Below, one piece after another: positions 1 through 64,000 of a stretch of DNA of 64,000 bases; within the stretch, counting starts at the first letter, position 1; each line of letters starts with the position of its first letter. Below the pieces are notes generated by a model that saw only the letters and a list, made by a program, of their open reading frames with translations, was not told where the DNA came from and did no database searches. A program made the translations under genes and the position numbers. Location: IMG/VR virus record IMGVR_UViG_3300028045_000001, positions 124,001 to 188,000 of that record; one strand, 5' to 3'.

Positions 1-2
1 TA

Positions 3-188
3 ACGGAGGGATCGGAAAAAGAGTTCGTGGAGAACTATCCAAAAGCGAGTGCCTGGAATCCTTTGGGCAAAGTACTTATGGCAAAGGACGTTGCAGAAGT
101 GGTCGTCATGGTGGACAATTGCGCAGCTATCAATGGGCAAAATATATTGGTAGATTATGGACACTCTATCGTGCAGAAAGAATTTTAA
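3..188 (+). CDS. 3' end of a short-chain dehydrogenase/reductase (SDR)-like protein, paralog of the next gene (5'-truncated by window)
   Basis: Frame 3 reads ...NPLGKVLMAKDVAEVVVMVDNCAAINGQNILVDYGHS..., which aligns with CPLDRTLMPEDVGDVVAMIDACKAISGQNIRADYGQH at the end of 258..974; TAA at 186-188. Confidence 0.8.
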   Translation, partial: TEGSEKEFVENYPKASAWNPLGKVLMAKDVAEVVVMVDNCAAINGQNILVDYGHSIVQKEF

Positions 189-257
189 AGTTAGAAGCGC
201 CCATAGTCATGCTGTACTCTGTTATTAACTTTTTTCGTATAAGGAGTAAAAAGGACC

Positions 258-974
258 ATGCTAAACAAAAAGGTAGCTATAGTTACCGGTGCCTCAAAGA
301 TGCGACCGAATATTATAAACAATGCCATAGGTAGGGCGTTGTCTGACAGGTACGATATAATAACGATAGATAAACATAGTGGAGATATTCAAATAGAGAT
401 ATCCAGGGAGAATCAATTTGAGTTGTTGAATGCGATCAATGACAAATTGAAGGGTAGGCCAGTCTGGCTGCTAGTTAATGCAAACGCCATCCTTACATGC
501 GACGAAAAACATCCGCCACATAATAAGTTATTTCCAAATCATAGCTTCCCTTACCTCATAATGTATGATATATTAATGAATAATGGATTATTCGTTAAAG
601 CGGGATTTAAGCCGATACATAGTGTGATCAATATTAGAAGTGCATTTGCTGACGCCATTCAGAAAACCACTCATAATGACACTATGGTAAAGGCGGTAAT
701 AAATGGGTTCACATATAAATTGGCAGCTGAGGGGGTGCGGTGCAATACTGTATCTATAGGGCCGGTTTTAATGAGGACTACTTCACAAAAATTGACGGAT
801 GAAGAAATTAAAATGCTTTATCTTCAAATTAAAACATGTCCTCTAGATAGAACACTTATGCCGGAGGACGTTGGAGATGTGGTAGCTATGATAGATGCAT
901 GTAAAGCTATCAGCGGGCAAAATATACGTGCCGATTATGGCCAACATGTATCCAACAATAACTTACATAGATAG
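258..974 (+). CDS. SDR-family oxidoreductase-like protein (divergent)
   Basis: N-terminal KVAIVTGAS Rossmann start, LLVNANAI, VINIRS, LAAEGVRCNTVSIG and ISGQNIRADYG are SDR hallmarks; AAGGA RBS upstream. Confidence 0.8.
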   Translation: MLNKKVAIVTGASKMRPNIINNAIGRALSDRYDIITIDKHSGDIQIEISRENQFELLNAINDKLKGRPVWLLVNANAILTCDEKHPPHNKLFPNHSFPYLIMYDILMNNGLFVKAGFKPIHSVINIRSAFADAIQKTTHNDTMVKAVINGFTYKLAAEGVRCNTVSIGPVLMRTTSQKLTDEEIKMLYLQIKTCPLDRTLMPEDVGDVVAMIDACKAISGQNIRADYGQHVSNNNLHR

Positions 975-1051
975 AGAACTCGTACCTATGTATCGCCATA
1001 ATGGCGTAACGGAATCTGATATTAATTTACCACAGGTTGATAAAATAAGAG

Positions 1052-1483
1052 GTGAATACTGTGAAAGGAATTAAGCACAAGCATGACGACATTCGATTTC
1101 TAAAGGCAATCATAGAAGAAAATGCAATAGAAGAACATTGGTCATTTATTGATAAGTTGTTTTCTGAAATCATCAATAAGCGGCACGAGCTATTCTATGC
1201 GAAAAAGGCAGACCCAATTGAGTTTAACGTCACTATGTATTCTTCGGGCACGGATGGCTTTTTAGAATTATCATGTAAAATAATAGGGGTGCTGTATGAT
1301 AGCGAGTACAATAGCTCCAAATTATGTGTGGACATAGATGGGATTGTTTCGAGCTTGGACACAACTATGATCCTTTCTATAGATGGCACCCCATTCCATA
1401 AATGGCTTGGACAATGTCATTTAAAATTAATAGAAAGCATGAGAGCACAGTTGGACGAAGAAGTAGTTAACTTTTTTATATAA
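1052..1483 (+). CDS. hypothetical protein
   Basis: 143-aa ORF, GTG start after AAGAG; co-oriented in operon. Confidence 0.6.
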   Translation: MNTVKGIKHKHDDIRFLKAIIEENAIEEHWSFIDKLFSEIINKRHELFYAKKADPIEFNVTMYSSGTDGFLELSCKIIGVLYDSEYNSSKLCVDIDGIVSSLDTTMILSIDGTPFHKWLGQCHLKLIESMRAQLDEEVVNFFI

Positions 1484-1520
1484 TTTAAAATCCATCTATT
1501 TAGTATAAAGGAGACTTGTT

Positions 1521-2108
1521 ATGAAGGACTTTACATCATTGGAGAATGAGCTACGCAGATCGGAAGAAGTAGTCTCAGAACATAAAGCTCAATTACTTGT
1601 GGCAGAAGAAGCACAGGTAATACTATTTGGACAGTTTAAGCTTCGGGAATATAAGTTATTTCGTGGTATCGTCAAATATTTTCTACTTAACGAATTTATT
1701 CGCGAGTGGACAATTACCACAAAGGTAAATGGCATTTATAAAACTATATCTGGGATAATGCTTGGTACAAGTACCGCAAATGAGTTGTATGTTCGCAATA
1801 CCGATGTCGCATGCACTTTCCCAACTTGGATACCGATGCACTCGATAACCACAATATCAGGATATAAGATACTCGATTGGATTAAACGATACTGTGAAGA
1901 AATCGAAATCCACAAAATGGCTCGAGCGATAGCGAACCGCCCCGTTCCAATTGGAACTAAGATCGCATATTGTTCAGGTAAGGATAAATTAAAATTCGTG
2001 TATCCGATATCGTACGCCGCAACCCATAAAGAAAAGCTTACAGAAGAGGCTGTCGATATATCGAGTGTACTTTATGCTACAGTGTATGAAAGATATGCAA
2101 CCAAGTAA
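1521..2108 (+). CDS. hypothetical protein
   Basis: 195-aa ORF with AAGGGAG RBS, followed by a hairpin terminator. Confidence 0.7.
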   Translation: MKDFTSLENELRRSEEVVSEHKAQLLVAEEAQVILFGQFKLREYKLFRGIVKYFLLNEFIREWTITTKVNGIYKTISGIMLGTSTANELYVRNTDVACTFPTWIPMHSITTISGYKILDWIKRYCEEIEIHKMARAIANRPVPIGTKIAYCSGKDKLKFVYPISYAATHKEKLTEEAVDISSVLYATVYERYATK

Positions 2109-2121
2109 AGAACCTCATTCC

Positions 2122-2149
2122 GGGAGCTGTGTTTAGCAACACAGCTCCC
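2122..2149 (+). terminator. intrinsic terminator-like hairpin
   Basis: GGGAGCTGTGTT-tagc-AACACAGCTCCC 12-bp stem; T-rich tract about 17 nt downstream. Confidence 0.65.
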
Positions 2150-2249
2150 TCCGTTTAGAGTGTATTGTTTTTTTTTATTTAAGTGGGCTCAAGCAAATAA
2201 TATACATCCAGAATTAACAAATCCTGTAAACTTTTAGGAGGAACCATAT

Positions 2250-3977
2250 ATGTCCAAACCATCCAGTGATAATGATTGGGCTGTCCTACATACGTTTAGA
2301 TTTCACTTACCGAGATCTAAGGGTGGCGGGGAAGTAGTCAAGGTCTGCTTTCAGAATGTAATTACTAATGAGACTAAGATAGAGTACATTAAAAATCCAA
2401 AAAGAAGTTTCTGGATAACTAAGCCAGAATTCCGCGATAAACGAAGCCCCAGATATTTTAATTATAATAAAGAGTGTGAAAAATTAAGTAATCTAGATGA
2501 GTACAAATGCTATAATTATGAATTAAAACCGACCATACGTAAAGTACTGGGACTACCTCCTGTTTGGAACGAATGGAAGAGTGACCTATTTAAAAACCCA
2601 CATGTGTTTGGGGCAGACATACCTATAGAAGTCCTAATAAAAAAATACTATAATGAAAAGTGTAGTGGACGAATATCAAAAATTGCATTTGGATCACTCG
2701 ACCTCGAGACCTCAGTGTTACCCCAAACGTTCGAGCAAATAATAATCTTTTCGTTTGTAGACCATAATAAAAATCTTTATATTTCAGTGTATAGGCCATT
2801 TATAAAGGATGCAATGGTCGACGATGAAGTTACTGCACATGTCAATAAGTTATTGGATAAATTAAAAACTAAAGAAATGAATATAAAAATATTCGTTAGT
2901 TATTTTGACACAGAAGCGGAAGTTATAAAGGATGGGCTTAAAAATTTACATGAGAGTAAAGTGACTATATGTGGCATATGGAACATTGACTTCGATATAC
3001 CGAGGCTATTTAAACGCATGGGTGCGCTTGGATTAAACCCTACCGATCTATTCAATTCTCCGGATACTCCGAAAGAATATAGGACCTGGGAGTACGTCGG
3101 CAATGGTACAAAGATCATTATGGCGGATGACTTAAGCGTCAATATACGTAGGGACCAGACAAAGAAAAAGAAAAAGGGACACATAATGGATAAGTGGCGA
3201 CTGTTGTTGACTGGAAGTAGGGTGGCGTTTATTGACAGCGCATTACTATACGCCAGGGTCAGGAAAACATCAGAGCGCAAGGCATCGTATAAGTTAGGGT
3301 ACACCACGGAACAAGAATTAGATATGAGCAAATTGCAATTTCCACAGGGATTGGATCACTTTGAGATGCAAAGAGATAACTTCACGGATTACATCGCATA
3401 TGGTGGACTGGACCCTGTGTTAGTATTGTTGTTGGAATTAAAAAATAAAGATGTTCTCACTTTACTGGGCGATATCGGGAATAGCCGCCTACGCGATTAT
3501 GCATACCCAACCGTAACACTCAGGGACGACCTCCACGGGTATTATCTATCCAACGATCTGATTGGTGGATGTGCTGGTGGGGATATGTCGGGAAAATTTG
3601 ATGAGCACCTACATTCTAGGGGCGGTGCCGTGCTCCCAACAGATAGATTCAATGGTACCGGACTATGTGTTTTAGAGGAAGCCCCCGAAGTAGAGACCCT
3701 AATTCGTAGAGCAGTGGGCGACCTAGATGTGAAAGCAATGTACCCAACTATAGCTGATAAGTTTAATATTAGTAAGGGCACCAAAGTCTCAACATGTATA
3801 GGCATAGAAGGGTGTGGAAAAGATATCATTGTCCAAGAACAAACAATGGAGAAATGCTTTGGATGGATGACTTCCCCGAAAGCTAACGCGATCTTATTCT
3901 GTAACGAGTTCTTTAATCTTCCAAATACCACAGAGATGCATAGCGTGATCGATCAGCATTTAAATAAGATTCAATAA
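2250..3977 (+). CDS. split family-B DNA polymerase subunit with 3'-5' exonuclease (phiKZ gp50-like)
   Basis: ExoI SLDLETS, ExoII WNIDFDIP, ExoIII YIAYGGLD, PolB motif A DLDVKAMYP near the C-terminus with no motif B/C; N-terminal RSFWITKPEFR; position upstream of chimallin as in phiKZ. Confidence 0.85.
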   Translation: MSKPSSDNDWAVLHTFRFHLPRSKGGGEVVKVCFQNVITNETKIEYIKNPKRSFWITKPEFRDKRSPRYFNYNKECEKLSNLDEYKCYNYELKPTIRKVLGLPPVWNEWKSDLFKNPHVFGADIPIEVLIKKYYNEKCSGRISKIAFGSLDLETSVLPQTFEQIIIFSFVDHNKNLYISVYRPFIKDAMVDDEVTAHVNKLLDKLKTKEMNIKIFVSYFDTEAEVIKDGLKNLHESKVTICGIWNIDFDIPRLFKRMGALGLNPTDLFNSPDTPKEYRTWEYVGNGTKIIMADDLSVNIRRDQTKKKKKGHIMDKWRLLLTGSRVAFIDSALLYARVRKTSERKASYKLGYTTEQELDMSKLQFPQGLDHFEMQRDNFTDYIAYGGLDPVLVLLLELKNKDVLTLLGDIGNSRLRDYAYPTVTLRDDLHGYYLSNDLIGGCAGGDMSGKFDEHLHSRGGAVLPTDRFNGTGLCVLEEAPEVETLIRRAVGDLDVKAMYPTIADKFNISKGTKVSTCIGIEGCGKDIIVQEQTMEKCFGWMTSPKANAILFCNEFFNLPNTTEMHSVIDQHLNKIQ

Positions 3978-4065
3978 GAGGTTAGTCACCTACCAACATA
4001 GGCTGCGCAGCGCAGCCTATGTTGGGTATAAATATTTTAGTCTATTATAGTATACAAGAATATGT

Positions 4066-5157
4066 TTATACCATGTTCTTTAGTGCCTCCTGTATCTCAT
4101 TTTTTAAACTTCGAACATTGTTGTTAGCCCATACTTTATTATTTCTGGCCTTGTGTAGGTATAGATCAAGCGCTTTCCTAAATTTAATGTTGAATCCCAT
4201 ATCAAATTGGGCTTCACCTAATCTACTCATAACCGATAACAGCGGTTCGAATATTAAAAACTCTATAGCCATATTTTGACGGGTATCGGCCATAGTCCAG
4301 TCTTCTATAAGATCGCCATATAAATCGATGTACGATTTCCCATTTATCCATTTAGTGGACAGCCAGTCGGAACTACTCCAACTATTTAAAAATACGCTAT
4401 CAATGGATTCATCTAAGAAATTTATTGCGGCATCGAAATTATTAACCAATGATGAACTTGGCTTTATAGGGGACTGATCATACACAATGGATTTAATGAG
4501 ATTCTTTAGATACACTTCAGTACTATCCTGTATTAGTCCTCGAAATTCTTCTCGTATAAACTGCTCCCTCATGATAGATAAGTCATACCGGTCACTGGCG
4601 TTATAAAATTTTATAAACTTCATACATAATACAAAAATATCTATGCCAATGATAATGTATGATGGAGTTTTATCGTTAGTGCCAAAATTAAGATTAAATC
4701 TAAATGACTTTGGAAGATGGTAGCTGTTGTGGGCAAGTATTTTTATTGAAGGGACTGTTTTCCATACATCATATCCATACCCTATAGGCAATGATATGAT
4801 GGGGTTTGTTCGGGAGGTTGGTACAAGATACTCCTGTACTAACTTATGTAACTTAACGAACTTACTTGCCTTTGGCTGTACATTAAAAGCATCAGAAAAT
4901 AGTTTGGTGAATTTATCATGGTTGCCAATAAAGTAACCAAAGTACTTGTCAATGTCGTCAGCCATGGGGAGTACTACATCTAGTTCTATGTTGGATAGTA
5001 TTAGATTCAAAAGATCATATGCCAAAGTTCTTTCCAAAGCACTTTTGTCATATCGCTTAGAAATAAGCTGCTCTGTTCTTAGGTTTAACGTGGCTATAAT
5101 CTCATCCCATTTGGTTATAGTTCTGGTTCTTCCTTTTTCGACAGGTAATTGAAACAT
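4066..5157 (-). CDS. conserved phiKZ-like protein, probable virion protein (gp52-like by synteny)
   Basis: 363-aa minus-strand ORF between the DNA polymerase and chimallin genes; GAGGT RBS. Assignment by position only. Confidence 0.5.
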   Translation of the reverse strand: MFQLPVEKGRTRTITKWDEIIATLNLRTEQLISKRYDKSALERTLAYDLLNLILSNIELDVVLPMADDIDKYFGYFIGNHDKFTKLFSDAFNVQPKASKFVKLHKLVQEYLVPTSRTNPIISLPIGYGYDVWKTVPSIKILAHNSYHLPKSFRFNLNFGTNDKTPSYIIIGIDIFVLCMKFIKFYNASDRYDLSIMREQFIREEFRGLIQDSTEVYLKNLIKSIVYDQSPIKPSSSLVNNFDAAINFLDESIDSVFLNSWSSSDWLSTKWINGKSYIDLYGDLIEDWTMADTRQNMAIEFLIFEPLLSVMSRLGEAQFDMGFNIKFRKALDLYLHKARNNKVWANNNVRSLKNEIQEALKNMV

Positions 5158-5323
5158 TATGGTTACCTCGTTAGGCTATTAGATTGTTGGTTATATTATT
5201 ACCAATAGTTTGGAGCTGTATAAAAAAAATAGGGCAGTGTGTCATTGAATAAAGGATTCAGTATGTCGTCCTTTTTGGTATGTGGCTGGCGTAATTTATA
5301 TATTCTCATTAATAAATTGTTTA

Positions 5324-5338
5324 TATATTACGTCTATG
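5324..5338 (+). promoter_or_regulatory. phiKZ-type early promoter upstream of putative chimallin
   Basis: TATATTAC at 5324-5331 followed by N4-ATG; TATATTAC is the established phiKZ early (virion RNAP) promoter motif. Confidence 0.7.
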
Positions 5339-5381
5339 AGATAACATCGATGTATTCTTATAAACTTAAAAATGGTAAAAG

Positions 5382-6992
5382 GTGAAATCTATGATGAACA
5401 TGCATGGAATGAATGATGGTAAGAAACCCGCTTCATCTTCAGGTGGAGTAATTGAGCCGGAGATCCGTGGGCCAAAAATGAAAAGTGGCCTTACTGGGGA
5501 CGGTGGGATGTCCAGTGCTGCTGGATTGTCAGCACTTAAAAGTCAGTATAAGACAACCTCCTCACTGAATCCTGATGGGATGACTTTTAAAGAAAACTTA
5601 ATTAAGAAATTAAAGGAGAGTACGTACGAAGGTACAAGTGTTCCAGTCATGGGAAAGGAGCCAATAACTGCAACAATTCCGCAAGTCGGTGAAGTATTGT
5701 ATCTAACAGGAGACAATAACAACACTTTCGTTATTATCTTCAAGACAGGATTCAATCAATCCTTCGAGCCACCAACTCGACATTTAAACAAGGTGGCAGA
5801 AAAATTACACGAGTATCATCCAGAGTGTGTATTGTTCAACGTATTGTTGGTGGATCCAGACTCGTATAGTCGCCTTGAAAGCACGTACATGTACGTATAT
5901 AATTGTTTTGTTAACACAAAGAAGGGAGCTGTCAGACTAACTCTATCAAACGTTGCGTCTCAGCATGACTTTAAAGATAAGACAATAATTCTTGACACAA
6001 ACATTCACAGTGTAAGAAGAGCTCTTGATGAGATGAACTCTCCAACCACTGTATCTCCGAGAGTTGATTATGGATGTGTTATAAAATACGTTACAAAATC
6101 AAACCGATACGGTGAGGCAGATGATCTGGATAATGCAGATACTCTGGCGGTAATTGGAGCATTTACAGATTTTATTGAGCAGGGCAGTCCAACTCCAGGG
6201 AGACCCAGCATTATCCCAATGGTCACAATAACGACTATTGAAAGTCCATTTCTTCAAAGAGAACTGTTGGCGATGTACATCCCGATCGCAGTCCAGGAAT
6301 TTTTAAACCAGTACCAATGGTTGGGTCCGTATACAAAGTTCACTAACAGCGATGTGTCTCTTGCACCATTGGTAAATGATCCTACATTTACTGTACAGAG
6401 CATGACCGATGTACAGGAAATTGTACAGTATGTTCTAACAAAACCAGAACTTGCAATTGAGGTATCCATTGGTCGACCAATGTTGCCCGGTATTGCATCC
6501 CTCGTTTACGATGAACAAGGTCTGTACAAGGTGCTCACTGAATTCATAGGTGAAACAGATGTCGAAACAGCGAGACTGTGTACCAGAAAAGTAAGTGAAT
6601 TTACTGGAGTTCTTTTGACTCAGGGGGATCCACCAATGGATACAAAGTGCGTCGATTATCTCGCATTGGCACAGTCCATGAGAAATGAGGATACTTTGGA
6701 TCTGTTGAAGCGGTACACTGATCCACGTGTAAGGGTGAGTATGCTTCGTAAATTATATGGAGACGACGCAGTCGATATACGATACGACTCCACTATATGT
6801 ATTCTGGATCCAGTGGTTGTAAAGAATCTTGGTAGAATTGTATTGCCGGCGCTTGGGATCACAAGTATCGGTGGCGGTAAGAACAATCATCTTGGATTTG
6901 CAGGTTTAGGTCTTGGATCTTACGAAACGTTGCCGCATGCTGGGTCGCATCAGGTAGATATTCATAATACGTCCCTGCTATATAACTTCTAA
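5382..6992 (+). CDS. chmA: putative chimallin, nuclear shell protein (phiKZ gp54-like)
   Basis: 536 aa directly upstream of the nvRNAP beta' N-terminal gene (gp54-gp55 synteny); low-complexity Met/Gly/Ser N-terminal tail and Gly-rich C-terminal tail; preceded by an early promoter. Confidence 0.7.
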   Translation: MKSMMNMHGMNDGKKPASSSGGVIEPEIRGPKMKSGLTGDGGMSSAAGLSALKSQYKTTSSLNPDGMTFKENLIKKLKESTYEGTSVPVMGKEPITATIPQVGEVLYLTGDNNNTFVIIFKTGFNQSFEPPTRHLNKVAEKLHEYHPECVLFNVLLVDPDSYSRLESTYMYVYNCFVNTKKGAVRLTLSNVASQHDFKDKTIILDTNIHSVRRALDEMNSPTTVSPRVDYGCVIKYVTKSNRYGEADDLDNADTLAVIGAFTDFIEQGSPTPGRPSIIPMVTITTIESPFLQRELLAMYIPIAVQEFLNQYQWLGPYTKFTNSDVSLAPLVNDPTFTVQSMTDVQEIVQYVLTKPELAIEVSIGRPMLPGIASLVYDEQGLYKVLTEFIGETDVETARLCTRKVSEFTGVLLTQGDPPMDTKCVDYLALAQSMRNEDTLDLLKRYTDPRVRVSMLRKLYGDDAVDIRYDSTICILDPVVVKNLGRIVLPALGITSIGGGKNNHLGFAGLGLGSYETLPHAGSHQVDIHNTSLLYNF

Positions 6993-7016
6993 CCTACATT
7001 TAAACACGAGAATACC

Positions 7017-7050
7017 GCTGTAGGGTAAGGCAATTGCCTTACCCTACAGC
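7017..7050. terminator. perfect 34-bp palindrome, probable terminator
   Basis: GCTGTAGGGTAAGGCAA|TTGCCTTACCCTACAGC followed by ATAATTATTTTTTT. Confidence 0.7.
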
Positions 7051-7088
7051 ATAATTATTTTTTTAAATACACACATTGGAGCGCGCCA

Positions 7089-8546
7089 ATGCAGACTAAA
7101 GTATTCAATACGAATGCACAGTATAAGAGTGATCCGAATGCATCTAATCTGTTTACTGATTTAAATCTAGGGTCACATACAATAAGTGCAGTAGATCTAA
7201 TAGTAACCCTCTTTGGTCATAACAAAGAGGAGCTTGATTTCGAAGCCTCTTGCGTATGTGGTCACTTAGAAGGTAACTTCTTTACGGAACCGACTGAGTG
7301 TCCAAAATGTAAGAGTAAGGTAAAGACTCAATTTTGCGATGAGCTTAGCTTTAGAGGTTGGATAGATATAGAGGGTATATTGGGAACACCTGTACTACAT
7401 CCTGTTGCGTATAGTTGGCTAAGTGGTTGGATGGGTAATATTAAAAAGGTCCCAATCATAGACATGCTATTAGATGTTGATGCAGAATTACCAGAAGAAC
7501 TGTCTGAATTAAAACAAGGGTATAATTATTTTTATAATAACTTCTGGAAGATCATAGAATTTTTTGAAAATACGAAATCCAAAAGAAAGCCAGTATCTAT
7601 AAGGCCACATTTGAGTCTTCTTGGGGACGATGTATTCGTATCTAAATTACCGATTCTAAATGGGGCACTGCACATCATGACCCATTATGGAAAAATGCGA
7701 TTGGCGGACAATACAAGCAAGTCAATAGTATCGGCACTTACGGAATTATCAGATGTCGTGTATAAAAATTCTACTTCAATAGTTAAGGATTCATATATAG
7801 ATAGCAGACTATGGTCTATATATAAATTGTACCTGCAATATACCAAAGATGTAGCTAAAACAAAAATCTATCAGAAGGGGGGAATTAATAGAAAACACTT
7901 ATTGGGCGGGAGGCTCCATTTAACTTTTCGAGCAGTCATAACCCCTATAACAGTACAGCATTCCATGGACGAACTGCACCTCCCATGGAAGATAGGCGTC
8001 ACTGGGCTAAAGTTAGAGATTCTAAATATATTAACTAAACGCATGAAGTACTCTATGGAGGATGCGGTTAGAATACATGCCGAAGCTATAGTTTCTTATG
8101 ATCAACGGGTCTCGGATGCATTGGATATATTAATAGACGAATCTCCGTTTAGAACTATGACAGGCAAAAAGGGATTATTTGTACTATTTGGACGTAACCC
8201 AGTTTTACAGTACCTTTCAATAATGGCATTTGTTGTAACTACAATTAAGAAAGAAGTTAATGATGAAACTATTGGTGTTTCAACTACGGTGGCTAAGTAT
8301 CCGAACCTTGATTTCGATGGGGATGAATTGTTCGGATTGTTTATCAAAGAAGTTGACGAAGCACGGTTATTTGAAAATCTAAAACCATACAATGGGGTAG
8401 CAGATAAACAGAAGGGCGGCATAAGTGATATGTTGAGATCACCTCAACCGATAACTCATCACTTGAATGCATTCATTCGGTCTGACGTCTGCGATGCACG
8501 CTGGTTATCACTGCGCTCTGTGGAGACGGATGGGGTAAGTAAGTAG
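7089..8546 (+). CDS. non-virion RNA polymerase beta' N-terminal subunit (phiKZ gp55-like)
   Basis: Zn site CVCG...CPKC, GGRLHLTFRAVITP, GRNPVL, catalytic PNLDFDGDEL. Confidence 0.92.
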   Translation: MQTKVFNTNAQYKSDPNASNLFTDLNLGSHTISAVDLIVTLFGHNKEELDFEASCVCGHLEGNFFTEPTECPKCKSKVKTQFCDELSFRGWIDIEGILGTPVLHPVAYSWLSGWMGNIKKVPIIDMLLDVDAELPEELSELKQGYNYFYNNFWKIIEFFENTKSKRKPVSIRPHLSLLGDDVFVSKLPILNGALHIMTHYGKMRLADNTSKSIVSALTELSDVVYKNSTSIVKDSYIDSRLWSIYKLYLQYTKDVAKTKIYQKGGINRKHLLGGRLHLTFRAVITPITVQHSMDELHLPWKIGVTGLKLEILNILTKRMKYSMEDAVRIHAEAIVSYDQRVSDALDILIDESPFRTMTGKKGLFVLFGRNPVLQYLSIMAFVVTTIKKEVNDETIGVSTTVAKYPNLDFDGDELFGLFIKEVDEARLFENLKPYNGVADKQKGGISDMLRSPQPITHHLNAFIRSDVCDARWLSLRSVETDGVSK

Positions 8547-8576
8547 GTAACTATCGGATACCGATGGGTTGTATAC

Positions 8577-8945
8577 GTGATTAGATATATGTCTAATCAC
8601 GTATGCTGCGAATACTTACGTATTGAATTCAAACTGTCAAATGAACGATTGGGGGGCATGATGACAGCATTGTTATTTAATAGCATATTGAACGATGTAA
8701 TAGTCAATCTATTTATAGTGTACACACTATCAATGGCGGCGATAGCTATCAGAATAAGGATAATAAATAAGCTAATTGATAGGTATCCAATGCGGCTTGA
8801 GCGACATCTTGTATCAGACCTTAGTAGAGATCTGTTACTGCAGATTAAACTTGAGAAAATAAAATACTGTATCACTAAATCATTCTGTATAATTTCGGTA
8901 GTTCTTATAGCATTAAAACTTTATGTATTAAAACATCACCTGTGA
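8577..8945 (+). CDS. hypothetical membrane protein
   Basis: Two hydrophobic stretches (VIVNLFIVYTLSMAAIAI; FCIISVVLIAL); true start may be a downstream ATG. Confidence 0.5.
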   Translation: MIRYMSNHVCCEYLRIEFKLSNERLGGMMTALLFNSILNDVIVNLFIVYTLSMAAIAIRIRIINKLIDRYPMRLERHLVSDLSRDLLLQIKLEKIKYCITKSFCIISVVLIALKLYVLKHHL

Positions 8946-8996
8946 TAACTTCATTATCCGTAAACTTAGACGTAACTAAGGAGACATGGTATTAAA

Positions 8997-9284
8997 ATGC
9001 AATTATATGTAATGTTGATGTACCTATTGACTTGTGTCGCAACGGCATCTTTTATGATAGGCTACACTGTGTGGTTTTATAGAATCAGAACGTATATAGA
9101 GGGTAACTTATATTTCATCGCTTCAAATTATAACTTGCCGGAGCAAGAGCGAGCTATGTACGATAGGATGGTAGGGATAGGTAAGGAATTAAAAATATCA
9201 CAAAATAAGATAGATCTATACATGTTCCTTTTTATAGGCACCTATAATTTACATTACTGGCAATTGGGAATAAGTCTGTCTTGA
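8997..9284 (+). CDS. hypothetical membrane protein
   Basis: AAGGAG upstream; hydrophobic N- and C-terminal segments. Confidence 0.55.
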   Translation: MQLYVMLMYLLTCVATASFMIGYTVWFYRIRTYIEGNLYFIASNYNLPEQERAMYDRMVGIGKELKISQNKIDLYMFLFIGTYNLHYWQLGISLS

Positions 9285-9340
9285 TATTACTGCGCAATTG
9301 AAATGATTGCAAAATATAATTTTCATACAGTTTTTATTTA

Positions 9341-9355
9341 TATATTACCGTTATG
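9341..9355 (+). promoter_or_regulatory. early promoter
   Basis: TATATTAC-cgtt-ATG with upstream T-tract. Confidence 0.7.
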
Positions 9356-9385
9356 AAGTAATAGTATCAATCATAAGGGGGTGTA

Positions 9386-9883
9386 ATGTGGGTATCGCAC
9401 AATTGTCAAATATTAACATATGATCATAAATTAAATAAATGCAAAACATTTATTATAGATGATTTATATAACAAGGATAATTACCACGAAGTAATGATAC
9501 AGAGTGACAAAGGATGGGTCCAATTAGAAGAACTATTGTTCACTGGTTTAAAACTGTCCGTTGAAGCATCAACAATTAACGGCCACCGGATTACTATTCC
9601 AACCGATGGGTATTTGATAGATGCTGGATTTGATCCGATCTGCGCAAACAGAATGCGGGTCGGGTCACATGTAGTAATAGATAGCGGAAAATCTAATGGG
9701 TCGTTGTGCCAATCGTATGGGTTAGATGGAATTATATCAATCAAAAAACTGGGGTATATCCATACCTATTCGATCTGCATTGGGGGCATAACTCACGTAT
9801 CAATAAACGATTTTTTGATACCGTCTATGTCCATTGAAGTTAGAGATCTGTACAATATTGGCATGTATCAAATAATAGAATAA
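9386..9883 (+). CDS. standalone Hint (intein-like) domain protein, catalytic residues degenerate
   Basis: VSHNCQILT (block A-like), GWVQLEELLFTGLK..VEAST.NGHRITIP (block B-like), RMRVGSHV, IISIKKLG..HTYSICIGGITHVSINDFLI (blocks F/G-like); no N-terminal Cys/Ser, no TxxH, no terminal HN. Confidence 0.55.
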   Translation: MWVSHNCQILTYDHKLNKCKTFIIDDLYNKDNYHEVMIQSDKGWVQLEELLFTGLKLSVEASTINGHRITIPTDGYLIDAGFDPICANRMRVGSHVVIDSGKSNGSLCQSYGLDGIISIKKLGYIHTYSICIGGITHVSINDFLIPSMSIEVRDLYNIGMYQIIE

Positions 9884-10017
9884 GCACAGGTAGGAGTATG
9901 ATCCAAGTAAGGTAATTTTAATTACTACGCGTACATAAATGCATTATATTTATTGGGGGGTTTAGGTATCCAAATTAAAAAATAGGATGGTTGTACATTA
10001 TATGCGGATCCTAAGGA

Positions 10018-12321
10018 ATGAGAAACGTTAATGTAATTTTAAACAGAGGGAAGGTTGTCAAAATGAGGGATAACTACTACGAAGAAACTTTTAATGCGAA
10101 TATGATTGAATTGGAGAGGAGCGGGGATGGGAATGTCAAAGCTATACGAAACATTTTCAAGGTCATGCACGAAAAAATAATAGCTCTGGAGCGCCGGCCA
10201 CACGTGGAGACGTTAACTGCAACTGCTTGCTCAGATACGGCGGAAATAAATAAACGAGTTAGTAAGATAGAAGAGAGTACCTATGAAATACATGAAAAAT
10301 TAAATGACATATCCTCTGTACTAATCGAGCATTGCAATAAGCCTGAGGCCACTATCAGCGAGGAGGTCATAAATCAACAGACCACGGCTATCTTAGATAG
10401 AATAAACCAGAATGATTCCGAAATAATGCCAGGTTACCTTAAACAAATATCTGATTTAGTGTACGAGAGTTTTACAGTGATTTCAAATGAAATGAAACAA
10501 ACCAATCTTGCCACAATTGAGGTCATGTTAGACGCAGCGAAAGTTAGAATACCTCCGGAAACAATGACCATAGTTGATAAAAGATTAAAAGACCTTGCGG
10601 ACGCTGTCGCAAACATGTCCGGAGTATCAGATATGCTAAGGAAGGATAACTACGATTCACAGGCGCACCTCTCGCGTGTATTTTCAGAATTTACTAAGCG
10701 GTTATCCGAGGTCATTTGCAGTATACCAACGCAGGATACCGCAGCAGTCGAACTTGGAAGTGTGGTCGCTACTGAAGATAGTCGCAATGATACCGTCTAT
10801 GAAGTAACACCTTCAAGTAACAATGGTGATGGGGAATACAATCACTCTGTAGATGAATTACTTGAAGATGCGGAAGAGATCCTCGAAGTAGACAATAGTC
10901 CCAATTTGGAAGATACTATTGTAGAAATGGAGGACGCGGATGATGTGGATATCGAGGAGAATGAAGAGATTGACGCAGAGCCGGAACCAGAAAGAGTTTA
11001 TGATAATTTAACGGACACCGAGACAGCTTCGCTTATTTCTGGAGATGTGGAGGATGTAGAGGATATACGCATAATGGAGGAACGAGCTTCGCTGCAGCAG
11101 ACAATCAATGGAATAGATCGAGACATACGCTCGGTGAAAAACAACCTTACTGATATTGTATTTGCTGTCGGGAAGTCGAGCGACCCCTCAGCTATTTTCT
11201 CATTTATGAGGGAGACATTCGGGTATAAGGACAAAATTACAGATGTGTTCAGGAAGGCCAATGAGGTGTTCGCTTTAGTGGTCGAGTATATGAAATCGGC
11301 TGATGCTACTGTATCAGAGAACGTTATCTTTAATAAGGCAGTAGATAGATTAAACAGCGATGCAAGGTCGCTCGTTGCAAAGTATAATGAAAGTTTGCGA
11401 ACATGCAACAAAGCGTTCTCTACCTACATGGACACACAATCTTACATCGGCCCAAATGAAGCCGCTAATGTATTGAGCGAGATCTGTGATGAAATTCAAA
11501 TCATTATAAATGAGAATAATAAACAAACTGGTAACATCGACAGTAAAAAGGATTATAAAAACTGTATAGCTCATATAGCTAAGAGCGCCAATAATTATTA
11601 TAACCAAGTGCGACTCGGACTAAAAGGTATATCCGATGAAGAATTGGAAAATTCCAATATAGTTGTCCCATTGGAATACTTCCAGTACATGTACAAATTT
11701 TTCGTATCAGAGGTACAGGATCCTGGAGCGAATGATGCATTCATAAATTACGATGACGCCACAGGAACGTTCATGTATTCGGATAGACTCCCAATAGCTT
11801 CATATGAAGATGAAGATGCACTATACCTAGAAATAGTAGAAAACTTCAGTAATCTTGATCTTGATGATTCACAGATTCCTGGACAATTGCAGGGGTTGAA
11901 AGATGTTAACGAAGATTGGTTTCGTGTGCAAACTTTTCGTACCTTTGCTGATGAACTTAAATTCTTTGAACCTGAGGAACTTAGACGAAAACTCGCTGCT
12001 TATTCTGATAATTCTCCTACAGAGATTGACCATTCTAATTTCATACGCATATACGATGTAGCGGCAACTAACCGTAATGAAAATAAACTTAGTTATGAGT
12101 TGATCCCTTTGTTACTTGGCGACAATGTTCAACATGAGATAATGACGATAGCATATAGAACATATACGGAGTACAAAGAAGTATTGAAGGAGTTTGGGAA
12201 AAGGTTTGCCGCTGCCGTCCATGTTGCCCAATCCCAGAATCTTGAAGTATTGGATGAAATAGGACTAAGGGAACTATTGGAAGGGGTTGAACAAGAAATC
12301 GATGATTGTTTGGAGGGATGA
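10018..12321 (+). CDS. large acidic, helical hypothetical protein
   Basis: 767-aa ORF with helical/coiled-coil character and a D/E-rich central linker. Confidence 0.75.
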   Translation: MRNVNVILNRGKVVKMRDNYYEETFNANMIELERSGDGNVKAIRNIFKVMHEKIIALERRPHVETLTATACSDTAEINKRVSKIEESTYEIHEKLNDISSVLIEHCNKPEATISEEVINQQTTAILDRINQNDSEIMPGYLKQISDLVYESFTVISNEMKQTNLATIEVMLDAAKVRIPPETMTIVDKRLKDLADAVANMSGVSDMLRKDNYDSQAHLSRVFSEFTKRLSEVICSIPTQDTAAVELGSVVATEDSRNDTVYEVTPSSNNGDGEYNHSVDELLEDAEEILEVDNSPNLEDTIVEMEDADDVDIEENEEIDAEPEPERVYDNLTDTETASLISGDVEDVEDIRIMEERASLQQTINGIDRDIRSVKNNLTDIVFAVGKSSDPSAIFSFMRETFGYKDKITDVFRKANEVFALVVEYMKSADATVSENVIFNKAVDRLNSDARSLVAKYNESLRTCNKAFSTYMDTQSYIGPNEAANVLSEICDEIQIIINENNKQTGNIDSKKDYKNCIAHIAKSANNYYNQVRLGLKGISDEELENSNIVVPLEYFQYMYKFFVSEVQDPGANDAFINYDDATGTFMYSDRLPIASYEDEDALYLEIVENFSNLDLDDSQIPGQLQGLKDVNEDWFRVQTFRTFADELKFFEPEELRRKLAAYSDNSPTEIDHSNFIRIYDVAATNRNENKLSYELIPLLLGDNVQHEIMTIAYRTYTEYKEVLKEFGKRFAAAVHVAQSQNLEVLDEIGLRELLEGVEQEIDDCLEG

Positions 12322-12325
12322 TACA

Positions 12326-12610
12326 ATGGAACTTAAGGATATACTTGATATGGATTGTCCAAAACTTGTCACAGAAGTGACGGCCTTAATGTTTATTCAT
12401 GAGAGTTATTTCGTTGAGTTCCATTACACTTGTGACAGTTTTCTCAATCGTTCATTATATTTTCATATGTGGCCGAGAGACTGTAGTAAAAAAGATGGTC
12501 CCAAATTTTATATCTCTAATGGGAAGCTACATACACAATTTGAAGGATTTTGTGACCGATCCAAATTTTTAAGAATGAGGAGATTACTTAAAACACAACT
12601 ATCTAAATAA
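12326..12610 (+). CDS. hypothetical protein
   Basis: GGAGG RBS before ATG 12326 (ORF track start 12287 overlaps the upstream gene). Confidence 0.55.
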   Translation: MELKDILDMDCPKLVTEVTALMFIHESYFVEFHYTCDSFLNRSLYFHMWPRDCSKKDGPKFYISNGKLHTQFEGFCDRSKFLRMRRLLKTQLSK

Positions 12611-12635
12611 AAATTAGAAGTTAGGAAGGAGTCTA

Positions 12636-13070
12636 ATGGAAACTATAAATGAGTTTAAGGGGAATTGGGCATTCCTAAGTAATTTCTACTATGCGCATTT
12701 TTATGTAGATGAGATTGGGTACGCCACTATGGAGCATTGGTATCAATCACATAAGACTGAATGTATGCTTGAAAGGGCAGCGATAGTGGCTGCCCTTTCA
12801 CCATATAAAGCCAAACAGTTTGGAAGAAAGGCAACACTGATTCCTAACTTCGATAGCGTAAAAGATGAAATAATGTTATCGGGCCTTTTGTATAAATTTA
12901 AAACCTTGTCAGAACTTAGCAAACGTTTGATTGATACTGGAGATACCAAGCTAATTGAAGGTAATTATTGGAATGACACTTACTGGGGAGTTTGCTTAAA
13001 AACTGGGAAAGGCGAAAATAAACTAGGTGAGCTACTAATGAAAGTTAGAGATACATTAAAATCTAATTAA
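12636..13070 (+). CDS. NADAR family protein (YbiA/DUF1768)
   Basis: FLSNFY, EHWYQSHK, AKQFGRK, LIEGNYWNDTYWGV, GENKLGELLMKVR signature. Confidence 0.92.
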   Translation: METINEFKGNWAFLSNFYYAHFYVDEIGYATMEHWYQSHKTECMLERAAIVAALSPYKAKQFGRKATLIPNFDSVKDEIMLSGLLYKFKTLSELSKRLIDTGDTKLIEGNYWNDTYWGVCLKTGKGENKLGELLMKVRDTLKSN

Positions 13071-13095
13071 TTTATACGATGGATACACAGGTTAT

Positions 13096-14412
13096 GTGTA
13101 TCCATCGTATAGCACAAAAAAAGGATATGTAACTGTGGGCGATAATACGAAAGGAGTGATTATAGTTAAGGGTTCACCGACTTCTGGAAAAGATACTGTT
13201 GTACGTTTATTAAAGAATAGTTTACGCATCGATTCAACCACATCAATGCAGAGAGTCAATGACGAGGTTGAAGCGCAATTTGGATATGGTGCCGATGAAA
13301 GACATCCCGCAGTCCGTGAGTATAAGGCGGCTTTAAAGAGGATGCTCGTATACGTCAACGACTGGCCCACAAAAGACGCTATTGAATTTATCCAGAAGAG
13401 TGCAGCACAATATGTCACAGTTATGATACATGAGAAGACAGAGATACTTAAACTAATGTTGGAGTGTAGGACACTCGGCATCAAATGTATTTTTTTATAT
13501 GTAGATAATGTGATAGATTGGGACTCCAATAATGTTGACGAAACGAAAGCCATTGCGGACATTGTCATTGAGACCTCTGGAACTATGGAAGACTTGATAA
13601 ATTCTATTCCTCCTAAAGTAAAGGAGATAGAGGAGCTATTTGAAGATTCGACTGTATCTCGAGCTTACAACCAGTTGCCCATTCGGGACCTTATATCGCC
13701 ACATTACCAAATTAAAAAATCATATTCCCATAGACTTCCAAAATTTGGAGCTGTGCCAAAATATCCAGATGAGGATGTACTATGCATCCAAACTAAAGAT
13801 ATTGACGCCGTGCTACAACCCGATGTATGGCCAAACGAGTATGTCATCGGATCATACAACCTCTTGAACACAATAGACTCATTGCCACACTCATATATAA
13901 ACAGACAAATATGTGAAGAGGATTCCCATTGGACACAGGTAATACCGTACATATTAATCAAGAATAAGGATAATTATTTTTTCTCCTACGCACGTAATGG
14001 AAATGAAACAAGACTCACTGGGCAACGTGGGATAGGAGTAGGTGGACATGTTGCTAAAGAAGACGGCGGTATTATAGAGAGTATTCTTAGAGAAGTAACA
14101 GAGGAGTTGGGATATGTCCCGATGTTTAATGCGCTTCGATACTGTGGTTATGTTAAAGATAACCGAACCGAAGTTAGCTCTAAGCATTTAGGATTAATTT
14201 TTATTCTAACCTTGAGTGGTCCTTTAAATGCAACAAACATTTCTTCAGAGATATCTAATGAAATTGGTTGGATAAGAATTAAAGAGGCGCGGGATGAGAA
14301 GTATGAATCGTGGGCTAGGATCATCGCCTCCAATCTTGTTGTACTTGCCGACCACCCGGCTGTTCCAGAAGGAGGCTTTGGAAAAGACAGTTATTCTACG
14401 CCGATTGCATGA
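13096..14412 (+). CDS. fused P-loop kinase-like / Nudix hydrolase protein
   Basis: N-terminal IIVKGSPTSGKDT Walker A; C-terminal QVIPY...RL...GIGVGGHV...ILREVTEELG Nudix box. Confidence 0.75.
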   Translation: MYPSYSTKKGYVTVGDNTKGVIIVKGSPTSGKDTVVRLLKNSLRIDSTTSMQRVNDEVEAQFGYGADERHPAVREYKAALKRMLVYVNDWPTKDAIEFIQKSAAQYVTVMIHEKTEILKLMLECRTLGIKCIFLYVDNVIDWDSNNVDETKAIADIVIETSGTMEDLINSIPPKVKEIEELFEDSTVSRAYNQLPIRDLISPHYQIKKSYSHRLPKFGAVPKYPDEDVLCIQTKDIDAVLQPDVWPNEYVIGSYNLLNTIDSLPHSYINRQICEEDSHWTQVIPYILIKNKDNYFFSYARNGNETRLTGQRGIGVGGHVAKEDGGIIESILREVTEELGYVPMFNALRYCGYVKDNRTEVSSKHLGLIFILTLSGPLNATNISSEISNEIGWIRIKEARDEKYESWARIIASNLVVLADHPAVPEGGFGKDSYSTPIA

Positions 14413-14545
14413 GCTCGAAGCCCCACCATCATCAACGCATATTGAACAACATAGGCCGGGCCAATATAAAAAGATATAATTTTTAAACAATCTCTCCTAT
14501 GGCTGTGTTCTAAACACAGCCATAGTTTATAACAATAGGATACAT

Positions 14546-14917
14546 ATGATACTTAGAACTTCCTACTTTGCTAATTTGAAAGTAATACAAAGTATACATG
14601 AAACTGTGCCATTATGTATAAGTATAATCAAGCCAAGGTGGTTAGATGGTTCAATATTACAATATAAGCAGCTGGCTCCTACATGGGAGTTAGTCAACGA
14701 TCTAAAGAATAATAGAATAACGGAAAAGGGGTACACTACTATATATGAGCAAATGTTGGACAAGTTAGATCCCCATGAAATCAGTAAGGAGTTCATGGAA
14801 ATGGGTAACGACATAACGCTATTGTGTTATGAAAAGTCTGGATTCTGTCACAGAAAAATAGCTGGTACTTTCTTGTTTGAAGGAAGTCCTTTAATAACAA
14901 AACTTATAAGGGGGTAG
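14546..14917 (+). CDS. DUF488-like protein
   Basis: TSYFAN...ISIIKPRW...LAPTWELV...LDKLDP...LLCYEKSGFCHRK pattern typical of phage DUF488 proteins. Confidence 0.7.
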   Translation: MILRTSYFANLKVIQSIHETVPLCISIIKPRWLDGSILQYKQLAPTWELVNDLKNNRITEKGYTTIYEQMLDKLDPHEISKEFMEMGNDITLLCYEKSGFCHRKIAGTFLFEGSPLITKLIRG

Positions 14918-14921
14918 GAAG

Positions 14922-15548
14922 ATGAACTCAATGCATTTCGTATTAATTATGGTTATTTGTATTTACACTTGTTTTCAAACTGTATACATTCGGGCTGATA
15001 TGGGGAACACGCAGCCAGCCATCACTCGTTCAGATGAAATTATATTTAAACTAGAACCCATCATAGAGTTTGAAAATTATTACAAAAGAGAGTACGATAA
15101 AAGAGCAATTTCTAAGTCAGTAAACTTTATAATGAAGGTTGAAGGATTTAGAAATAAACCCTATTACGATGTAGCTGGTTGGACAATAGGATATGGACAT
15201 CATAGAAAAAAGAAAACCGACTTACCAAATGAGATAACTGAGATAGAGGCACTTAAGTTATTACATCAAGATGTTTGGGATGTATACTTTTTTATTGATG
15301 GGTTAGTCAAAGTGCCACTTGAAATAGAACAGAAAGTTGCATTGGTTTCATTTGCTTTCAATGTAGGCAAGCACGGATTTAAACGTAGTAGTTTATTACA
15401 AAAAGTCAATGATATGAATTTTGAAGATATACCTGGACAATTAAGTAAGTGGGTACATATACGAGGGGAGAGTAACAAGAAAATTGTCTGCAAGGGGTTG
15501 GTCAATCGGCGAGATAAAGAAGGAGCTATGTGGGAGATGGCATTATAA
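14922..15548 (+). CDS. GH24 (T4-type) lysozyme / endolysin with N-terminal hydrophobic anchor
   Basis: EGFRNKPYYDVAGWTIGYGH catalytic region, ALVSFAFNVG, SSLLQKVN, GLVNRR; hydrophobic residues 5-23. Confidence 0.9.
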   Translation: MNSMHFVLIMVICIYTCFQTVYIRADMGNTQPAITRSDEIIFKLEPIIEFENYYKREYDKRAISKSVNFIMKVEGFRNKPYYDVAGWTIGYGHHRKKKTDLPNEITEIEALKLLHQDVWDVYFFIDGLVKVPLEIEQKVALVSFAFNVGKHGFKRSSLLQKVNDMNFEDIPGQLSKWVHIRGESNKKIVCKGLVNRRDKEGAMWEMAL

Positions 15549-15602
15549 AAGGTGCGCAATACACATCATATATGTCAACTTATCTCATGGAAAATTTAGT
15601 TA

Positions 15603-15610
15603 TATATTAC
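15603..15610 (+). promoter_or_regulatory. early promoter core
   Basis: TATATTAC in the intergenic region upstream of 15658. Confidence 0.55.
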
Positions 15611-15657
15611 CTATGAGAATAATGAAAAACTATAAACCAATTTTTGGAGGATGATAT

Positions 15658-16311
15658 ATGAAAGTAGCGAGTATGATCAAGTTAGCTAGCGGCATGCAAC
15701 CATCACTTGGTCAACTGATTAATTCTAACGCTGATCCGGAATTATTAAATAGAATTAATCAAGAGGCAAGTGCCAATGCGGGGGGAATAGTTTTCGGGGA
15801 TTCGTCTGACCCGTACGCGCACAAATACAATAGGTTCATGGAAAAGGTAATAATGCCAATGCAAGAAATAGGTGAGGCTATAAAAGGTACAGTAGAAAAC
15901 CTAGATGCCTACCAAACTAATTATGTTAGGGTAGCCTCAGCATTGAGTTTAAACAATATTCCAGATGAAACAAAAGAAGTTATATTGACCCATCCAACAA
16001 TATATAAGCAGTTTAAGGACGGGAAGATTTCTGATTGGGGGATCAAGAACCCTAAGAACCTACAAGCAGCAAGTGAAGTATACGATCGAGTATATAAGCG
16101 CAATCAGACACACATCATAATGAACGCAGAGGATGAGGTTGTAATAGAATGGGAGTGGCTTTCTACTGATCCGGAATTTAGTGATAAGGAAGAAGAGGCT
16201 ATAACCAAGACCAGGGAATTTGTCGATGAGTTTTTATGGGGCGAGTCCACAAAAAATATAGATATAACAAATTACCCGGAAGAGATAAATGAAGGGAAGT
16301 TAAAAGAATAG
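15658..16311 (+). CDS. conserved phiKZ-like hypothetical protein (core block upstream of SbcD)
   Basis: 217 aa, GGAGG RBS; position matches the conserved block before SbcD in phiKZ-like phages. Confidence 0.55.
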   Translation: MKVASMIKLASGMQPSLGQLINSNADPELLNRINQEASANAGGIVFGDSSDPYAHKYNRFMEKVIMPMQEIGEAIKGTVENLDAYQTNYVRVASALSLNNIPDETKEVILTHPTIYKQFKDGKISDWGIKNPKNLQAASEVYDRVYKRNQTHIIMNAEDEVVIEWEWLSTDPEFSDKEEEAITKTREFVDEFLWGESTKNIDITNYPEEINEGKLKE

Positions 16312-16323
16312 AGGAGAGCCGAC

Positions 16324-18327
16324 ATGAAGACGAGGCGTAAGAAAGGTACTGGGAGAAATAAAACCCTTGTTAAGCGCAATAAAAAAACTGCGGCGCACTT
16401 GGCGGCAGCGAACGAGGCCGTCGAGCTTGCTAAAAAAGAACTCGATTCTCAACCAACCGACGAGGAAGTGTTCGAGAAATTGGTCGAACGCTTCCTGTCC
16501 AAATTTACTGAAGAACTACGTTTAGACGCAATTAAAGTGGACGGTGCCGCTGCGCTCGCACAATCCCTGCTTGATAAATTACCTGGCACGCTTTCAACAG
16601 ATCCCATTAGAGGCCAGCTCCCTAAAAAAGAAATTGATTCCCAGCCAACCGAGGATGAACTACTCGAAGGATTGGCCGAACGCATGATGCTCAAAATTGG
16701 GTTCGGTGCGAACGAACACGCGTATCTCGAATTGGTGGAAACCATGAAAGAAGGCTGGACATCAATGGTCGATAAAAGTATGAAAGAAGACCCGGAGCCA
16801 GTTCCCGACAGATCTACACACGTGCAATCCCTAATCAAGAGAACACATGATAGATTTGAACTCTCTACCGCTCACATTAGAAACGAGCATGCCAAACATA
16901 TCGATGCATCCGACGAGTATCCAAATCTTATTGCATTTATGACCCTGTGCGAGGTTGGGGGGATGCCCATCCCGTCTAAGCTTTATGCTTCAATAAAGCT
17001 TAGACTTAAAAACCGCACTGTAGGAGCACATCAATATGGACACGCTGACCATACGGTGAGTCTGTCCCCTGAATTAAAATCATTTCATAAATACCGCAGT
17101 AGTCGAATTTTACATGAGATTGATAAATACTTTGAATTATATACGCTTAGCCACATCTTGTATCATAAAGTAAGTGGAGTCAAAGTCCACCTTTATTACA
17201 AAGGAGGGGTCCTACAGAAGGCCTTAATACCAGATGTTCATGGCACGCCAAACCTCAAGTGTATGACCGAGAACGAATACAATGCATTCGATGTCACTCC
17301 AACCTTTCTGCGAACCGTCATTGGCTATCCTCTCACAATACCCGAATCGACCCGATCACTTGTGGTTGTCGGAATTGCAACATTGCCCAGACAAGAGGAT
17401 GAAGATGGCGAGTACGTTGCCCCCTTTTCGCATGCATCGTATTCAACAAGAACTAAGTATGTGAAAGATGTCTTACTTAGTGATGATTATGACAGCGAGG
17501 AGTTATGCTCGGATATGCATTTTATTCCATATAATTTTTATGTGGATGGACAGCCGCAAAATACACATGAATTTTGGTCAGTCAATCTTTTTGAGACGCT
17601 AGGGAGAGAATACAAGTTCCCATTTAGACCAATTGTGAAAATAGTTACCTCTAAAGGATGTATCGATATAACATTTACGGCAGACTCTTTACTGATCAAG
17701 GCTGCAGGGGACTGCAATGTAGTCGATCCAGGTTTTACACCCAAGCAACTATATAAGCGCATTATAGAAGAAATACATGATCTCGATGCGTGCCAATATG
17801 ATTGCGATGGGATCGTGTTAACATTAAATTCCTTTTCGCACAGAGATCATGTTAATGCTTCCGAGCTAGGTCTATGGCCTACTCCAGATTCTGGTCCTAT
17901 TCGAACACCCTCATATGAGATCGCCATAGAGGATGGTGGCCCAGTAAGAGATACATTTGTAAATGCTGTGTCATGGAAACGAGGAATATTAAATACAATA
18001 GTCCCAGTAGTTCATGTGAAGCCCGTTAAAATAGACAATGAAGTTGTGAGTGCGGTTCACTTTAAAACCATATTTAATTTTAAGTACGCCAATTTAACGA
18101 TAAACTCCAAGGTACAAATTTTCTTACCCGCATACGGGGAGCCAAGGTTACGGAGAGTATACGATACTGACTTCTTTAGTCCACCTAAGGAGGATAGAAA
18201 AATAGAACTACCGACCTCTTGTCCCAGGTGTCGGGGAAGCGTAAAGAATGATCCGCCTCTTTTACTGTGTGTAAATTACTGTAAATCAAAAATGAAAAGA
18301 TCTGATATCAAAGTCTGCAGGTTTTGA
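16324..18327 (+). CDS. degenerate NAD-dependent DNA ligase (LigA)-like protein: adenylation + OB + Zn finger, no HhH/BRCT
   Basis: HKVSGVKVHLYYKGGVLQKA (motif I region), DGIVL (motif IV), WKRG...IVPVVHVKPVKID..VVS (OB fold), LPTSCPRCRG...LLCVNYC (Zn finger). Confidence 0.7.
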   Translation: MKTRRKKGTGRNKTLVKRNKKTAAHLAAANEAVELAKKELDSQPTDEEVFEKLVERFLSKFTEELRLDAIKVDGAAALAQSLLDKLPGTLSTDPIRGQLPKKEIDSQPTEDELLEGLAERMMLKIGFGANEHAYLELVETMKEGWTSMVDKSMKEDPEPVPDRSTHVQSLIKRTHDRFELSTAHIRNEHAKHIDASDEYPNLIAFMTLCEVGGMPIPSKLYASIKLRLKNRTVGAHQYGHADHTVSLSPELKSFHKYRSSRILHEIDKYFELYTLSHILYHKVSGVKVHLYYKGGVLQKALIPDVHGTPNLKCMTENEYNAFDVTPTFLRTVIGYPLTIPESTRSLVVVGIATLPRQEDEDGEYVAPFSHASYSTRTKYVKDVLLSDDYDSEELCSDMHFIPYNFYVDGQPQNTHEFWSVNLFETLGREYKFPFRPIVKIVTSKGCIDITFTADSLLIKAAGDCNVVDPGFTPKQLYKRIIEEIHDLDACQYDCDGIVLTLNSFSHRDHVNASELGLWPTPDSGPIRTPSYEIAIEDGGPVRDTFVNAVSWKRGILNTIVPVVHVKPVKIDNEVVSAVHFKTIFNFKYANLTINSKVQIFLPAYGEPRLRRVYDTDFFSPPKEDRKIELPTSCPRCRGSVKNDPPLLLCVNYCKSKMKRSDIKVCRF

Positions 18328-18398
18328 TTTAATGTATGGGCTGTGGGGTATCTATGATACCCCACAAACTTACCTTTATTTTTTTTTTGGAGAAGAGC

Positions 18399-18797
18399 AT
18401 GTCAAATGATACTATAGGTCTAACCTTACACGCTGAAACAAGCGCACAAATAATAGAAGATGATTCTCTTAAAATAGCATCCATGTTAAAGTGTATTTTT
18501 AAAAAACCGGGATTCGTGTCAATAAATAAAGATAGTAACGTATCATTTATTGACATGGTAACTCTATGCGGTCCAGACCATAACAAGTTAAGTAACATGT
18601 TACTTGAAGCACTATCCAAGATATGTACTAAACTGTTGCCAGACACTGGTGCCGAGGTCAGCGTCGATATAAAAGAAGCAGATGAATTAGACTCATTTAC
18701 TGTAATAATAAACATAAAAAACAACGCAGGAATGGATGTCGTAAAATCTGCAGATGTGGAGAACGTCAATGGAATATTTAAAGTAATTTATACCTAA
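18399..18797 (+). CDS. conserved phiKZ-like hypothetical protein
   Basis: GGAGAAGAG before ATG 18399; precedes SbcD in the core block. Confidence 0.6.
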   Translation: MSNDTIGLTLHAETSAQIIEDDSLKIASMLKCIFKKPGFVSINKDSNVSFIDMVTLCGPDHNKLSNMLLEALSKICTKLLPDTGAEVSVDIKEADELDSFTVIINIKNNAGMDVVKSADVENVNGIFKVIYT

Positions 18798-18808
18798 GGG
18801 GGAGCAAA

Positions 18809-19396
18809 ATGTCCGATGATACAAGTAACCAACCTGATCCGTCGCAAACAGATCCTATAGCAATAGAATCAAAAAAACAATATGATCTATTAATGGCGGA
18901 TACGAAAGTTCGCAACACTGTCGGCCTATTCGAGTTCTCAAGATACATAGGTTTGTTTAACGAGGGGTATGTGAAAAGTTTAACAACCAATCAACGATAC
19001 GAACTTGGGAGGGAATTCACTACTCGATTTTCTAGATTTCATCCAATCACAATCATCAATGATAATGATGAGTCTGACACTTACACCATCCCAGCGCAGT
19101 TCTGCTCTATACCGCTGTTGAATGAATCACAAGAGGCAGTAGATACAGATGTGATTGGTAGATTCGAGGTAGCTGCTGAATCCACCAATCAGTTTGGCAG
19201 TAACCTTGAGTCAGTTGTAGCTGAGCTACTACGAATGTATAGAGAGATTGGTGGGACCGCTAAAGTAGTTGAGGAAAATATGAATTACCATGAGCAAGTG
19301 GCCATGCTCAATAAATTGGCAAATGGAGAGAAAATCCCTGACCCAATTGTCAAAGAAAAAGAAAGTAAGGAGCCATCTATGCGGGACATGTTGTAG
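18809..19396 (+). CDS. conserved phiKZ-like hypothetical protein
   Basis: GGGGGAG RBS; stop one base before the SbcD ATG. Confidence 0.65.
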   Translation: MSDDTSNQPDPSQTDPIAIESKKQYDLLMADTKVRNTVGLFEFSRYIGLFNEGYVKSLTTNQRYELGREFTTRFSRFHPITIINDNDESDTYTIPAQFCSIPLLNESQEAVDTDVIGRFEVAAESTNQFGSNLESVVAELLRMYREIGGTAKVVEENMNYHEQVAMLNKLANGEKIPDPIVKEKESKEPSMRDML

Positions 19397-19397
19397 T

Positions 19398-20507
19398 ATG
19401 AAAATATTACACATTAGTGACATACATATGGGACATCCCAGGGTCCATGCGTCCATCACTTACAATAGCTTAAGGACGCATGTGTACCCATTGTTGAGTG
19501 ATGTCGATGTTTTAATTATAGGAGGGGATACTGCGGACAGGGGATTGGCATTGGATTCCTCTCCTAGTAGGATCATAGTGCAATTTTTAATGGACTTGTG
19601 CGATCTAATTAAAAAATACAACTTCCTTCTTAGGATCGTACGGGGCACGTGGAGCCATGATCGCGACTCCGTAAGAATTATAAATACTATAGCTAAGTCT
19701 AAGCGAGTTTCCAATAAGGTTAAATACTTTGACACTATTGAAATAGAATATATAAAAAAATTCAATAGATCCTTTATGTATGTCCCAGACGATGTGCCAT
19801 TTGATGATCTTGAACATAGGATTATAAACAAAATAAAAGATACTAAGACAGGTAAAGTAGATGTGATGGTGTTCCATGGCGCGATGAAGCATGCGTTGCC
19901 ATATATGCCAAAAGTGCCAGTCAATACAGTTAATGCAGACAATTGGAATGGCTATATAAATGAGGTGTGCTGCTGTGGCCATATACATCAAAGAAGTGTT
20001 TATAAAAATAAATTTATTTTTTCAGGATCGTTTGATCGATCGTGTCACGGAGATGAGGGGGCCAAAGGTTGCTTTCTAATAGACTTAAAGGACGATGGTA
20101 CTCGTAGAATAAAATTTATAGAGAACCCAAGCGCTGTTATTTTTAAGACACTTGACTTTAACAATATAAGTATGTCCGATGGTATCGATCTTATAGCAGA
20201 AACAATAGCCAAATGTAGCGAAGATAGATTGGATGTCGATATCCCCACGTATATCCGCATTCTTGTTAACGACATGATCACAAAAGCGGCCCTGTTGGGT
20301 CATACATCAAAGGCGTATGGAACGGTCAAAAATATCAAGATATCGTATAAGTCCGACAATGCCGATATAGTGGTCGATGTAGAGGAAGATGAAGAGGAAT
20401 CTGTATTTATCGTGACCCCTGATAACCTACCTCAAATAATAGCGGAACGTATCAATCAAAAACTATCTGTAGAAAGGATATCTGAAATATTGGATTGTAG
20501 TGGTTGA
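19398..20507 (+). CDS. sbcD: SbcD/Mre11-like metallophosphoesterase nuclease (phiKZ gp65-like)
   Basis: ISDIHMG, IGGDTAD, VRGTWSHD, FHG, CGHIHQ, SGSFDR motifs. Confidence 0.9.
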   Translation: MKILHISDIHMGHPRVHASITYNSLRTHVYPLLSDVDVLIIGGDTADRGLALDSSPSRIIVQFLMDLCDLIKKYNFLLRIVRGTWSHDRDSVRIINTIAKSKRVSNKVKYFDTIEIEYIKKFNRSFMYVPDDVPFDDLEHRIINKIKDTKTGKVDVMVFHGAMKHALPYMPKVPVNTVNADNWNGYINEVCCCGHIHQRSVYKNKFIFSGSFDRSCHGDEGAKGCFLIDLKDDGTRRIKFIENPSAVIFKTLDFNNISMSDGIDLIAETIAKCSEDRLDVDIPTYIRILVNDMITKAALLGHTSKAYGTVKNIKISYKSDNADIVVDVEEDEEESVFIVTPDNLPQIIAERINQKLSVERISEILDCSG

Positions 20508-20583
20508 TGTAAGAGCGAGTTCACATGGATAGGTGGGAGACCACCTATCCATGTGTAAGTTGGCCTAAGTCTATATATCGTGG

Positions 20584-20686
20584 TTCAATTAGTTTCACTT
20601 ATATATTACTATAACGAATAGGATAAGTTATATCGCCTGATTCATCGAAGTAGGTGCGACATTGGCTTGGCTTCAGTCGGCAAGAG
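20584..20686 (+). repeat. early promoter plus conserved 5' leader, copy 1 of 3
   Basis: 20592-20657 is identical over 66 nt to 47608-47673; near-identical core at 46956-47028. Confidence 0.9.
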
Positions 20687-20726
20687 CAGAAGTATTTTTA
20701 AAACATTTAAAATAAGAGGTGCACTC

Positions 20727-21041
20727 ATGAAAACTTTCTTTTTAGGACTTTGGAATGTCGTTAAAGGGTTTATTTTTGGTGTTGTACTGGCCATCCCAGT
20801 TGCAGTTGCCGTGTATGTTATACTCCACTATAGCTTAGTGTGGAAGATAACTGCTGCTGTTCTATGTGGGCTTTATATATTCGTTGGTTCACGTATATAT
20901 TATTCTGTACATGCTCCAAATGAAGATGTGAGTAAATTAAAATCGCATTTAGACACTTTGAGCAAAGGAATGAATAGAGTAGAAGATTTGTTGGCCAAAG
21001 GTAAATCTGACCTAGATAAGTTTAGATCCGCTAACGCTTAA
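20727..21041 (+). CDS. small membrane protein, paralog of 47749..48075
   Basis: AAGAGG RBS; MKTFFLGL...P.A.A.Y...WKITAAVL...Y matches MKNFFKGL...P...A.Y...WKIVAAVL...Y. Confidence 0.75.
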   Translation: MKTFFLGLWNVVKGFIFGVVLAIPVAVAVYVILHYSLVWKITAAVLCGLYIFVGSRIYYSVHAPNEDVSKLKSHLDTLSKGMNRVEDLLAKGKSDLDKFRSANA

Positions 21042-21189
21042 TGAAATTAAAAAGTGAGGGTTTGAATATATGGCAATTTCGCCAAAGTAACATATAAAGC
21101 TACGTAGCTATATAATAACTTTTATTAGATCGCTCGGGCAATCACCCGAGCGATCATTTTAATAATAAGGATATCAAAAGATAGTTAAA

Positions 21190-23250
21190 CTATCTCCCTT
21201 TATATGCGAGGACAGACACCCTGCGGAATCCTTGAGCAATGAAGATATTGGAGTCACTATCTATGCACATTTTAATTTTTGTATATTCTGAGTCAGTGGT
21301 AGTAATAATATGATGACTCCCAGGAACAAGCTGCCATCCATTTGTTGGATTATACTTCCAAGTACGATGTTGTACACGATGTCCTGGATATTCAAACATT
21401 TGAGTATTGAGATAATGCTTTCCATCTGCCCCAGTCACATATTGGACCTTGTCATAGTTCATATTTAACACAGAATCTATATTGTTCATAAGGGGGGATA
21501 TAAGCCCAGCTGAATCTAGGAATACTAATTTATTAGTGGTAGCTTCATAATCATAAAAAACAACATACCTTGCTGAAGCAGGTTCATTGACAAAGAAGTT
21601 TGCAACATTTCCGGAGGGGCACACTGTTTCTACTTTATGCCAAGCTGCACTATAGAAGCTATACGTATATCCATGGAAGGAGTGCACATCTATCAGAGGT
21701 GATTGCAAGGGCGCAGCTCCAGTATGAATTCCGTGCTCATCCACAACAATTTTTGTTGTATTTATTTGGGGACCATTGTTGACTATGCGGCTATCGGTCC
21801 AAGTGGTTTCGGATTTAGCTTTACTATAGACCACATGAGGTGAATAAGTGTATACATACGTTGTGGGATCCTCACTATCTACAATGTAGAAGTCGGAATT
21901 ATAAAGAGCGAAATTTTTAAAATCAAGGCGTTCAAATAATTCAAACGTCCTTGAGGATTTTATATACTTATAAATTCGGTTTTCACTGGAGCCATTGTTC
22001 ATGTATTCGCCACAAAAAATATAGATTTCGTTGTTTACAGCCTTTGCTTTAAACTGATGCCCTCTGCCCCCTAGTGCAAGTTCGTTAGCTTCGTCCACAG
22101 CATATTCCCAAGTTGTTCCGTTAAAAACTTTAAGCATGAGCTTTCCATTGTCTCTCATCTGCATAAAGTATGGAGCATCATCTTTGAGCACGAACTCCAT
22201 GTAGTTGAGTGCCAGATCTTTATCACTAATGTTTGTTCCGATAGTACTCCAAGATTTTTCTGAGATTGTATCTTGGACAACTTGATATTGAAATGATGTC
22301 CCTCCTTCGCGCTCTCCCTCCCCAATGGATACAATGCAATCTACGTTATAATCTCCAACTGTAGAAGTGTCCAGCTCAAACACCTCCCCATTTCCAGAAT
22401 GTACGCCGTTGACATACCAATTGACTATAGGGTCGGTTAACTGGTGGATGTCAGTTACATTTATTTCTGCAACCTCACCGACATTAAAAACAGTCTTGTC
22501 TGTATTTAAGGAGAACACTACCTCATCGTTGAAATCCTCATTAAGTACAATGGTAAAATTTCCTGAATTAACACCGGACCCATCATACTCAATAGTGGCG
22601 CTGGATGATAGGTTGCTGGCGATCCTCAATGATTTAGTGAACCCGTACTGGTTATTTTTAAGAGTGGTTATTGTAGCATTGACTCTATAGAATCCGGGAG
22701 ACAATGTCGTATACACCAGGATCCTTCCTTGATCACTATCTACCTGAGGCACTATAGGTACTTCTTTTTGTGCACGGTCAAATAGCTTTATATCCACGAC
22801 CGCATCAGGAAAGTTGGCAGTATTCCAAATAAAGACTAGGTTAAACCTACCTAATCCATCACTTTGCACAATAGTGATTGAGGTACTATTTGTTACACCA
22901 ACATCAACAGTCACGTCCGCCTCGCCTGCTCCAATGATACTCCCATATGTATTTTTAGCAAAGACTTTAACATTATACACGCCGACTGAATAATTTGATG
23001 CTGTGTATGTATCAGTGGCTGAGATTAACACTTCCTCCTCTACGCCATCCGGATCAGTAATTTTTAACTGATATTTATGCGTCACAATTGGTTCATTTGG
23101 AACGATTGTTTTACTCAGAACCTTTGGTTCATCGAAACTCAGCACAAACGAACCAGTGTCTTCCTTTGTACCCGAGTCACTGTTAGATGAGCATCCAATG
23201 CAACCAAGCATAAGAAATAGAACAAACAACATTGCGATAAATTTTTTCAC
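21190..23250 (-). CDS. predicted lipoprotein with Ig/PKD-like domains and C-terminal beta-rich (propeller-like) region
   Basis: GAGGAG RBS before GTG at 23250; MKKFIAMLFVLFLMLGCIGC signal peptide with lipobox-like Cys followed by Ser-rich linker; VNWYVNG...GDYNVDCIV Ig-like strands. Confidence 0.7.
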   Translation of the reverse strand: MKKFIAMLFVLFLMLGCIGCSSNSDSGTKEDTGSFVLSFDEPKVLSKTIVPNEPIVTHKYQLKITDPDGVEEEVLISATDTYTASNYSVGVYNVKVFAKNTYGSIIGAGEADVTVDVGVTNSTSITIVQSDGLGRFNLVFIWNTANFPDAVVDIKLFDRAQKEVPIVPQVDSDQGRILVYTTLSPGFYRVNATITTLKNNQYGFTKSLRIASNLSSSATIEYDGSGVNSGNFTIVLNEDFNDEVVFSLNTDKTVFNVGEVAEINVTDIHQLTDPIVNWYVNGVHSGNGEVFELDTSTVGDYNVDCIVSIGEGEREGGTSFQYQVVQDTISEKSWSTIGTNISDKDLALNYMEFVLKDDAPYFMQMRDNGKLMLKVFNGTTWEYAVDEANELALGGRGHQFKAKAVNNEIYIFCGEYMNNGSSENRIYKYIKSSRTFELFERLDFKNFALYNSDFYIVDSEDPTTYVYTYSPHVVYSKAKSETTWTDSRIVNNGPQINTTKIVVDEHGIHTGAAPLQSPLIDVHSFHGYTYSFYSAAWHKVETVCPSGNVANFFVNEPASARYVVFYDYEATTNKLVFLDSAGLISPLMNNIDSVLNMNYDKVQYVTGADGKHYLNTQMFEYPGHRVQHRTWKYNPTNGWQLVPGSHHIITTTDSEYTKIKMCIDSDSNIFIAQGFRRVSVLAYKGR

Positions 23251-23467
23251 GTTACACTCCTCAATTAAAAAAGTTTTTGTTACGCCAACCAGACAGTGTC
23301 CCATACACATAAGCGGCCAGCCAATTAAAATATGATTTATAATATGGTTAAATGTATCAATTGTTTTTTTGTCTATCAGCACAATTTGTTTATATATAAC
23401 TGTATAGAATAGGAGAATCTCTACAATAAAAACAAACTATATAATTGTGAATAATATGGGGGCAGAG

Positions 23468-23623
23468 ATGGGAGAACTGATAGAAAAAATAAAAGGTAAA
23501 CTCAAAGTAGTTGCCATTGCAATCTACATTGAAGGTATGCCAAAGGATACATTGGTACAAAGGATCAAAATCTACTTTGTTTCTAAGTATCTTAAATGGA
23601 TCAAATGGAAGTTAAATAGATAA
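23468..23623 (+). CDS. small basic hypothetical protein (51 aa)
   Basis: GGGGCAGAG upstream; MGELIEKIKGKLKVVAIAIY...; followed by hairpin. Confidence 0.45.
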   Translation: MGELIEKIKGKLKVVAIAIYIEGMPKDTLVQRIKIYFVSKYLKWIKWKLNR

Positions 23624-23772
23624 ATTCGCAAGTAGACTAATGTAGTCTACTTGCGACGTGAAGATCCATTGTATTTTTTTTAATCCAAGTGGTTCCCTAC
23701 CGTCAATGACTTTTTATTTATATATAGCTATAATGATACATACCATTAACCATAAAAGACGTGGAGGTAATC

Positions 23773-24198
23773 ATGAGCAAGTTAAATAACATTCGGTATT
23801 TTGAAGATCTTATGGACATCAAGGTCGGAAAGAAGACACTCCGAGATTATAAAAATAAACTAACGCTAATTGACTCAGTGCCTATGGCTATAGCTGGTTT
23901 GAAATTAAATACTATTGTTGATGTAATTGTGGGAGAGTACACTCTATGGGACACCATAGTCAAAGAGTATCCGGATAATATCGGATGGTGCTCTCCAAGT
24001 ATACCAAGTGTAGTATTAGGAAATGTGAGATTAGTATACCACACTGTCGATACACCAATCGGCCATACCCGCGAAACCGAGGAAATTGATGGGATGCAAG
24101 TGTGGACATTGGAGAGTACATTAAAGTGGAAGATTTTTATGGGGCGGGAAGAGGATAGAGAGGATATAGACAGACTAAAAGTATACCTTAATGTATGA
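23773..24198 (+). CDS. hypothetical protein
   Basis: GGAGG RBS before ATG 23773; promoter variant TCAAT-N13-TATATAGC at 23703-23728. Confidence 0.65.
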   Translation: MSKLNNIRYFEDLMDIKVGKKTLRDYKNKLTLIDSVPMAIAGLKLNTIVDVIVGEYTLWDTIVKEYPDNIGWCSPSIPSVVLGNVRLVYHTVDTPIGHTRETEEIDGMQVWTLESTLKWKIFMGREEDREDIDRLKVYLNV

Positions 24199-24317
24199 AA
24201 TCAATATAACCCCTTTATCTGTTTTACAGTGCACATCAATTCTTTTTATTTATATATTACTATTATGAACTTAATACAATCTTTTCAATGTAACACAAAC
24301 CATAGGAGTAAAAAAAA

Positions 24318-24623
24318 ATGAAAATAACACTACCGTTCGATTCCAAGGGTTCCCACTTTAATGCCGTGGACTTACTTGATCATTTTAAAACAGAGGATAT
24401 AGATGAGATGATCATTGGACAACAGCATACTCGATTGGCCCTGCATACGAAACAGTATTCCCTGGATTATTTATTACGTACAAAAGTTGCTACTAGAAAG
24501 GGTACGGCCCAAGCTACATCGCATGTAGTAAGGCAACTTATTGAGACCAACTTGTTTTATAAAAAAAGGATCTTCGACAGTAACACTAATCACATGTGCG
24601 CAGCCGTCTGTGTTAAAAAATAA
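24318..24623 (+). CDS. hypothetical protein
   Basis: AGGAG RBS; early promoter TATATTAC at 24253. Confidence 0.7.
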   Translation: MKITLPFDSKGSHFNAVDLLDHFKTEDIDEMIIGQQHTRLALHTKQYSLDYLLRTKVATRKGTAQATSHVVRQLIETNLFYKKRIFDSNTNHMCAAVCVKK

Positions 24624-24998
24624 AACTGTAAGGTACTTTCACGATGTCTTTCGATCTCACTTAGTTATATATAACTATTATGAATACAAAACAATAGTTT
24701 TGAGTTCAACGGCAATGGGTCGGTAAACCATTGTACTTATTGTTGTGCTACGTTATTACAATGCATATCGTGGCGAATACTGTTATACAAATCAATCTAA
24801 GAATAAACTCGTGTTGGCTCCCGCTGATCCTAAGGATACAGAGCAATCCGAAATTGTAGTTAAATTGATTTTTCAAGTTATCACGAAAACAGAGAAAGGA
24901 ACATTACCGGCATTTATGGATCCTTTAAACTGGAACAGGAGATAGCGAGATGAGATACTGACGTAGAATAAAGGAACATCAGTGATGCCCAGGGTACA

Positions 24999-25034
24999 TG
25001 TGTCAAGGGAGACTCCGGAGTCTCCCTTGACACA
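24999..25034. terminator. perfect 36-bp palindrome, probable terminator
   Basis: TGTGTCAAGGGAGACTCC|GGAGTCTCCCTTGACACA directly before the next early promoter (25057). Confidence 0.7.
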
Positions 25035-25127
25035 AACTTCATTATTTTTTTATTTATATATTACTATTATGATGTAACACTTGACTTTTTAAGATCAGAG
25101 GGCGACTTAATTAAAAGGAGAAGTATC

Positions 25128-27377
25128 ATGAAAAAAGAAACTTCCCACTTTGTAACAAAGTGGGCAGGTAAACAGATCAAACTACCATTAGATCCAGATG
25201 GAGTGTATGACTTCACAGTAGATTGGGGAGATGGCGCGATTGACCAGATAGCTGTACACGATCAAAGTGAAACGATGCACACTTACAAAGACAAACAAAA
25301 GTCCCATACCGTAACTATATCTGGCACCATAGAAGGGTTTGGATTTTACAAGGATCTCGAAGCAATTAACGGAGGATTGCTCGATGTACTTCAATGGGGA
25401 AATGTTAAGTTACATAACAAGGGGTATCAGTTTGCAGAGTGTAAGAAATTAAAGGGGTTTAGTGCCAAAGATGTTCTATATTTATCTAACGTAACTCATA
25501 TGGGGTGTATGTTCTATGAAGCCATATCCTTCAATCAGGACTTATCCAATTGGGATGTAAGTAGTGTTATTGATATGAACGGCATGTTCTGCGGAGCTAT
25601 GTCATTCAATCAGGACATCTCCACATGGGATGTGAGTAATGTTACCCGTATGTATGGCGTGTTCTTTAAGGCCACTTCTTTCAACCAAGACCTATCCAAG
25701 TGGGATGTTAGTAGTGTTATTAATATGGATGGCATGTTCAGTAAGGCTACATCCTTCAACCAAAGCATATCCACATGGGATGTGAGTAATGTTACCCGTA
25801 TGTATGGCATGTTCTCCGAGGCCGCATCTTTTAATCAGGACATATCCAAATGGGATGTGGGTAGTGTTACTGATATGCACGATATGTTTCTCAAAGCTTC
25901 ATCCTTCAATCAAGACATTTCCACATGGGATGTGAGTAATGTTACCAATATGGGCGCTATGCTCTCTACCGCTACTTCCTTCGACCAGGACATATCTAAC
26001 TGGGACGTAAGTAATGTAACTGATATGGAGCTGATGTTGGCGGGAGCTACATCCTTCAATCAAGACATTTCCACATGGGATGTGAGTAATGTTACTAATA
26101 TGAGCTATATGTTCGCTAACGCTTCATCCTTCAACCAAGATATCTCCACATGGGATGTGGGTAAGGTTGGTAACATGAAACAGATGTTCTCGGGAGCTTT
26201 GGTATTTAATAAGAATATCTCAGACTGGAATATCGGCAACGTCACTGATATGGAAGGCATGTTCAATAAAGCTTCTTCTTTCAACCAAGATATCTCCAAC
26301 TGGGATGTGGGTAAGGTTGGTAACATGAAACGTATGTTCTCTGAAGCCAAAGCTTTTAATCGAAATATCTCAGACTGGAATACCGGCAATGTTGAAGATA
26401 TGGCAGGTATGTTCTGGAGAGCCTTAGCTTTTAACCAAGGCATACCTAACTGGGATGTAAGTAGTGTTACCGATATGGAGCAGATGTTTGCAGGTGCTTC
26501 ATCCTTCAATCAAGATATATCAAAGTGGGATGTCCGTAGTGTTATTAATATAGATGAGATGTTCCAGGAAGCTACCTGTTTCAACCAAGACATATCCAAA
26601 TGGGATGTTAGTAGTGTTACTGGTATGGAGCATATGTTCTATAATGCCGCATCATTCAACCAAGATATATCCAACTGGGACGTTAGTAATGTTACTACTA
26701 TGGCTGGCATGTTTACAGGTGCTTCATCCTTCAACCAAGATATATCTAAATGGGATGTGAGTAGTGTTACTAATATGAGGCTTATGTTCGGCGAGGCTAC
26801 ATCCTTCAACCAAGACTTATCTAATTGGGACGTTAGCAGTGTCACCGATACAGCTGGGATGTTTCTCAAAGCTTCCTCCTTCAACCAAGATATATCTAAA
26901 TGGGATGTGGGTAGTGTTACTAATATGGAACAGATGTTCTGTTACGCCATAGTCTTCAATCAAGACATATCCAACTGGGATGTGAGTAATGTTGCAAATA
27001 TGATGCATATGTTCACACATGCCATGTTCTTCAACCAAGATATATCCAAATGGGATGTAAGCAGTGTTACTAATATGAGAGGTGTGTTCATTGGTACTTT
27101 GTTCTTCGATCAAGATATCTCTAAATGGGATGTAAGCAGTGTTACTGATATGCAGGGTACGTTCTGGGAAGCTACATCGTTTAACCAAGATATATCCACA
27201 TGGGACGTAAGTAATGTAACTGATATGAAGAATATGTTCGCTAAAGCCACATCCTTCAATCAAGACTTATCTAACTGGAATGTCGACAGTGTTACTAATA
27301 TGAAGAGTATGTTCGCTGGAGCCACATCCTTCGATCAAGACATATCCAAATGGGACATCAGTAATGACGATCGATAA
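25128..27377 (+). CDS. DUF285/BspA-type repeat protein, 25 x 25-aa repeats
   Basis: N-terminal FVTKW..KLPL....YDFTVDWGDG domain, then FNQDISxWDVSxVTxMxxMFxxAxS repeats; AAGGAG RBS; early promoter at 25057; no signal peptide. Confidence 0.9.
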   Translation: MKKETSHFVTKWAGKQIKLPLDPDGVYDFTVDWGDGAIDQIAVHDQSETMHTYKDKQKSHTVTISGTIEGFGFYKDLEAINGGLLDVLQWGNVKLHNKGYQFAECKKLKGFSAKDVLYLSNVTHMGCMFYEAISFNQDLSNWDVSSVIDMNGMFCGAMSFNQDISTWDVSNVTRMYGVFFKATSFNQDLSKWDVSSVINMDGMFSKATSFNQSISTWDVSNVTRMYGMFSEAASFNQDISKWDVGSVTDMHDMFLKASSFNQDISTWDVSNVTNMGAMLSTATSFDQDISNWDVSNVTDMELMLAGATSFNQDISTWDVSNVTNMSYMFANASSFNQDISTWDVGKVGNMKQMFSGALVFNKNISDWNIGNVTDMEGMFNKASSFNQDISNWDVGKVGNMKRMFSEAKAFNRNISDWNTGNVEDMAGMFWRALAFNQGIPNWDVSSVTDMEQMFAGASSFNQDISKWDVRSVINIDEMFQEATCFNQDISKWDVSSVTGMEHMFYNAASFNQDISNWDVSNVTTMAGMFTGASSFNQDISKWDVSSVTNMRLMFGEATSFNQDLSNWDVSSVTDTAGMFLKASSFNQDISKWDVGSVTNMEQMFCYAIVFNQDISNWDVSNVANMMHMFTHAMFFNQDISKWDVSSVTNMRGVFIGTLFFDQDISKWDVSSVTDMQGTFWEATSFNQDISTWDVSNVTDMKNMFAKATSFNQDLSNWNVDSVTNMKSMFAGATSFDQDISKWDISNDDR
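25490..27362 (+). repeat. 75-bp coding tandem repeat array
   Basis: 25 countable F[ND]xx[IL]xxW units at a 75-nt period. Confidence 0.9.
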
Positions 27378-27459
27378 TTATCACTTATATATTACATACA
27401 TGAGTAGGCACTTGTTATTAATTTAATTGTATTAACTTTTAACTAATGGAGGATTAACC

Positions 27460-27636
27460 ATGGCCGAGTCACAAGAAAAATCAAAAGAACAAAAAACTCT
27501 CATAAGAGGGGCGGAGAGTGTAGTTCCTGTTAATGGAGAAATCAAATTTGATAAGGAGGAGTCTCTTAAAAAGATAGAAAAAACAACTAACGACATGATC
27601 GAATCTTTTAATAAGTACAAACGAGCAGAAAATTAA
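27460..27636 (+). CDS. small hypothetical protein (58 aa)
   Basis: GGAGG RBS; early promoter TCGAT-N12-TATATTAC at 27371-27395. Confidence 0.6.
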   Translation: MAESQEKSKEQKTLIRGAESVVPVNGEIKFDKEESLKKIEKTTNDMIESFNKYKRAEN

Positions 27637-27657
27637 ACTGTCGGAAAGGAATCACTC

Positions 27658-28107
27658 TTGCACCTCAAAATAAACTTCAAAAAAGACAATCGACTACGCA
27701 AACTGATAAAGGATTATGACAAGGAAGAAACTCTAAGTCGATCCACTGAATACAGCGAACTTTACACCACAGGTCTTATAAGAGAAACTTATAAGTACGA
27801 ATGTGGCAACGAAAAGTTCAGTGTTAGGTTGACATCTATCGGCAGTCTTAATGATAGGACCCCAACTGGATTCAAGGCACATCAATGCACTGTTGTGGTA
27901 ACTGATAAATATAACGCCATAAGCAATGATGTTCTTATGACGGCATTGGTCGTCGCCCTTTATGGGTACCAAACAGAAGAACTTAGAGTTGACAATACTG
28001 TCATCGAACACATAACAGATGTGTTTGATTACATTAAGCAAACATTTCGCTCTCTTAGAAAACACAGAGTCGAACTTGAAAGTGGCTTCGTTGTATTCAT
28101 AAGGTAA
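27658..28107 (+). CDS. hypothetical protein
   Basis: TTG start after AAGGA; followed by hairpin near 28138. Confidence 0.55.
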   Translation: MHLKINFKKDNRLRKLIKDYDKEETLSRSTEYSELYTTGLIRETYKYECGNEKFSVRLTSIGSLNDRTPTGFKAHQCTVVVTDKYNAISNDVLMTALVVALYGYQTEELRVDNTVIEHITDVFDYIKQTFRSLRKHRVELESGFVVFIR

Positions 28108-28223
28108 GTTTATGTCGTAAAAGGTCTTACGCATATAGCCACAGTGGGGATCATTCCCCACTGTGGCGTAAGATTACTATAATTTAAAAATGGCTTTCAA
28201 TTTTTTTTTCTTTAGGAGGGGGC

Positions 28224-28568
28224 CTAAGGGAACTTAAAAACAACGACTTTTAATCCATGTGATTTCGCTATATCTATCATGTGAGAAGTTCCCTTGCTTT
28301 CCCCATCCCATAGAGCGATAAGTGCTTCAGCTACTTTAGCCATCTCCACATTTCGTTTGTACCCTGCAGAGTTACCGTACTTGTCCCAATCAGCTGGGTA
28401 CTTTTCAATGGGAACTCTATTTTTAAAAGCCCACTGTTCGCCCAGTCTATCGGCCCCTCTTGCGGTGCCACTTATTACTGTAGTGGGGACCCAAGGAAGT
28501 TGTTGCAGAGCAGCTAATAAATGTTGTGGGTCATCACATGTCCTACTCCCAGCAATTATTGTTCTCAT
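28224..28568 (-). CDS. SLOG superfamily protein (DUF2493/YspA-like)
   Basis: IIAGSR...VISGTARGADRLGEQWA...PADWDKYG.SAG..RN.EM...ALWDGESKGT.HMI signature. Confidence 0.88.
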   Translation of the reverse strand: MRTIIAGSRTCDDPQHLLAALQQLPWVPTTVISGTARGADRLGEQWAFKNRVPIEKYPADWDKYGNSAGYKRNVEMAKVAEALIALWDGESKGTSHMIDIAKSHGLKVVVFKFP

Positions 28569-28696
28569 GTTTCATTCTCCATAGTGTATGTTTATATGAT
28601 GCACCTATTGCTTTTTTTATTTATATATTACTATCATGGTGTAAGAGACACCATTGTCTTAATTTTTAATAACTGAAAATAAAGGGTACAGAAATT

Positions 28697-29848
28697 ATGG
28701 AATCTGGACAATTATTTGTAACCGAGTGGCGTGGACATATGATAGTGTTACCGTTGAGTAAAAATGGAACATATGATTTTGTAGTAGATTGGGGAGATGG
28801 TACAACTATAAGTATAACGGAGTATAATCAGTCAGAAATCACGCATGCCTATAAGGACTCAAAGTTATTTCACATAGTAACTATATCCGGAATTATAGAA
28901 GGGTTTGGATTTGGATTTAATGGGGGAATTGGACCACAAGAATGTGAGTTGGTGGACGTTATTCAGTGGGGAAATGTCAAATTGAATAACGATGGATATC
29001 AATTTAATAATTGTATTGGGTTAAAGGGATTTAGTGCTAAAGACAGTCTCGACCTATCTAACATTACCAATATGAGTTATATGTTCTATGGGTCTATATC
29101 ATTCAATCAAGATATTTCTAACTGGGATGTGAGCATGGTTACGAGAATGGATAGTATGTTCCACTACGCTGTCTCTTTCAACCAAGATATATCCAAGTGG
29201 GAAGTTGATAATGTCACTGACATGAGATGTATGTTCTACGAGGCCATAGCATTCAATCAAGATACCTCTATGTGGAATGTTAGTAGTGTTACCGATATGC
29301 AATATATGTTCTGTGAAGCTGCTGCCTTCAACCAAGATATATCAAAGTGGGATGTAAGTAAGGTGATTGATATGAATCATATGCTCAATGGCATTTTATC
29401 CTTCGACCAGGACATATCTGATTGGGACGTTAGTAGTGTGACTAATATGAGTTATATGTTCTCTGACACTCTACGCTTCAACCAAGACATCTCTAATTGG
29501 GATGTGAGTAATGTTACTAATATGATGGGCATGTTTGCTGGTGCGAGTTCTTACAACCAAGATATATCTAATTGGAATGTTAGTAATGTTGCTAATATGG
29601 GGTTTATGTTTTATGGAGCTTCGTCCTTCAACCAAGATATCTCCAAATGGAATGTAAGTAATGTTACCGATATGAGGCACATGTTCAATAATGCCACATC
29701 ATTCGATCAGGACATCTCCACATGGGATGTGAGTAAGGTTGCTGAAATGGAGCATATGTTTTATGGAATCGAATCACACAATATTCCAACATTAAAATGG
29801 AGTATCATTAAAGCTGATGCCAACACACGTCAATCGGAAAGAACATAG
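28697..29848 (+). CDS. second DUF285/BspA-type repeat protein (9-10 repeats)
   Basis: Same N-terminal FVTEW..LPL....YDFVVDWGDG domain and 25-aa repeats; early promoter at 28624. Confidence 0.9.
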   Translation: MESGQLFVTEWRGHMIVLPLSKNGTYDFVVDWGDGTTISITEYNQSEITHAYKDSKLFHIVTISGIIEGFGFGFNGGIGPQECELVDVIQWGNVKLNNDGYQFNNCIGLKGFSAKDSLDLSNITNMSYMFYGSISFNQDISNWDVSMVTRMDSMFHYAVSFNQDISKWEVDNVTDMRCMFYEAIAFNQDTSMWNVSSVTDMQYMFCEAAAFNQDISKWDVSKVIDMNHMLNGILSFDQDISDWDVSSVTNMSYMFSDTLRFNQDISNWDVSNVTNMMGMFAGASSYNQDISNWNVSNVANMGFMFYGASSFNQDISKWNVSNVTDMRHMFNNATSFDQDISTWDVSKVAEMEHMFYGIESHNIPTLKWSIIKADANTRQSERT

Positions 29849-29888
29849 TTAGATAATCTCTAATTAGTATAAATAGTAAGGAGAAAAA

Positions 29889-30158
29889 ATGACAGGGATT
29901 GGAATAAGCTTAGAAACATTGTTAAATGAAAAAGAAAATATGTCGGATAGATCAAAGCGAAGTGCGTCAGATAATCCGTTTTCATATAACTTAATTACTG
30001 AGTTGACAAAACTTGTCAATTCTTTAGCTACGAAGCGGAACAGGCCGCTAATACAACACAGTGTTGATAGGGTCATGGAATTATTCCAAAGACATAAGTT
30101 CCTTCCTGTGGGAGCTATCGTGAATAGGATCTTTGATACAGCAGATACTACAAAATAA
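29889..30158 (+). CDS. hypothetical protein
   Basis: AAGGAG RBS; ends before a hairpin shared with the convergent gene. Confidence 0.6.
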   Translation: MTGIGISLETLLNEKENMSDRSKRSASDNPFSYNLITELTKLVNSLATKRNRPLIQHSVDRVMELFQRHKFLPVGAIVNRIFDTADTTK

Positions 30159-30221
30159 TAATTAAATCTAAACTCATTACGTAGACAGCTACTACAAATG
30201 TAGTAGCTGTCTATAGTGTAT

Positions 30222-30590
30222 TTATTTTTTATGTGTTCCCTCAACGCCACGGTTCTTCCGATCCGATGTTCTGTGATTCAGCCAATGTAGGGCTTCCTCT
30301 AACTTTGTAATAGCCAAAGCGTTCTCTCTGCATTTAAAATCACTTGCTTGGAAACACATCAGCCTATCTACCACGATTGCTATCAAATCCTCAAGGTGAC
30401 AACCATTGATGCCATATTCCTTGATTGGCCCATTTTGAAACTTGACCTGACAAAATTCATTGGCTTCTGGATCTGTAGTATCAGTCTCACTACGCACGAC
30501 TCTATATTTATCACATGCGTTGTCCTGTCCGGGCTCAGCTAAAGCTTGTATTTCTGTAAATCGCGTTGTTCCAATTCCGAGTATTCTCAT
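30222..30590 (-). CDS. Acb2/Tad1-like helical-hairpin domain protein (candidate immune-signal sponge)
   Basis: FQNGPIKE.GINGC..EDLIAIVVDRL..FQ...F.CRENALAITKLEEALHWL..RT.DR..RGVEGT signature; AAGGAG RBS. Confidence 0.7.
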   Translation of the reverse strand: MRILGIGTTRFTEIQALAEPGQDNACDKYRVVRSETDTTDPEANEFCQVKFQNGPIKEYGINGCHLEDLIAIVVDRLMCFQASDFKCRENALAITKLEEALHWLNHRTSDRKNRGVEGTHKK

Positions 30591-30799
30591 TTCTTCTCCT
30601 TTAAATAATTGTAATCTATTAAATCATTTATATCATAATGTGTCGTTCGCGCTCTTTCACTTATATATCACCTTTATGAAATGGAGATGTTGATAATTTG
30701 ATTTGCTAATAATGAGATGACAAGTATGAGATTTTTTGAAGAGTAGAAAAGACAGGAAGCCAATCAATAGAATTAGATAACGAAATAAGGAGATAGACG

Positions 30800-31093
30800 A
30801 TGATGCCTAAATCCATGCGTTTAGTTGGACTGTTGTTTAAGAAGCAAAGGACCGGGGCCTTGGTATCCTTATTAAAACTAAAAAAGATTATAGCTACAAA
30901 ACCAGCAGAGGTTGAAGGGATGCTCTGTAGCAACAGATTGTGTATTATGTATGCTGCTAAAATAAAGTCTTATACAAAAATTATTGAGGCAGCTATTCGG
31001 GTACAGCCCATAGATCATCAGAGAATGCTTTCGATAACCCCAAAGCTAAGTGTTCCAGAACTATACTCGATGCGGCACACTAAGTCAGATTGA
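30800..31093 (+). CDS. hypothetical protein
   Basis: AAGGAG RBS. Confidence 0.55.
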   Translation: MMPKSMRLVGLLFKKQRTGALVSLLKLKKIIATKPAEVEGMLCSNRLCIMYAAKIKSYTKIIEAAIRVQPIDHQRMLSITPKLSVPELYSMRHTKSD

Positions 31094-31445
31094 TCACAAT
31101 GTAACCCCACATTGTAGGGTTACCGATACTTTGCCCTCTCTTAAGAATTATCGACTAAGTACCCTCGGATACAAAGTAGACACGTTAATAGATTTATATG
31201 AATACACCATCCTAATAGACTTTGATGCGATGAAAAAGATCCAATTAAAGGTGGTCAAACGGTTTGAAAAAATGACCGATCGTTTAGACAGAGAGCCCGC
31301 CGTTGATGGGCTGGAGGACAAGGTCAATACCTTCGAACAGTGGCGTACATTATACTGTGACTATTACGAGGTACTTGTGCAGAGACAGAAATTATTGATC
31401 AATGGGATGGATCAAGTGGTGGCATTGGTAAATACTATAACGTAG
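31050..31445 (+). CDS. hypothetical protein (start uncertain)
   Basis: 131-aa ORF overlapping the previous one by 44 nt; ends before a long hairpin at 31455-31497. Confidence 0.45.
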   Translation: MFQNYTRCGTLSQIDHNVTPHCRVTDTLPSLKNYRLSTLGYKVDTLIDLYEYTILIDFDAMKKIQLKVVKRFEKMTDRLDREPAVDGLEDKVNTFEQWRTLYCDYYEVLVQRQKLLINGMDQVVALVNTIT

Positions 31446-31580
31446 CATTAGCCACACATACCTACACGAATGCATAGTGTATTCGTGTAGGTATGTGAAA
31501 TTATATATGTCAATATTTTTTTATTTATATATTACTATCATGATGTACCCAATACAATTTCAATTAAAAGGAGGAGACAG

Positions 31581-32315
31581 TTGTTTAAGGTAATTAAATT
31601 TTTTAAAATAAAGAGGTCTGAAAAAGATACAGCTAAGTACTGTATCAATGCTATTTTTAGCGATGGCAATGCGACCCCGATCTATCGCACTCTTGTTGAT
31701 AACTTAATAGAGAGGGCAGAAAAAAATATATCGAGTAACACAGTGCTTACATATAAGCCATTGGATGGCATGTCCAGACTTGATGGGTTGGAGCACATAA
31801 ATACCCTACAACAATTAACAGCGAGCCGTAAGCTTATAGTTTCAAAAACAGATAAGCTACTGATGCGTTTATACCAAGCAAAATGCTGTATTGGGGATAA
31901 AGAAGCAGTGCGTAAGCTATTGACTAAATTAACGAATAAGTACTTAAATGAGAAAACGTACCACGATATTTTGTTTGATGCTTTTGGGTACACAAGAGCG
32001 GGGGTAGTTCTCGCTTTAAAAAATAGTCAGGCGACTGGGAGCATCAATGAGTTTCTTTGGCTATTGGAGACGGCGATAGCGGACGAGTTGAAATCTGGCG
32101 ACCTTATAAAAAAATACAATGAGTTTCTTGTATCTTTTCTACAGGAGGTACACAACAATGTAGAGGAGATACTATACAAAAGGTTAGACGGCTCAAAGAG
32201 TTCAAGTTGGGCGGTGAAGCAAACTGTAAAGGCACTTGACATATTGGAGTATAGAATCAGACGTGATATAATGAGTGAAGTTAATGATGTATTGGAGAGC
32301 TGTACCACAGCGTGA
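31581..32315 (+). CDS. hypothetical helical protein
   Basis: AGGAGG RBS, TTG start; early promoter at 31528. Confidence 0.7.
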   Translation: MFKVIKFFKIKRSEKDTAKYCINAIFSDGNATPIYRTLVDNLIERAEKNISSNTVLTYKPLDGMSRLDGLEHINTLQQLTASRKLIVSKTDKLLMRLYQAKCCIGDKEAVRKLLTKLTNKYLNEKTYHDILFDAFGYTRAGVVLALKNSQATGSINEFLWLLETAIADELKSGDLIKKYNEFLVSFLQEVHNNVEEILYKRLDGSKSSSWAVKQTVKALDILEYRIRRDIMSEVNDVLESCTTA

Positions 32316-32523
32316 TGACTAAGTACGACTTGCCTGGAGATGCTTCGACGAACGTTTTATGTGCTGTTTAAAAAACCATAACTACTGGGGGGCCTATCTT
32401 GGTTCCCAGTAGTTATGCGTCAATCCTATGCCAACAGCGACTTTCAATTTTTATTATTTATATATTGCTATAGCGAATAGGACAATTAAATTTATTTTTA
32501 TCTCACATAAAAAGGAGAGCATC

Positions 32524-32925
32524 ATGATCAATATGTCATTTAGTTACACAGTTGGAGTTGAAAAGGAATCCCAAGAAATAATACTTGCAGCCATTCGACT
32601 CTACTTCCCCGATTTTGCAGATGAGATGGATGTACAATTTGGTGAAAGTAGAGAGTCGGAGACAAAAAGAGTGGCGACTTCCTACACTATAACATTGAAG
32701 ATTAAAGATAGCTTGTTAGACAAGGGCTTAAAATTTGCGATTGGCATACAGCCAATCGTAGATCTCCTTGCCAAGGGAAGTTTTGAAAACTCTTCCATTG
32801 TTGATGACATTGGTGTTAACCTTGTGGAGATGCATGGGGATGAAGAGACTACCACTGTACTTGTACCAATGGACGAATGCGAAAAGATTGATCTTACCGA
32901 TGTAGAACAAAATGAACTACATTAG
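32524..32925 (+). CDS. hypothetical protein, paralog of 34734..35135
   Basis: AAGGAG RBS; collinear similarity over the full length (SYT...E.ES..AIR.Y.P...GSF..S....DIG....E.HGD). Confidence 0.75.
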   Translation: MINMSFSYTVGVEKESQEIILAAIRLYFPDFADEMDVQFGESRESETKRVATSYTITLKIKDSLLDKGLKFAIGIQPIVDLLAKGSFENSSIVDDIGVNLVEMHGDEETTTVLVPMDECEKIDLTDVEQNELH

Positions 32926-33065
32926 CTAACTACTGTGGGCGAGTACCGCGATGTGTCTGATAACTAAATGCTATCAGACACAATGCCCCTTACTATTTGT
33001 CCCAAATGGCTTTTTAATTTTTATTACTTATAACTGATACAAAAGAAATATAAAGGAGAGCTATC

Positions 33066-33548
33066 GTGATTACTAAAGCATTGACTGGTCACATGTACTA
33101 TCGATCGCCATATGAGTGCGATGATGACTGTGATACCTGTGATGGGGCAAAGTGCGAGTGGTGTGAGGCTGAGTACAACGTACACGACCGGACGTTCAGC
33201 AAGCATGCTGATGCTGAGGCTTATGAGAAGGAAAATGAAATCAAGATGCTATCTTTAACTGGAATGCCGGACATCGATATTCACGATGCCACGTTCTACA
33301 TTAAAGATGGTGTATTATTAGCACGATTTTATGAACATGGGGATGTAGTCATCGACGTAAACAGCCCATTTTATCAAGACGTATATGATACAAAAAAATC
33401 AGACCACGATAAGTGGGACGAATGTACATGTACTGATAAGGAGGAGGAACACTATGGCAACACATGCTGTATAAGAGGTTGCGACGATGTTGATTGTTAC
33501 TATGAAATGAAGGTAAAAGGAAGAACCAAAAAGAAGTGGTATTGTTGA
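33066..33548 (+). CDS. Cys/Asp-rich metal-binding hypothetical protein
   Basis: AAGGAG RBS; CDDDCDTCDGAKCEWC and CTC...TCCIRGCDDVDC clusters. Confidence 0.65.
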   Translation: MITKALTGHMYYRSPYECDDDCDTCDGAKCEWCEAEYNVHDRTFSKHADAEAYEKENEIKMLSLTGMPDIDIHDATFYIKDGVLLARFYEHGDVVIDVNSPFYQDVYDTKKSDHDKWDECTCTDKEEEHYGNTCCIRGCDDVDCYYEMKVKGRTKKKWYC

Positions 33549-33594
33549 AGATACAGTATTATTACTGTTAGTTTATAAATAAGGAGAAGCGAGA

Positions 33595-34149
33595 ATGGTA
33601 ACTATAGAATTTCATAAAAGAGTTGTAAGCATTGGAATGGAGCATATGGGGGAACGCGGGTCGTCCATACCCCCGATGGTGTTCCTGAAAAATGAAGATG
33701 ACTCTTGTGTACTGTGGGCCATGGATGAGGGCAAATTAATTCAAAAATCCGATGACCTCGTAGGGGCATGGATAGAGGAAATCAGAAGTGTCATACATTC
33801 AAATAAGTTTAAACAATACTCTATTTTTATGGAGAACAAGGTATCCGAGTTTGTATGCATTACCGTAGAAAAAAATTACGAGAAATGTTTTACTAGTGTT
33901 CCCTTTTATATTTCTTCTAATGGGAAAGTCGTATTTTCAAATAAAGATCGCTATGACTTGAATACGATGGACTCAAACCCTTCTAAAATATTAGAAAGGA
34001 TTGTGGATCTGGTTACTTCTATTGGTAAAAAGAAACATAAAATAACGGGAAGAGTTGCCGATCTATTTGCTCCTCCTGCTGAAATAAACCACGCAGCGGT
34101 CGAGCAATTTAATGAAGGAACTGACTGTATAAGCAAAATAGAATTGTAA
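33595..34149 (+). CDS. hypothetical protein
   Basis: AAGGAG RBS. Confidence 0.65.
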   Translation: MVTIEFHKRVVSIGMEHMGERGSSIPPMVFLKNEDDSCVLWAMDEGKLIQKSDDLVGAWIEEIRSVIHSNKFKQYSIFMENKVSEFVCITVEKNYEKCFTSVPFYISSNGKVVFSNKDRYDLNTMDSNPSKILERIVDLVTSIGKKKHKITGRVADLFAPPAEINHAAVEQFNEGTDCISKIEL

Positions 34150-34208
34150 GTTATTACAACACCATACTTGATGACCAAGTGTCATCAAGTATGGTATGAT
34201 CGGGCATA

Positions 34209-34304
34209 TTTTTTTTATACTCAGAGCGTCTTTCAATTTTTATTACTTATATATGGCATCAATGAATCACAAGATTAGAATACTAATATAAAAATATAAA
34301 GGAG
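34209..34304 (+). repeat. about 96-bp promoter/leader/RBS direct repeat, copy A
   Basis: Near-identical to 35196-35292; includes TTCAAT...TATATGGC-N4-ATG and ends in AAAGGAG. Confidence 0.85.
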
Positions 34305-34311
34305 TTTAATT

Positions 34312-34659
34312 ATGAAAGAAGTCACTATCGCCGATCAACATCCCGGCAAATACCACGATGGACAAAAATTAATATTATGTGAATACAAAACTGACGACGG
34401 AGACTCCGGTATAACTGGTGTTCGAAGGGATAGTTCCAAAGAATTTGGAATGTTTAATTCGGAAAGAGAATGTATTCAAGACATTGGCTTTCGTAATGAC
34501 GAATGGATATTCACTATGTTTAACATTACAGATGTCAATCGAACCCACATTGACAAATTATTAGAAGATGGAACTGTAGTGATCGAGCGTTATTTTAAAG
34601 GAGACAACAAGGAACAGTGTGAGCCTTATTATTCATTAGAACTGAAGGTGATTGAATAA
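34312..34659 (+). CDS. hypothetical protein
   Basis: AAGGAG RBS within repeat copy A. Confidence 0.7.
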   Translation: MKEVTIADQHPGKYHDGQKLILCEYKTDDGDSGITGVRRDSSKEFGMFNSERECIQDIGFRNDEWIFTMFNITDVNRTHIDKLLEDGTVVIERYFKGDNKEQCEPYYSLELKVIE

Positions 34660-34733
34660 CTTATGTGGGTCACAATGGTATAATTAGAAAGCACGTAAAT
34701 ACTAATACAAAAAATATAAAGGAGAAATTCATC

Positions 34734-35135
34734 ATGATCACTGTATCTTATAACTACACAATAGAAATTGAAGAAGAATCACGAGTATTGTTACTTAACG
34801 CCATTCGAGCATATTCCCCAGAAGTGGCGGATAAATTGGAAGCAGTATTCAAAGAGCAAGAGAACGATGAAACAAAGAATTTAAAAAGTTCGTACACTAT
34901 GACCATGAGTGTAAAATCTAATTTGTTGGAAAAAGTTTCAAATTTGGCAGTAGGCTTGAAACCAGTGATTGACCTTATCACAAATGGAAGTTTTAGTGAC
35001 TCCGAACTCATGAAAGATATTGGGATGTCTGTTACAGAAATACATGGCGATATAGAACGCACTACCGTGATAAATCCAATTGCTACTAATGAGAATACTA
35101 ATAATGTTGATGTAGAACAGAAGTACACACATTAG
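34734..35135 (+). CDS. hypothetical protein, paralog of 32524..32925
   Basis: AAGGAG RBS; upstream ACTAATACAAAAAATATAAAGGAG is a partial third copy of the leader repeat. Confidence 0.75.
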   Translation: MITVSYNYTIEIEEESRVLLLNAIRAYSPEVADKLEAVFKEQENDETKNLKSSYTMTMSVKSNLLEKVSNLAVGLKPVIDLITNGSFSDSELMKDIGMSVTEIHGDIERTTVINPIATNENTNNVDVEQKYTH

Positions 35136-35195
35136 TTAGTGATATGTAATAACACGTACACACTGTATCGACGATACAGTGTGTACGGTTCTATT

Positions 35196-35292
35196 TTTTT
35201 TTTATACTCAGAGTGTCTTTCAATTTTTATTACTTATATATGACATCAATGAATCACAAGATTAGAATACTAATACAAAAAATATAAAGGAG
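35196..35292 (+). repeat. about 96-bp promoter/leader/RBS direct repeat, copy B
   Basis: See copy A at 34209; the two downstream genes are unrelated. Confidence 0.85.
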
Positions 35293-35299
35293 AATTATC

Positions 35300-35656
35300 A
35301 TGACAATTCAAATCAATATAGCAAAAATAGTATCAAATGTAGTATGTGTAGTTTTAGGAACAAAACGTTTCTGCCAAAAAGAAATCACAGAGCTTGCCAA
35401 ATCAAGAAAATCTGTTGAAGTACGTGCTTACCCATGTAACACTAAAGGTGACAATGTACATTCTGTTGTAGGCAAAGTTGTTAGAGTAAGTAAAGACTTT
35501 TTCGAAATTGAAGCAGTTGCAGAAACAGTATACGAAAATGGACGTGCACTTGTAAACTTAAGCAGAGTCGAACGATGTGAATTTGACAGTGTAGTTAACA
35601 TCAATGGCGTTCGTGTAAGTGACTTAGTAAAAGCTGGTCATAGCTACGCAATGTAA
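35300..35656 (+). CDS. hypothetical beta-rich protein
   Basis: AAGGAG RBS within repeat copy B. Confidence 0.7.
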   Translation: MTIQINIAKIVSNVVCVVLGTKRFCQKEITELAKSRKSVEVRAYPCNTKGDNVHSVVGKVVRVSKDFFEIEAVAETVYENGRALVNLSRVERCEFDSVVNINGVRVSDLVKAGHSYAM

Positions 35657-35846
35657 GAGTATATTAAATTAATCTTTCAAGCAATAACTACAAGGCAGGA
35701 CTATGATCACGAAATATCAAGTTAGTTATATGTACTAAGCTGGGTTCGCACCCAGCTTAGTATGAAACTTTTATTTTTACAGTGGTTGCTATAAGACAGA
35801 TTGTTTGTCACCATTCTTTTTAATTATTAACAAGGAGAACTTTGAT

Positions 35847-36314
35847 ATGAAGGAGAATTCTACTACGGACGCATTCATAAAGTTCGCACTCGAGGCAATG
35901 GATCCAGAAGTGAAGAATGCATTTGAGCAGGTAACTTTGAGACACAACAGAGCTCAATTAAAATTCGAGGACCTGTCCAATATGGACCCATCGGAAAAAC
36001 TATCGTTGTTTACTGAAATGAAGGAGATACAAAAAGAATTTGAGGAATTACATAAGAGCGCTCTATCTTTCGAGTGCCCTTTTCCTACTGATCCACAGGC
36101 TACGATATGTAGTGCCACTATAGATGACGGCACTGCAATGGGGTACCCTACCTCTGACATGTCGTTTGTATACATCGTGTGCGATAATGGTTTTAGCGGC
36201 CCAGCGCTCGTTATCCCACGCGACTTTATGCCCTACGATACGACCGACCTTATTGGCAAGACAGTGGAGCAAGCGGTAAAGGACCATCTAAATAAAATTG
36301 GCCCTGTTACCTAA
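35847..36314 (+). CDS. hypothetical protein; C-terminus related to 36350..36766
   Basis: AAGGAG RBS before ATG 35847; ends YDTTDLIGKTVEQAVKDHLNKIG. Confidence 0.7.
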   Translation: MKENSTTDAFIKFALEAMDPEVKNAFEQVTLRHNRAQLKFEDLSNMDPSEKLSLFTEMKEIQKEFEELHKSALSFECPFPTDPQATICSATIDDGTAMGYPTSDMSFVYIVCDNGFSGPALVIPRDFMPYDTTDLIGKTVEQAVKDHLNKIGPVT

Positions 36315-36349
36315 CCAAATAACTTCATTTTGAGGGGGGGATCCAAAGT

Positions 36350-36766
36350 ATGGAAAATATATTTTTAGACAAAGTAGAAAAGTTATACCTGAAAGCAAAT
36401 GAACTCAAAACAAAAGCACATTGCCTTTCATCAACAAGGTCCGCACGATCAAATGATGCAGCTAACGAACTAACGAAAATAAGTCTACGTATCAAAAAAC
36501 TAAACCAAGCTGCGTTAGAAGTAAACCTCGCTTCCATAAATGATGCTGAGTTAGTTATACGTGAGGTCGTAATAAACCCTATACGATCAGTCGGTCCAGA
36601 TGCCCAGGATACAAGTTATGTGGTTGCACGCTATGAGAACAACATCAACGAATTATTGTTCTTTTTTAAGACGAACATGTTGTCCTATAAAAAGACTGAG
36701 TTTATCGGTAAGACCGCAAGGCAGGCGATAGAGTACCATTGGAACAGGATGGGGTTTCTCATATGA
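36350..36766 (+). CDS. hypothetical protein; C-terminus related to 35847..36314
   Basis: Ends YKKTEFIGKTARQAIEYHWNRMG. Confidence 0.7.
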   Translation: MENIFLDKVEKLYLKANELKTKAHCLSSTRSARSNDAANELTKISLRIKKLNQAALEVNLASINDAELVIREVVINPIRSVGPDAQDTSYVVARYENNINELLFFFKTNMLSYKKTEFIGKTARQAIEYHWNRMGFLI

Positions 36767-36910
36767 CACCCTACAATTACACCTACCTTAGATGCACCGC
36801 TCGCATCTAAGGTAGGTTATTTTTTTGTAAAAAATACTTAATTTTTTATGAAGATACCACATAATATGTAAAGAATATCAATACTCAAATGTCGCTCAAG
36901 GAGCCACCAT

Positions 36911-37744
36911 ATGCCTACCAAACAACCAAATAAATACAGTAAGGAAGAGGGCTCTATTCCTATTTATAGTTATGGTACAACTCCAGTCTGGGATACAATA
37001 TCACACTACGGGGAGTTCAATAAATTTTATTACGATGTGATCATAATAGACGCAACGACCATCATACGAAACATTGCATCGGACCATAAAGATCTGCCTT
37101 ACTATAAATTAAAACCGCTGATCAATGAAGAGCTGGGGGCATTGATGCAAGCTATCGCATTCGCCACCAAAAACTCTGGGATGATCAATGTAAAAATAAT
37201 AATATACCTTGCTAACTATGTTCGGAACATTAAAGAGATTTATCTTAAAACGAAGTATGGTAAACTAAACTCCATAGTGCATGGACATACATTGCAAGAA
37301 CTAAAGAATCCAGATAAAAATAGGGACATGCAACTTGACGACAACACCATTCTTCAGCAACGTATGATACGACACGGTAACGTCATCCCAGAGCTAAGGA
37401 TGTTGGCACATAACGCCGGGAACAGGAGTAAGATATTGCTGTTGTCCCATATGCCCTATTCGTATCACCTTACTGGATTTTACCCAGACATGCATCTAAT
37501 ATACAGCCACACTGGAGAGATACATGACCGATCGGTGCTGCCTAAAAAAGTATTTAAACATGGAGACATTCCATTCTATAATAGTACACATTTATTTTTT
37601 GGAGACTCTATTTTTTTAAAGGGTATAGCAAGTAATAAGCAAAAAAAAATAGCCAAACAGAAGGCTATAGATGACTCCTGGATAACCCAGCAAGAAGCGT
37701 ATGTTATTTTTGAATTAGAAGAAATACTAAAGAATGTAACGTAA
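36911..37744 (+). CDS. phiKZ gp66-like protein, possible PIN/5'-3' nuclease-like fold
   Basis: VIIIDATTIIRN N-terminal motif, LLLSH..Y; first gene of the gp66-70 block by synteny. Confidence 0.55.
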   Translation: MPTKQPNKYSKEEGSIPIYSYGTTPVWDTISHYGEFNKFYYDVIIIDATTIIRNIASDHKDLPYYKLKPLINEELGALMQAIAFATKNSGMINVKIIIYLANYVRNIKEIYLKTKYGKLNSIVHGHTLQELKNPDKNRDMQLDDNTILQQRMIRHGNVIPELRMLAHNAGNRSKILLLSHMPYSYHLTGFYPDMHLIYSHTGEIHDRSVLPKKVFKHGDIPFYNSTHLFFGDSIFLKGIASNKQKKIAKQKAIDDSWITQQEAYVIFELEEILKNVT

Positions 37745-37778
37745 GATAATATTATTAATTGTTAATGGAGGTACAAGG

Positions 37779-38348
37779 ATGACGATCGCAATTTTAGGTC
37801 CTGAGGACAGAGTAAATTATAACTCTTTATTTAGATACCAGTTATACAACGGCAAGACCAAACAAAATGTTGTACTGAATGCTTGGCAAGGGTTTCTATC
37901 ATTCCAAGTATTTTCAAACAAACAACCTGCAGCAAGGGTGCCACTCAATATAAATTTGCTTCATACCTTGATATATCAAATTAAAAAGGTACGTGCCATG
38001 GGCCCCAACAGTGCGGTAACAGTCACTTCTACAAAATGGGATCCTAATACAAAATCGAATCTTCCAGTGGGAAGGATCATCGTAGGAAAAAATGATGAAA
38101 ATGTAATGACCTTGACCCTTAAGACACCCGACTCGGACAATCATTCCTTTGAAGTTACTATACCAGCCTCCGTAGCCTTTGATGATGACAACAAACAAGT
38201 GCGAGCTGAGATAGGTGTCAATACACTTATCAGTGTACTTGAACAGAGTATGGGTACGATGATAACTTCTAAGCGAGTTGATAAATTTAACAATCAGCAG
38301 TCTACAAACAACAATCAAAATATAAAAAATAACGACATTCCGTTTTAA
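37779..38348 (+). CDS. chmC: ChmC-like nucleic-acid-binding protein (phiKZ gp67-like)
   Basis: Beta-rich body with Asn/Gln-rich tail ending DIPF; position just upstream of the gp68-like genes. Confidence 0.6.
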   Translation: MTIAILGPEDRVNYNSLFRYQLYNGKTKQNVVLNAWQGFLSFQVFSNKQPAARVPLNINLLHTLIYQIKKVRAMGPNSAVTVTSTKWDPNTKSNLPVGRIIVGKNDENVMTLTLKTPDSDNHSFEVTIPASVAFDDDNKQVRAEIGVNTLISVLEQSMGTMITSKRVDKFNNQQSTNNNQNIKNNDIPF

Positions 38349-38372
38349 GTACGTACAAGTTAAATACCAATC

Positions 38373-38402
38373 ATAGTCCCCTCAACTAGTTGAGGGGACT
38401 AT
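38373..38402. terminator. perfect 30-bp palindrome
   Basis: ATAGTCCCCTCAACT|AGTTGAGGGGACTAT. Confidence 0.65.
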
Positions 38403-38439
38403 AAACTAATATGTATATAAGACGACAAGGAGCAAGTCT

Positions 38440-39249
38440 ATGTTGCGGATAGTTGCAAAACCTAATGCAATACTAAGTGAGTTGGTTGGGATATGTGTAG
38501 TCACAGATCGTAGGTATGACGATACTCTGTTGTTATCGGATACTCAAACGAATAGAACGGTTTTTAGTGAGCTGTTTATTTCAGAAGAACACCCATGGGC
38601 AAATGGCACTGTGTCCAAATCATTAGAAATAGTAAATGAGTATTTTGCAACTATGAGCGAATTTGAAGAACAACAGTTTGTGCAACTGACGTGCGATATC
38701 GTCAATATATTGCTGTATTCTATGGGAGCTGAAGATATAAATATTAGGGACATGATGGAGTCTATAGGTGACGCAAAGTCGTACTATGAGAAACAAACTG
38801 GAATGTATGATAAATTATGTAGATTCATCAAAAGCAAAAAATATCCATATGAGCCAGATGTGCATAATACATCATCGTTTAAGCGAACAGACGTTGTCGT
38901 ACTGACGGCGTTTATTTTACACACTAAACTATTCCTACCTGTATTGCATATCCTCAATAATTTATGTCGAATGACATCCCAACCAAACAATACGATCGTA
39001 TTACTATCATGTAGGTTTTATACCAATTTTTTTTACAAGCACGGAGCAGCCACGCAAGATAAAATGATCGATTATATTAAAGGGGTATGTGACACAAAAA
39101 AAGAAACTGACGTTGTGTACGAGGTCATGTGTACATTAATTGCGATTCACTTCCCGACCATTTCTATAGATACTTTTGCTACCAACGCCGGGACAATCTT
39201 AAGGACACTAATTAAACTACAAGCAAACAAACTATCGATGAGGGCATGA
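38440..39249 (+). CDS. truncated paralog of the gp68-like nvRNAP specificity subunit (N-terminal half only)
   Basis: Collinear blocks with 39341..40909: NEYFATM/NKFFETF, DKLCRFI/KRIRQFV, ILHTKLFLPVL/IILCKILFPIM, KH..DKMIDYI/KH..IKIDDYI, VMCTL/IMSSL; AAGGAG RBS. Confidence 0.7.
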   Translation: MLRIVAKPNAILSELVGICVVTDRRYDDTLLLSDTQTNRTVFSELFISEEHPWANGTVSKSLEIVNEYFATMSEFEEQQFVQLTCDIVNILLYSMGAEDINIRDMMESIGDAKSYYEKQTGMYDKLCRFIKSKKYPYEPDVHNTSSFKRTDVVVLTAFILHTKLFLPVLHILNNLCRMTSQPNNTIVLLSCRFYTNFFYKHGAATQDKMIDYIKGVCDTKKETDVVYEVMCTLIAIHFPTISIDTFATNAGTILRTLIKLQANKLSMRA

Positions 39250-39253
39250 GTTT

Positions 39254-39286
39254 TCAATCAAATCTTATTTACATATTACAACTATG
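39254..39286 (+). promoter_or_regulatory. early promoter variant upstream of the gp68-like gene
   Basis: TCAAT-N13-CATATTAC-N4-ATG. Confidence 0.6.
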
Positions 39287-39340
39287 AAAAAAGTTTAGAT
39301 ATATACGAAAATATAATTATTTCTAAGGGAGAAAAAAGAG

Positions 39341-40909
39341 ATGCGATATACACATCGTAAATTAATAACTGGGAAGGTGCTTGCATTTATCGATGTCAGT
39401 CCAGAATTAAATATGGAAGATTTTGGTGGCGAGGATGTTCTCACATTTCAAATATCCACATATGGGAACATTAACAAATCAAAGATAAATGAAGCCGCGT
39501 GGAATAATGTATGCTACCCACCAAACAAATTTTTTGAAACATTCGATGTAGATGATTGTAGGAAATTCATCAGTGCTGTGGTTGATGTTAAATTAAACAT
39601 TATGACTTTCTTTGGGGAAGTGGATAACGGCGTAACTGATTTATCGCAACTACCCAAGTTCACTAAGAAATTATCTAACATGCTATTAAAGTTAGACGAA
39701 GAGATAAACTTATGTAAGCGCATACGACAGTTTGTTGACGATGAAGATATTCAAACTGGACTGGCAGAAAAGGTGGAGCTGCGGCCGCAAGATACCAAGG
39801 GACTGACAATAACCCAATTAGAAGCAAAGGACATAATATCTATAATAATACTGTGCAAGATATTATTCCCTATTATGGGCGAAATAATTGGAAGGTTAAA
39901 GCCCAATAATCTTGGAAAGCACCAAGACCCACATTGCAAAGCCATTACGATAGGTATGGTCTCCAAACACTGGAAAAAATTACATATCAAAATAGATGAT
40001 TACATTACTTACTTTGTTGCAAAGGAAACAAACCAAGCCAGGCTACACCATATCTATAATGGTATGAATGAATTAAGTTTGAGCATATTCATCATGTCAA
40101 GTTTATTTGTACGGAATTTTATTAACTACAATTTATTCGACACGAAGGAGAGATCAGTTCCTGGATACGTGCATTCCATCATAAATCATGTAGTAGGAAC
40201 ACAGTCCTCTCAGAGCTATAACAATCGGGTGGCCGAACGAAAGCCGCTCGTGTCCTCGGATGAAGATCCAAACAATGTAGCCGATCTAGAAGTGCACAGT
40301 GTATCAACTAAGGCACAGTTCGATACCTTGGCCATAATAGAGGCATGTATTCCTGACGTATCGAACAAAGCAATGTTGATGTATGAGATAGATACCGAGG
40401 AGGTTGACTCGGCATGTGCGTATCATCTAAAGAACCCAATTGAACCGAACATACTGACCACTTCATTACTGGCCGGGTTTTATAAATCATGGATGTCTGG
40501 TAAAAATATTAAATATTTAAATAATATCTCGTATACCCGTTTGGCGATCATACTTCAGTTTATCCTGATAGAGCAGAATAAATTCGAATTAGCTACGATG
40601 CTGACTTCTTTGACAACAGGGGTTATAAAGCCAATCGAGGGTATACCGATGCAGCAACTTAGGGCACACAATCAGAATTATAATTTGATAGAGCAGGAGT
40701 TCAGTACGAAGCAAGGGGCGACAGCAGAAAAGATGTGGAGAGATCACGTTACAAAAATAATAGAAACCCTTACGACAAGGGAATTCTTAATGAACATGTA
40801 CTATAAACTGTATGATACAATGAAGATGGAGAATTTAAATGGGCGCAAAATTTCTATAAAGAAGGACATCATGTTTCAATTTTATGAATTTATATCAGAG
40901 ATGCTGTAA
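39341..40909 (+). CDS. nvRNAP promoter-specificity (sigma-like) subunit, phiKZ gp68-like
   Basis: 522 aa, helical, IILCKILFPIMGE motif; synteny ChmC-gp68-gp69-gp70. Confidence 0.75.
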   Translation: MRYTHRKLITGKVLAFIDVSPELNMEDFGGEDVLTFQISTYGNINKSKINEAAWNNVCYPPNKFFETFDVDDCRKFISAVVDVKLNIMTFFGEVDNGVTDLSQLPKFTKKLSNMLLKLDEEINLCKRIRQFVDDEDIQTGLAEKVELRPQDTKGLTITQLEAKDIISIIILCKILFPIMGEIIGRLKPNNLGKHQDPHCKAITIGMVSKHWKKLHIKIDDYITYFVAKETNQARLHHIYNGMNELSLSIFIMSSLFVRNFINYNLFDTKERSVPGYVHSIINHVVGTQSSQSYNNRVAERKPLVSSDEDPNNVADLEVHSVSTKAQFDTLAIIEACIPDVSNKAMLMYEIDTEEVDSACAYHLKNPIEPNILTTSLLAGFYKSWMSGKNIKYLNNISYTRLAIILQFILIEQNKFELATMLTSLTTGVIKPIEGIPMQQLRAHNQNYNLIEQEFSTKQGATAEKMWRDHVTKIIETLTTREFLMNMYYKLYDTMKMENLNGRKISIKKDIMFQFYEFISEML

Positions 40910-40924
40910 ACACGAGGGGTCTAT

Positions 40925-42058
40925 ATGGACATAATCGGGTACATAAGTAAAGTTAAAAATGCTTGCATATCCTCCTATAGAGAAATGTGGCTGAGCGACG
41001 ATTTTACTTGCAGAGGACATGACGTGCACGTACCAGAATTATTTAAATTTAAATCTATAGGAGTATTATATGGCGTTATTGTAGAACGCACCTTCCTGTC
41101 ACTACAAAATCCTTTCTGTAAAAAGAAAGTACCGATATTCCCAATAGAAGCAGTGTACCATTATCCACATGATTCAGATACTGTGCGGATACTATACATA
41201 GGGCACATTGGTAGACTATTGGATATGCTGGACGACAATAGTGGCGAGTTGTATAAATCCTTGAATGAACTCATATTCGACTTTATAGGTCAGTATGACC
41301 AAGAAGATAATAGTCCAACTGTAATCGATTTAGAAAAATACTATAGGTCAGATACATTGGATAATGTATCTTACCATATTGACAATTTGTATACAGCGGT
41401 GACGCATTCATTTAAATCCAACTATAAGCCAGAAGGCTTCAATATAAGGAGTATGGGAGATAGGCAAGTAATTCCGGAAATATTAGAAGAGTGTATGGTT
41501 GAGTTGCCAATTAACGATAGGGTTGGCTCTACGCTATCTGTGATGGACCGTGTTACAAATAAAACCAGATGCTTGGGTCACATATTTTGTGGCCGTAGTG
41601 AAAGTAAGTTTAGATCCTTCATGCGGCCCCATGCATTACTTAATGCCGGAGATAACGATGTTATCCAAGACATATCATCGAACGAGGATGTGGATTTATA
41701 CGCTATAGCACAGTACATCCATGTCCATTATTATACGGATATATATGTCGTCATATCGAATAACTATGTCGATGTAAAGAGTCTCTATTCTTATATATTC
41801 GATACTGAGTTTATGGGGGAGTATGGAAAGAAACATTATAAGGCAGATCGTTTCCGAAGAGGGCTGTGGGAGACTATTGCACATAACACCTCATCGGCCA
41901 TTTCTCGTGATACTAAAATAACAATCCATAAAAATTCATATGATGAGCAATCATATGTTTTTAAGTTCTTAAATAAGTACGGAAATGTGGTTGAGCAAAA
42001 GTATTTTATAGATGGCCATCTCCTACAGCTGACATCACGCTCAATCATGCACATATAA
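40925..42058 (+). CDS. phiKZ gp69-like protein (PicA/Imp1 nuclear import factor by synteny)
   Basis: 377 aa directly after the gp68-like gene; assignment by conserved gene order only. Confidence 0.5.
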   Translation: MDIIGYISKVKNACISSYREMWLSDDFTCRGHDVHVPELFKFKSIGVLYGVIVERTFLSLQNPFCKKKVPIFPIEAVYHYPHDSDTVRILYIGHIGRLLDMLDDNSGELYKSLNELIFDFIGQYDQEDNSPTVIDLEKYYRSDTLDNVSYHIDNLYTAVTHSFKSNYKPEGFNIRSMGDRQVIPEILEECMVELPINDRVGSTLSVMDRVTNKTRCLGHIFCGRSESKFRSFMRPHALLNAGDNDVIQDISSNEDVDLYAIAQYIHVHYYTDIYVVISNNYVDVKSLYSYIFDTEFMGEYGKKHYKADRFRRGLWETIAHNTSSAISRDTKITIHKNSYDEQSYVFKFLNKYGNVVEQKYFIDGHLLQLTSRSIMHI

Positions 42059-42082
42059 ATAAATTCAATGAGTTATTATTTA

Positions 42083-42090
42083 TATATTAC
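42083..42090 (+). promoter_or_regulatory. early promoter
   Basis: TCAAT (42065)-N13-TATATTAC. Confidence 0.65.
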
Positions 42091-42150
42091 ATACAAAGAC
42101 AACCATATAAAACTTCGTATGTTTACAACAAGAATCAAAAGGAGGGAATT

Positions 42151-43920
42151 ATGAGTAGTGGCATGCCTAGAGCCCCAATAACTGTGGCACCTATACCTGT
42201 TGCGGGAGAGATGTCTAATCACATGCAGACAGATATACGTACCCTAAATGCAACATTAATGGTGACTTCGCCAAGTAGCCATGGCGATATTATTGTCAGG
42301 CCCATACAATACGATTTTGGAGAAAAAGTTATAAATAGTATACACAATGCTATGGATGCCAATGCGGATTTAAGTAGGGCAACGCTTTCTGGGAGAGATC
42401 CAGTTATAGCGTCCGCCATACTTCCATCAAGTAATGGTATAGAGATGAACGCATCGCAGATCGCGGATCTGTGGTCATTTACACTCATGATCGATAATCC
42501 ACGAGAAGGATTCCGGGTACCCGGTAGTGACTCGAATGCGCCAACTGGCCAACGATCGACTTATACTGGATATGTTATCGGCGAACCGTTAAGTCTCGCA
42601 ACAAACGTAAGAAATCCGGATGCGATCTATATATCCACACATCTGAATAAAATATCCATATCCGAAAGCATTCTAAATGTTGGACATGCTGTAACAACAC
42701 ATATAACGACAGATGATGATATCATCCCAAACATGACGCAGCAGTATTACAAGGATGATTTAATGTTGTTATCTCCGGGCGATATGTATAGAGCATCTTA
42801 TATAGATGAAGATACTATGACTGGAGGCAACATCAATAATGCTGCTGTAAGTACGAATACTCCGAGTTGCTCAATAGGAATGACCTCCCTGCAATCTGCG
42901 CCGACATTTCATATGGATGGCATAGTCTCATCTGTCCATAGAACAATGTCCGACATAAATCACAGTCACAGTATGGAGAGTTCTATATTGCACCATAACA
43001 TTATGTCACCGCAGGACTCATTCAGGCAAGGTTTTTCTGACCAACTGTATTCTGCAGGTATTGGCAATCGTGTAAGACCGGGGGTTATCAATGGGATAGA
43101 TCACACTAAGCCCATCACTATGCGCGAGCTTGAGGCCGCCTATCCGCACATGGTGGTTATTCCAATAGTGAGGGATAGCGAGGTTCAGGAAGATGTTCGA
43201 TCGCAGGCGGGGGCCTCGCCACAAAATGTATTCTCTTCGATGGTTTCAACAACCATATCTGCAATTTGTGGACACCTCGGCATATCAAATGTTTCATTTA
43301 CATATGGATCTTGGATAGCTAACCTGCGGAGTTTAGGTGAAAATGGCATGTGGGAAATGCTTTCTTTCGGAACAATTGTTCCGAAAGCTGGTCAGGAACT
43401 TGAAGCATTACTGGGTACATTTAAAAGTCAATTAAATTCTGCCCTGTTCCAAGTACTGCTACACCAAAATGGGGATTTCTGGATTTCTGTTCAGTACTCA
43501 TCCATAGGAGACATAATCATTGACTTACAATTCAACGATTATAACGTGATATCTGGCCTATATGTAACATCTGCCAATCTTGGCGGCCTAAGTAAAGCAG
43601 CTATGGGCAACATAAATTCATTCGATCACAATGCCACATACTTAAGTATGCTCGCAGGCGCAATGGGCGGTATGTCTTCAGAGGTACCTCCGATGGAGGA
43701 CAGCTATCAAAGTCAGATATTCCAATCAAGTGGCCAGGTAGCTCCAGTCTCCCCACAGATCGCATCTGCTCACGTACATCCAGATTACAGAGTCACCCAA
43801 CAAGCACCAATAGTGTCGGATCACCATATTCCACATAACAATCAACAGGAGGCTCCTCCAGTAACGGGCAGGCGTTCACTGTTAGGTGGTAACGTATTAA
43901 GGTCTCCGTTGTTAAAATAA
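42151..43920 (+). CDS. phiKZ gp70-like conserved core protein
   Basis: 589 aa after the gp69-like gene; Pro/Gln-rich disordered C-terminus; AGGAGG RBS. Confidence 0.55.
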   Translation: MSSGMPRAPITVAPIPVAGEMSNHMQTDIRTLNATLMVTSPSSHGDIIVRPIQYDFGEKVINSIHNAMDANADLSRATLSGRDPVIASAILPSSNGIEMNASQIADLWSFTLMIDNPREGFRVPGSDSNAPTGQRSTYTGYVIGEPLSLATNVRNPDAIYISTHLNKISISESILNVGHAVTTHITTDDDIIPNMTQQYYKDDLMLLSPGDMYRASYIDEDTMTGGNINNAAVSTNTPSCSIGMTSLQSAPTFHMDGIVSSVHRTMSDINHSHSMESSILHHNIMSPQDSFRQGFSDQLYSAGIGNRVRPGVINGIDHTKPITMRELEAAYPHMVVIPIVRDSEVQEDVRSQAGASPQNVFSSMVSTTISAICGHLGISNVSFTYGSWIANLRSLGENGMWEMLSFGTIVPKAGQELEALLGTFKSQLNSALFQVLLHQNGDFWISVQYSSIGDIIIDLQFNDYNVISGLYVTSANLGGLSKAAMGNINSFDHNATYLSMLAGAMGGMSSEVPPMEDSYQSQIFQSSGQVAPVSPQIASAHVHPDYRVTQQAPIVSDHHIPHNNQQEAPPVTGRRSLLGGNVLRSPLLK

Positions 43921-43949
43921 AATTACTTAATTTAAAAGGAGTGTGTTGT

Positions 43950-45020
43950 ATGAAAAAGAAAATAGATGACGCCGATGTCACCAGTTATATAGAGCATCTG
44001 GTCAGTATAAGTGGGGCAGCCAGTGTCAGCGAGGACTTCACCGTTTTAGATCACCACGGACAAGAAATGCTATTTGATAAGAAACCAGCAAAGATATTTA
44101 GTACTCAGTTAGTAGCTGGCGACTATCACTTATTAAATCCATTTAAAGAGACGGCCATAATCACAGCGCCTCAAAAGTGGCTAACCAATATGTTGACCTC
44201 TACGCTTGAGGAACACATCAAAGCCATTATCCTTGACGTCATTGCTACCATATCGGATACAGATGCAGAGGTGCCAACTGAAAAATTAAAATTGACTTCT
44301 AAATTCGTAAAGGATGTCACCAAGAATTCATTGGCCCAAGCTAAAAAGATTCTTGGGGTGAGGGGAGCCACAGTATCTGCGTACTTTGAAAATAAGGCAA
44401 AGACTGGCCAGCTCCAAACGAGATTGTTTGATGAGGGGTTCAGAGTAGAGTTTAGTAAAACCGTTTCAAATAAAAACTGGGAATTGGTCCAGGGTTTATT
44501 TTGTGAGATCGTTGGAACAAATGATTTCCACAAAGTGTACCAAGAAAAATCTACTGTAGTAGGCATGGCAAAATTTGAAACATTTATTAAGTTATTTGCA
44601 AGACTCATGGAAAGAATAGATCCATTTATAATTGAATGGATCGATACTAGCATGCAGCCAGCATTGCTAAATGAGATTTGTTCAAATCTGACACTTTGCC
44701 AAAAGCTGTCGGCATACATGGTCATACCGACGCCAAAGGATTCCAAAGAAAAGCCAAGTAATGCAGCTCCCTGGAATCGATTACCGGTCTCCAAACCATC
44801 ATCCGTTAGATCACTCATGGGGCGCACGACAATCCCTGCAGTAGCGACCCCAGCACCCAGGCCTACAATTGCTGTCGGTGGTAACACAACGCGTCAAGTC
44901 GCTACTGATCAACCAAAACTGATACTCAGTTCAGGTACAGGAGAGGCTCACCGTCCTATGCCTCCATTGCCACCGCATGTAAGGAAGAATATATCTGGGG
45001 TTACTAACATTCTAAGGTAG
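43950..45020 (+). CDS. hypothetical protein with Pro-rich C-terminal tail
   Basis: AAGGAG RBS before ATG 43950; followed by hairpin. Confidence 0.7.
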   Translation: MKKKIDDADVTSYIEHLVSISGAASVSEDFTVLDHHGQEMLFDKKPAKIFSTQLVAGDYHLLNPFKETAIITAPQKWLTNMLTSTLEEHIKAIILDVIATISDTDAEVPTEKLKLTSKFVKDVTKNSLAQAKKILGVRGATVSAYFENKAKTGQLQTRLFDEGFRVEFSKTVSNKNWELVQGLFCEIVGTNDFHKVYQEKSTVVGMAKFETFIKLFARLMERIDPFIIEWIDTSMQPALLNEICSNLTLCQKLSAYMVIPTPKDSKEKPSNAAPWNRLPVSKPSSVRSLMGRTTIPAVATPAPRPTIAVGGNTTRQVATDQPKLILSSGTGEAHRPMPPLPPHVRKNISGVTNILR

Positions 45021-45125
45021 CCCTATCCCACCATAGATGGTTGGTCATCTATGGTGGGGTATTTTTATAGACAGTAACATCTCATAGCCGTATATCGATT
45101 TTAAAGGGGGTCGTTCGATTAGCAA

Positions 45126-45800
45126 GTGAGCACACATTACTGCGGAGGTGGTATAATGCTAATACTTAAAGGTTGCAATTTAACAAATTTATTTAATACA
45201 ATGTTACACTGTAAGGTTATAACTACACAGTTAAACTCAGTGTGCCACACACCTAGACTTGCTGAACTATGGCAATCTACTGATCAGTGTAAGGCGATTA
45301 ATTCTGGTCACCATAGAAGGCGCTTTAGGGGGTGTATAGTTGGGTATAACTCTGTGGATCACGAGTATATATTTGTCAATATGTGGGATAACAATGGACA
45401 CCCAGTGGTAAGATATAATCTGATTGGGGCATCCAGTAACTGTAGTGAACTCATACCGTTAACTGATAAATTTATTGGGGCCATCATGCAATATGGTATA
45501 GGTACTTGCCCAGTAAAGACGTTGTTGTTTAAGACTGATAAGGGAGGATATTACATTAAAGAATTGAATGTTAAGCAGACCTTTCATAAGATCACTACAC
45601 ATAAAATCCTATACCCAAATACAAACAATCCATTGCGTCTACTTGATAATAAGTGGGCGGTTAAGAACACATCAAATCCAGATGTTAGACTTATTGTGTG
45701 CAAGGATTGGAAAGTCTTTTATGTAAGAAGAATGAATGGCGGGACATATAAGGTCTCATATAAATGTGTAGTTCAAAAGGAACGCAGTAGTCGTAGATAA
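45126..45800 (+). CDS. hypothetical protein
   Basis: 224-aa ORF; GGAGG suggests a start at the internal ATG near 45156. Confidence 0.6.
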   Translation: MSTHYCGGGIMLILKGCNLTNLFNTMLHCKVITTQLNSVCHTPRLAELWQSTDQCKAINSGHHRRRFRGCIVGYNSVDHEYIFVNMWDNNGHPVVRYNLIGASSNCSELIPLTDKFIGAIMQYGIGTCPVKTLLFKTDKGGYYIKELNVKQTFHKITTHKILYPNTNNPLRLLDNKWAVKNTSNPDVRLIVCKDWKVFYVRRMNGGTYKVSYKCVVQKERSSRR

Positions 45801-45883
45801 TGTAGTTGACCAAGATACCAAGTTTAAAGATTGCGGATTTAAATTATTTTTTTTTCTGCAGCGTGTACCGAAGGAGATCGTAT

Positions 45884-46111
45884 ATGAAAAATATTACTTA
45901 CATTCCAAAAGAAGATACAAGTGATAGTGGAGAAATAGACCCAATGGATTTAATGTCTCCACATAGTAATCATAATGTGGATAGTATAAAAAAAATAATC
46001 CGTGACACTGAGATATGTCCAAATTGTGGAGGAGTGGTTCGAGATAAAAATATCGCTGCTAACAATAGAGATGCCGTCAAGGCTGAGTGGGGAGGATGTC
46101 CAAACTATTAA
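45884..46111 (+). CDS. small Zn-ribbon-like protein
   Basis: AAGGAG RBS; CPNCGG...GGCPNY. Confidence 0.55.
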   Translation: MKNITYIPKEDTSDSGEIDPMDLMSPHSNHNVDSIKKIIRDTEICPNCGGVVRDKNIAANNRDAVKAEWGGCPNY

Positions 46112-46184
46112 TCGCCTGTCAATTATTTTGATTTATATATTACTTTTATGAAGACTAAAACTATTCTTTTAATAAAGGGAGAAA

Positions 46185-46391
46185 ATGTATATTTTGGATA
46201 ATTTAAAACGAAACTATTTGATATGTATCGTTCTTGTCGCAATAACAATTGTAGGTGTCTTTGCATTGGTTGGATTTGTACCTGGACTGTTGGTTTCAAT
46301 ACTCTCAGGAGCGGTAACGCTGGTGATATACGCGCTCTCACAGATGCACTCTATCAACAAGCGGCTGTTAAGCGGTGCCGCAGAAGATTAA
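46185..46391 (+). CDS. small membrane protein
   Basis: Own early promoter (46119-46143); two hydrophobic segments; hairpin terminator after. Confidence 0.7.
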   Translation: MYILDNLKRNYLICIVLVAITIVGVFALVGFVPGLLVSILSGAVTLVIYALSQMHSINKRLLSGAAED

Positions 46392-46602
46392 GGGAAGCAT
46401 ATTGGTAATCCATAACTCATACTACTCTGCTCACATGCAGAGTAGTATGTAGTTGCGGTATCCACTGTTTATCAATACGTTTCAGTTATATATTACTATT
46501 ATGTAATATCGGGTACTGATCTTCTTAACGTTTGCTTTAACAAGAAACCTAAGGTAGATCTTATTTTTTGTTTGTTTTAATAAATTAGGAGAAAATTTAA
46601 AT

Positions 46603-46881
46603 ATGCTTACGAGAGTAGTTAACTTTTATTTGAGGGCATTTACTTTTTATGCTGCAGGACCAGAGAAACTATTTGAATCGATAAGGCGTTGGTGTCGGTC
46701 AGAACACTGGTCATATAAATTCGTAGGATTAGGACAGATGGTCTCTATGGCCTTCACAATTATCATGCTCATTTCAAATGTTATACAGCCAACATTAAAT
46801 AGTGTTTTATTCATGTTCTTTTACATAATAATTTACTATAGTTATCTGTTTTTTCTTATTGAACAATACCAACAAACGTAG
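46603..46881 (+). CDS. small membrane protein
   Basis: Own early promoter (46472-46496); AGGAG RBS; hydrophobic C-terminal half. Confidence 0.7.
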   Translation: MLTRVVNFYLRAFTFYAAGPEKLFESIRRWCRSEHWSYKFVGLGQMVSMAFTIIMLISNVIQPTLNSVLFMFFYIIIYYSYLFFLIEQYQQT

Positions 46882-46955
46882 CATGTAAATAATAGGGGTA
46901 GCTCATTTGAGCTACCCCTATTTACTTGCCTATTTTATTTTTTAACCTAATGCGT

Positions 46956-47044
46956 TTCAATTAGTTTCACTTATATATTACTAAAACGAATAGGATAAGT
47001 TATATCGCCTGATTCATCGAGTGGGTGCACGACTGACTTGACTT
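46956..47044 (+). repeat. early promoter plus conserved 5' leader, copy 2 of 3
   Basis: TTCAATTAGTTTCACTTATATATTACTAAAACGAATAGGATAAGTTATATCGCCTGATTCATCGAGTGGGTGC. Confidence 0.85.
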
Positions 47045-47105
47045 ATTGTAAATAAACCCAAAACTTTAAATTTACCTTATATCTACATAATGGGAGGAAC
47101 TAATT

Positions 47106-47516
47106 ATGTTTGATAAAATAAAAGAATTATTAAGAACGATTTATAAGTACGTGGTTATTTTGCCATCTACAATTGCGTTTTTGATGATTAAGTCGTGCGC
47201 ACAAGCAACCATTCTATTTATGAATACTCTATATGGGTTCATTACGTCTACACGTATATCAGAACAGTTCGTTGGTGGCTTTCATGGCATTTCTATGGTC
47301 ACCATGATTGTTGGAGTAGGCATATGGACAATTACTGGCACATTACCGCCGCTGGCACTGGGTCTTATAATTGGCTACGTTCAAGTGATCGTTGTTTATG
47401 CGATATTAATTTACGCTGTCCCGGCATTGAGGCGAATGTATTACTATAGAGGTAGGTCAGCTACTAACAAAGCCAAACCGGCTGCTAACCGAACAACGCC
47501 AGCATTTGCATACTAA
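47106..47516 (+). CDS. membrane protein
   Basis: GGAGG RBS; several hydrophobic segments; SEQFVGGFHGISMVTMIV resembles SYKFVGLGQMVSMAFTII of 46603..46881. Confidence 0.75.
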   Translation: MFDKIKELLRTIYKYVVILPSTIAFLMIKSCAQATILFMNTLYGFITSTRISEQFVGGFHGISMVTMIVGVGIWTITGTLPPLALGLIIGYVQVIVVYAILIYAVPALRRMYYYRGRSATNKAKPAANRTTPAFAY

Positions 47517-47525
47517 ATGCCACAT

Positions 47526-47561
47526 CACCAGCTATCTTGTACATGTACAAGATAGCTGGTG
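47526..47561. terminator. perfect 36-bp palindrome
   Basis: CACCAGCTATCTTGTACA|TGTACAAGATAGCTGGTG followed by a T-rich tract. Confidence 0.7.
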
Positions 47562-47599
47562 GGCATATTTAGTTTTTTTTATTCTTAACCAGGTTGTCG

Positions 47600-47702
47600 T
47601 TCGAACTGTTTCACTTATATATTACTATAACGAATAGGATAAGTTATATCGCCTGATTCATCGAAGTAGGTGCAGTATTGACTTGGCTTCAGTCGACAAG
47701 AG
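47600..47702 (+). repeat. early promoter plus conserved 5' leader, copy 3 of 3
   Basis: 66 nt identical to copy 1; the 3' part ATTGACTTGGCTTCAGTCGACAAGAG is also conserved. Confidence 0.9.
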
Positions 47703-47748
47703 TGGAATTATGTTTAAACAAAATATTTACAGAGAGAGAGGTGAGCCA

Positions 47749-48075
47749 ATGAAAAACTTTTTTAAAGGACTTTTGAAATACCTAAAAAGTTTACTTGGAA
47801 GCACTCTATTTTTCGCGCCGCTTGTATGTGCTACATATGCAGTAGTTATTTGTGAGCCAACCTGGAAAATAGTTGCTGCCGTATTAGCCGTCGCCTACGT
47901 CATGTCTGTTGCCTATCTTTGGCAAATGGATGTAGTAGGAGATAGCGTCATTGTATCCGCTCCAGATTATGTTGAAGACGACATGGCCGATGACAAATAC
48001 CCAATCAATAAGTCAGCCAAGTCACCTAAGACTAAAAAATCAGGAACTAAAACAAATAGTAAGGCTACTAAGTAA
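47749..48075 (+). CDS. small membrane protein, paralog of 20727..21041
   Basis: GAGGTG RBS before ATG 47749; basic C-terminal tail. Confidence 0.75.
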   Translation: MKNFFKGLLKYLKSLLGSTLFFAPLVCATYAVVICEPTWKIVAAVLAVAYVMSVAYLWQMDVVGDSVIVSAPDYVEDDMADDKYPINKSAKSPKTKKSGTKTNSKATK

Positions 48076-48157
48076 CCTTACTAAAAAATAGTTATTCGGC
48101 CGACGGGGTATTAACCTATCTCCGTCGGCCGCGTCACTTACGAAGGGGGGACTTTAA

Positions 48158-48274
48158 ATGGAAAATATATTATACCATTTAGAAGAGATGGCCAAGTTGA
48201 TGACACATGTGGCTAAAGAAGCAGTAGCTATCATAGTCGCATTTAATTGGCATCAACATTAACCGGTGCGTAGG
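48158..48274 (+). CDS. putative 38-aa peptide
   Basis: AAGGGGGG upstream of ATG; MENILYHLEEMAKLMTHVAKEAVAIIVAFNWASTLTGA. Confidence 0.35.
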
Positions 48275-48343
48275 ACTATTCTTTTGTTGAATGTTTGATT
48301 TTTGGTAACAGCTCTGTAGATACAAAATGAGAGGAGGTATATC

Positions 48344-48778
48344 ATGAGATATACTAAATCATCAAATGCTTCTGGTAAGGGTTTCTTTAGTAAAATAAAG
48401 GGTTTCTTTAGTGGTATATGGGAAATCATTTTCGTTAAACCAAAGAACTTTATCGTAGGTAACATAATGAAAGTTTATAACAAACTGCCAAAAATGATTA
48501 GGTTCATTATTTCATACCCAATCATTGTAACAATAGTGTATGTTCGCTCTATCTTGTTTGTAATGTCGGCAATCATGAAGAAATTGATGTCGAAGAAATT
48601 AGTTGAGACAATGGAAGGGCTACTATACGCAGTTGGACTTGGCGCAGTTGGTTATCTATTTGTTATGGTGCCAATGGAACTTATACATTTTGCGATTGTA
48701 TATGCTGTCTATATGACAATATACTTATATTTACAGTATGCGTATTCAATTACTACTATTCCAAAAAGTTATTTTTGA
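48344..48778 (+). CDS. membrane protein
   Basis: AGGAGG RBS; amphipathic N-terminus (GFFSKIKGFFSGIWE) and three hydrophobic segments. Confidence 0.75.
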   Translation: MRYTKSSNASGKGFFSKIKGFFSGIWEIIFVKPKNFIVGNIMKVYNKLPKMIRFIISYPIIVTIVYVRSILFVMSAIMKKLMSKKLVETMEGLLYAVGLGAVGYLFVMVPMELIHFAIVYAVYMTIYLYLQYAYSITTIPKSYF

Positions 48779-48866
48779 TCCATACCTACTTAATATTGTT
48801 TCCTGGTGAGTTTGACACAGCCTCACATTGTTAGTGTCAAACTCACTGAAGTAATTTTCAACAAAA

Positions 48867-49169
48867 GTGAGGAGTGTTATAATGTTTCCAAATTTATATT
48901 ATTGTCAAAGCATGAAAATATATGTTGAGGTTAATTCAGACTTTAGTAAAAACAAACATATAGATAACACTAGTTTATTTGTTACTGTGTTTCATTCTGA
49001 TAACGATGGTGTATGGTGGATACATCCGAAAATAATGGGGAAATCAATTGTACCTGTTGGTGGATCAAAAGTTGAATGTACTTGGCCAGAGCTTGTATCT
49101 AAGGTGTTAAGCAACAAAGCTGTATTCCACGAATCATGCAAAGGACTACGATATGTACAAAATTCATAA
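48867..49169 (+). CDS. hypothetical protein
   Basis: GAGGAG suggests a start at MFPNLYY; hairpin terminator follows. Confidence 0.55.
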   Translation: MRSVIMFPNLYYCQSMKIYVEVNSDFSKNKHIDNTSLFVTVFHSDNDGVWWIHPKIMGKSIVPVGGSKVECTWPELVSKVLSNKAVFHESCKGLRYVQNS

Positions 49170-49289
49170 CGTGGTAACTATGGGACTCTCTTGTTGAAAG
49201 AGAGTCCCTGTTATTTTTTTTTTACTTTCTTATGCCCTATTCTATAACTATTTAACTAATTGGATCCGATGAAAGGAGTATAGTGAAAA

Positions 49290-50447
49290 ATGAAATCATT
49301 CAAAATGATGATCGGCACTGTTATAGAGGTCATTGATATAAGTGAACCATACGCTACTAAAATTAAGGCGTATGTGTCAGAAATATTGCCAATGAACACG
49401 AATTCCGATACAGAACCAGCAGAGTACAAATTTTCAATAAAAAATGAAAATGGAGAAAAGGAAGAAGTTATAATTAAGAATAAGGGCTACGTCGTATGTG
49501 ACTATTTCAATCAAATCTCTAACAGGCCACATCCTCCGGTTGTTCATCCATCTGAGGAGGTGTACGTATTTCAAATAGGCGACCCAGATGTCTGGTGGTG
49601 GATGCCAATAAACAGAAAACATAACGCACGCTCAACTGAACACTTGAAGATAGTTATAGCTGACCGACCTATGGACCAAGTTGGAGAACCTCTAACTGAT
49701 GATAATACATGGTTTTTTGAAGTGGATACCCGCAATAAAAAACTTATCCATATTCATACGAGTGTCAGCGATGAGGAGTTAGTTGGATATGATATAACGA
49801 TAAATCCAAGCGATGGAGTGCTATCAATAACCGATACCAAACAGAACAGCTTAATATGGGAAAGTGCCACTCCGAGGATATATATCAAAAACAATAAGGG
49901 GTCCATTGTAGATATCAATAAAGAGCACATCATTATTGATGCCCCAAAAGATATATGGATGAAAGCCGGGAGACAAATGGTCGTCGATACACCAGTGATC
50001 ACTTTTGATACCCCAACTGCCAAATTTAATTCTAAGAATTTTGGTGTCGATGCATCAACTCTATTTAGCGTAGTTTCCCCATCTGTTGGCGTAGATGGAC
50101 CACTTATGGCGAGTGGACCAGTCATGACCGGAGCTATGTTTATGGGCATGGGTATAACCCCAGGTACAGGTCCAACCCTCCCTCCAGTTAAGACATCTCC
50201 AGGCAACTCCCCGGAAGATAACAAAGGTGGGGAGGACGAAACCTCTGCTCCCCCACCTACCCCGACCCCATCCCTTGCAAATAGATTCGCAGCTGACTGG
50301 GCCAATATGAAAGCTGCTATCGATATGATAGCTATATACTGTGCTGGAATAACAATTGACCCAGCTTCATTTGGAGGGCTTTCAGCAGTCCAGAAGCTCA
50401 CCTCGGCCGGTAAATTACCGAACATAACTGATGAACTATCGGAGTAA
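49290..50447 (+). CDS. baseplate central spike protein (phiKZ gp164 / gp5-VgrG-like)
   Basis: N-terminal OB-like region with SNRPHPPVVHPSEEVYVFQIGDPDVWWW, then short-strand beta-helix repeats (FFEVDT..K.IHIHTS..D....YDITINP.DG.LSITD). Confidence 0.65.
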   Translation: MKSFKMMIGTVIEVIDISEPYATKIKAYVSEILPMNTNSDTEPAEYKFSIKNENGEKEEVIIKNKGYVVCDYFNQISNRPHPPVVHPSEEVYVFQIGDPDVWWWMPINRKHNARSTEHLKIVIADRPMDQVGEPLTDDNTWFFEVDTRNKKLIHIHTSVSDEELVGYDITINPSDGVLSITDTKQNSLIWESATPRIYIKNNKGSIVDINKEHIIIDAPKDIWMKAGRQMVVDTPVITFDTPTAKFNSKNFGVDASTLFSVVSPSVGVDGPLMASGPVMTGAMFMGMGITPGTGPTLPPVKTSPGNSPEDNKGGEDETSAPPPTPTPSLANRFAADWANMKAAIDMIAIYCAGITIDPASFGGLSAVQKLTSAGKLPNITDELSE

Positions 50448-50449
50448 AT

Positions 50450-50974
50450 ATGCCTATATTCAAAAAAAATAAAAAACAAACTGAGTTACCGCAGGTCATT
50501 TATATCAATGATACGCTGTACCCATTGTATCATCCAAAAAATGAACACGCCATCACCAAAGATGTTCTCAGGATACGCGACCTGATGGTTCCATTCCTAT
50601 TAGAAGGTATGAAAAAGGATCGCGCCAGAGCGCGCAAGATATCAGAAATCGAGGGTTCCAATTTTTTGGCTTTTATTCAAGCCTCAGTAGTCAATATACT
50701 ACTATCTGATAAGTATCTTAAATCATACATTTTGATTAATGAGCCGAGAGAAAATTACTTTCTTCCCAATAGAATAAATAATATGTTTTTAACTATAGAT
50801 TCTATAATTTCGCCAGCAGTACTTAGGGTTCTAAAGGGCAGGTTCATATATGGAGTAACTACCAATCAAGGGGTACCATTGGAGGCGATAGAAAAAATAG
50901 ACAGCTCGTTTCCGCACTTCTTTTTACATCCATTACTACACAGCACTTATAGTACTATAGGTATAAATAAATAA
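50450..50974 (+). CDS. hypothetical protein
   Basis: Starts two bases after the spike gene stop. Confidence 0.6.
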   Translation: MPIFKKNKKQTELPQVIYINDTLYPLYHPKNEHAITKDVLRIRDLMVPFLLEGMKKDRARARKISEIEGSNFLAFIQASVVNILLSDKYLKSYILINEPRENYFLPNRINNMFLTIDSIISPAVLRVLKGRFIYGVTTNQGVPLEAIEKIDSSFPHFFLHPLLHSTYSTIGINK

Positions 50975-51019
50975 ACGCCACTAACAACAGGCTGGGTACA
51001 CCCAGCCTGTTGTTGTAGA

Positions 51020-51355
51020 CTACAATATATTTGATTTATGGTCAGATATAAGTTTCAGCATATAATTGATATCGGGCACATATAGGTGTCTAACATTAAT
51101 AAAATTCTGTGGTCCATTAATGTTGTTAATAAACAATATGATCCAACACAAGCTAATTGGAATCTGTCTATCCTTTAAATATGCCTCTGGGAAATATCTA
51201 TATCTTCTTGTCTCAGCTGGGGCCAATTGATGCTTTATAGAGTTCTTTAGTATAGAGGTCCTATGATCTATTATCGTCCTTATCATAGAATCATTCTCAG
51301 GCATGAATGCATCTTCTATATTCTCTACCTCATCTGCTAATGGACAACTATCCAT
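51020..51355 (-). CDS. hypothetical protein
   Basis: AAGGGG RBS; convergent on the hairpin near 50985-51016. Confidence 0.55.
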   Translation of the reverse strand: MDSCPLADEVENIEDAFMPENDSMIRTIIDHRTSILKNSIKHQLAPAETRRYRYFPEAYLKDRQIPISLCWIILFINNINGPQNFINVRHLYVPDINYMLKLISDHKSNIL

Positions 51356-51445
51356 GATATCCCCTTCATAAAATGGTTTATTTTTTTTTATTGCTCACCA
51401 TATATCCTATATGTGTGGCAGTTAATTTCATTTACTATTTGCTTA

Positions 51446-51460
51446 TATATTACTTATATG
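51446..51460 (+). promoter_or_regulatory. early promoter upstream of the nvRNAP beta subunit gene
   Basis: TATATTAC-ttat-ATG. Confidence 0.7.
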
Positions 51461-51490
51461 ATGTAAAGTAAAAAAATAAATTAATAAACG

Positions 51491-53605
51491 ATGGAGGTAC
51501 CCCAATTGAAGAAACGAACCCGAGCCTCAAATTTAAAGCAGTACCAGGAAGATTACCCGTACTTAGACAATTGCAACATAGACCATAGGTTACTTGGAAC
51601 CACTTTGTTTACTTCTGGATGTGAGCACAATTCCAGCGCGAGGATGGCCATGATGCATTCTCAAATAACGCAGGCCCTCAATATATTTGGTGGGGAACGC
51701 CAAAGAGTCTTTACTGGGTTTGACGATCAACTAAAGAACTATGGGTTCAATGATACCAAACAAACTGAGGACATAACTATAATTGCAGTCATACCAAAAA
51801 TTCGTAATATTGGGTCTGCCGGAAGTATTAAGTCTAATCCTAAGTCTACAGTAATATACGTAAATAAAGATAACACTGCGGGATATTTCAATGTAAATAG
51901 TTATGAAGAATTGGGGGACGGATTTGGGTATGAGACAAGGAGAATAAATTCTCATTTATTAGCTCCTAATACGCTTGTTAAAGCGAACACACCATTTACG
52001 GAACCACCTGGCGGTGGGGAGTTGGGTTGCAATGCAATGGTGGCAATGATGCGGTCCATATATACTTCAGAAGATGCTTTCGCTATAAGTGAATCATTTG
52101 CTAAAAGGAATCAAACTTATGGTATGTCGAAAGCATTCGTAGAAATCAACAAAAATCAAATACCCGCTAACATAATGGGCGATGAAGAAGAATATAAATT
52201 CATGCCCGATATAGGAGAGCAAGTTGGCGACGATGGGATACTGTGCGCCATAAAGACACCAAAGGTAGATGTGATACTCAATGAGCTCTCCGATAATTCA
52301 ACGAGGCCAGACTATCTACATGACGCATTGTACAAAGTCCCACCTGGAGCAACGATAGTTAACATCGAAGTATATTGTGATCCAAAATTTAATAAAAACA
52401 AATCAAAATATTTTGATCAGTTAAGGAAATACAGAGATCAAAGTAAACGTTACTGGACGGAATTAATTGAAGTATATAAAAAATTAAAATCAGATAGGGT
52501 CAAACTCTCGCCAACGCTACATGCACTGTTCGCTAGAGCTTTGTCCTTTGCTCCTATCCATACTAAGAAACAAGGTAACTTAATGGTCGAGGGTGGTGTC
52601 CAGGTCAAGTTCATTTATATTGAAGTGACCTACTCATGGATACAATCGGTACAGCGGGGATTTAAGTTCACTGGGACAGAAGGTGGGAAAGGAACTATTT
52701 GCGAGATACTGCCGGACGAATTTATGCCTACAAATGAGTACGGAGAGACAGCAGATGTTATAATCGATCCTATCACTGTTTTAAATAGAATGAATCTGGG
52801 GCAAGATTATGTAATGTTTTTAAATAGAACCTCCGATACAATAATGCGCTTTATGAACATAGGTATAGATGCAGATGATTTAAACAAGACCTCCCGCACA
52901 ATTGTAAGCGACATAAATAACGGACACATCGCAGACCCGTATGAGTATATATTAAAATATTTGACAATGGTAAACGAAAACTACGCCAATCTTATAAGAG
53001 GATTGTACGATAATGATCGGGATACTTTTGTGGGCATGTGTGTGGCGGACGGGATACATATAAATTATCCCCCATATCTAAATACACTCACTAAGGAGCG
53101 CATTATAGAAATAGCAGATACCTTTTGTGTAAGGAACACTCCTGTCTCTTTCTGTATTAGAAAGAGGGATGGTACCATCAAACGGGTGACCACTGAGAAT
53201 CCAGTACCCATGGGAAGGAAGTATATGATGGTACTATGTAAGGTGCCACATGTGAATAGTGCTGGCGTTGGGAGGGTATCTCAATTCTTGGTACCTATAA
53301 AGCCAAATTCTACGGACAAAGTATTGAAGAAAAGAACTGCAGTACGTTCAACTGCAATCAGGTTCGGTGAAGATGAGATTAGAAACTTACATATGTCCGC
53401 TGGGGTTGAAGCAACTGCAAGATTACTGTGTGTGTATGGATGTACTCCAGATGCAACATATATGCTAATGCAAGAAATATTGAATGCAGCCAAACCGAGT
53501 CATATAAATAGGATACCAATGAAAACTTCAGAGTGTATAAAAAAGAACAGGTACATAAGTATTCAAAAAAGCATGATGGCTATAGCTGGAATAGAGGTTG
53601 AGTAA
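51491..53605 (+). CDS. non-virion RNA polymerase beta C-terminal subunit (phiKZ gp71/73-like), uninterrupted
   Basis: NSSARMAMMHSQITQA, SEDAFAIS, GFKFTGTEGGKGTI, NRMNLGQ, IRFGEDE. Confidence 0.92.
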   Translation: MEVPQLKKRTRASNLKQYQEDYPYLDNCNIDHRLLGTTLFTSGCEHNSSARMAMMHSQITQALNIFGGERQRVFTGFDDQLKNYGFNDTKQTEDITIIAVIPKIRNIGSAGSIKSNPKSTVIYVNKDNTAGYFNVNSYEELGDGFGYETRRINSHLLAPNTLVKANTPFTEPPGGGELGCNAMVAMMRSIYTSEDAFAISESFAKRNQTYGMSKAFVEINKNQIPANIMGDEEEYKFMPDIGEQVGDDGILCAIKTPKVDVILNELSDNSTRPDYLHDALYKVPPGATIVNIEVYCDPKFNKNKSKYFDQLRKYRDQSKRYWTELIEVYKKLKSDRVKLSPTLHALFARALSFAPIHTKKQGNLMVEGGVQVKFIYIEVTYSWIQSVQRGFKFTGTEGGKGTICEILPDEFMPTNEYGETADVIIDPITVLNRMNLGQDYVMFLNRTSDTIMRFMNIGIDADDLNKTSRTIVSDINNGHIADPYEYILKYLTMVNENYANLIRGLYDNDRDTFVGMCVADGIHINYPPYLNTLTKERIIEIADTFCVRNTPVSFCIRKRDGTIKRVTTENPVPMGRKYMMVLCKVPHVNSAGVGRVSQFLVPIKPNSTDKVLKKRTAVRSTAIRFGEDEIRNLHMSAGVEATARLLCVYGCTPDATYMLMQEILNAAKPSHINRIPMKTSECIKKNRYISIQKSMMAIAGIEVE

Positions 53606-53697
53606 TAGCATAAGTAGTTGAGGGAAGTCCCTCAACTACTTATGTAACACGTGAATAGAATTCGGCAATATGCCGTCCGGTACACTAACAATAAATT

Positions 53698-53730
53698 TCA
53701 ATCACACTTTATTTATATGTTACATGTATG
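53698..53730 (+). promoter_or_regulatory. early promoter variant upstream of the beta' C-terminal subunit gene
   Basis: TCAAT-N13-TATGTTAC-N4-ATG; implies the CDS starts downstream of the ORF-track start. Confidence 0.6.
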
Positions 53731-53765
53731 GAATCTTGACTATGGACATAACTAACGGGGTACAC

Positions 53766-55883
53766 ATGAAGATAACTTTAAAGAACATATCAAATCCGGA
53801 TTTTGTGGATGAGCAATTAGAAAATGAACCAAGGGGAATGGCCACAATGGAACTAACTGATGGCTCATTTGAGGTCCCTATTCGACGGGCATTATTGACA
53901 GCGCATCTAATGAAGCCGATGATCGGTAGAGTCCCTATAACAAGTGAATTTATTTATACTGAGGAAAAATTTAACACAAAGGGGATAACGAAATTATATA
54001 ATAGAATAGCCGACGCATGGTCAGTTCGTTCACCAAGAAAATCCAAGGTGGAGAAGGAGCTGAGAGCGTTTCAAATAGATATTGCAATGAACATTGATGG
54101 ACTCAACAACCTTGCACTTGAACATATGCAAGGGTACCAAGACTCATTTGACCTAGTGGACATCTGCAGAATGATGGAACAGAAGCCGTTAAAAGAGCTG
54201 TGTGACAATTTAAAATTAGATAACAACGAGGGTACAAAAGTAGCAGAAAAGAAAATAGCAATGGCTGGAAAAGAGCTCGGTCGTATACTTCGCGCAGGAA
54301 CAGATGTGATCGATTTTAATCCACTGTATCCACACATAGAATATATTAATATGAATCAATTAATACAAATATTAATATCATATGGTCCGAGGTCAGATAT
54401 CGATGATAGTATGCTATCGCATGTTGTAAAAGGAAATGCATTGGACGGCCTAATGGATTTTGATGATTTCTATACCGAGGCACACTCAGCTAAAAAGTCA
54501 GCATGGGTATCTAAAGGAGCTATAAAGGAGGCACAGTATAATTCAAGAAAAGTTCAGTTGGCTTGTTTTGAATTAATACATATGGTAGCTGGAGATTGTA
54601 ACACTACTGTCACAATCCAAATGATAATAGCGCCAGAAATAAAGCATAACTTTATAGGTAAGTTTGTAGATACTGGCGATAGCGGCCGAGGCATCCTATT
54701 GACAGAGGACAATATAGATGATTTTTTAAATAAGCCGATTAAGCTATACTCAGCATTCGGCTGTAAAGTAAAAAATGGAGTATGCGAGCACTGCTTCGGC
54801 AAAGCCGGTCAGGCTATTCAAAAAGCTATACATATTGGCATCCTATGCGCGAGCATAGTGCTTTCCGCTATAACTCAGAAAATACTATCAGCCAAGCATC
54901 TTGTGCGAACCGCATCTCAAATGTACAAACTTCCAAATGAATTGAAGTCTTTATTTATAACCAATTACTCCAAGGAACAAGGAACCTATAAGTATACTGA
55001 CGAAGAATTAAAAGAACAGATAACTGCATTCGCAAAAGTCGAGGGATCAGACGATGAGGATGAGGACGGTATCGATGAGTTGGTCCGTGGTGAGATGGAC
55101 GTAGACACCTATCGCTCTCTTATAGAGAACGAGGTGATCAATGACACTGAAGTATTTTGGAGGCCAGCACACGAGCGGTATCTACAAAGTGGACTAAAAT
55201 TAATAATCCCTTTGGATGTGTTTAATGGAGTATTGTCCGACATCGCTTTGGATCCTGTGGCTAAATCATTCACAACTATACGAGAACTCGCTATACACAA
55301 CGATTCCATGCGCTCCCCACTTCCACTAAAATTTATAGGCGACGACAAAGATAACTCAGTATATTTTTCAAAGTATACATTGGAGTTTATACACGATAGG
55401 GTAACAAGAGAATTGGTTACCATACCTAATAATAAAGTCATCCATGTTCCTTTGGCTGGATTCGATATAACAAAAGCATTCGTTATAAGTCCTACCATAA
55501 ATATCGATGTTGTAAAATTTGTAGCACATGTTAATAGTTTCTTACAGTCTAAGCTTCCAAAATACACATCAGCGACAGAAGGGCTAACTGATTTCTTAAA
55601 TCTAGTATACAGGGAATCCACAGTTCCTGTGTCTCATGTTGAGGTAGTGTTAAAAGCATTTACTATTACAAGCAGTGAGGATAAACGGATACCGGTAATA
55701 ACGGATCCAAACAATATGGTGTTTGCTAACACAAATGATACCATTTCAAGAACTGCATCTGGGAAGATGTCATATGAGGATCTAAATAGATACTATGCAC
55801 GTCCGGATACATATTTAGCTGAACCTGCAGTGGGCCTAGTGGATCCATTGTTCGGCTCAATTGAACGCATTGTGGATAAATAA
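53766..55883 (+). CDS. non-virion RNA polymerase beta' C-terminal subunit (phiKZ gp74-like)
   Basis: Bridge-helix region EAHSAKKS...AQYNSRK, Zn site GDCNT...GCKVKNGVCEHCFG, AITQKILSAKH trigger-loop analog. Confidence 0.9.
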   Translation: MKITLKNISNPDFVDEQLENEPRGMATMELTDGSFEVPIRRALLTAHLMKPMIGRVPITSEFIYTEEKFNTKGITKLYNRIADAWSVRSPRKSKVEKELRAFQIDIAMNIDGLNNLALEHMQGYQDSFDLVDICRMMEQKPLKELCDNLKLDNNEGTKVAEKKIAMAGKELGRILRAGTDVIDFNPLYPHIEYINMNQLIQILISYGPRSDIDDSMLSHVVKGNALDGLMDFDDFYTEAHSAKKSAWVSKGAIKEAQYNSRKVQLACFELIHMVAGDCNTTVTIQMIIAPEIKHNFIGKFVDTGDSGRGILLTEDNIDDFLNKPIKLYSAFGCKVKNGVCEHCFGKAGQAIQKAIHIGILCASIVLSAITQKILSAKHLVRTASQMYKLPNELKSLFITNYSKEQGTYKYTDEELKEQITAFAKVEGSDDEDEDGIDELVRGEMDVDTYRSLIENEVINDTEVFWRPAHERYLQSGLKLIIPLDVFNGVLSDIALDPVAKSFTTIRELAIHNDSMRSPLPLKFIGDDKDNSVYFSKYTLEFIHDRVTRELVTIPNNKVIHVPLAGFDITKAFVISPTINIDVVKFVAHVNSFLQSKLPKYTSATEGLTDFLNLVYRESTVPVSHVEVVLKAFTITSSEDKRIPVITDPNNMVFANTNDTISRTASGKMSYEDLNRYYARPDTYLAEPAVGLVDPLFGSIERIVDK

Positions 55884-55988
55884 GTAAGTTTGCTGGTAGG
55901 GGCACTGTCCCCTATCAACATCATTTATATTGGGCCTATCGAGTATTGGTAGGAAAGCACATATTCTTTTTAAATAAGAAGGTAACGT

Positions 55989-57500
55989 ATGTATAACAAT
56001 AGTGATTATAAATTGTCGTTATTAAAACACTCCACGTATTTCACTATAGACTTTAATAACGCACTTAGAGATAGACACCTTCGAATAAATAATATAATTA
56101 GGAGCTTTTTAAAGCAGGAACTAACGGCTCTAAAGTATCATGCAAGGTATAGGAGATGGATACCTCAGTATATGTATTATTTAGTGACCTCAGATTGGTA
56201 CAGGCTACCTATAGCTTACTTTCCAAAGCTTTGTAGAGCTTTGGACTCCAACCAGATAAAATACGTTGCAACAGAAATGGCTCCAGTTGAACATAGTACA
56301 ATGGGAGCATTGCCCGATTTGAGGTGGAGTCCCAGAGAGATACAACTTGTCCCGTTAGATTTTTTAAGCGAGGGTAGTCGGCCGCAATCAGCGCTGTCCT
56401 TGGCTACAGGGAATGGTAAAACTTTTACAGCTATAAGAAGCGCATTGAACTTAAATCAGACTACATTGATTCTTTGTACTGGATTAATAGAAGTTTGGTA
56501 TAATTCAATACTGGCACAGACTAACTGTTCGAAAGATGATGTTTGGATCATGCAGGGATATGCCACAGTGCATAGTTTAAATAGTATGGTAGACAATGGA
56601 TACAAACCGAAATTCGTTATAGCCTCCATACCTACAGTGTATAACTTTATTCTAAGAAAAAACAAATATGAGTACATCGATTATACTTTTTCCGAGTTAG
56701 TAGAAAAGATAGGGTTCGGTACAAAAATAATCGACGAGTGTCATCAGCGATTAAGTCAACTAGTGACGATTGATCTTGTCGCCAATATTAAAAATAACAT
56801 TTATTTATCCGCAACCTATCTCGCCACAAATAAGATCATAAGTAGGATATTTAATACTATCTTTAACAAAGCTATTAAACTTGTCGGAGCTGAGGGGATC
56901 AGACATTGCAATATAGAAAGATACACTTATCATGTTCTAGTGTCCGAGAGGAAATGTAAAACTTCCCAGGGATATAATCATGCTAAGTATGAGCAATATA
57001 TTCTCAAACGAAAAACTCTATGGGCGGCATTTGAGGAGTCCGTGTTACGTCCAATAGTAATATCGAGATTCATCAGGGATAGGAGATCTTTCCATAGAGG
57101 ATTAATATTTTGTAGTACCTTTGACATGGCGGACAGGATCATCGAATCTATAAGGAAAGCTTTTCCAGAGATTCGTGTAGCGAGATACTTTTCATCCAAG
57201 GGGGATAAGATAGATGATACGCTATATAACAAAGCTGTGGATCTATGTGTCACAACACCTGGATCATCTGGTACCGGGAAAGATATTCCCGATCTATGGT
57301 TCATATTGAACACTATTTCATTTTCTTCCGAACTAATGGCTATACAAATGATAGGTCGACTGCGGCCATTGGATGGATTTGAAACTAGATTTATTGACAT
57401 ATCAAATGATTTTGTCGAATCCCACAAGAGGCATCTAAGAGATAGGAATTCCATATGGAATTATCTTGGATTATCCTGTGTAGATTACAACATACCATAA
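55989..57500 (+). CDS. superfamily 2 helicase (phiKZ gp75-like)
   Basis: Walker A LATGNGKT, IIDECH, YLSAT, GTGKDIP, QMIGRLR. Confidence 0.9.
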   Translation: MYNNSDYKLSLLKHSTYFTIDFNNALRDRHLRINNIIRSFLKQELTALKYHARYRRWIPQYMYYLVTSDWYRLPIAYFPKLCRALDSNQIKYVATEMAPVEHSTMGALPDLRWSPREIQLVPLDFLSEGSRPQSALSLATGNGKTFTAIRSALNLNQTTLILCTGLIEVWYNSILAQTNCSKDDVWIMQGYATVHSLNSMVDNGYKPKFVIASIPTVYNFILRKNKYEYIDYTFSELVEKIGFGTKIIDECHQRLSQLVTIDLVANIKNNIYLSATYLATNKIISRIFNTIFNKAIKLVGAEGIRHCNIERYTYHVLVSERKCKTSQGYNHAKYEQYILKRKTLWAAFEESVLRPIVISRFIRDRRSFHRGLIFCSTFDMADRIIESIRKAFPEIRVARYFSSKGDKIDDTLYNKAVDLCVTTPGSSGTGKDIPDLWFILNTISFSSELMAIQMIGRLRPLDGFETRFIDISNDFVESHKRHLRDRNSIWNYLGLSCVDYNIP

Positions 57501-57508
57501 TGTAATAC

Positions 57509-57538
57509 TTGGTATGGCATCCATGGATGCCATACCAA
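57509..57538. terminator. perfect 30-bp palindrome
   Basis: TTGGTATGGCATCCA|TGGATGCCATACCAA. Confidence 0.65.
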
Positions 57539-57591
57539 TATTATATACACAACTTAATTTTTTCAAATAATTGTCACTAAAGGAGTTTCCT

Positions 57592-58950
57592 ATGTCTAAG
57601 GAAATCATATGTGGGTATATCGTCGATGAGGCTATGTTCAAGGAACGCAATTTATTGCCGGGTACGCCTGATCAAACATCGCCAGGTATCCTCAACACTA
57701 ATATCCATTCATTTTTTGCGGACCCAGTTATAACGACTGCCTTACACAGCGATAGGTATACGAATCTTCCTGACTATGAGACAGGAAAAGGCGACATGGG
57801 AATAATATTTGATACACCTTATTCTCCCCTATTTGCCAATAAGGTCGATAATAATCCAAGATCTTCCGACATCATAAATATTTTTAATATCGTCGAATAT
57901 TTATTACGGTCTAATTGTTTAACCACATCTAAACAAGCAGAGCTTGAAGAATACCTTGTGACAAATACAGGCAACATATTTACTGGATATGTTCAAAATA
58001 CAATGTCTGTAAGTAAGACGCACATAGAAGGGGAATGGAATAGTGTACAGTCAGGCCCTGGGAAGTTCGATTTCGAAACGAGCATAACATTTGAATTTAA
58101 TGATGGGACAAACACCTATGTGTTTAAGTTATATGTCGATCCGGAAACATTTGTAAACGAATATTTATACAGTACTATCGGTCAGGTAATCCCGCCGTGC
58201 GATCCAATCAATATCATAAATACAAATTTTCAAAGTAACTTGGATGCCATTATTGTCTCCAGTACCTACATTAACAAACAAATAAAACTTGCATCTGTTA
58301 ATAAAAACTATACCAGCAACGTTGTCTTTAAAACGGATTATAATAAAGATGCCGCAACCAACCCTGGGTTTCCATTTGGTATTCTGTACCATGGAAAAGA
58401 GCCGACGGTTGCCCAACAAAGGGGAGCTATACGAACATTCCTAACGGACACCGGAATAGTGACTGATGAGGAATGGTTAGCCATATTCCCAGAGATCTAT
58501 ACGGATAACCGATATCTGATCATCCCTGCTTGGGACAACGTATATGCGCTACCTGGGTTCGACCTTTTAAAGTGCTCAATACATTCAAGTAAGACATCAT
58601 CGCTCAAGTCGTTACTTCCAGAAATAGATCCTATTTTAATAGATACCTATACAGATATTCTTGTAGAGCCAAATGGGTCGCTATTTTTATTTGCTATTCC
58701 CGATGGGTCGGTGAGTGCACATATCTCTGACTTACATCCAACATACCAAAGTTGCGATGCAACCGGGACCATGTATGCATTCCAAACAGAAGAGACAAAG
58801 AATTTCAATGAACGACTGTCTGCATGCTTAGCACAACTAAAGGGGACGTATAACACTTATGTGTTCAATGATACCGAATTCTATGGCATAGAGTTTAAAA
58901 CATTTTATGTGAACACTGTAGAATATTGTGTGATGAAGAAACCAGACTAA
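57592..58950 (+). CDS. probable virion structural protein
   Basis: AAGGAG RBS before ATG 57592; first gene of a three-gene operon resembling phiKZ-like structural genes. Confidence 0.5.
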   Translation: MSKEIICGYIVDEAMFKERNLLPGTPDQTSPGILNTNIHSFFADPVITTALHSDRYTNLPDYETGKGDMGIIFDTPYSPLFANKVDNNPRSSDIINIFNIVEYLLRSNCLTTSKQAELEEYLVTNTGNIFTGYVQNTMSVSKTHIEGEWNSVQSGPGKFDFETSITFEFNDGTNTYVFKLYVDPETFVNEYLYSTIGQVIPPCDPINIINTNFQSNLDAIIVSSTYINKQIKLASVNKNYTSNVVFKTDYNKDAATNPGFPFGILYHGKEPTVAQQRGAIRTFLTDTGIVTDEEWLAIFPEIYTDNRYLIIPAWDNVYALPGFDLLKCSIHSSKTSSLKSLLPEIDPILIDTYTDILVEPNGSLFLFAIPDGSVSAHISDLHPTYQSCDATGTMYAFQTEETKNFNERLSACLAQLKGTYNTYVFNDTEFYGIEFKTFYVNTVEYCVMKKPD

Positions 58951-58970
58951 TCAAATAAAAAGAGGTCGAT

Positions 58971-59576
58971 ATGTTAGTACCTGGAAGCACATATAAGTTT
59001 GAATTTGTTCCGGTATTAGCTGGCATAAATGGCATATATGAAGTTACATCTATAGTTTCGTATAATCAGTATGTCTTAGATGGGGGAGATACGCTAAAAG
59101 ATCTATTTGAAACAAACAGTTTAACGGAGGCAGAATATGCAACACACGCTGAAGAAATTGTTGGTTCAAAAGTAGCATATCTGTTATCTAAGACCACTGT
59201 CCAGCCAGCCATTCCGGTACCACTGTGTCTATTTCCAAAACATCCAGACACTAATCTGAAACCGTATGGAAGATTAATTGTAACCTTAGATCTTGGGATA
59301 TTTGGAGACCAGACAAGACTTGAGGCATTGATGAGTGCAATGAAGGATATAGCGCTCACATCTGTTGGAATTGATAATGATCCAGTGTTGATGAATATAG
59401 ACACCAAATGGTTAACCGATGCTGAGTATGCTGCCATAAGACAAACCCGCGAAGATCTAATAACAAATGAGGTCACGTATTATAGTGAATTCAAACGAGT
59501 ACAGGAAGCACTGAATAGAGCCAATGATAAAATATCAGCTTACGAGGCAGGACTCATCGCACTACAAAATCCATAA
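58971..59576 (+). CDS. probable virion structural protein
   Basis: GAGG RBS; IPVPL...P, IVTLDLG and C-terminal coiled coil. Confidence 0.5.
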   Translation: MLVPGSTYKFEFVPVLAGINGIYEVTSIVSYNQYVLDGGDTLKDLFETNSLTEAEYATHAEEIVGSKVAYLLSKTTVQPAIPVPLCLFPKHPDTNLKPYGRLIVTLDLGIFGDQTRLEALMSAMKDIALTSVGIDNDPVLMNIDTKWLTDAEYAAIRQTREDLITNEVTYYSEFKRVQEALNRANDKISAYEAGLIALQNP

Positions 59577-59595
59577 TTTATTAGGAGAATAGTAA

Positions 59596-61488
59596 ATGAT
59601 AGAAATTGATCCAACTGGAGAGAATCCTGAATTTTTCGTAGCTGATAAAAGATTCATGGTCCACCAGCCAGCACAAATAATAGACCTTGGTGGGATCTAC
59701 TTCGAGAAAGGGTTTACGCTATATCAAGTAGAGAATGCATTAAAGATCGAACTCATTGAAGATCAGGACTACCGAATAACCGATTCTGATTTAGCCGAAC
59801 AAGCTTTGGGTAAGCTATTGTTGACCTACGATGATTTCAATGAGGTTATAATCAAATCGATCACAATTTTAAAGCCATCCAATGTTAGGTACATGGTGTC
59901 CTGGGCAGGGAATGTGCTTAACAAAACATCAATCAGTGACCCCATAACCTTAACCGATGAACTTATGGATATTCTTATATCGCAAGAATCTGACATCGAT
60001 GATATCAAGAAGTCTATGATAAGCAATATCGGTGGAGTAGATCCATACACTTCGCCCTATATGTTAGAGAACGATATACACGGCGCTAATCCAGATAATC
60101 TTATTACCGGCGAAGTGCATAAAGTTGACGGGACAAAGGCGTACAATCAACTCATCTCTCCTGCCGCTGGACCATTCTTTGGGGATACATTAGAAGTTAT
60201 AATGGTAGCAACTGGACAGCCAGTACTGCCATCAGAGTATAGTCCGATCTCCATCGATCTTGAACTGTCAGGTGAAAGTAATTATAAGGCACCTATATTC
60301 AAGTATATCTTTTTCAAGAACACTATCGTTGGCGATGTTGCTATAAACTACCATGCCGTTGGTGGGAGAGTAACTGTAGAAAACATGCGTTCGCTGGATC
60401 TTGAATTCAGGAACCTAACTTCATTTATGGGTGGAGGCAATATCATAACCTCCAATAATTTAAACAAGGCACCTACCTTTTTATCGTTAATTGAACGACT
60501 GGTTAAGATGGAGGATACTGTGAGAAGATTATTAGTTCAAAATTTGGCTGATTACTCAGACGTTAGCGATGGCCAATCAATATTACTTCAAGTAACATCT
60601 CCTGATGCAGACATGCATTGGTATGACATAGCAACTTTATATAAAGTTTCTGGATCAGATGATATAACTGAAGTTGATCAGTGTGTACTTAAGATTGGAA
60701 CTGGCCAATCTAGAATGATATGCACCACTGTCATCACAACTAACTTACATGCGCAGAAGGGCAACCAGTTTTCTTTATCTGTACACGATGCATCTGTCCC
60801 GCAAAAATATAAAGATTTTGTGGACTATGTTTCAGTCGATGATCGCGTTATACCAATGTTCAGGATTGTATGGTCTAAGGATCCAAGTGACGGCATTGGC
60901 TCTGGCGTCGTGCTGCAGATGGGACTGAGATTAAAATTGTTTTCTTCAGAACAAATTGCCGTTGAGAGTATGTCCGGGGTTGAGTCCTGCTGGAAGCTGC
61001 TCCCACAACCAGCTGTGGCCATGGGGCCAAATGATGACCTTATCCAACTTCCGGACGGAAGAGTATGGGCATCGGGAGATTCAGTAGGCGCAATGCCAAC
61101 ATGCTTTGTTGAAGCGCTTCCTTTGCCCTTGCCAAATGGTATACTTGGATACGGTGGTGGGATACCTGCAGCTACACTTGTTGGTTGGACTATCATAGCC
61201 AACATCATGCCTCCGGAAGTGGACCTTTCAAAAACAAAGAAGGTCCGGATAGATATAACGGACAGCATCACTTCAGAGGTATCTTCATCAACCATAGAGT
61301 TCGCCAGGAATCAAAGTGTCCTTATGGGATCTGGTAATATAACAGGGGATACAACTGGTAGGCAAGTATTGATTAAGATCGATAATTCGCTTCCTCCAGA
61401 ATCTCGTGTGGCTATAAGAGTTGATGTAGCGGCAGAAGATAATATTGCGGATAAATTTTTAGTAAATCAAATATTGTTTTATTTTTAA
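59596..61488 (+). CDS. virion structural protein (tail/baseplate-type, phiKZ-like)
   Basis: DPTGENPE and LENDIHGANPDNLITGEVH...ISPAAGPFFG modules typical of phiKZ-like baseplate/tail proteins. Confidence 0.6.
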   Translation: MIEIDPTGENPEFFVADKRFMVHQPAQIIDLGGIYFEKGFTLYQVENALKIELIEDQDYRITDSDLAEQALGKLLLTYDDFNEVIIKSITILKPSNVRYMVSWAGNVLNKTSISDPITLTDELMDILISQESDIDDIKKSMISNIGGVDPYTSPYMLENDIHGANPDNLITGEVHKVDGTKAYNQLISPAAGPFFGDTLEVIMVATGQPVLPSEYSPISIDLELSGESNYKAPIFKYIFFKNTIVGDVAINYHAVGGRVTVENMRSLDLEFRNLTSFMGGGNIITSNNLNKAPTFLSLIERLVKMEDTVRRLLVQNLADYSDVSDGQSILLQVTSPDADMHWYDIATLYKVSGSDDITEVDQCVLKIGTGQSRMICTTVITTNLHAQKGNQFSLSVHDASVPQKYKDFVDYVSVDDRVIPMFRIVWSKDPSDGIGSGVVLQMGLRLKLFSSEQIAVESMSGVESCWKLLPQPAVAMGPNDDLIQLPDGRVWASGDSVGAMPTCFVEALPLPLPNGILGYGGGIPAATLVGWTIIANIMPPEVDLSKTKKVRIDITDSITSEVSSSTIEFARNQSVLMGSGNITGDTTGRQVLIKIDNSLPPESRVAIRVDVAAEDNIADKFLVNQILFYF

Positions 61489-61570
61489 TGTTTAATTATA
61501 ACAGCAGGTGGGAAATCCCACCTGCTGTTATATGTATGTAATAAAAACATTTTCATCCCCTTTTTATTTA

Positions 61571-61585
61571 TATATTACAGTAATG
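61571..61585 (+). promoter_or_regulatory. early promoter
   Basis: TATATTAC-agta-ATG after the hairpin at about 61498-61531. Confidence 0.65.
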
Positions 61586-61771
61586 ATATTAGAAATTACA
61601 TTTTAAACAACTGTTCAAATGGAGAAAACTATTTATGGAGATTACAACTGAACTACACGACTATGTAAATGAATCACTTAGTCATATTGGAAAAGGGAAA
61701 TTCATACAAGGTTAAAATAACTTCAAGTGTCACATTGAATTTACTATTAGTAACGAGGAGGTGCTTTAAGA

Positions 61772-62233
61772 ATGGATGCAATGGTGAATACTGTAAAAGA
61801 ACTTTTGAAGGAGGCATTTGGCGACGATGTAAAATATAGCTTGCTGGTTATTGAGTCGGCGACTAAAAGAAAACTATCTGTAATTTCCAATTTATCCTCT
61901 ACTTTTGAACTATCGACATTTAAAGGATTGATAAAGTTTATAGAAAGTAATACAGATGCATGGGTAGACCATGTCAAATATATTAGAGGGATTGTAGCTC
62001 GCCCGGATACCGAGGACGCCATAGTCATGGGTCTATTAAAAACTGTGTTTAAAGGCAATAGCATTATATTAAATATATCGTCTTCGAAAAGTCCAAGCCG
62101 GACCATGTCTTATATGATCCCCGCACACACCGGGACCACAGTCCCACTGGAGGCAATATACATTAGGGTACATGACCTAGAAGTAAGAGAGGCCGTTAGA
62201 AAAATAGAGAGCGGATCTGTCCCCATACATTAA
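61772..62233 (+). CDS. hypothetical protein
   Basis: GAGGAGG RBS. Confidence 0.65.
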   Translation: MDAMVNTVKELLKEAFGDDVKYSLLVIESATKRKLSVISNLSSTFELSTFKGLIKFIESNTDAWVDHVKYIRGIVARPDTEDAIVMGLLKTVFKGNSIILNISSSKSPSRTMSYMIPAHTGTTVPLEAIYIRVHDLEVREAVRKIESGSVPIH

Positions 62234-62249
62234 AAAAGGAGAATTCGAT

Positions 62250-62687
62250 ATGCAAGTGGTAGTGATAACTGGCGAAATAAAAGAACGAATAGAAAAAGCT
62301 ATAGAACTCGCATCTAACAACCCAAGAACAGTAGACGCTCTAACCAAGCTGATGGAATCAACTGATGAGTTGCCAGATGATTTTCATGCAGAGTACACCG
62401 TACTTATACCAATGGGTATCTCGGTTACATATACCCACGATGAAGCGATGGAAGGGTTGATGTGTAGACATATTTCAATTTGTGGTAACGTAAAAGAAAA
62501 AGTAGTTGATCCCCATACTGTAAAAATGATAATGGAGGAGTATGGATTCATCAATACCCATGTAAACGACCCAGAGCACGAAAAACGCCCGATAGTTCGC
62601 TTGGAGTATAATGACTCTGGAGCTGGGATCATCCATGCCCTCGAACCATTAGATGGAGATATGAGTAAACTGCGAAAACAGGCGTAG
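62250..62687 (+). CDS. hypothetical protein
   Basis: AAGGAG RBS; 20-bp-stem hairpin at 62701-62743 follows. Confidence 0.7.
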   Translation: MQVVVITGEIKERIEKAIELASNNPRTVDALTKLMESTDELPDDFHAEYTVLIPMGISVTYTHDEAMEGLMCRHISICGNVKEKVVDPHTVKMIMEEYGFINTHVNDPEHEKRPIVRLEYNDSGAGIIHALEPLDGDMSKLRKQA

Positions 62688-62774
62688 TATACATAGTCCA
62701 GTGCCTAACAAGTACATAGCAATGCTATGTACTTGTTAGGCACAACTGATTTATAAATTATAGGACGGTGATAA

Positions 62775-63008
62775 ATGGATAGTTCATACAACGATGGATT
62801 CAAAGCTGGAGTTTTAAATGGAAGGGAACAAGTGCTTGAAAACATGAGAGAGATCGCCGCCACAATTGATGTCTGTAGGGCTTCCTCAAACTACATAGAA
62901 AAACAATTACACATTGGGCATTCGACTATGTACGACATATATGAATATAAATCAAATCTATTGGATACCTTATTAAATAAAATAGATGGGATGATGGTGG
63001 ACGACTAA
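62775..63008 (+). CDS. hypothetical protein
   Basis: AGGA upstream; 77 aa. Confidence 0.5.
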   Translation: MDSSYNDGFKAGVLNGREQVLENMREIAATIDVCRASSNYIEKQLHIGHSTMYDIYEYKSNLLDTLLNKIDGMMVDD

Positions 63009-63121
63009 AATAGATGGGGGCAAGTGCCAAGTTATTGATTAGCGCTTATTAGATCTTTTCATTTATATATTACTACTATGTGTAAGGTATATGTATGTAG
63101 TTTTTAATATAGGAGAATAAT

Positions 63122-63313
63122 ATGGAAATATGTCAAGTCGATGGATGTAATAGAAAACACTATGTCAAGGGCCATTGTGAAAAACACAATAAAGAAATGC
63201 AGATATGCGGCAGGATACTCCCAGTTATAAAGTGTAAGTTCGAAGGATGCGATGAAGAGCGTTTTAAGGAGGGGTACTGTCATGGATGCTACATGCGGAT
63301 GTATAAACCATGA
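63122..63313 (+). CDS. two-finger C-x4-C-x9-C-x2-H/C zinc-finger protein
   Basis: CQVDGCNRKHYVKGHCEKH and CKFEGCDEERFKEGYCHGC; AGGAG RBS; early promoter at 63066. Confidence 0.75.
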   Translation: MEICQVDGCNRKHYVKGHCEKHNKEMQICGRILPVIKCKFEGCDEERFKEGYCHGCYMRMYKP

Positions 63314-63338
63314 CAGAATAACATCATAGGAGAATAAT

Positions 63339-64000
63339 ATGAAAATATGTAAGGTTGATGGATGTGATAGAAAACACCATGCTAAAGGTTACTGTCACAA
63401 ACATTATCTACAAATACAAAAATATGGCAAGATCCTGCCAGATAGAGTTATAACTGTTGGATGTAAAGTCGATAGATGCGATGAAAAGCACCATGCTAAA
63501 GGATACTGTAGGAAACACTATCTACAAGTGCAACAACATGGCAAGACCATGTCTGATAGAGTTAAGCCAGTTGGATGTAAAGTCGATAGATGTGATGGAA
63601 AACGCTATGCTAAAGGGTATTGTAGTAGACACTATCGACAAGTGCATAAGCGTGACAAGATCCTGCCAGATAGAGTTAAGCCCGTTGGATGTAAAGTCGA
63701 TAGATGTGACGGAAAACACTATGCTAAAGGGTATTGTAGCAAACATTATCGCCGGATGAGAAGACATGGTAAGATTCTGCCAGATAGAGTCAAACCCGTT
63801 GGATGTACAGTCGATAGATGTAATGAAGAGCGTGTAGCTAAGGGGTATTGTCACAAACACTATCATCAGATGCAGAGGAAGGGCAAGCTCCTGCCAGATA
63901 GAGTTGTTGGATGTAAAGTTGATGGATGTAAGGGAAAACACTATGCTAAAGGCCACTGTAGGAAACATTATCTACAAATGCATAGGTACGGTAAGATCCT
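63339..64000 (+). CDS. tandem zinc-finger array protein, at least 6 x 38-aa repeats (3'-truncated by window; absent from the ORF track)
   Basis: AGGAG RBS, ATG 63339; reads MKICKVDGCDRKHHAKGYCHKHYLQIQKYGKILPDRVITVGCKVDRC... open to the window end; 114-nt period. Confidence 0.88.
   Translation, partial: MKICKVDGCDRKHHAKGYCHKHYLQIQKYGKILPDRVITVGCKVDRCDEKHHAKGYCRKHYLQVQQHGKTMSDRVKPVGCKVDRCDGKRYAKGYCSRHYRQVHKRDKILPDRVKPVGCKVDRCDGKHYAKGYCSKHYRRMRRHGKILPDRVKPVGCTVDRCNEERVAKGYCHKHYHQMQRKGKLLPDRVVGCKVDGCKGKHYAKGHCRKHYLQMHRYGKI

What the first reader, a model, noticed from the sequence alone, without database searches (positions are those of the whole stretch)
20584..20726. Conserved, probably structured ~115-nt 5' leader shared by three early membrane-protein genes (20584, 46956, 47600)
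Seen: after the early promoter, AACGAATAGGATAAGTTATATCGCCTGATTCATCGA(A)GT(A/G)GGTGC is conserved in three places, with 66 nt identical between copies 27 kb apart. Each copy is followed about 113-120 nt after the AYG by a small membrane-protein ATG, whereas most other early genes have leaders of about 45-65 nt. The RNA can form two mutually exclusive hairpins: GAAT-AGGATA/TATC-G-CCT-G-ATTC, or CGCCT..TTC-ATC-GAA..AGGTG. Copy-2 changes (AGGTG to GGGTG, GAAGT to GAGT) keep the second pairing. A further hairpin TTGRCT-TGGCTTC-AGTCG follows in copies 1 and 3. Inference: an undescribed cis-regulatory RNA (switch, protein-binding operator, or export/localisation tag) for the earliest membrane proteins.
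Basis: partly seen in the sequence, partly recalled or inferred. Interest (0 to 1): 0.78.

Follow-up and report, generated by a model that had tools for sequence, protein, structure and literature searches.

The report
Repeated early promoter-leader cassette in jumbo phage
Three small membrane-protein genes of an uncultured phiKZ-like giant phage share one nearly identical promoter plus about 60 nt of 5' leader; this is real, but it looks like a regulatory cassette copied and kept alike by recombination, not a demonstrably folded regulatory RNA.

Summary
A 36-mer occurs exactly three times (20613, 46985, 47629). Copies 1 and 3 are identical over 66 nt (20592-20657 = 47608-47673). Leaders are 113-120 nt, against about 35-65 nt for most other TATATATTAC promoters in the window.

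The inference of a structured riboregulator is not supported:
- Folding energies equal those of shuffled sequence (z between -1.3 and +1.1).
- A consensus fold of 19 pairs has no compensatory change.
- The module does not alter the predicted accessibility of the ribosome-binding site.
- There is no Rfam match and no antisense partner in the window.
- No homologue turned up in IMG/VR, JGI metagenomes, GTDB genomes or 1.6 Mb of related jumbo-phage loci.

A plain recent gene duplication does not fit either. The copy 1 and copy 3 proteins share only 32% identity over 41 residues, and the copy 2 protein is unrelated.

Each copy heads a single-gene ORFan unit (hairpin, promoter, leader, gene) in DNA that the nearest relatives lack. 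A second promoter-leader pair (34206/35193, 96% identical) precedes unrelated genes.

Best reading: a lineage-specific promoter-leader cassette spread and homogenised by recombination, analogous to T4 PeSLs. A sequence-specific RNA or protein-binding role stays possible but untested.

The parts
20522..20555 (+). Copy 1: 15-bp perfect hairpin after the SbcD-like gene (stop codon at 20507). Probably the end of the upstream transcription unit. Its sequence is not shared with the other copies.
   Evidence: Read directly. It is picked up only as a generic hairpin by Rfam miRNA models, far below threshold.
20584..20609 (+). Copy 1: phiKZ-type early promoter (TTCAAT, spacer, TATATATTAC).
   Evidence: The motif type matches phiKZ and 201phi2-1 early promoters (PMC8244752, PMC11512511). 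The same motif stands before the RNA polymerase beta gene in relatives L007 and L009.
20614..20673 (+). Copy 1: conserved 5' leader module of about 60 nt, starting at the inferred transcription start (A of ACG). It has a conserved 44 nt, a 5-nt linker of variable sequence and fixed length, and then the TGRCTTGRCTT motif.
20674..20726 (+). Copy 1: 3' part of the leader with the Shine-Dalgarno GAGGTG. It is 72-83% identical to copy 3 and unrelated to copy 2.
20727..21041 (+). Copy 1 gene: 104-aa ORFan with a hydrophobic N-terminal half. It is a weak paralogue of the copy 3 gene.
   Evidence: It has no homologue among 1.84 billion representative proteins.
46894..46919 (+). Copy 2: GC-rich hairpin followed by T-rich DNA. 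Likely terminator of the upstream unit.
   Evidence: Read directly.
46956..46981 (+). Copy 2: early promoter. Its upstream element is identical to that of copy 1.
46986..47044 (+). Copy 2: conserved leader module, with one deleted A and one A-to-G change relative to copies 1 and 3. Homology to the other copies ends here.
47106..47516 (+). Copy 2 gene: 136-aa ORFan with three hydrophobic segments, unrelated to the copy 1 and copy 3 proteins.
47526..47561 (+). Copy 3: perfect 36-nt palindrome followed by a T-run. Likely terminator of the copy 2 gene.
   Evidence: Read directly.
47600..47625 (+). Copy 3: early promoter. Its upstream element is TTCGAA in place of TTCAAT.
47630..47689 (+). Copy 3: conserved leader module.
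47749..48075 (+). Copy 3 gene: 108-aa ORFan with two hydrophobic segments. One gene caller starts it at 47710 instead.
34206..34294 (+). Second, independent promoter-plus-leader cassette, member A. It is 96% identical to member B, including about 40 nt upstream of the promoter.
35193..35281 (+). Second cassette, member B. The genes downstream of A and B show no detectable similarity.

Best explanation
The feature is a lineage-specific regulatory cassette: a phiKZ-type early promoter fused to the first 60 nt or so of a 5' untranslated leader. It is present three times in this 240-kb uncultured jumbo phage. Each copy heads a self-contained single-gene unit (upstream hairpin, promoter, leader, small ORFan membrane-protein gene, downstream hairpin), and each unit lies in DNA that the nearest relatives lack.

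The near-identity is best explained by copying of the cassette in front of genes and by gene conversion among the copies, that is, concerted evolution. Position-by-position selection on a folded RNA explains it less well. In effect the cassette gives the three genes the same early transcription signal and the same 5' mRNA end. It also provides direct repeats through which such genes can be gained, lost or swapped, as PeSL cassettes do in T4-like phages.

Shown here: the repeat, its boundaries, the divergence of what follows it, its absence elsewhere, and the lack of any structural signal. Inferred: that the promoter is early, that transcription starts at the A of ACG, and that recombination is what keeps the copies alike.
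For: - There are exactly three copies in the whole contig and in IMG/VR.
- The identity profile for copies 1 and 3 is a sharp island: 48% upstream, 100% over 66 nt, then 83%, 72%, and about 62% (gapped background) in the coding sequence. The proteins are only 32% identical over 41 residues.
- The identical block includes promoter-spacer positions that vary among the other promoters of the window. That fits recent homogenisation better than per-site constraint.
- The relationships are mosaic. Copies 1 and 2 share the upstream promoter element, while copies 1 and 3 share the downstream leader.
- Copy 2 carries the module in front of an unrelated gene.
- A second cassette pair, 34206/35193, is 96% identical, including untranscribed upstream DNA, and stands before unrelated proteins.
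- Copies 2 and 3 sit in a 4.3-kb block (45020-49290) of small ORFs. In relative L007 the two flanking orthologues lie about 77 nt apart.
- Copy 1 sits at a synteny break after the SbcD-like gene. In the relative with 52% identity, the next gene overlaps the SbcD stop codon.
- The copy 1 and copy 2 proteins, the two that were searched, are ORFans.
- No structural signal was found.
Against: - Downstream of the 66-nt block, identity does not fall smoothly. A 5-nt linker differs in all three copies but keeps its length, and it is followed by the motif TGRCTTGRCTT, conserved in all three, including copy 2. This pattern is what selection on two spaced elements would give.
- That motif is complementary to nt 7-17 of the leader, and copy 2's homology ends exactly at the end of this possible helix.
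- All three genes encode hydrophobic proteins, which hints at a shared functional reason.
- No variant genomes were available, so no recombination event was observed directly.
Confidence: 0.55

Rival explanations
1. The module is a selected, folded cis-regulatory RNA. In this fold an outer helix (nt 7-17 with TGRCTTGRCTT) encloses an inner hairpin in which CGCCUG pairs with an SD-like URGGUG. The element would act as a switch or stabiliser for early membrane-protein mRNAs.
For: - RNAalifold finds one nested fold of 19 pairs that all three copies can form.
- The three-way variable positions fall mostly in the 5-nt internal linker.
- The two substitutions inside helices are U-A to U-G and keep the pairing.
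- Copy 2's homology ends at the 3' end of the outer helix.
Against: - Folding energy is no better than that of shuffled sequence: z = +0.31, -1.26 and -0.55 for the module, and +1.06, -0.09 and -0.20 for the whole leaders.
- The minimum-energy fold of copy 2 is a different structure.
- There are 0 compensatory changes, and with three sequences the test has no statistical power.
- The predicted unpaired probability of the SD/AUG region is the same with the module, without it, or with it shuffled.
- There is no Rfam match.
- A covariance model built on the fold finds nothing in 1.69 Mb of related phage DNA.
Confidence: 0.15
2. The module is a sequence-specific binding site on RNA or on DNA just downstream of the start site. 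A phage protein would bind it (a translational repressor or early shut-off factor, an RNA-binding or export factor, or a transcription roadblock). A stable fold would not be needed.
For: - Conservation is strict over about 44 nt, followed by a spacer of fixed length and free sequence, then a second conserved motif made of two tandem TTGRC units. This is the layout of a two-part binding site.
- A site of this kind would explain the lack of thermodynamic signal.
- It would also explain co-regulation of three membrane-protein genes.
Against: - No candidate binding protein was identified.
- There is no conservation outside this genome.
- The same conservation pattern can arise from overlapping gene-conversion tracts.
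- Only three sites exist, and two of them belong to paralogous genes.
Confidence: 0.2
3. Part of the leader is translated. The SD-like RGGTG is followed 5-10 nt later by a TTG or CTG codon. This would give either an upstream ORF (17 codons in copy 1; 24 codons in copy 3, ending in ATGA over the main start codon) or a 20-22 residue N-terminal extension in frame with the main gene.
For: - An SD-like sequence and a start codon at suitable spacing occur in all three copies.
- The frame from the TTG at 20667 and at 47683 is open into the main ORF in copies 1 and 3.
- The net length difference between copies 1 and 3 is 6 nt.
- In copy 3 the stop codon of the upstream ORF overlaps the main ATG.
Against: - In copy 2 the equivalent frames stop after 2-5 codons.
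- Nearly all differences between copies 1 and 3 are non-synonymous in either frame, and the indels in the nucleotide alignment are 4+1+1 nt rather than whole codons.
- The strictly conserved 44 nt lie upstream of any such start codon and contain stop codons in all frames.
Confidence: 0.07

Closest known systems
PeSL (promoter-early stem-loop) mobile regulatory cassettes of T4-like phages (Arbiol et al. 2010, PMC2839356; Comeau et al. 2014, PMC4122927)
   Same: Both are short repeated intergenic cassettes that contain an early promoter. Both stand immediately upstream of ORFan genes in plastic (hyperplastic) genome regions. Direct repeats flank single genes here too: copies 2 and 3 bracket one gene 644 bp apart, the geometry that yields PeSL mini-circles. 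A hairpin precedes each promoter.
   Different: The promoter here is a phiKZ-type virion-RNA-polymerase motif, not a sigma-70 promoter. The repeated part extends about 60 nt into the transcript, whereas the hairpins are not conserved between copies. There are only three copies, not about 50. Recombination products were not observed.
phiKZ / 201phi2-1 early promoters and 5'UTR-derived small RNAs (Wicke et al. 2021, PMC8244752; PMC11512511)
   Same: The promoter has the same architecture: a TATATTAC -10-like box with T-rich -20 and -30 elements. Chimalliviruses are known to have regulatory 5' UTRs, some of which give short RNAs, and one of these is conserved among related phages.
   Different: Typical phiKZ 5' UTRs are 31-40 nt long. 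The described 5'UTR RNAs arise by premature termination, and no terminator is present in this leader. The described conserved example is orthologous across phages, whereas this one is paralogous within a single genome.
Translational operators of phage early mRNAs (for example T4 RegA and gene 32 operators; from general knowledge, not tested here)
   Same: Both are short conserved sequences in the 5' regions of several mRNAs that would allow joint post-transcriptional control without a strong fold.
   Different: Those operators overlap the ribosome-binding site. This module lies 50-110 nt upstream of it and is predicted not to interact with it.

Membership tests
PeSL-type mobile regulatory cassette | Repeated intergenic motif that contains a phage early promoter | tested here: met
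   There are three copies of promoter plus leader, and a second family with two copies.
PeSL-type mobile regulatory cassette | The promoter is a sigma-70 consensus promoter read by the host RNA polymerase | tested here: not met
   The motif is TATATATTAC with upstream TTCAAT. The sigma-70 scan finds no promoter in the modules and no excess over shuffles.
PeSL-type mobile regulatory cassette | A stem-loop terminator or attenuator forms part of the conserved motif | tested here: not met
   Strong hairpins precede each promoter (20522-20555, 46894-46919, 47526-47561), but their sequences and positions are not conserved between copies.
PeSL-type mobile regulatory cassette | Located in plastic regions, directly upstream of ORFans | tested here: met
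   Copies 2 and 3 lie in a 4.3-kb insert relative to L007 and L009. Copy 1 lies at a synteny break. The copy 1 and copy 2 proteins, the two that were searched, have no homologues.
PeSL-type mobile regulatory cassette | Recombination between copies produces insertions, deletions, replacements or mini-circles | not testable with these tools
   All other contigs of this phage are identical in the region. Only the mosaic similarity among the copies hints at exchange.
Structured cis-regulatory RNA (Rfam-type family, riboswitch or leader) | Match to a described RNA family | tested here: not met
   There are 0 hits at gathering thresholds over the window. Only irrelevant sub-threshold hits to the terminator hairpins appear.
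Structured cis-regulatory RNA (Rfam-type family, riboswitch or leader) | Fold more stable than that of shuffled sequence | tested here: not met
   z-scores lie between -1.26 and +1.06 in ten folds of the leaders and their parts.
Structured cis-regulatory RNA (Rfam-type family, riboswitch or leader) | Base-pair covariation among homologues | tested here: inconclusive
   Of 19 pairs, 0 are compensatory and 2 show one-sided changes. The shuffle controls equal the observed values, because three sequences give no power.
Structured cis-regulatory RNA (Rfam-type family, riboswitch or leader) | Conservation beyond one genome | tested here: not met
   Exact-word scans of IMG/VR, JGI metagenomes and GTDB genomes found only this phage. 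nhmmer and covariance model R1 found no credible hit in related loci.
phiKZ-type early (virion RNA polymerase) promoter | TATATTAC -10-like box with conserved T-rich -20 and -30 elements | tested here: met
   There are 19 perfect TATATATTAC matches, all on the + strand. With one mismatch allowed there are 35 matches against about 17 expected. The motif stands before the RNA polymerase beta gene in relatives with about 30% protein identity. Descriptions are in PMC8244752 and PMC11512511.
phiKZ-type early (virion RNA polymerase) promoter | Mapped transcription start and early timing | not testable with these tools
   The phage is uncultured and no transcriptome is available. The start at the A of ACG or ATG is inferred from the motif spacing.
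5'UTR-derived small RNA made by premature termination | Terminator inside the 5' UTR | tested here: not met
   No terminator-like site lies between the promoter and the start codon in any copy.

The most novel reading that the evidence does not exclude
The 60-nt module is a new phage-specific RNA element: a weakly folded two-tier stem-loop or a two-part protein-binding site at the very 5' end of a subset of early mRNAs. In a phiKZ-like phage it would mark transcripts for membrane proteins for a shared fate, such as timed translation, protection from decay, or routing after they leave the early infection compartment.
Probability: 0.12. Interest if true: 0.65.

Novelty: new variant of a known kind. 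Interest (0 to 1): 0.3.

Why it matters
If the cassette reading is right, giant phages with their own RNA polymerases shuffle and add ORFan genes by the same trick as T4-like phages. They would use repeated promoter cassettes as portable recombination handles, built around a quite different promoter type and extending into the transcript. That bears on how accessory genes are acquired in jumbo phages.

If the module instead has an RNA-level role, it would be a handle on post-transcriptional control of the earliest membrane proteins in a lineage whose early infection biology is poorly understood. Either way the element is confined to one uncultured phage, so its general importance is limited for now.

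Tried and rejected
- **Known RNA family:** rejected. Rfam gave nothing at gathering thresholds, and permissive searches hit only the terminator hairpins.
- **tRNA- or tmRNA-like element:** none in the window.
- **Antisense partner elsewhere in the window:** the best non-self duplex (-36.3) lies within the range of shuffled queries, -32 to -36.
- **Anti-SD-like CGCCU sequestering the real ribosome-binding site:** rejected on prediction. Accessibility is unchanged with the module, without it, or with it shuffled.
- **Internal sigma-70 promoter or terminator in the leader:** none.
- **Host-derived sequence:** the 26-mer has no match in 185,579 species genomes.
- **Close cultured relative:** no blastn match among 50,697 phage records.
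- **Strain variants, for micro-diversity:** contigs from three other samples are identical across the leaders. The only differences lie at 20427, 20450 and 51470.
- **Homologues of the downstream proteins, to fetch orthologous leaders:** none found. The 90% clusters hold only alternative start-site calls.
- **Related jumbo-phage loci fetched through the RNA polymerase beta and SbcD-like genes:** they share the promoter motif but not the leader. The one covariance-model hit, in L133 (rough E about 0.03), lies in AT-rich DNA with no TATATATTAC promoter upstream and was judged chance.
- **Leader peptide or N-terminal extension:** kept only as a low-probability rival.

Full report
**What the window is.** The window is identical to part of IMGVR_UViG_3300028045_000001 (JGI contig Ga0233414_10000002, 239,960 bp). 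It encodes split multisubunit RNA polymerase subunits, a family B DNA polymerase, an SbcD-like nuclease and a DNA ligase. Its RNA polymerase beta-type proteins are only 20-27% identical to those of phiKZ-like and other jumbo phages. The nearest metagenomic relatives reach 29-34%, and one fragment reaches 52% for the SbcD-like protein. There is no nucleotide match among 50,697 phage records. The phage is therefore a deep-branching, uncultured, phiKZ-like jumbo phage with no close sequenced relative.

**The promoter.** TATATATTAC occurs 19 times perfectly, always on the + strand. Allowing one mismatch gives 35 matches against about 17 expected. The perfect copies lie in intergenic DNA with a shared context: TTCAAT, a spacer, a T-rich stretch, TATATATTAC, four bases, then ATGA. 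This is the architecture reported for phiKZ and 201phi2-1 early promoters, with a -10-like box and T-rich -20 and -30 elements (PMC8244752, PMC11512511). The same motif precedes the orthologous RNA polymerase beta gene in relatives L007 and L009. Calling it an early virion-polymerase promoter that starts at the A of ATG or ACG is an inference by analogy. No transcriptome exists.

**The observation.**
- The 36-mer is present exactly three times.
- Copies 1 and 3 are identical over 66 nt, 20592-20657 = 47608-47673.
- Copy 2 matches with one spacer change, one deleted A and one A-to-G change. After a 5-nt stretch that differs in all three copies, it shares the motif TGRCTTGRCTT, and its homology ends there.
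- The leaders measure 113, 120 and 119 nt. About 16 of the 25 listed promoter-like sites have 37-67 nt between motif and start codon, and three other promoters also have long leaders.
- The downstream products are hydrophobic.

**Not a plain duplication.** The copy 1 and copy 3 proteins are weak paralogues, with 32% identity over 41 residues. The copy 2 protein is unrelated. Along the copy 1 versus copy 3 alignment, identity is 48% upstream, 100% in the 66-nt block, then 83%, then 72%, and about 62% in the coding sequence, which is the gapped-alignment background. If the 3' leader (53/69 identical) reflects weakly constrained divergence, 66 unchanged positions in a row would be extremely unlikely, on the order of 10^-8 by my arithmetic. 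The block was therefore either held by selection or recently re-homogenised.

**Tests of the structured-RNA idea.**
- Folding energies of whole leaders, of the 62-nt module and of sub-fragments are indistinguishable from dinucleotide shuffles, with z between -1.26 and +1.06.
- RNAalifold proposes one nested fold. An outer helix pairs nt 7-17 with TGRCTTGRCTT, and an inner hairpin pairs CGCCUG with URGGUG. All three copies can form it, but 0 of its 19 pairs show a compensatory change and 2 show a one-sided change. The shuffle controls equal the observed values because three sequences carry no power.
- The minimum-energy fold of copy 2 is a different structure.
- The module does not change the predicted accessibility of the real ribosome-binding site in any copy.
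- There is no antisense partner in the window, no Rfam family, and no terminator or sigma-70 promoter inside the leader.

**Search for homologues.**
- Exact-word scans with four different patterns found only this phage in IMG/VR.
- An 18-mer scan of JGI metagenomes returned 40 places. Only those from the source contig and its sister sample (L016, L020, L023) have matching flanks; the others show about 25% flank identity, which is chance.
- The GTDB species genomes have no match.
- The copy 1 and copy 2 proteins have no homologues.
- I fetched 22-kb loci around the RNA polymerase beta gene of the two nearest relatives, and 79 loci (1.56 Mb) around SbcD-like genes of related jumbo phages. Neither nhmmer nor a covariance model built on the consensus fold finds the leader there. 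The one marginal hit lies in AT-rich DNA with no promoter upstream and was judged chance.

**Context favours a cassette.**
- Each copy is a single-gene unit: a strong hairpin, the promoter, the leader, a small ORFan, then another hairpin.
- Copies 2 and 3 lie in a 4.3-kb block of eight small ORFs (45020-49290). The flanking genes are homologous to neighbours in L007 that lie about 77 nt apart.
- Copy 1 follows the SbcD-like gene at a point where the 52%-identity relative continues directly into a different, overlapping gene.
- The copies are mosaic. Copies 1 and 2 share the upstream promoter element, and copies 1 and 3 share the downstream leader.
- The window holds a second, unrelated case. 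Cassettes 34206-34294 and 35193-35281 are 96% identical, including DNA upstream of the promoter that would not be transcribed, yet they precede proteins with no similarity. A 29-nt piece of that leader recurs before a third gene.

Copying promoter-leader cassettes in front of unrelated genes is therefore a habit of this genome. The closest described phenomenon is the PeSL cassettes of T4-like phages (PMC2839356). This element is not a PeSL: the promoter type differs, and no stem-loop belongs to the conserved repeat.

**What remains in favour of function.** Three things go beyond what a single conversion tract predicts: the 5-nt linker of fixed length and free sequence, the return of conservation after it in all three copies, and the end of copy 2's homology at the end of the possible outer helix. 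They fit a two-part binding site or a weak helix. An SD-like RGGTG followed by a TTG or CTG codon is also conserved. It opens a short upstream ORF or an in-frame extension in copies 1 and 3 but not in copy 2, and it shows no coding signature. I keep these as rivals with modest probability.

**Verdict.** The repeat is real and non-random. Its interpretation as a structured riboregulator is unsupported, and at present it cannot be tested by comparison. The best-supported account is a lineage-specific early promoter-leader cassette, spread and homogenised by recombination in plastic regions. It is a new variant of a known kind. Interest is modest.

Noticed in passing
window 34206-34294, 35193-35281, 34698-34726 and 35266-35294: A second promoter-plus-leader cassette is duplicated at 96% identity in front of two unrelated genes. 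A 29-nt piece of its leader plus the Shine-Dalgarno sequence is repeated exactly before a third gene, inside an operon.
   Followed up: partly
window 32459-32490 and 23391-23420: Two other TATATAT-type promoters start their transcripts with the same CGAATAGGA or AGAATAGGA words as the three leaders, whereas most promoters have ATGAtGTAA. There may be two subclasses of early promoter or of initially transcribed sequence.
   Followed up: partly
window 45020-49290: This 4.3-kb block of eight small ORFs, at least five with hydrophobic segments, carries four TATATATTAC promoters. It is inserted between genes whose counterparts in relative L007 lie about 77 nt apart, inside what looks like a spike/baseplate gene block (the relatives have a PAAR protein and a DUF2345-like protein here).
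   Followed up: partly
window 25412-27401 (ORF 25128-27377) and 29024-29848 (ORF 28697-29848): Long arrays of 75-nt (25-residue) repeats carry the motif SFNQDIS-WDVS-V. From memory this resembles DUF285/BspA-type repeats; it was not tested against Pfam. The arrays lie in two paralogous proteins, each behind its own early-type promoter.
   Followed up: no
window 63109-64000: At least seven tandem 114-nt units encode a Cys/His-rich 38-residue repeat (GCKVDRCD-KHYAKGYC-KHY). The array runs off the end of the window and is probably an array of zinc-binding modules.
   Followed up: no
window 47662-47752: In copy 3 a 24-codon upstream frame starting at a TTG ends in TGA overlapping the main ATG (ATGA), a layout typical of translational coupling. 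In copy 1 the same frame stops 12 nt before the ATG, and in copy 2 it stops after 2 codons.
   Followed up: partly
L007 9940, L009 9941, L008 1495: The promoter word TATATATTAC is kept immediately upstream of the RNA polymerase beta gene in phages whose proteins are only about 30% identical to this one. The promoter specificity of this lineage is therefore very old.
   Followed up: partly

What the first reader, a model, noticed from the sequence alone, without database searches (positions are those of the whole stretch)
25128..27377. 25-repeat DUF285/BspA-type solenoid with hypervariable positions, cytoplasmic and early
Seen: the scaffold FNQDISxWDVSxV is near-invariant, while the residues in xMxxMFxxAx vary in almost every repeat (GC/YE, NG/CG, YG/FK, HD/LK, EL/AG, KQ/SG, AG/WR, MH/TH, QG/WE...). 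Exact 150-bp-spaced duplications (38 nt at 25621 and 25771; about 30 nt at 26151 and 26301) show expansion in two-repeat units. There is no signal peptide, and the gene has its own early promoter. Known: this family is mainly described as bacterial surface proteins. Inference: a recombinationally diversified binding surface (VLR/ankyrin-like) that may target host defence or regulatory proteins inside the cell.
Basis: partly seen in the sequence, partly recalled or inferred. Interest (0 to 1): 0.72.

Follow-up and report, generated by a model that had tools for sequence, protein, structure and literature searches.

The report
Early phage DUF285 repeat protein
This gene of a 240-kb marine phiKZ-like jumbo phage encodes one signal-peptide-less module (cap plus 25 repeats) of the very large, already described DUF285/PARCEL "BspA-like" repeat family; its "hypervariable" positions are the ones that vary throughout that family, so it is an ordinary family member in a moderately unusual setting, an early-promoter, non-structural region.

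Summary
ORF 25128..27377 (749 aa) has a 129-residue beta-rich cap followed by 25 in-register 25-residue DUF285 repeats with no indels. Positions 1, 2, 4, 22 and 23 are highly variable. There are 31-39-nt exact duplicates at 150-nt lag, no signal peptide or TM segment, and a phiKZ-type early promoter (TATATATTAC) behind a terminator hairpin.

- The variability profile is the family's generic one: Spearman 0.91 against 4,813 repeats from 272 other proteins, same top-8 positions, and the amount of variability is typical.
- Silent sites between repeats are saturated. Variable sites evolve near neutrality (dN/dS about 0.9) and the scaffold at 0.02.
- I found no reverse transcriptase and no donor cassettes. 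Independent assemblies match at 100% where they overlap.
- So there is no sign of active, VLR-like diversification.

"Early and intracellular" fits the sequence and context: all five paralogs lie outside the structural modules, and bacterial homologues carry signal peptides before the same cap. Neither expression timing nor location was measured.

The anti-defence role is speculation. In other phages DUF285 arrays sit in giant or tail-module proteins, which keeps a virion-adhesin rival alive. Verdict: new member of a known kind, modest interest.

The parts
24999..25034 (+). Perfect 16-bp stem-loop followed by a T-rich tract. Probable terminator of the upstream unit; it isolates the target as its own transcription unit.
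   Evidence: RNA fold -29.3 kcal/mol, z -6.5, 0 of 200 shuffles as good; sequence read.
25043..25067 (+). phiKZ-type early promoter motif: T-rich tract plus TATATATTACTAT.
   Evidence: The 13-mer occurs 12 times exactly on the + strand of the 240-kb genome and 0 times on the - strand. With the T-rich filter there are 36 copies on + and 7 on -, and none in the structural zones. The core equals the published phiKZ early-promoter consensus TATATTAC (PMC7058600, Table 2).
25116..25120 (+). Shine-Dalgarno AGGAG, 7 nt before the ATG.
   Evidence: Sequence read.
25128..27377 (+). CDS, 749 aa: DUF285/PARCEL repeat protein with no signal peptide.
25128..25514 (+). N-terminal cap module (residues 1-129, motifs FVTKW...LPL...YDFTVDWGDG), beta-rich.
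   Evidence: AF2 strands at residues 8-89. 5,156 library proteins match at E<=1e-3, and the cap usually recurs several times in giant secreted proteins. In bacterial homologues it follows a signal peptide.
25515..27374 (+). Array of 25 x 25-residue repeats (the last one is truncated after its 20th residue).
25620..25808 (+). 39-nt exact duplicate pair at 150-nt lag (25620-25658 and 25770-25808).
26151..26331 (+). 31-nt exact duplicate pair at 150-nt lag (26151-26181 and 26301-26331). Repeats 9 and 11 are the most similar pair (88% nt).
26571..27353 (+). Block of about 10.5 repeats collinear with the array of paralogue E (genome 8250-10379) at 76% nt. This is the trace of an old block duplication.
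27386..27395 (+). Second TATATATTAC core directly after the stop codon, ahead of small ORFs 27460..27636 and 27658..28107.
28138..28167 (.). 13-bp G+C-rich hairpin between convergent genes. Probable end of the transcription unit.
   Evidence: whole stretch -44.6 kcal/mol, z -5.7.
28610..28634 (+). The same early promoter motif upstream of the paralogue.
28697..29848 (+). Paralogue, 383 aa: same cap (63% identical) plus about 9 repeats, no signal peptide.

Best explanation
The gene encodes one stand-alone module of the DUF285/PARCEL (BspA-like, 25-residue LRR-type) repeat family: a beta-rich cap plus 25 repeats that fold into one long, regular solenoid.

It is one of five paralogues in a complete 240-kb marine phiKZ-like jumbo phage that carries multisubunit RNA polymerases.

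Unlike its bacterial relatives, which are secreted, often giant, multi-module surface proteins, it starts exactly where their mature chain starts and has no export signal. It lies behind a phiKZ-type early promoter in a non-structural, promoter-dense cluster of small accessory genes.

The most likely working model has four steps.
1. It is transcribed at the onset of infection by the injected virion RNA polymerase (inferred from the promoter motif).
2. The protein stays inside the infected cell (inferred from the lack of any export signal).
3. It acts as a passive binding scaffold. The conserved hydrophobic and N/Q/D positions build the solenoid. The outward-facing, unconstrained residues of the contiguous segment 22-23-1-2-4 give each rung, and each paralogue, a different surface (inferred; exposure could not be computed).
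4. The ligand is a host component, so this would be a host-takeover, host-range or counter-defence accessory factor. This step is speculative.

The variability arose from ancient repeat and block duplication followed by near-neutral point substitution, not from an active diversification mechanism.
For: Family: PF03382 E=0; TIGR02167 in 20 stretches.

Fold: AF2 pLDDT 95.2, pTM 0.86. Foldseek gives LRR proteins at probability 1.0 and viral DUF285 proteins, including an unnamed 729-aa BFVD entry at TM 0.71-0.73.

Phage identity: the window is positions 124001-188000 of a 239,960-bp record with terminal repeats, rated 100% complete. It carries RNAP beta-subunit PHROGs. The best cultured relatives are phiKZ-like phages at 27% aa identity. 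It is present in seawater metagenomes.

No export signal in any of the five paralogues, while homologues carry a signal peptide or lipobox before the same cap.

Early promoter: the motif is strand-specific, precedes RNAP subunit genes, and is absent from the zones holding terminase, virion and tail genes. Its core equals the phiKZ early consensus.

All five paralogues lie in motif-rich, non-structural zones.

Purifying selection on the scaffold: dN/dS 0.02 at the scaffold against 0.92 at the variable sites.

Intracellular use of the module by viruses is plausible. BFVD matches include giant-virus DUF285 proteins labelled putative E3 ubiquitin ligase and protein-kinase-domain protein. I did not check the domain architecture of those entries.

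Neighbourhood: an Acb2/Tad1-hairpin protein and a SLOG protein within 3 kb.
Against: There are no transcript or protein data, so 'early' rests on a motif and on context.

The tools gave no access to model coordinates, so I could not compute whether the variable residues are solvent-exposed and line one face. Positions 1 and 4 are half hydrophobic or small and may be partly buried.

No partner is known and the host is unknown.

In several cultured phages DUF285 arrays lie in giant proteins next to baseplate or virion genes, or in tail-fibre clusters. Some database homologues have tail-fibre-like N-termini.

Near-neutral evolution of the variable sites is equally compatible with those sites having no binding role.

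No chimallin or PhuZ homologue was detected using the phiKZ proteins as queries, so the compartment layout of the infected cell is unknown.
Confidence: 0.45

Rival explanations
1. Virion-associated host-recognition protein. The solenoid would be an adhesin displayed on the particle (fibre, decoration or 'fibre cloud') and would bind a host surface structure. No signal peptide is needed because virions assemble in the cytoplasm.
For: OBP gp145 (1,713 aa) and Aeromonas phage D3_0120 (2,676 aa) carry DUF285 arrays and lie between a putative virion structural protein, a baseplate assembly protein and SbcC. In Citrobacter phage Tr1 a 351-aa Big_2+DUF285 protein follows a tail assembly protein. The cyanophage ACG-2014f copy lies near tail-collar genes. 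Some homologues have tail-fibre-like N-termini (P0033, P0004-7). In the chimallivirus Goslar, LRR/beta-helix domains are fused to DUF7941 virion-fibre modules (bioRxiv 10.64898/2026.04.21.720040). Two DUF285 proteins were found in AaV particles (PMC7507832).
Against: The target has only 7 residues before the cap, so there is no room for an anchoring or trimerisation module. It lies behind the early-promoter motif, which is absent from this phage's structural zones. The OBP gp145 locus has no OBP early motif, so the two architectures differ in context. All five paralogues lie outside the terminase, virion and tail regions.
Confidence: 0.2
2. Actively diversified (VLR-, DGR- or cassette-recombination-like) binding surface under an arms race.
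For: Four exact 31-39-nt duplicates at two-repeat lag, and a lag-2 identity excess. A block shared with paralogue E includes identical variable residues in one rung (NMEQMFCYAIVFNQ). There are five paralogues.
Against: The variability profile and its amount are generic for the family, secreted bacterial members included. pS between repeats is saturated and the closest paralogue block is only 76% identical. dN/dS is 0.9, not above 1. There is no RT. An independent ENA assembly is identical over 5,266 nt that include the first 4.7 repeats, and Logan contigs from three runs lay on the stretch with zero differences.
Confidence: 0.07
3. Largely passenger 'nomadic' PARCEL DNA: a horizontally acquired repeat element that propagated within the phage genome and has little specific function.
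For: PARCELs are described as mobilome-borne and horizontally spread (PMC2996958). The best homologues are from marine FCB-group bacteria. The variable sites evolve neutrally. Long antisense ORFs occur within the array, as reported for PARCELs.
Against: Scaffold dN/dS is 0.02 over 148 codons. All five copies are intact with no indels in 25 repeats. Each of the two window copies keeps its own promoter and RBS. The paralogues are closer to each other (51-71% in the cap) than to most database proteins (best hits 50-58% in the cap), which suggests long residence in the phage rather than recent capture.
Confidence: 0.1
4. The protein acts outside the cell after lysis, or through non-classical release. 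For example, it could coat host debris or receptors to prevent unproductive adsorption, or mimic host surface DUF285 proteins.
For: The family's known members are extracellular. The module equals the mature form of secreted homologues.
Against: An early promoter is an odd choice for a product needed at or after lysis. There is no direct evidence.
Confidence: 0.08

Closest known systems
DUF285 / PARCEL repeat proteins (Pfam PF03382, TIGR02167 'PARCEL repeat-containing surface protein'; Roske et al. [quoted passage not shown]
   Same: HMM matches far above cut-off. 25-residue tandem unit with conserved hydrophobic and variable hydrophilic positions, and an identical per-position variability profile. 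The same N-terminal cap. Antisense ORFs within the array.
   Different: No signal peptide, lipobox, TM segment, T9SS tail or accessory Ig/PKD/Fn3 domains. A single module rather than the usual several. Phage-encoded behind an early promoter. No detectable dyad symmetry in the coding DNA with the tool used.
Giant DUF285 proteins of cultured jumbo phages (Pseudomonas phage OBP gp145, Aeromonas phage D3_0120, Vibrio phage pir03 ORF200 'PARCEL', Klebsiella phage N1M2)
   Same: phiKZ-like phage lineage, the same repeat family, 33-41% identity over most of the array.
   Different: Those are 1,700-6,400-aa proteins, and OBP gp145 and D3_0120 lie next to virion or baseplate genes. The OBP gp145 locus has no early promoter motif. 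The target is 749 aa, is cap plus repeats only, and lies in an early accessory cluster.
DUF285 gene expansions of the giant virus AaV and other Megaviridae-type viruses
   Same: A multi-copy viral family of signal-less DUF285 solenoids. AF2/BFVD models superpose locally (rmsd 1-4.5 A over 290-655 columns).
   Different: Eukaryotic viruses. Some copies are packaged or labelled with other domain names. Expression is reported as low and constant rather than early (PMC5917014).
Canonical LRR binding proteins (TLRs, SHOC2, plant LRR-RKs, lamprey VLRs)
   Same: Solenoid built from short repeats, with a conserved core and variable surface positions. Foldseek probability 1.0.
   Different: Global TM only 0.13-0.23. 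No LxxLxLxxN consensus. No Pfam LRR or LRR_5 hit. No somatic or cassette diversification machinery.

Membership tests
DUF285 / PARCEL (PF03382, TIGR02167) | Profile match above the curated cut-off | tested here: met
   PF03382 1052 bits (cut-off 25), 9 stretches; TIGR02167 431 bits (cut-off 30), 20 stretches.
DUF285 / PARCEL (PF03382, TIGR02167) | Tandem 25-26-residue unit with conserved hydrophobic and variable hydrophilic positions | tested here: met
   25 units at exact 25-residue spacing. The entropy profile correlates with the family's at rho 0.91.
DUF285 / PARCEL (PF03382, TIGR02167) | Dyad symmetry (palindromy) of the repeat-coding DNA | tested here: inconclusive
   The repeat finder found no inverted repeat of 14 nt or more within 120 nt in 25500-27377. 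The original definition used statistical MEME palindromes of imperfect symmetry, which this tool would miss.
DUF285 / PARCEL (PF03382, TIGR02167) | [quoted passage not shown] | tested here: met
   Antisense ORFs of 134 aa (26105..26509) and 148 aa (26817..27263).
Bacterial 'surface protein' subclass of DUF285 (lipoprotein or secreted) | N-terminal signal peptide or lipobox, or a T9SS or other sorting domain | tested here: not met
   Maximum KD 12-mer 0.12 in the first 50 residues; no TM-like 19-mer; no further Pfam domain. Homologues do have them.
BspA/TpLRR-type LRR (Pfam LRR_5 PF13306) and canonical LRR | Profile match to the LRR families; LRR solenoid fold | tested here: inconclusive
   No PF13306 or other LRR Pfam hit. 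Foldseek gives LRR proteins at probability 1.0 but TM 0.13-0.23. No PDB sequence relative.
Diversity-generating (DGR) or cassette/VLR-like hypervariable genes | Reverse transcriptase plus template repeat, or near-identical donor cassettes; excess nonsynonymous change; allelic diversity in populations | tested here: not met
   No RVT_1 (the control genomes gave matches). The closest paralogue block is 76% nt. dN/dS is 0.9. Independent assemblies are identical.
phiKZ-like early genes (virion-RNAP regulon) | AT-rich early promoter with a TATATTAC core upstream; transcript present minutes after infection | tested here: inconclusive
   The motif part is met. Timing of transcription is not testable here, because no RNA run holds the sequence and the read-laying run was already used.
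Chimalliviridae (nucleus-forming jumbo phages) | Multisubunit virion and non-virion RNAPs; chimallin shell protein; PhuZ | tested here: inconclusive
   RNAP beta/beta' PHROGs are present. phiKZ gp54 and PhuZ used as queries find nothing in the genome, but a single-sequence search at about 27% identity is weak.
Anti-defence proteins | Demonstrated inhibition or binding of a defence component, or homology to a known inhibitor | not testable with these tools
   Only neighbourhood evidence: an Acb2/Tad1-hairpin gene at 30222..30590. The target itself has no such homology.

The most novel reading that the evidence does not exclude
Signal-less, single-module DUF285 solenoids could be a paralogous family of early-expressed intracellular host-targeting factors in marine phiKZ-like jumbo phages. 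They would be the phage counterpart of the ankyrin, LRR and DUF285 gene expansions of giant eukaryotic viruses. Each paralogue's variable stripe would bind a different host protein, for example a defence or regulatory component.
Probability: 0.2. Interest if true: 0.65.

Novelty: new member of a known kind. Interest (0 to 1): 0.3.

Why it matters
DUF285/PARCEL is one of the largest repeat families with no known function: more than 7,800 strong hits among the 8,000 candidates scored here. It has been treated as a family of bacterial surface proteins.

A phage that keeps five export-less copies under strong purifying selection, two of them behind their own early promoters, is a tractable case for asking what the solenoid binds. 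That question extends to whether viruses of both bacteria and eukaryotes reuse it inside cells.

For this scan, the main value is negative. The striking "hypervariability" is the family's normal signature, not evidence of a diversification system.

Tried and rejected
1. Close relatives for comparing repeat number.
- megablast against phages found nothing.
- IMG/VR scans with the protein and with the RNAP beta subunit found nothing.
- The exact protein is not in the 15-billion-protein collection, apart from a 248-aa contig-end fragment.
- The only other assemblies found are 100% identical.

2. Laying reads. Logan contigs break inside the array. The "variants" and "joints" have the phage's own depth, and the ones I traced match its paralogues, so they say nothing about polymorphism.

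3. DGR. No RT.

4. PARCEL palindromy. No inverted repeats found.

5. Solved structures. No sequence relative in the PDB.

6. Surface mapping of the variable residues. The AF2 model is confident, but its coordinates cannot be reached from the scripts. Exposure was therefore only inferred from residue chemistry and solenoid geometry.

7. Chimallin and PhuZ, using the phiKZ proteins as queries. No hit.

8. The OBP virion proteome paper (PMC3264338). Not held in the library.

9. DUF7941 anchor module. No match in the Pfam scans, and I could not confirm that the Pfam copy holds a model for it. The target has no N-terminal extension in any case.

10. Rfam and tRNA scans of the window. Nothing.
Full report
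WHAT IS THERE

The ORF at 25128..27377 (+) is real and encodes 749 aa. It matches Pfam DUF285 (PF03382, E=0, 9 stretches) and NCBIfam TIGR02167, now named "PARCEL repeat-containing surface protein" (20 stretches).

Tandem Repeats Finder reports a 75-nt period with 24.6 copies at 25519-27366. Anchoring on the invariant Trp gives 25 units at exactly 25-residue spacing and no indel.

Residues 1-129 form a separate beta-rich cap with the motifs FVTKW...LPL...YDFTVDWGDG.

Over the 24 full repeats:
- F6, W13 and V18 are invariant.
- A3, N7, Q8, S11, D14, V15, M21, M24 and F25 are nearly invariant.
- Positions 1, 2, 4, 22 and 23 carry 7-12 residue types each (2.5-3.4 bits).

Two more lie at the same 150-nt lag, 39 nt at 25900 and 33 nt at 26727. 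They are only slightly beyond what column-shuffled arrays give. In my run-length scan the longest run was 46 nt, against a mean of 25 and a maximum of 42. Lag-2 identity is 72.5% and other lags about 69%. The two-repeat super-period is therefore real but weak.

THE GENOME

The window is positions 124001-188000 of a 239,960-bp virus record with direct terminal repeats, rated 100% complete.

It encodes several phiKZ-type RNA-polymerase beta/beta' fragments, a DNA polymerase, SbcD, terminase, tail fibre and baseplate proteins.

Its RNAP subunit is only about 27% identical to those of cultured phiKZ-like phages. It has no near relative in the phage or IMG/VR collections. Three seawater metagenome runs hold it.

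phiKZ chimallin and PhuZ, used as queries, find nothing. At this distance that is not informative.

THE PROMOTER

Upstream of the target lie, in order:
- a perfect 16-bp hairpin at 24999-25034 (-29.3 kcal/mol, z -6.5);
- a T-rich tract;
- TATATATTACTAT at 25055-25067;
- an AGGAG ribosome-binding site;
- the ATG.

The same 35-nt motif precedes the paralogue at 28697.

Genome-wide, the 13-mer is found 12 times exactly on the + strand and never on the - strand. With a T-rich filter there are 36 + copies against 7 - copies. Most sit some 45-170 nt upstream of an ORF with a ribosome-binding site, including RNAP subunit genes.

The motif is absent from 72-103 kb and 188-225 kb. Those zones hold the terminase, virion structural proteins, tail fibre and tail proteins, and the large RNAP beta-subunit gene.

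The core equals the published phiKZ early-promoter consensus TATATTAC and resembles that of 201phi2-1 (PMC7058600, Table 2).

"Own early promoter" is thus well supported as a sequence inference. Nothing was measured.

Nine copies of the motif lie between 20.6 and 32.5 kb of the window, among small ORFans. That is the typical look of an early accessory region.

NO EXPORT SIGNAL

None of the five paralogues has a hydrophobic N-terminus or a TM-like segment.

Bacterial homologues that share the cap show a signal peptide or lipobox immediately before it. An example is MKHFYITLFFIVSFFTAGFAQ|NEFITTWQ. Many end in T9SS sorting domains or carry PKD, Fn3 or Ig domains.

The phage protein therefore equals one mature module with the export signal removed.

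An exhaustive profile-free search with the cap alone found 5,156 proteins. Most top hits are giant proteins of 1-5.6 thousand residues in which cap-plus-array modules recur: median 4 caps, up to 20.

IS THE VARIABILITY SPECIAL? NO.

I extracted 4,813 canonical repeats from 272 other family proteins and compared per-position entropy.
- Spearman rho is 0.91.
- The eight most variable positions are the same and in the same order: 1, 22, 23, 2, 4, 12, 20, 5.
- The target's mean entropy at the five "hyper" positions is 2.91 bits. The median among 104 other arrays of 20 or more repeats is 2.80, and 36% of them are at least as variable.

The 2010 PARCEL paper already describes the family as having "highly variable hydrophilic sequences" on a conserved amphipathic scaffold (PMC2996958).

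IS IT BEING DIVERSIFIED? NO SIGN OF IT.

- Synonymous differences among repeats are saturated: pS is 0.64 at scaffold codons and 0.68 at variable codons. pN/pS at the variable codons is about 0.9.
- The best paralogous comparison is target repeats about 14-24 against the collinear array of paralogue E, at 76% nt over 783 nt. It gives dN/dS of 0.92 at the five variable positions, 0.14 at intermediate positions and 0.02 at 148 scaffold codons.
- That means strong purifying selection on the fold and near-neutral drift at the variable sites. With dS near 1, positive selection cannot be excluded, but nothing requires it.
- There is no reverse transcriptase and no donor cassette closer than 76%.
- An independent ENA assembly is 100% identical over 5,266 nt that include the first 4.7 repeats. 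A second contig is identical over 8,130 nt around paralogue E.
- Logan contigs from three runs lie on the region with zero differences wherever they are unique. The apparent variants and joints have the phage's own depth, and the ones I traced match the paralogues.
- Contigs cannot show rare alleles, so this is absence of evidence at modest power.

STRUCTURE

With a 45-sequence alignment, AlphaFold2 gives pLDDT 95.2 and pTM 0.86: a beta-sandwich-like cap (strands between residues 8 and 89) followed by a regular solenoid with one beta-bridge per rung.

Foldseek against the PDB returns only LRR proteins (TLR13, TLR9, SHOC2, plant LRR receptors). Probability is 1.0 but TM is 0.13-0.23, so the rungs are similar and the curvature differs. 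No PDB chain is a sequence relative.

Against viral models, the best matches are DUF285 proteins of Aeromonas phage D3, Klebsiella phage N1M2, AaV and Megaviridae-type samples, plus an unnamed 729-aa entry at TM 0.71-0.73.

What can be said is inference.
- In a 25-residue-per-turn solenoid each repeat position forms a longitudinal stripe.
- The five variable positions lie within one 8-residue stretch (22, 23, [24, 25], 1, 2, [3], 4), interleaved with the core residues M21, M24, F25 and A3. They should therefore form one band about a third of the way round.
- Positions 2, 22 and 23 are hydrophilic or Gly, so exposed. Positions 1 and 4 are half hydrophobic or small, so possibly half-buried.

WHAT OTHER PHAGES DO WITH THE FAMILY

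tblastn finds DUF285 in 115 phage records, mostly jumbo phages and cyanophages.

Where I looked, the setting differs from ours.
- OBP gp145 (1,713 aa) and Aeromonas phage D3_0120 (2,676 aa) are giant proteins beside virion and baseplate genes.
- Vibrio phage pir03 has a 19-kb "PARCEL" ORF (PMC7765460).
- Citrobacter phage Tr1 has a Big_2+DUF285 protein after a tail assembly protein.
- The cyanophage copy lies near tail-collar genes.
- The 9.5-kb OBP gp145 locus contains no OBP early-promoter motif.
- A 2026 preprint on the chimallivirus Goslar proposes that LRR/beta-helix domains fused to DUF7941 modules form a host-recognition "fibre cloud".

This keeps a virion-adhesin rival alive. But the target has only 7 residues before the cap, it carries an early motif, and, like its four paralogues, it lies outside the structural zones.

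MOST LIKELY MECHANISM

An early-transcribed protein, retained in the cell, acting as a rigid binding scaffold whose ligand is a host component (confidence about 0.45 for the package).
- Shown: family, fold class, lack of export signal, promoter motif and its genomic distribution, purifying selection on the scaffold, and neutral-like variable sites.
- Inferred: timing, location, and exposure of the variable stripe.
- Speculative: the ligand, and any counter-defence role. The only hint is the neighbourhood, namely an Acb2/Tad1-hairpin protein at 30222..30590 and a YspA/SLOG protein at 28224..28568, both on the other strand.

VERDICT

The gene is a new member of a known, very large family in an unusual but not unprecedented viral setting. 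It is not a hypervariable or recombinationally diversified locus. Interest 0.3.

Noticed in passing
window 30222..30590 (-): 122-aa protein with an Acb2/Tad1 hairpin domain (PF24729, 29.1 bits against a cut-off of 27; phrog_2428 at 1e-35). Candidate cyclic-nucleotide sponge (anti-CBASS/Thoeris type), 2.8 kb from the target.
   Followed up: partly
window 28224..28568 (-): 114-aa YspA/cpYpsA-related SLOG-domain protein (PF10686, 3e-16; phrog_289), convergent with the target's transcription unit. SLOG domains bind nucleotide-derived ligands.
   Followed up: no
window 21190..23382 (-): 730-aa minus-strand ORF with a lipobox-like N-terminus (...FLMLGCIGCSS...) and weak Kelch/beta-propeller similarity, with no PHROG. 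Possibly a phage-encoded lipoprotein in an otherwise plus-strand early region.
   Followed up: no
window 20600, 46972, 47616 (+): Three copies of the early promoter followed by a conserved leader of about 75 nt (AACGAATAGGATAAGTTATATCGCCTGATTCATCG...), then small ORFs starting MK..FF. No Rfam match. Could be a repeated 5' leader or a small RNA.
   Followed up: partly
whole genome G000 (239,960 bp): T-rich tract plus TATATATTAC motif: 36 filtered copies on the + strand and 7 on the - strand. It is absent from 72-103 kb and 188-225 kb, where terminase, virion and tail genes lie. This looks like a clean candidate early regulon for a distant phiKZ-like marine phage.
   Followed up: partly
G000 8250..10379, 20181..21470, 62864..63955; window 28697..29848: Four further DUF285 paralogues, all without an export signal. 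One (8250..10379, 709 aa) has an extra N-terminal region of about 210 residues with no family match, placed before the cap.
   Followed up: partly
window 27386..27395 and 28138..28167: A second early-promoter core lies directly after the target's stop codon, ahead of ORFs of 58 and 149 aa. A strong hairpin between the convergent genes probably ends the unit.
   Followed up: partly
proteins P0156-P0299: The 129-residue cap is itself a repeated module. It occurs 3-20 times in giant secreted bacterial proteins (1,000-5,600 aa), each copy followed by its own DUF285 array. This modular 'cap+array' architecture does not seem to be captured by the Pfam model.
   Followed up: partly
window 26105..26509 (-) and 26817..27263 (-): Long antisense ORFs (134 and 148 aa) inside the repeat array. 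This is a known by-product of PARCEL coding sequence and not evidence of genes.
   Followed up: no

What the first reader, a model, noticed from the sequence alone, without database searches (positions are those of the whole stretch)
38440..39249. Half-length paralog of the nvRNAP sigma-like subunit (gp68) directly upstream of the full gene
Seen: six collinear blocks align the 269-aa ORF with the N-terminal about 285 aa of the 522-aa gp68-like protein: MLRIVAK..L..I.V/MRYTHRK..L..I.V; VNEYFATM..FEEQQFV...DI/PNKFFETF..DDCRKFI...DV; MYDKLCRFI/LCKRIRQFV; ILHTKLFLPVL/IILCKILFPIM; KH......DKMIDYI/KH......IKIDDYI; VMCTL....F/IMSSL....F. The C-terminal half is absent. The full gene has an early-type promoter (39254-39286). 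The short one instead has TAATATGTA (38407), also found before the gp66-like gene (36862), which contains the TATG of phiKZ late promoters. Known: gp68 (AR9 gp226) is the promoter-specificity subunit with a sigma-like NTD plus a CTD, and how nvRNAP switches between middle and late promoters is unresolved. Inference: a second specificity factor or a competitive anti-sigma-like regulator, i.e. a possible sigma-switch for a jumbo-phage nvRNAP.
Basis: partly seen in the sequence, partly recalled or inferred. Interest (0 to 1): 0.85.

Follow-up and report, generated by a model that had tools for sequence, protein, structure and literature searches.

The report
Stand-alone copy of gp68's N-terminal domain
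A very divergent phiKZ-like jumbo phage carries, just upstream of the gene for the sigma-like fifth subunit of its own RNA polymerase (gp68), an extra 269-residue gene that profile comparisons identify as a probable, highly diverged copy of only that subunit's N-terminal DNA-opening domain; this arrangement was seen in no other phage examined, and its function is untested.

Summary
The ORF (38440-39249, 269 aa) is real. It has a Shine-Dalgarno site, native codon usage, a hairpin upstream, and is 100% conserved on six metagenomic contigs.

The 522-aa neighbour is a genuine gp68. Its family HMM E-value is 2e-10, and its AlphaFold model's best PDB matches are phiKZ gp68 and AR9 gp226.

Pairwise, the two proteins are not significantly similar (BLASTP E 0.26).
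- hhalign score 30.8-33.8, P 6e-4 to 2e-3.
- 300 shuffles reach at most 27.0; 87 other window ORFs reach at most 21.5.
- This phage's own gp68 N-terminal domain scores the same (32.6).

HMMER (E 4e-4), jackknifed profiles and predicted helix positions agree.

ORF269 matches only the N-terminal domain and lacks the C-terminal domain that anchors gp68 in the polymerase. It therefore cannot replace gp68 as an integral subunit.

No other chimallivirus examined has a gene between gp67 and gp68 (36 loci), or a BLAST-detectable second gp68 (180 genomes).

A regulatory or alternative-specificity role is plausible but untested. No homologues exist, so selection and fold could not be assessed.

The parts
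36911..37744 (+). gp66-like gene (277 aa), the conserved left neighbour of the gp67-gp68 block
   Evidence: phrog_3229 E 2.4e-12. HMM of 32 chimallivirus gp66 sequences E 4.4e-12.
37779..38348 (+). 189-aa ORF, tentative gp67/ChmC counterpart, with an N/Q-rich C-terminal tail
   Evidence: Best window hit of the gp67 HMM, E 0.005 among 173 ORFs. hhalign P 0.009-0.022. It occupies the gp67 position. The assignment is weak.
38373..38402 (+). Perfect 13-bp hairpin (core CCCTCAAC/GTTGAGGG) between the 189-aa ORF and ORF269; terminator- or processing-like
   Evidence: MFE -26.8 kcal/mol, z -4.95. Terminator-like scan hit on the - strand at 38404-38371. The same 8-mer core occurs in the hairpin before the beta'-like gene.
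38407..38415 (+). TAATATGTA (core TATGTA 38410-38415), 30 nt before the ATG; candidate non-early promoter or 5'-end element
   Evidence: The exact 9-mer is not enriched. TATGTA on the + strand is intergenic in 15 of 45 cases against 11.6% expected, rank 1 of 60 matched hexamers. It follows a hairpin at four sites.
38427..38432 (+). Shine-Dalgarno AAGGAG of ORF269
   Evidence: Read directly from the sequence.
38440..39249 (+). ORF269: probable stand-alone, highly diverged copy of the gp68 N-terminal domain
   Evidence: hhalign against gp68 profiles: 30.6-33.8, P 6e-4 to 1.8e-3, 162-170 columns. Controls. HMMER with an NTD-only HMM: E 4e-4. Helix agreement 79%, MCC 0.52. 11 of 31 family-conserved columns identical. 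No homologues anywhere else.
39265..39287 (+). Early-type promoter motif of gp68-like: TTATTTACATATTAC followed by AACTATGA
   Evidence: It differs by one base from the recurrent TTATTTATATATTAC; the 15-mer search (up to 3 mismatches) gave 36 matches against 9.1 expected. Upstream listing.
39341..40909 (+). gp68-like gene (522 aa): sigma-like fifth subunit of the non-virion RNA polymerase, with both N- and C-terminal domains
   Evidence: BLASTP against PhiPA3 gp62 E 3e-8. gp68 HMM E 1.9e-10. hhalign 62.8-64.9 over 449 columns. AlphaFold model (pLDDT 65.7) best matches 8QUE_B at 1.6e-10 and AR9 gp226 7S01_A at 8.5e-6.
40925..42058 (+). ORF377: second lineage-specific orphan, 15 nt after gp68-like, between gp68 and gp69-like
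   Evidence: No Pfam or PHROG family. No gp66-69 profile match better than P 0.011. Atlas search uninformative. Absent from the 36 other loci inspected.
42151..43920 (+). gp69-like gene (589 aa), the conserved right neighbour
   Evidence: gp69 HMM E 1.3e-5. hhalign 52.4, P 3.5e-6, 388 columns.

Best explanation
ORF269 is a real gene. It encodes a free-standing, strongly diverged copy of only the N-terminal domain (NTD) of gp68, the sigma-like fifth subunit of the jumbo-phage non-virion RNA polymerase (nvRNAP).

Origin (inferred). The most economical origin is duplication of gp68, or of its 5' half, next to the parent gene in this lineage, followed by loss of the C-terminal domain (CTD) and long divergence.

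What the published structures imply. In phiKZ and AR9 the NTD is the flexible, sigma2-like module. It grips the upstream fork and non-template strand and helps open the bubble. The CTD is the part that anchors the subunit in the beta/beta' core. ORF269 therefore cannot be an integral replacement subunit.

Most likely mode of action (inferred, not shown). It acts in trans, binding the NTD's usual partners. These are the docking surface on the polymerase body and/or fork DNA. In doing so it would modulate, most simply by competition, open-complex formation by the resident polymerase.

Transcription (inferred). ORF269 lies in its own unit behind a hairpin and a TATGTA element. No terminator separates it from gp68-like, so its transcript probably reads on into gp68-like, which in addition has its own early-type promoter.

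Shown here: the gene, its uniqueness, and the profile-level homology to the gp68 NTD. Inferred: the duplication, the trans action and the timing.
For: Homology.
- hhalign against three differently built gp68 profiles gives 30.6-33.8, P 6e-4 to 1.8e-3, over 162-170 collinear columns on the main diagonal: ORF269 41/49-224 to phiKZ gp68 23-221.
- 0 of 300 shuffles reach it (max 27.0), the reversed sequence scores 13.0, and the best of 87 other window ORFs scores 21.5.
- 11 of 12 jackknife half-profiles return the same register.
- An NTD-only HMM gives E 4e-4 with envelope 55-230.
- This phage's authentic gp68 residues 1-240 score only 32.6 (P 8e-4) against the same foreign profile. ORF269 is therefore as good a family NTD as the real one.
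- At 31 family-conserved NTD columns ORF269 is identical at 11 and similar at 20, against 8 and 18 for the resident gp68. The matches include W53, K60 (phiKZ K34, a non-template-strand contact per PMC12809450), the invariant N66, P136 and P167.
- Independently predicted helices coincide: 79% agreement, MCC 0.52, and 0 of 311 shifted registers do as well.

Domain logic. ORF269 is 269 aa. The AR9 gp226 NTD is residues 1-264 and folds on its own; the phiKZ gp68 NTD is about 1-277/303 (PMC9209446).

Gene reality. SD site, native codon usage, and identical sequence on six contigs from several samples.

Uniqueness. 36 other chimallivirus loci have gp66-gp67-gp68-gp69 with nothing inserted. 180 phage genomes each have exactly one gp68 match.

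Shared regulation hint. A hairpin with the same 8-mer core followed by TATGTA, 29-30 nt before the ATG, precedes both ORF269 and the nvRNAP beta'-like gene.
Against: - HH-suite's own probability is only 15-29%.
- With my ORF-derived alignment the score drops to 25.2 (P 0.011). A presumably spurious pair, ORF377 against gp66, reaches 24.8.
- BLASTP and a full-length gp68 HMM see nothing.
- There is no fold evidence. AlphaFold single-sequence pLDDT is 36, ESM Atlas pLDDT is 0.35, and the Foldseek search was meaningless.
- The first ~40 and last ~45 residues are not covered by the alignment.
- Equivalents of phiKZ R36 and R244/R245 and the near-invariant G158 are not kept.
- ORF269 has no homologue in 1.84 billion representatives, and the six contigs are identical, so purifying selection cannot be shown.
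- Nothing tests binding or activity.
- ORF269 is not closer to the resident gp68 than to foreign ones, so in-place duplication is not demonstrated.
Confidence: 0.55

Rival explanations
1. True gp68-NTD paralog, but a relic. It would be a duplicated 5' half that is drifting, or that has been recruited to a job unrelated to transcription, with no effect on the polymerase.
For: - Extreme divergence: 12-17% identity.
- Several DNA-contact or near-invariant positions are lost, namely the R36, R244/R245 and G158 equivalents.
- It is a singleton with no homologues.
- Many orphan genes populate this genome, including ORF377 on the other side of gp68.
Against: - An intact 269-codon frame with an SD site and native codon usage.
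- Identities are concentrated at family-conserved columns, at least as many as in the resident gp68. This suggests retained fold constraints.
- Its length equals the whole NTD domain rather than an arbitrary fragment (PMC9209446).
Confidence: 0.2
2. No homology. ORF269 would be an unrelated lineage-specific all-helical orphan, and the match to gp68 a chance resemblance between helical proteins of similar composition.
For: - BLASTP E 0.26; the full-length HMM gives E 3.6.
- hhalign probability is below 30%.
- Score depends on the alignment used, 25-34.
- The candidate was picked by eye from one window, so some selection bias applies.
Against: - 0 of 300 shuffles and 0 of 87 real ORFs reach the score.
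- The register lies on the main diagonal and is stable to jackknifing and to removal of the resident gp68.
- HMMER independently gives E 4e-4.
- Helix positions agree best at exactly shift 0.
- The score equals that of the authentic NTD of this phage.
- The gene is adjacent to gp68.
Confidence: 0.2
3. Alternative specificity subunit, the full 'sigma switch'. ORF269 would replace gp68 in the holoenzyme, or serve the virion RNA polymerase, and redirect it to another promoter class.
For: - Homology to the sigma2-like NTD.
- A different upstream element from gp68-like.
- A precedent from general knowledge: T4 gp55 is a sigma2-only late factor.
Against: - ORF269 lacks the CTD. In phiKZ the CTD makes the large anchoring interface, and gp68 is needed during assembly (PMC8287921).
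- In phiKZ the TATG motif is read by GP123, and the authors argue the enzyme has lost configurability (PMC12809450).
- No second promoter class was tied to ORF269 here.
Confidence: 0.1
4. ORF269 is the displaced gp67/ChmC ortholog. It has the right size and the right slot between gp66 and gp68.
For: gp67 proteins are 224-290 aa and always lie between gp66 and gp68.
Against: - hhalign against ChmC profiles gives P 0.16-0.28 over short stretches.
- The gp67 HMM prefers the 189-aa ORF.
- ORF269 is predicted all-helical.
Confidence: 0.03

Closest known systems
phiKZ gp68 (PHIKZ068; PDB 7OGP, 7OGR, 8QUE, 9RJS), the sigma-like fifth subunit of the chimallivirus non-virion RNA polymerase
   Same: ORF269 aligns to residues about 23-221 of phiKZ gp68, i.e. 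to its NTD, with the same helix order. It keeps W27, K34, N48, Y94, P115, D139, L143, P155, L178 and Y209 in phiKZ numbering.
   Different: - It has no linker and no CTD (gp68 about 300-521), which is the anchoring part.
- It is a separate gene, additional to a complete gp68.
- Identity is 12-17%.
- Equivalents of R36, R244/R245 and G158 are not kept.
- No fold or binding data exist.
AR9 gp226 (PDB 7S01, 7UM0, 7UM1), the promoter-specificity subunit of the AR9 nvRNAP
   Same: Domain logic. The gp226 NTD (1-264) is an autonomously folded, protease-resistant sigma2-like module that captures the non-template strand (PMC9209446). ORF269 has that size. The resident gp68-like model matches 7S01_A.
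   Different: ORF269 was not compared with gp226 directly, because no sequence reference was available. gp226 is dissociable and full length; ORF269 is NTD-only.
T4 gp55, with gp33: a minimal sigma2-only late sigma factor (from general knowledge, not tested here)
   Same: A phage protein consisting essentially of a sigma region-2-like module, acting without a sigma4-like anchor.
   Different: There is no detectable sequence relation. T4 gp55 works on the host polymerase together with gp33 and the sliding clamp. Nothing shows that ORF269 confers specificity.
ChmC (PhiPA3 gp61 / phiKZ gp67), the usual occupant of the slot between gp66 and gp68
   Same: Similar length and genomic position.
   Different: No profile similarity. 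The 189-aa ORF upstream is the better, though weak, ChmC candidate.

Membership tests
gp68/gp226 family (sigma-like fifth subunit of jumbo-phage nvRNAP) | Profile-level sequence similarity to the family N-terminal domain | tested here: met
   hhalign 30.6-33.8, P 6e-4 to 1.8e-3, 162-170 columns. HMMER NTD HMM E 4e-4. Controls. The signal is weak in absolute terms (HH probability 15-29%) but equals the score of this phage's authentic gp68 NTD.
gp68/gp226 family (sigma-like fifth subunit of jumbo-phage nvRNAP) | Linker plus C-terminal domain that anchors the subunit to the beta/beta' core | tested here: not met
   The ORF stops at residue 269. The next gene is in another frame, 91 nt away, behind its own promoter. 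The hhalign match ends at profile column 237 of 545. ORF269 is therefore not a complete family member.
gp68/gp226 family (sigma-like fifth subunit of jumbo-phage nvRNAP) | NTD fold (sigma2-like helices within a larger helical domain) | tested here: inconclusive
   The AlphaFold single-sequence model has pLDDT 36 and the Foldseek search was meaningless. Only helix positions could be compared: 79% agreement, MCC 0.52, best at shift 0.
gp68/gp226 family (sigma-like fifth subunit of jumbo-phage nvRNAP) | Single-copy gene in the conserved gp66-gp67-gp68-gp69 order | tested here: not met
   The orthologous slot is filled by the 522-aa gene. ORF269 is an extra gene seen in none of 36 other loci, and no second copy is detectable in 180 genomes.
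gp68/gp226 family (sigma-like fifth subunit of jumbo-phage nvRNAP) | Physical association with the nvRNAP and a requirement for promoter DNA binding | not testable with these tools
   This needs co-purification, EMSA and in vitro transcription.
Bacterial sigma-70 family | Match to Pfam sigma region 2/3/4 models | tested here: not met
   No sigma family among the Pfam hits at E up to 1. The same is true of authentic gp68.
ChmC / gp67 family | Profile similarity to the ChmC family | tested here: not met
   hhalign P 0.16 and 0.28 over short stretches. ORF269 is not among the gp67 HMM's listed window hits, i.e. E > 10.

The most novel reading that the evidence does not exclude
ORF269 is a functional, dissociable sigma2-only factor comparable in logic to T4 gp55. 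It would dock on this phage's non-virion (or virion) RNA polymerase in place of, or beside, the tethered gp68 NTD. It would change which DNA is opened, giving a chimallivirus polymerase a configurable promoter-selection step that the phiKZ structures suggest has been lost.
Probability: 0.15. Interest if true: 0.85.

Novelty: new variant of a known kind. Interest (0 to 1): 0.55.

Why it matters
The structural papers on phiKZ conclude that embedding the sigma-like subunit made the nvRNAP non-configurable. How middle and late promoter classes are told apart is still unclear. A natural, separately encoded copy of just the DNA-opening NTD, next to a complete gp68, is the kind of part that could act as a competitor or an alternative module. 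It would give a concrete handle for testing whether such polymerases can be modulated in trans.

It also shows that the NTD can exist as an independent gene. This fits the observation that the AR9 gp226 NTD folds autonomously.

There are limits. It is a singleton in an uncultured phage, the homology is remote, and nothing is known about expression or binding.

Tried and rejected
- Database searches with ORF269 found only itself or artefacts: tblastn and megablast against 50,697 phage records, the word-indexed search of 5.8 billion proteins, and exhaustive phmmer against 1.84 billion representatives. The two extra hits of the last search are tandem-repeat artefacts.
- Pfam, PHROGs and PDB sequence searches gave nothing.
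- The ESM Atlas gave only generic HEAT/ARM-like helical look-alikes.
- The AlphaFold single-sequence model was unusable (pLDDT 36), and its Foldseek search was meaningless.
- The profile search of the 5.8-billion-protein set with alignment A1 returned only the query.
- The metagenome scan with A5 returned one ordinary chimallivirus locus at 23% identity, so no close relatives of this phage are available.
I rebuilt the alignment without them as A5.
- Population variation: the contigs are identical apart from one SNP in gp68-like, so no dN/dS could be computed.
- Phylogeny of the NTD including ORF269 was abandoned. hmmalign places only 104 columns at about 15% identity.
- A split or fused gene was rejected. 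ORF269 and gp68-like are in different frames, 91 nt apart with a promoter motif between them, and gp68-like aligns to the family from residue 29 to 520.
- ORF377 as the missing CTD was rejected: hhalign against gp68 gives P 0.27.
- ORF269 as ChmC was rejected.
- The partial tblastn hits to gp68 in Vibrio and Shewanella phages turned out to be full-length genes in the standard order.
Full report
WHAT THE WINDOW IS

PHROG scans identify a phiKZ-type DNA polymerase, three multisubunit RNA-polymerase beta/beta' fragments (7089-8546, 51491-53605, 53670-55883), SbcD, a helicase and virion proteins. The nvRNAP beta fragment is only 25-29% identical to any of 224 sequenced relatives, and no DNA-level match exists. 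The window is part of a 239,960-bp uncultured viral contig (IMGVR_UViG_3300028045_000001). It is therefore a very divergent member of the nucleus-forming jumbo phages (Chimalliviridae).

THE OBSERVATION

The ORF at 38440-39249 (269 aa) is as described.
- AAGGAG lies 7 nt before the ATG.
- Codon usage resembles that of the phage's genes in the annotated frame only (0.119 bits per codon; the other five frames are negative). GC equals that of its neighbours.
- The identical protein is called on six contigs from JGI, ENA and Logan assemblies. Their DNA is identical in this region apart from one SNP inside gp68-like.

Taken pairwise they are not convincing.
- BLASTP's best segment (E 0.26) is off-register.
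- Smith-Waterman z is 1.2-1.8.
- Only with lenient gaps does z reach 2.2-2.7, with gp68-like ranking first of 22 control proteins by a small margin.

IDENTITY OF THE NEIGHBOURS

I collected the gp68 region of 36 other chimalliviruses and built family HMMs for 34 of them (L001-L004, L012-L041). Every one has the order SbcD, gp66 (~280 aa), gp67 (224-290 aa), gp68 (~505-555 aa), gp69 (~480-560 aa), with nothing in between.

Family HMMs identify the window's genes as follows.
- 36911-37744 is gp66 (E 4e-12).
- 39341-40909 is gp68 (E 2e-10).
- 42151-43920 is gp69 (E 1e-5).
- 37779-38348 (189 aa) is, weakly, the best gp67/ChmC candidate (E 0.005; hhalign P 0.009-0.022).

Further support for the 522-aa protein:
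- It matches PhiPA3 gp62 by BLASTP (3e-8).
- The family profile hits PDB PHIKZ068 at 9e-183.
- Its AlphaFold model (pLDDT 65.7) has as its seven best PDB matches the four phiKZ gp68 chains and three AR9 gp226 chains (8QUE_B 1.6e-10, 7S01_A 8.5e-6).

This phage therefore has a complete gp68, flanked by two lineage-specific extra genes: ORF269 upstream and ORF377 (40925-42058) downstream. A tblastn with PhiPA3 gp68 finds exactly one place in each of 180 phage genomes, so no BLAST-detectable second copy is known.

IS ORF269 RELATED TO GP68?

It has no relatives at all in any database searched. Everything therefore rests on comparing the single sequence with gp68 profiles. A full-length gp68 HMM does not pick it up (E 3.6), and a 5-sequence hhalign did not either.

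With a 30-sequence profile, hhalign gives score 33.8, P 6e-4, over 162 columns. ORF269 49-224 pairs with gp68-like 32-235.
- VNEYFATM...FEEQQF with the family's EINxYWAxLPxxxQ.
- DKLCRFI with DLxxWL.
- ILHTKLFLPVL with ALRPMIPIWGE.
- DKMIDYI with xKLxxYI.

Checks on that result:
(a) Removing the window's own gp68 from the profile leaves 30.8, P 1.8e-3, 170 columns.
(b) A re-alignment with L-INS-i and phiKZ gp68 added gives 30.6, P 1.8e-3.
(c) 300 shuffles of ORF269 give mean 15.3, sd 2.6, max 27.0; the reversed sequence gives 13.0.
(d) 87 other window ORFs of at least 100 aa give at most 21.5, mostly over 10-40 columns.
(e) ORF269 against the gp66, gp67 and gp69 profiles gives 12-16.
(f) 11 of 12 random half-profiles return the same long register, with scores 19-31.
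(g) An NTD-only HMM in HMMER gives E 4e-4 for the single comparison, envelope 55-230.
(h) The most useful calibration: residues 1-240 of this phage's authentic gp68 score 32.6 (P 8e-4, 176 columns) against the same foreign profile. That is the same as ORF269. In this lineage a true gp68 NTD looks no better than ORF269 does.
(i) At the 31 NTD columns conserved in at least 70% of foreign gp68s, ORF269 has the consensus residue at 11 and a similar one at 20. The resident gp68 has 8 and 18.
(j) Helix positions were predicted independently, from a single-sequence model for ORF269 and an alignment-based model for gp68-like. They agree at 79% of aligned positions (MCC 0.52). Agreement peaks at shift 0, and none of 311 shifted registers reaches it.

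Caveats:
- HH-suite's own probability is 15-29%.
- With my cruder alignment the score is 25.2 (P 0.011).
- One presumably spurious pair (ORF377 against gp66) reaches 24.8.
- The candidate was chosen by eye.
- No fold is available.

I put the probability of true homology at about 0.75-0.8.

WHAT PART OF GP68 IT IS

The match covers phiKZ gp68 residues about 23-221. It sits inside the NTD, which published work places at about 1-277/303 in gp68 and 1-264 in AR9 gp226. The gp226 NTD folds and resists protease on its own (PMC9209446).

Published roles of the two domains:
- The NTD is flexible in the apo enzyme. It becomes ordered on promoter DNA, sits at the point of strand separation, and guides the non-template strand through a basic groove formed by K34, R36, R244 and R245 (PMC12809450).
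- The CTD makes the large interface that embeds gp68 in the core, and gp68 is needed during assembly (PMC8287921).

ORF269 keeps the K34 equivalent (K60). It also keeps W27, N48, Y94, P115 and P155 (phiKZ numbering); the W27, K34, Y94 and P115 positions are ones the resident gp68 has lost.

It is no closer to the resident gp68 (11.5-12% identity) than to foreign ones (15-17%). Duplication in place is the simplest origin given adjacency, but it is not demonstrated.

TRANSCRIPTION SIGNALS

A motif, TTATTTATATATTAC, usually followed by TATnATGA, recurs on the + strand before many genes. The search allowing up to 3 mismatches gives 36 matches against 9 expected, and TATATTAC is intergenic in 16 of 17 + strand cases. 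The one-mismatch copy at 39265-39279 precedes gp68-like.

ORF269 has no such motif. It follows a perfect 13-bp hairpin (38373-38402, z -4.95) and TAATATGTA.
- The 9-mer is not enriched.
- The core TATGTA is enriched. It is intergenic on the + strand in 15 of 45 cases against 11.6% expected, first of 60 composition-matched hexamers.
- At four sites TATGTA follows a hairpin directly.
- The hairpin before the nvRNAP beta'-like gene (53608-53645) shares the 8-mer GTTGAGGG/CCCTCAAC with the ORF269 hairpin. It is likewise followed by TATGTA 29 nt before the ATG.

In phiKZ, TATG marks late start sites and is read by GP123 rather than gp68 (PMC12809450). Whether TATGTA is a promoter here is not shown. 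No terminator separates ORF269 from gp68-like, so read-through into gp68-like and ORF377 is likely.

INTERPRETATION

The best-supported reading is a stand-alone, highly diverged copy of the gp68 NTD. Because it lacks the anchor domain it cannot be an integral fifth subunit. If it acts on transcription, it must do so in trans, by occupying the NTD docking site or fork DNA.

A relic or re-purposed duplicate, and chance resemblance, remain serious rivals.

NOVELTY

I found no report of a second or NTD-only gp68-like gene, and none in the 36 loci and 180 genomes examined. It is a new variant of a known kind.

Noticed in passing
window 40925-42058 (+): ORF377 is a second lineage-specific orphan, 15 nt downstream of gp68-like and before gp69-like. 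It is absent from all 36 other chimallivirus loci inspected. It has no Pfam, PHROG, profile or Atlas lead. gp68 in this phage is therefore bracketed by two unique genes.
   Followed up: partly
window 38373-38415 and 53608-53646 (+): Two perfect hairpins (13 and 17 bp) share the core GTTGAGGG/CCCTCAAC. Each is followed by TATGTA 29-30 nt before a start codon, of ORF269 and of the nvRNAP beta'-like gene. Hairpin-then-TATGTA also occurs at 46446 and 61531. This could be a terminator-promoter or RNA-processing module.
   Followed up: partly
window, + strand intergenic regions (e.g. 9334, 24246, 25050, 28617, 31521, 42076, 61564): A strongly recurrent motif, TTATTTATATATTAC, usually followed by TATnATGA. 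Allowing up to 3 mismatches there are 36 matches against 9 expected, nearly all upstream of + strand genes. It is a probable early (virion-RNAP) promoter class of this phage.
   Followed up: partly
window 20595-20667, about 46967-47040 and 47611-47683; also 34200-34312 and 35190-35300: Near-identical promoter-leader cassettes are repeated before different small genes. One is cacttatatattactataacgaataggataagttatatcgcctgattcatcga, seen before 20667 and 47683 and partly near 46967. A second ~100-nt leader is shared by the genes at 34312 and 35300.
   Followed up: no
window 19290-20507 versus 36911: The SbcD-like gene lies about 16 kb upstream of gp66-like. In all other chimalliviruses inspected it is immediately adjacent to gp66. 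This is a synteny break filled with small orphan genes and two repeat-rich proteins.
   Followed up: no
window 25128-27377 and 28697-29848 (+): Two proteins (749 and 383 aa) are built of many internal repeats. They match PHROGs 17273, 22899, 3649 and 35701 in up to 10 stretches each (E down to 2e-216). Function unknown.
   Followed up: no
window 39539 (inside gp68-like): This is the only difference among the contigs carrying this region: A in the window, G in contig Ga0233413_10020802.
   Followed up: no
window 39341-40909, residues 36, 43, 119, 140: The resident gp68-like has lost several residues that are conserved in foreign gp68 NTDs and that ORF269 keeps: W27 to F, K34 to N, Y94 to D, P115 to G in phiKZ numbering. 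Conversely it keeps Y32, T134 and G158, which ORF269 lacks. The pattern is compatible with complementary divergence of two copies, but it is not tested.
   Followed up: partly
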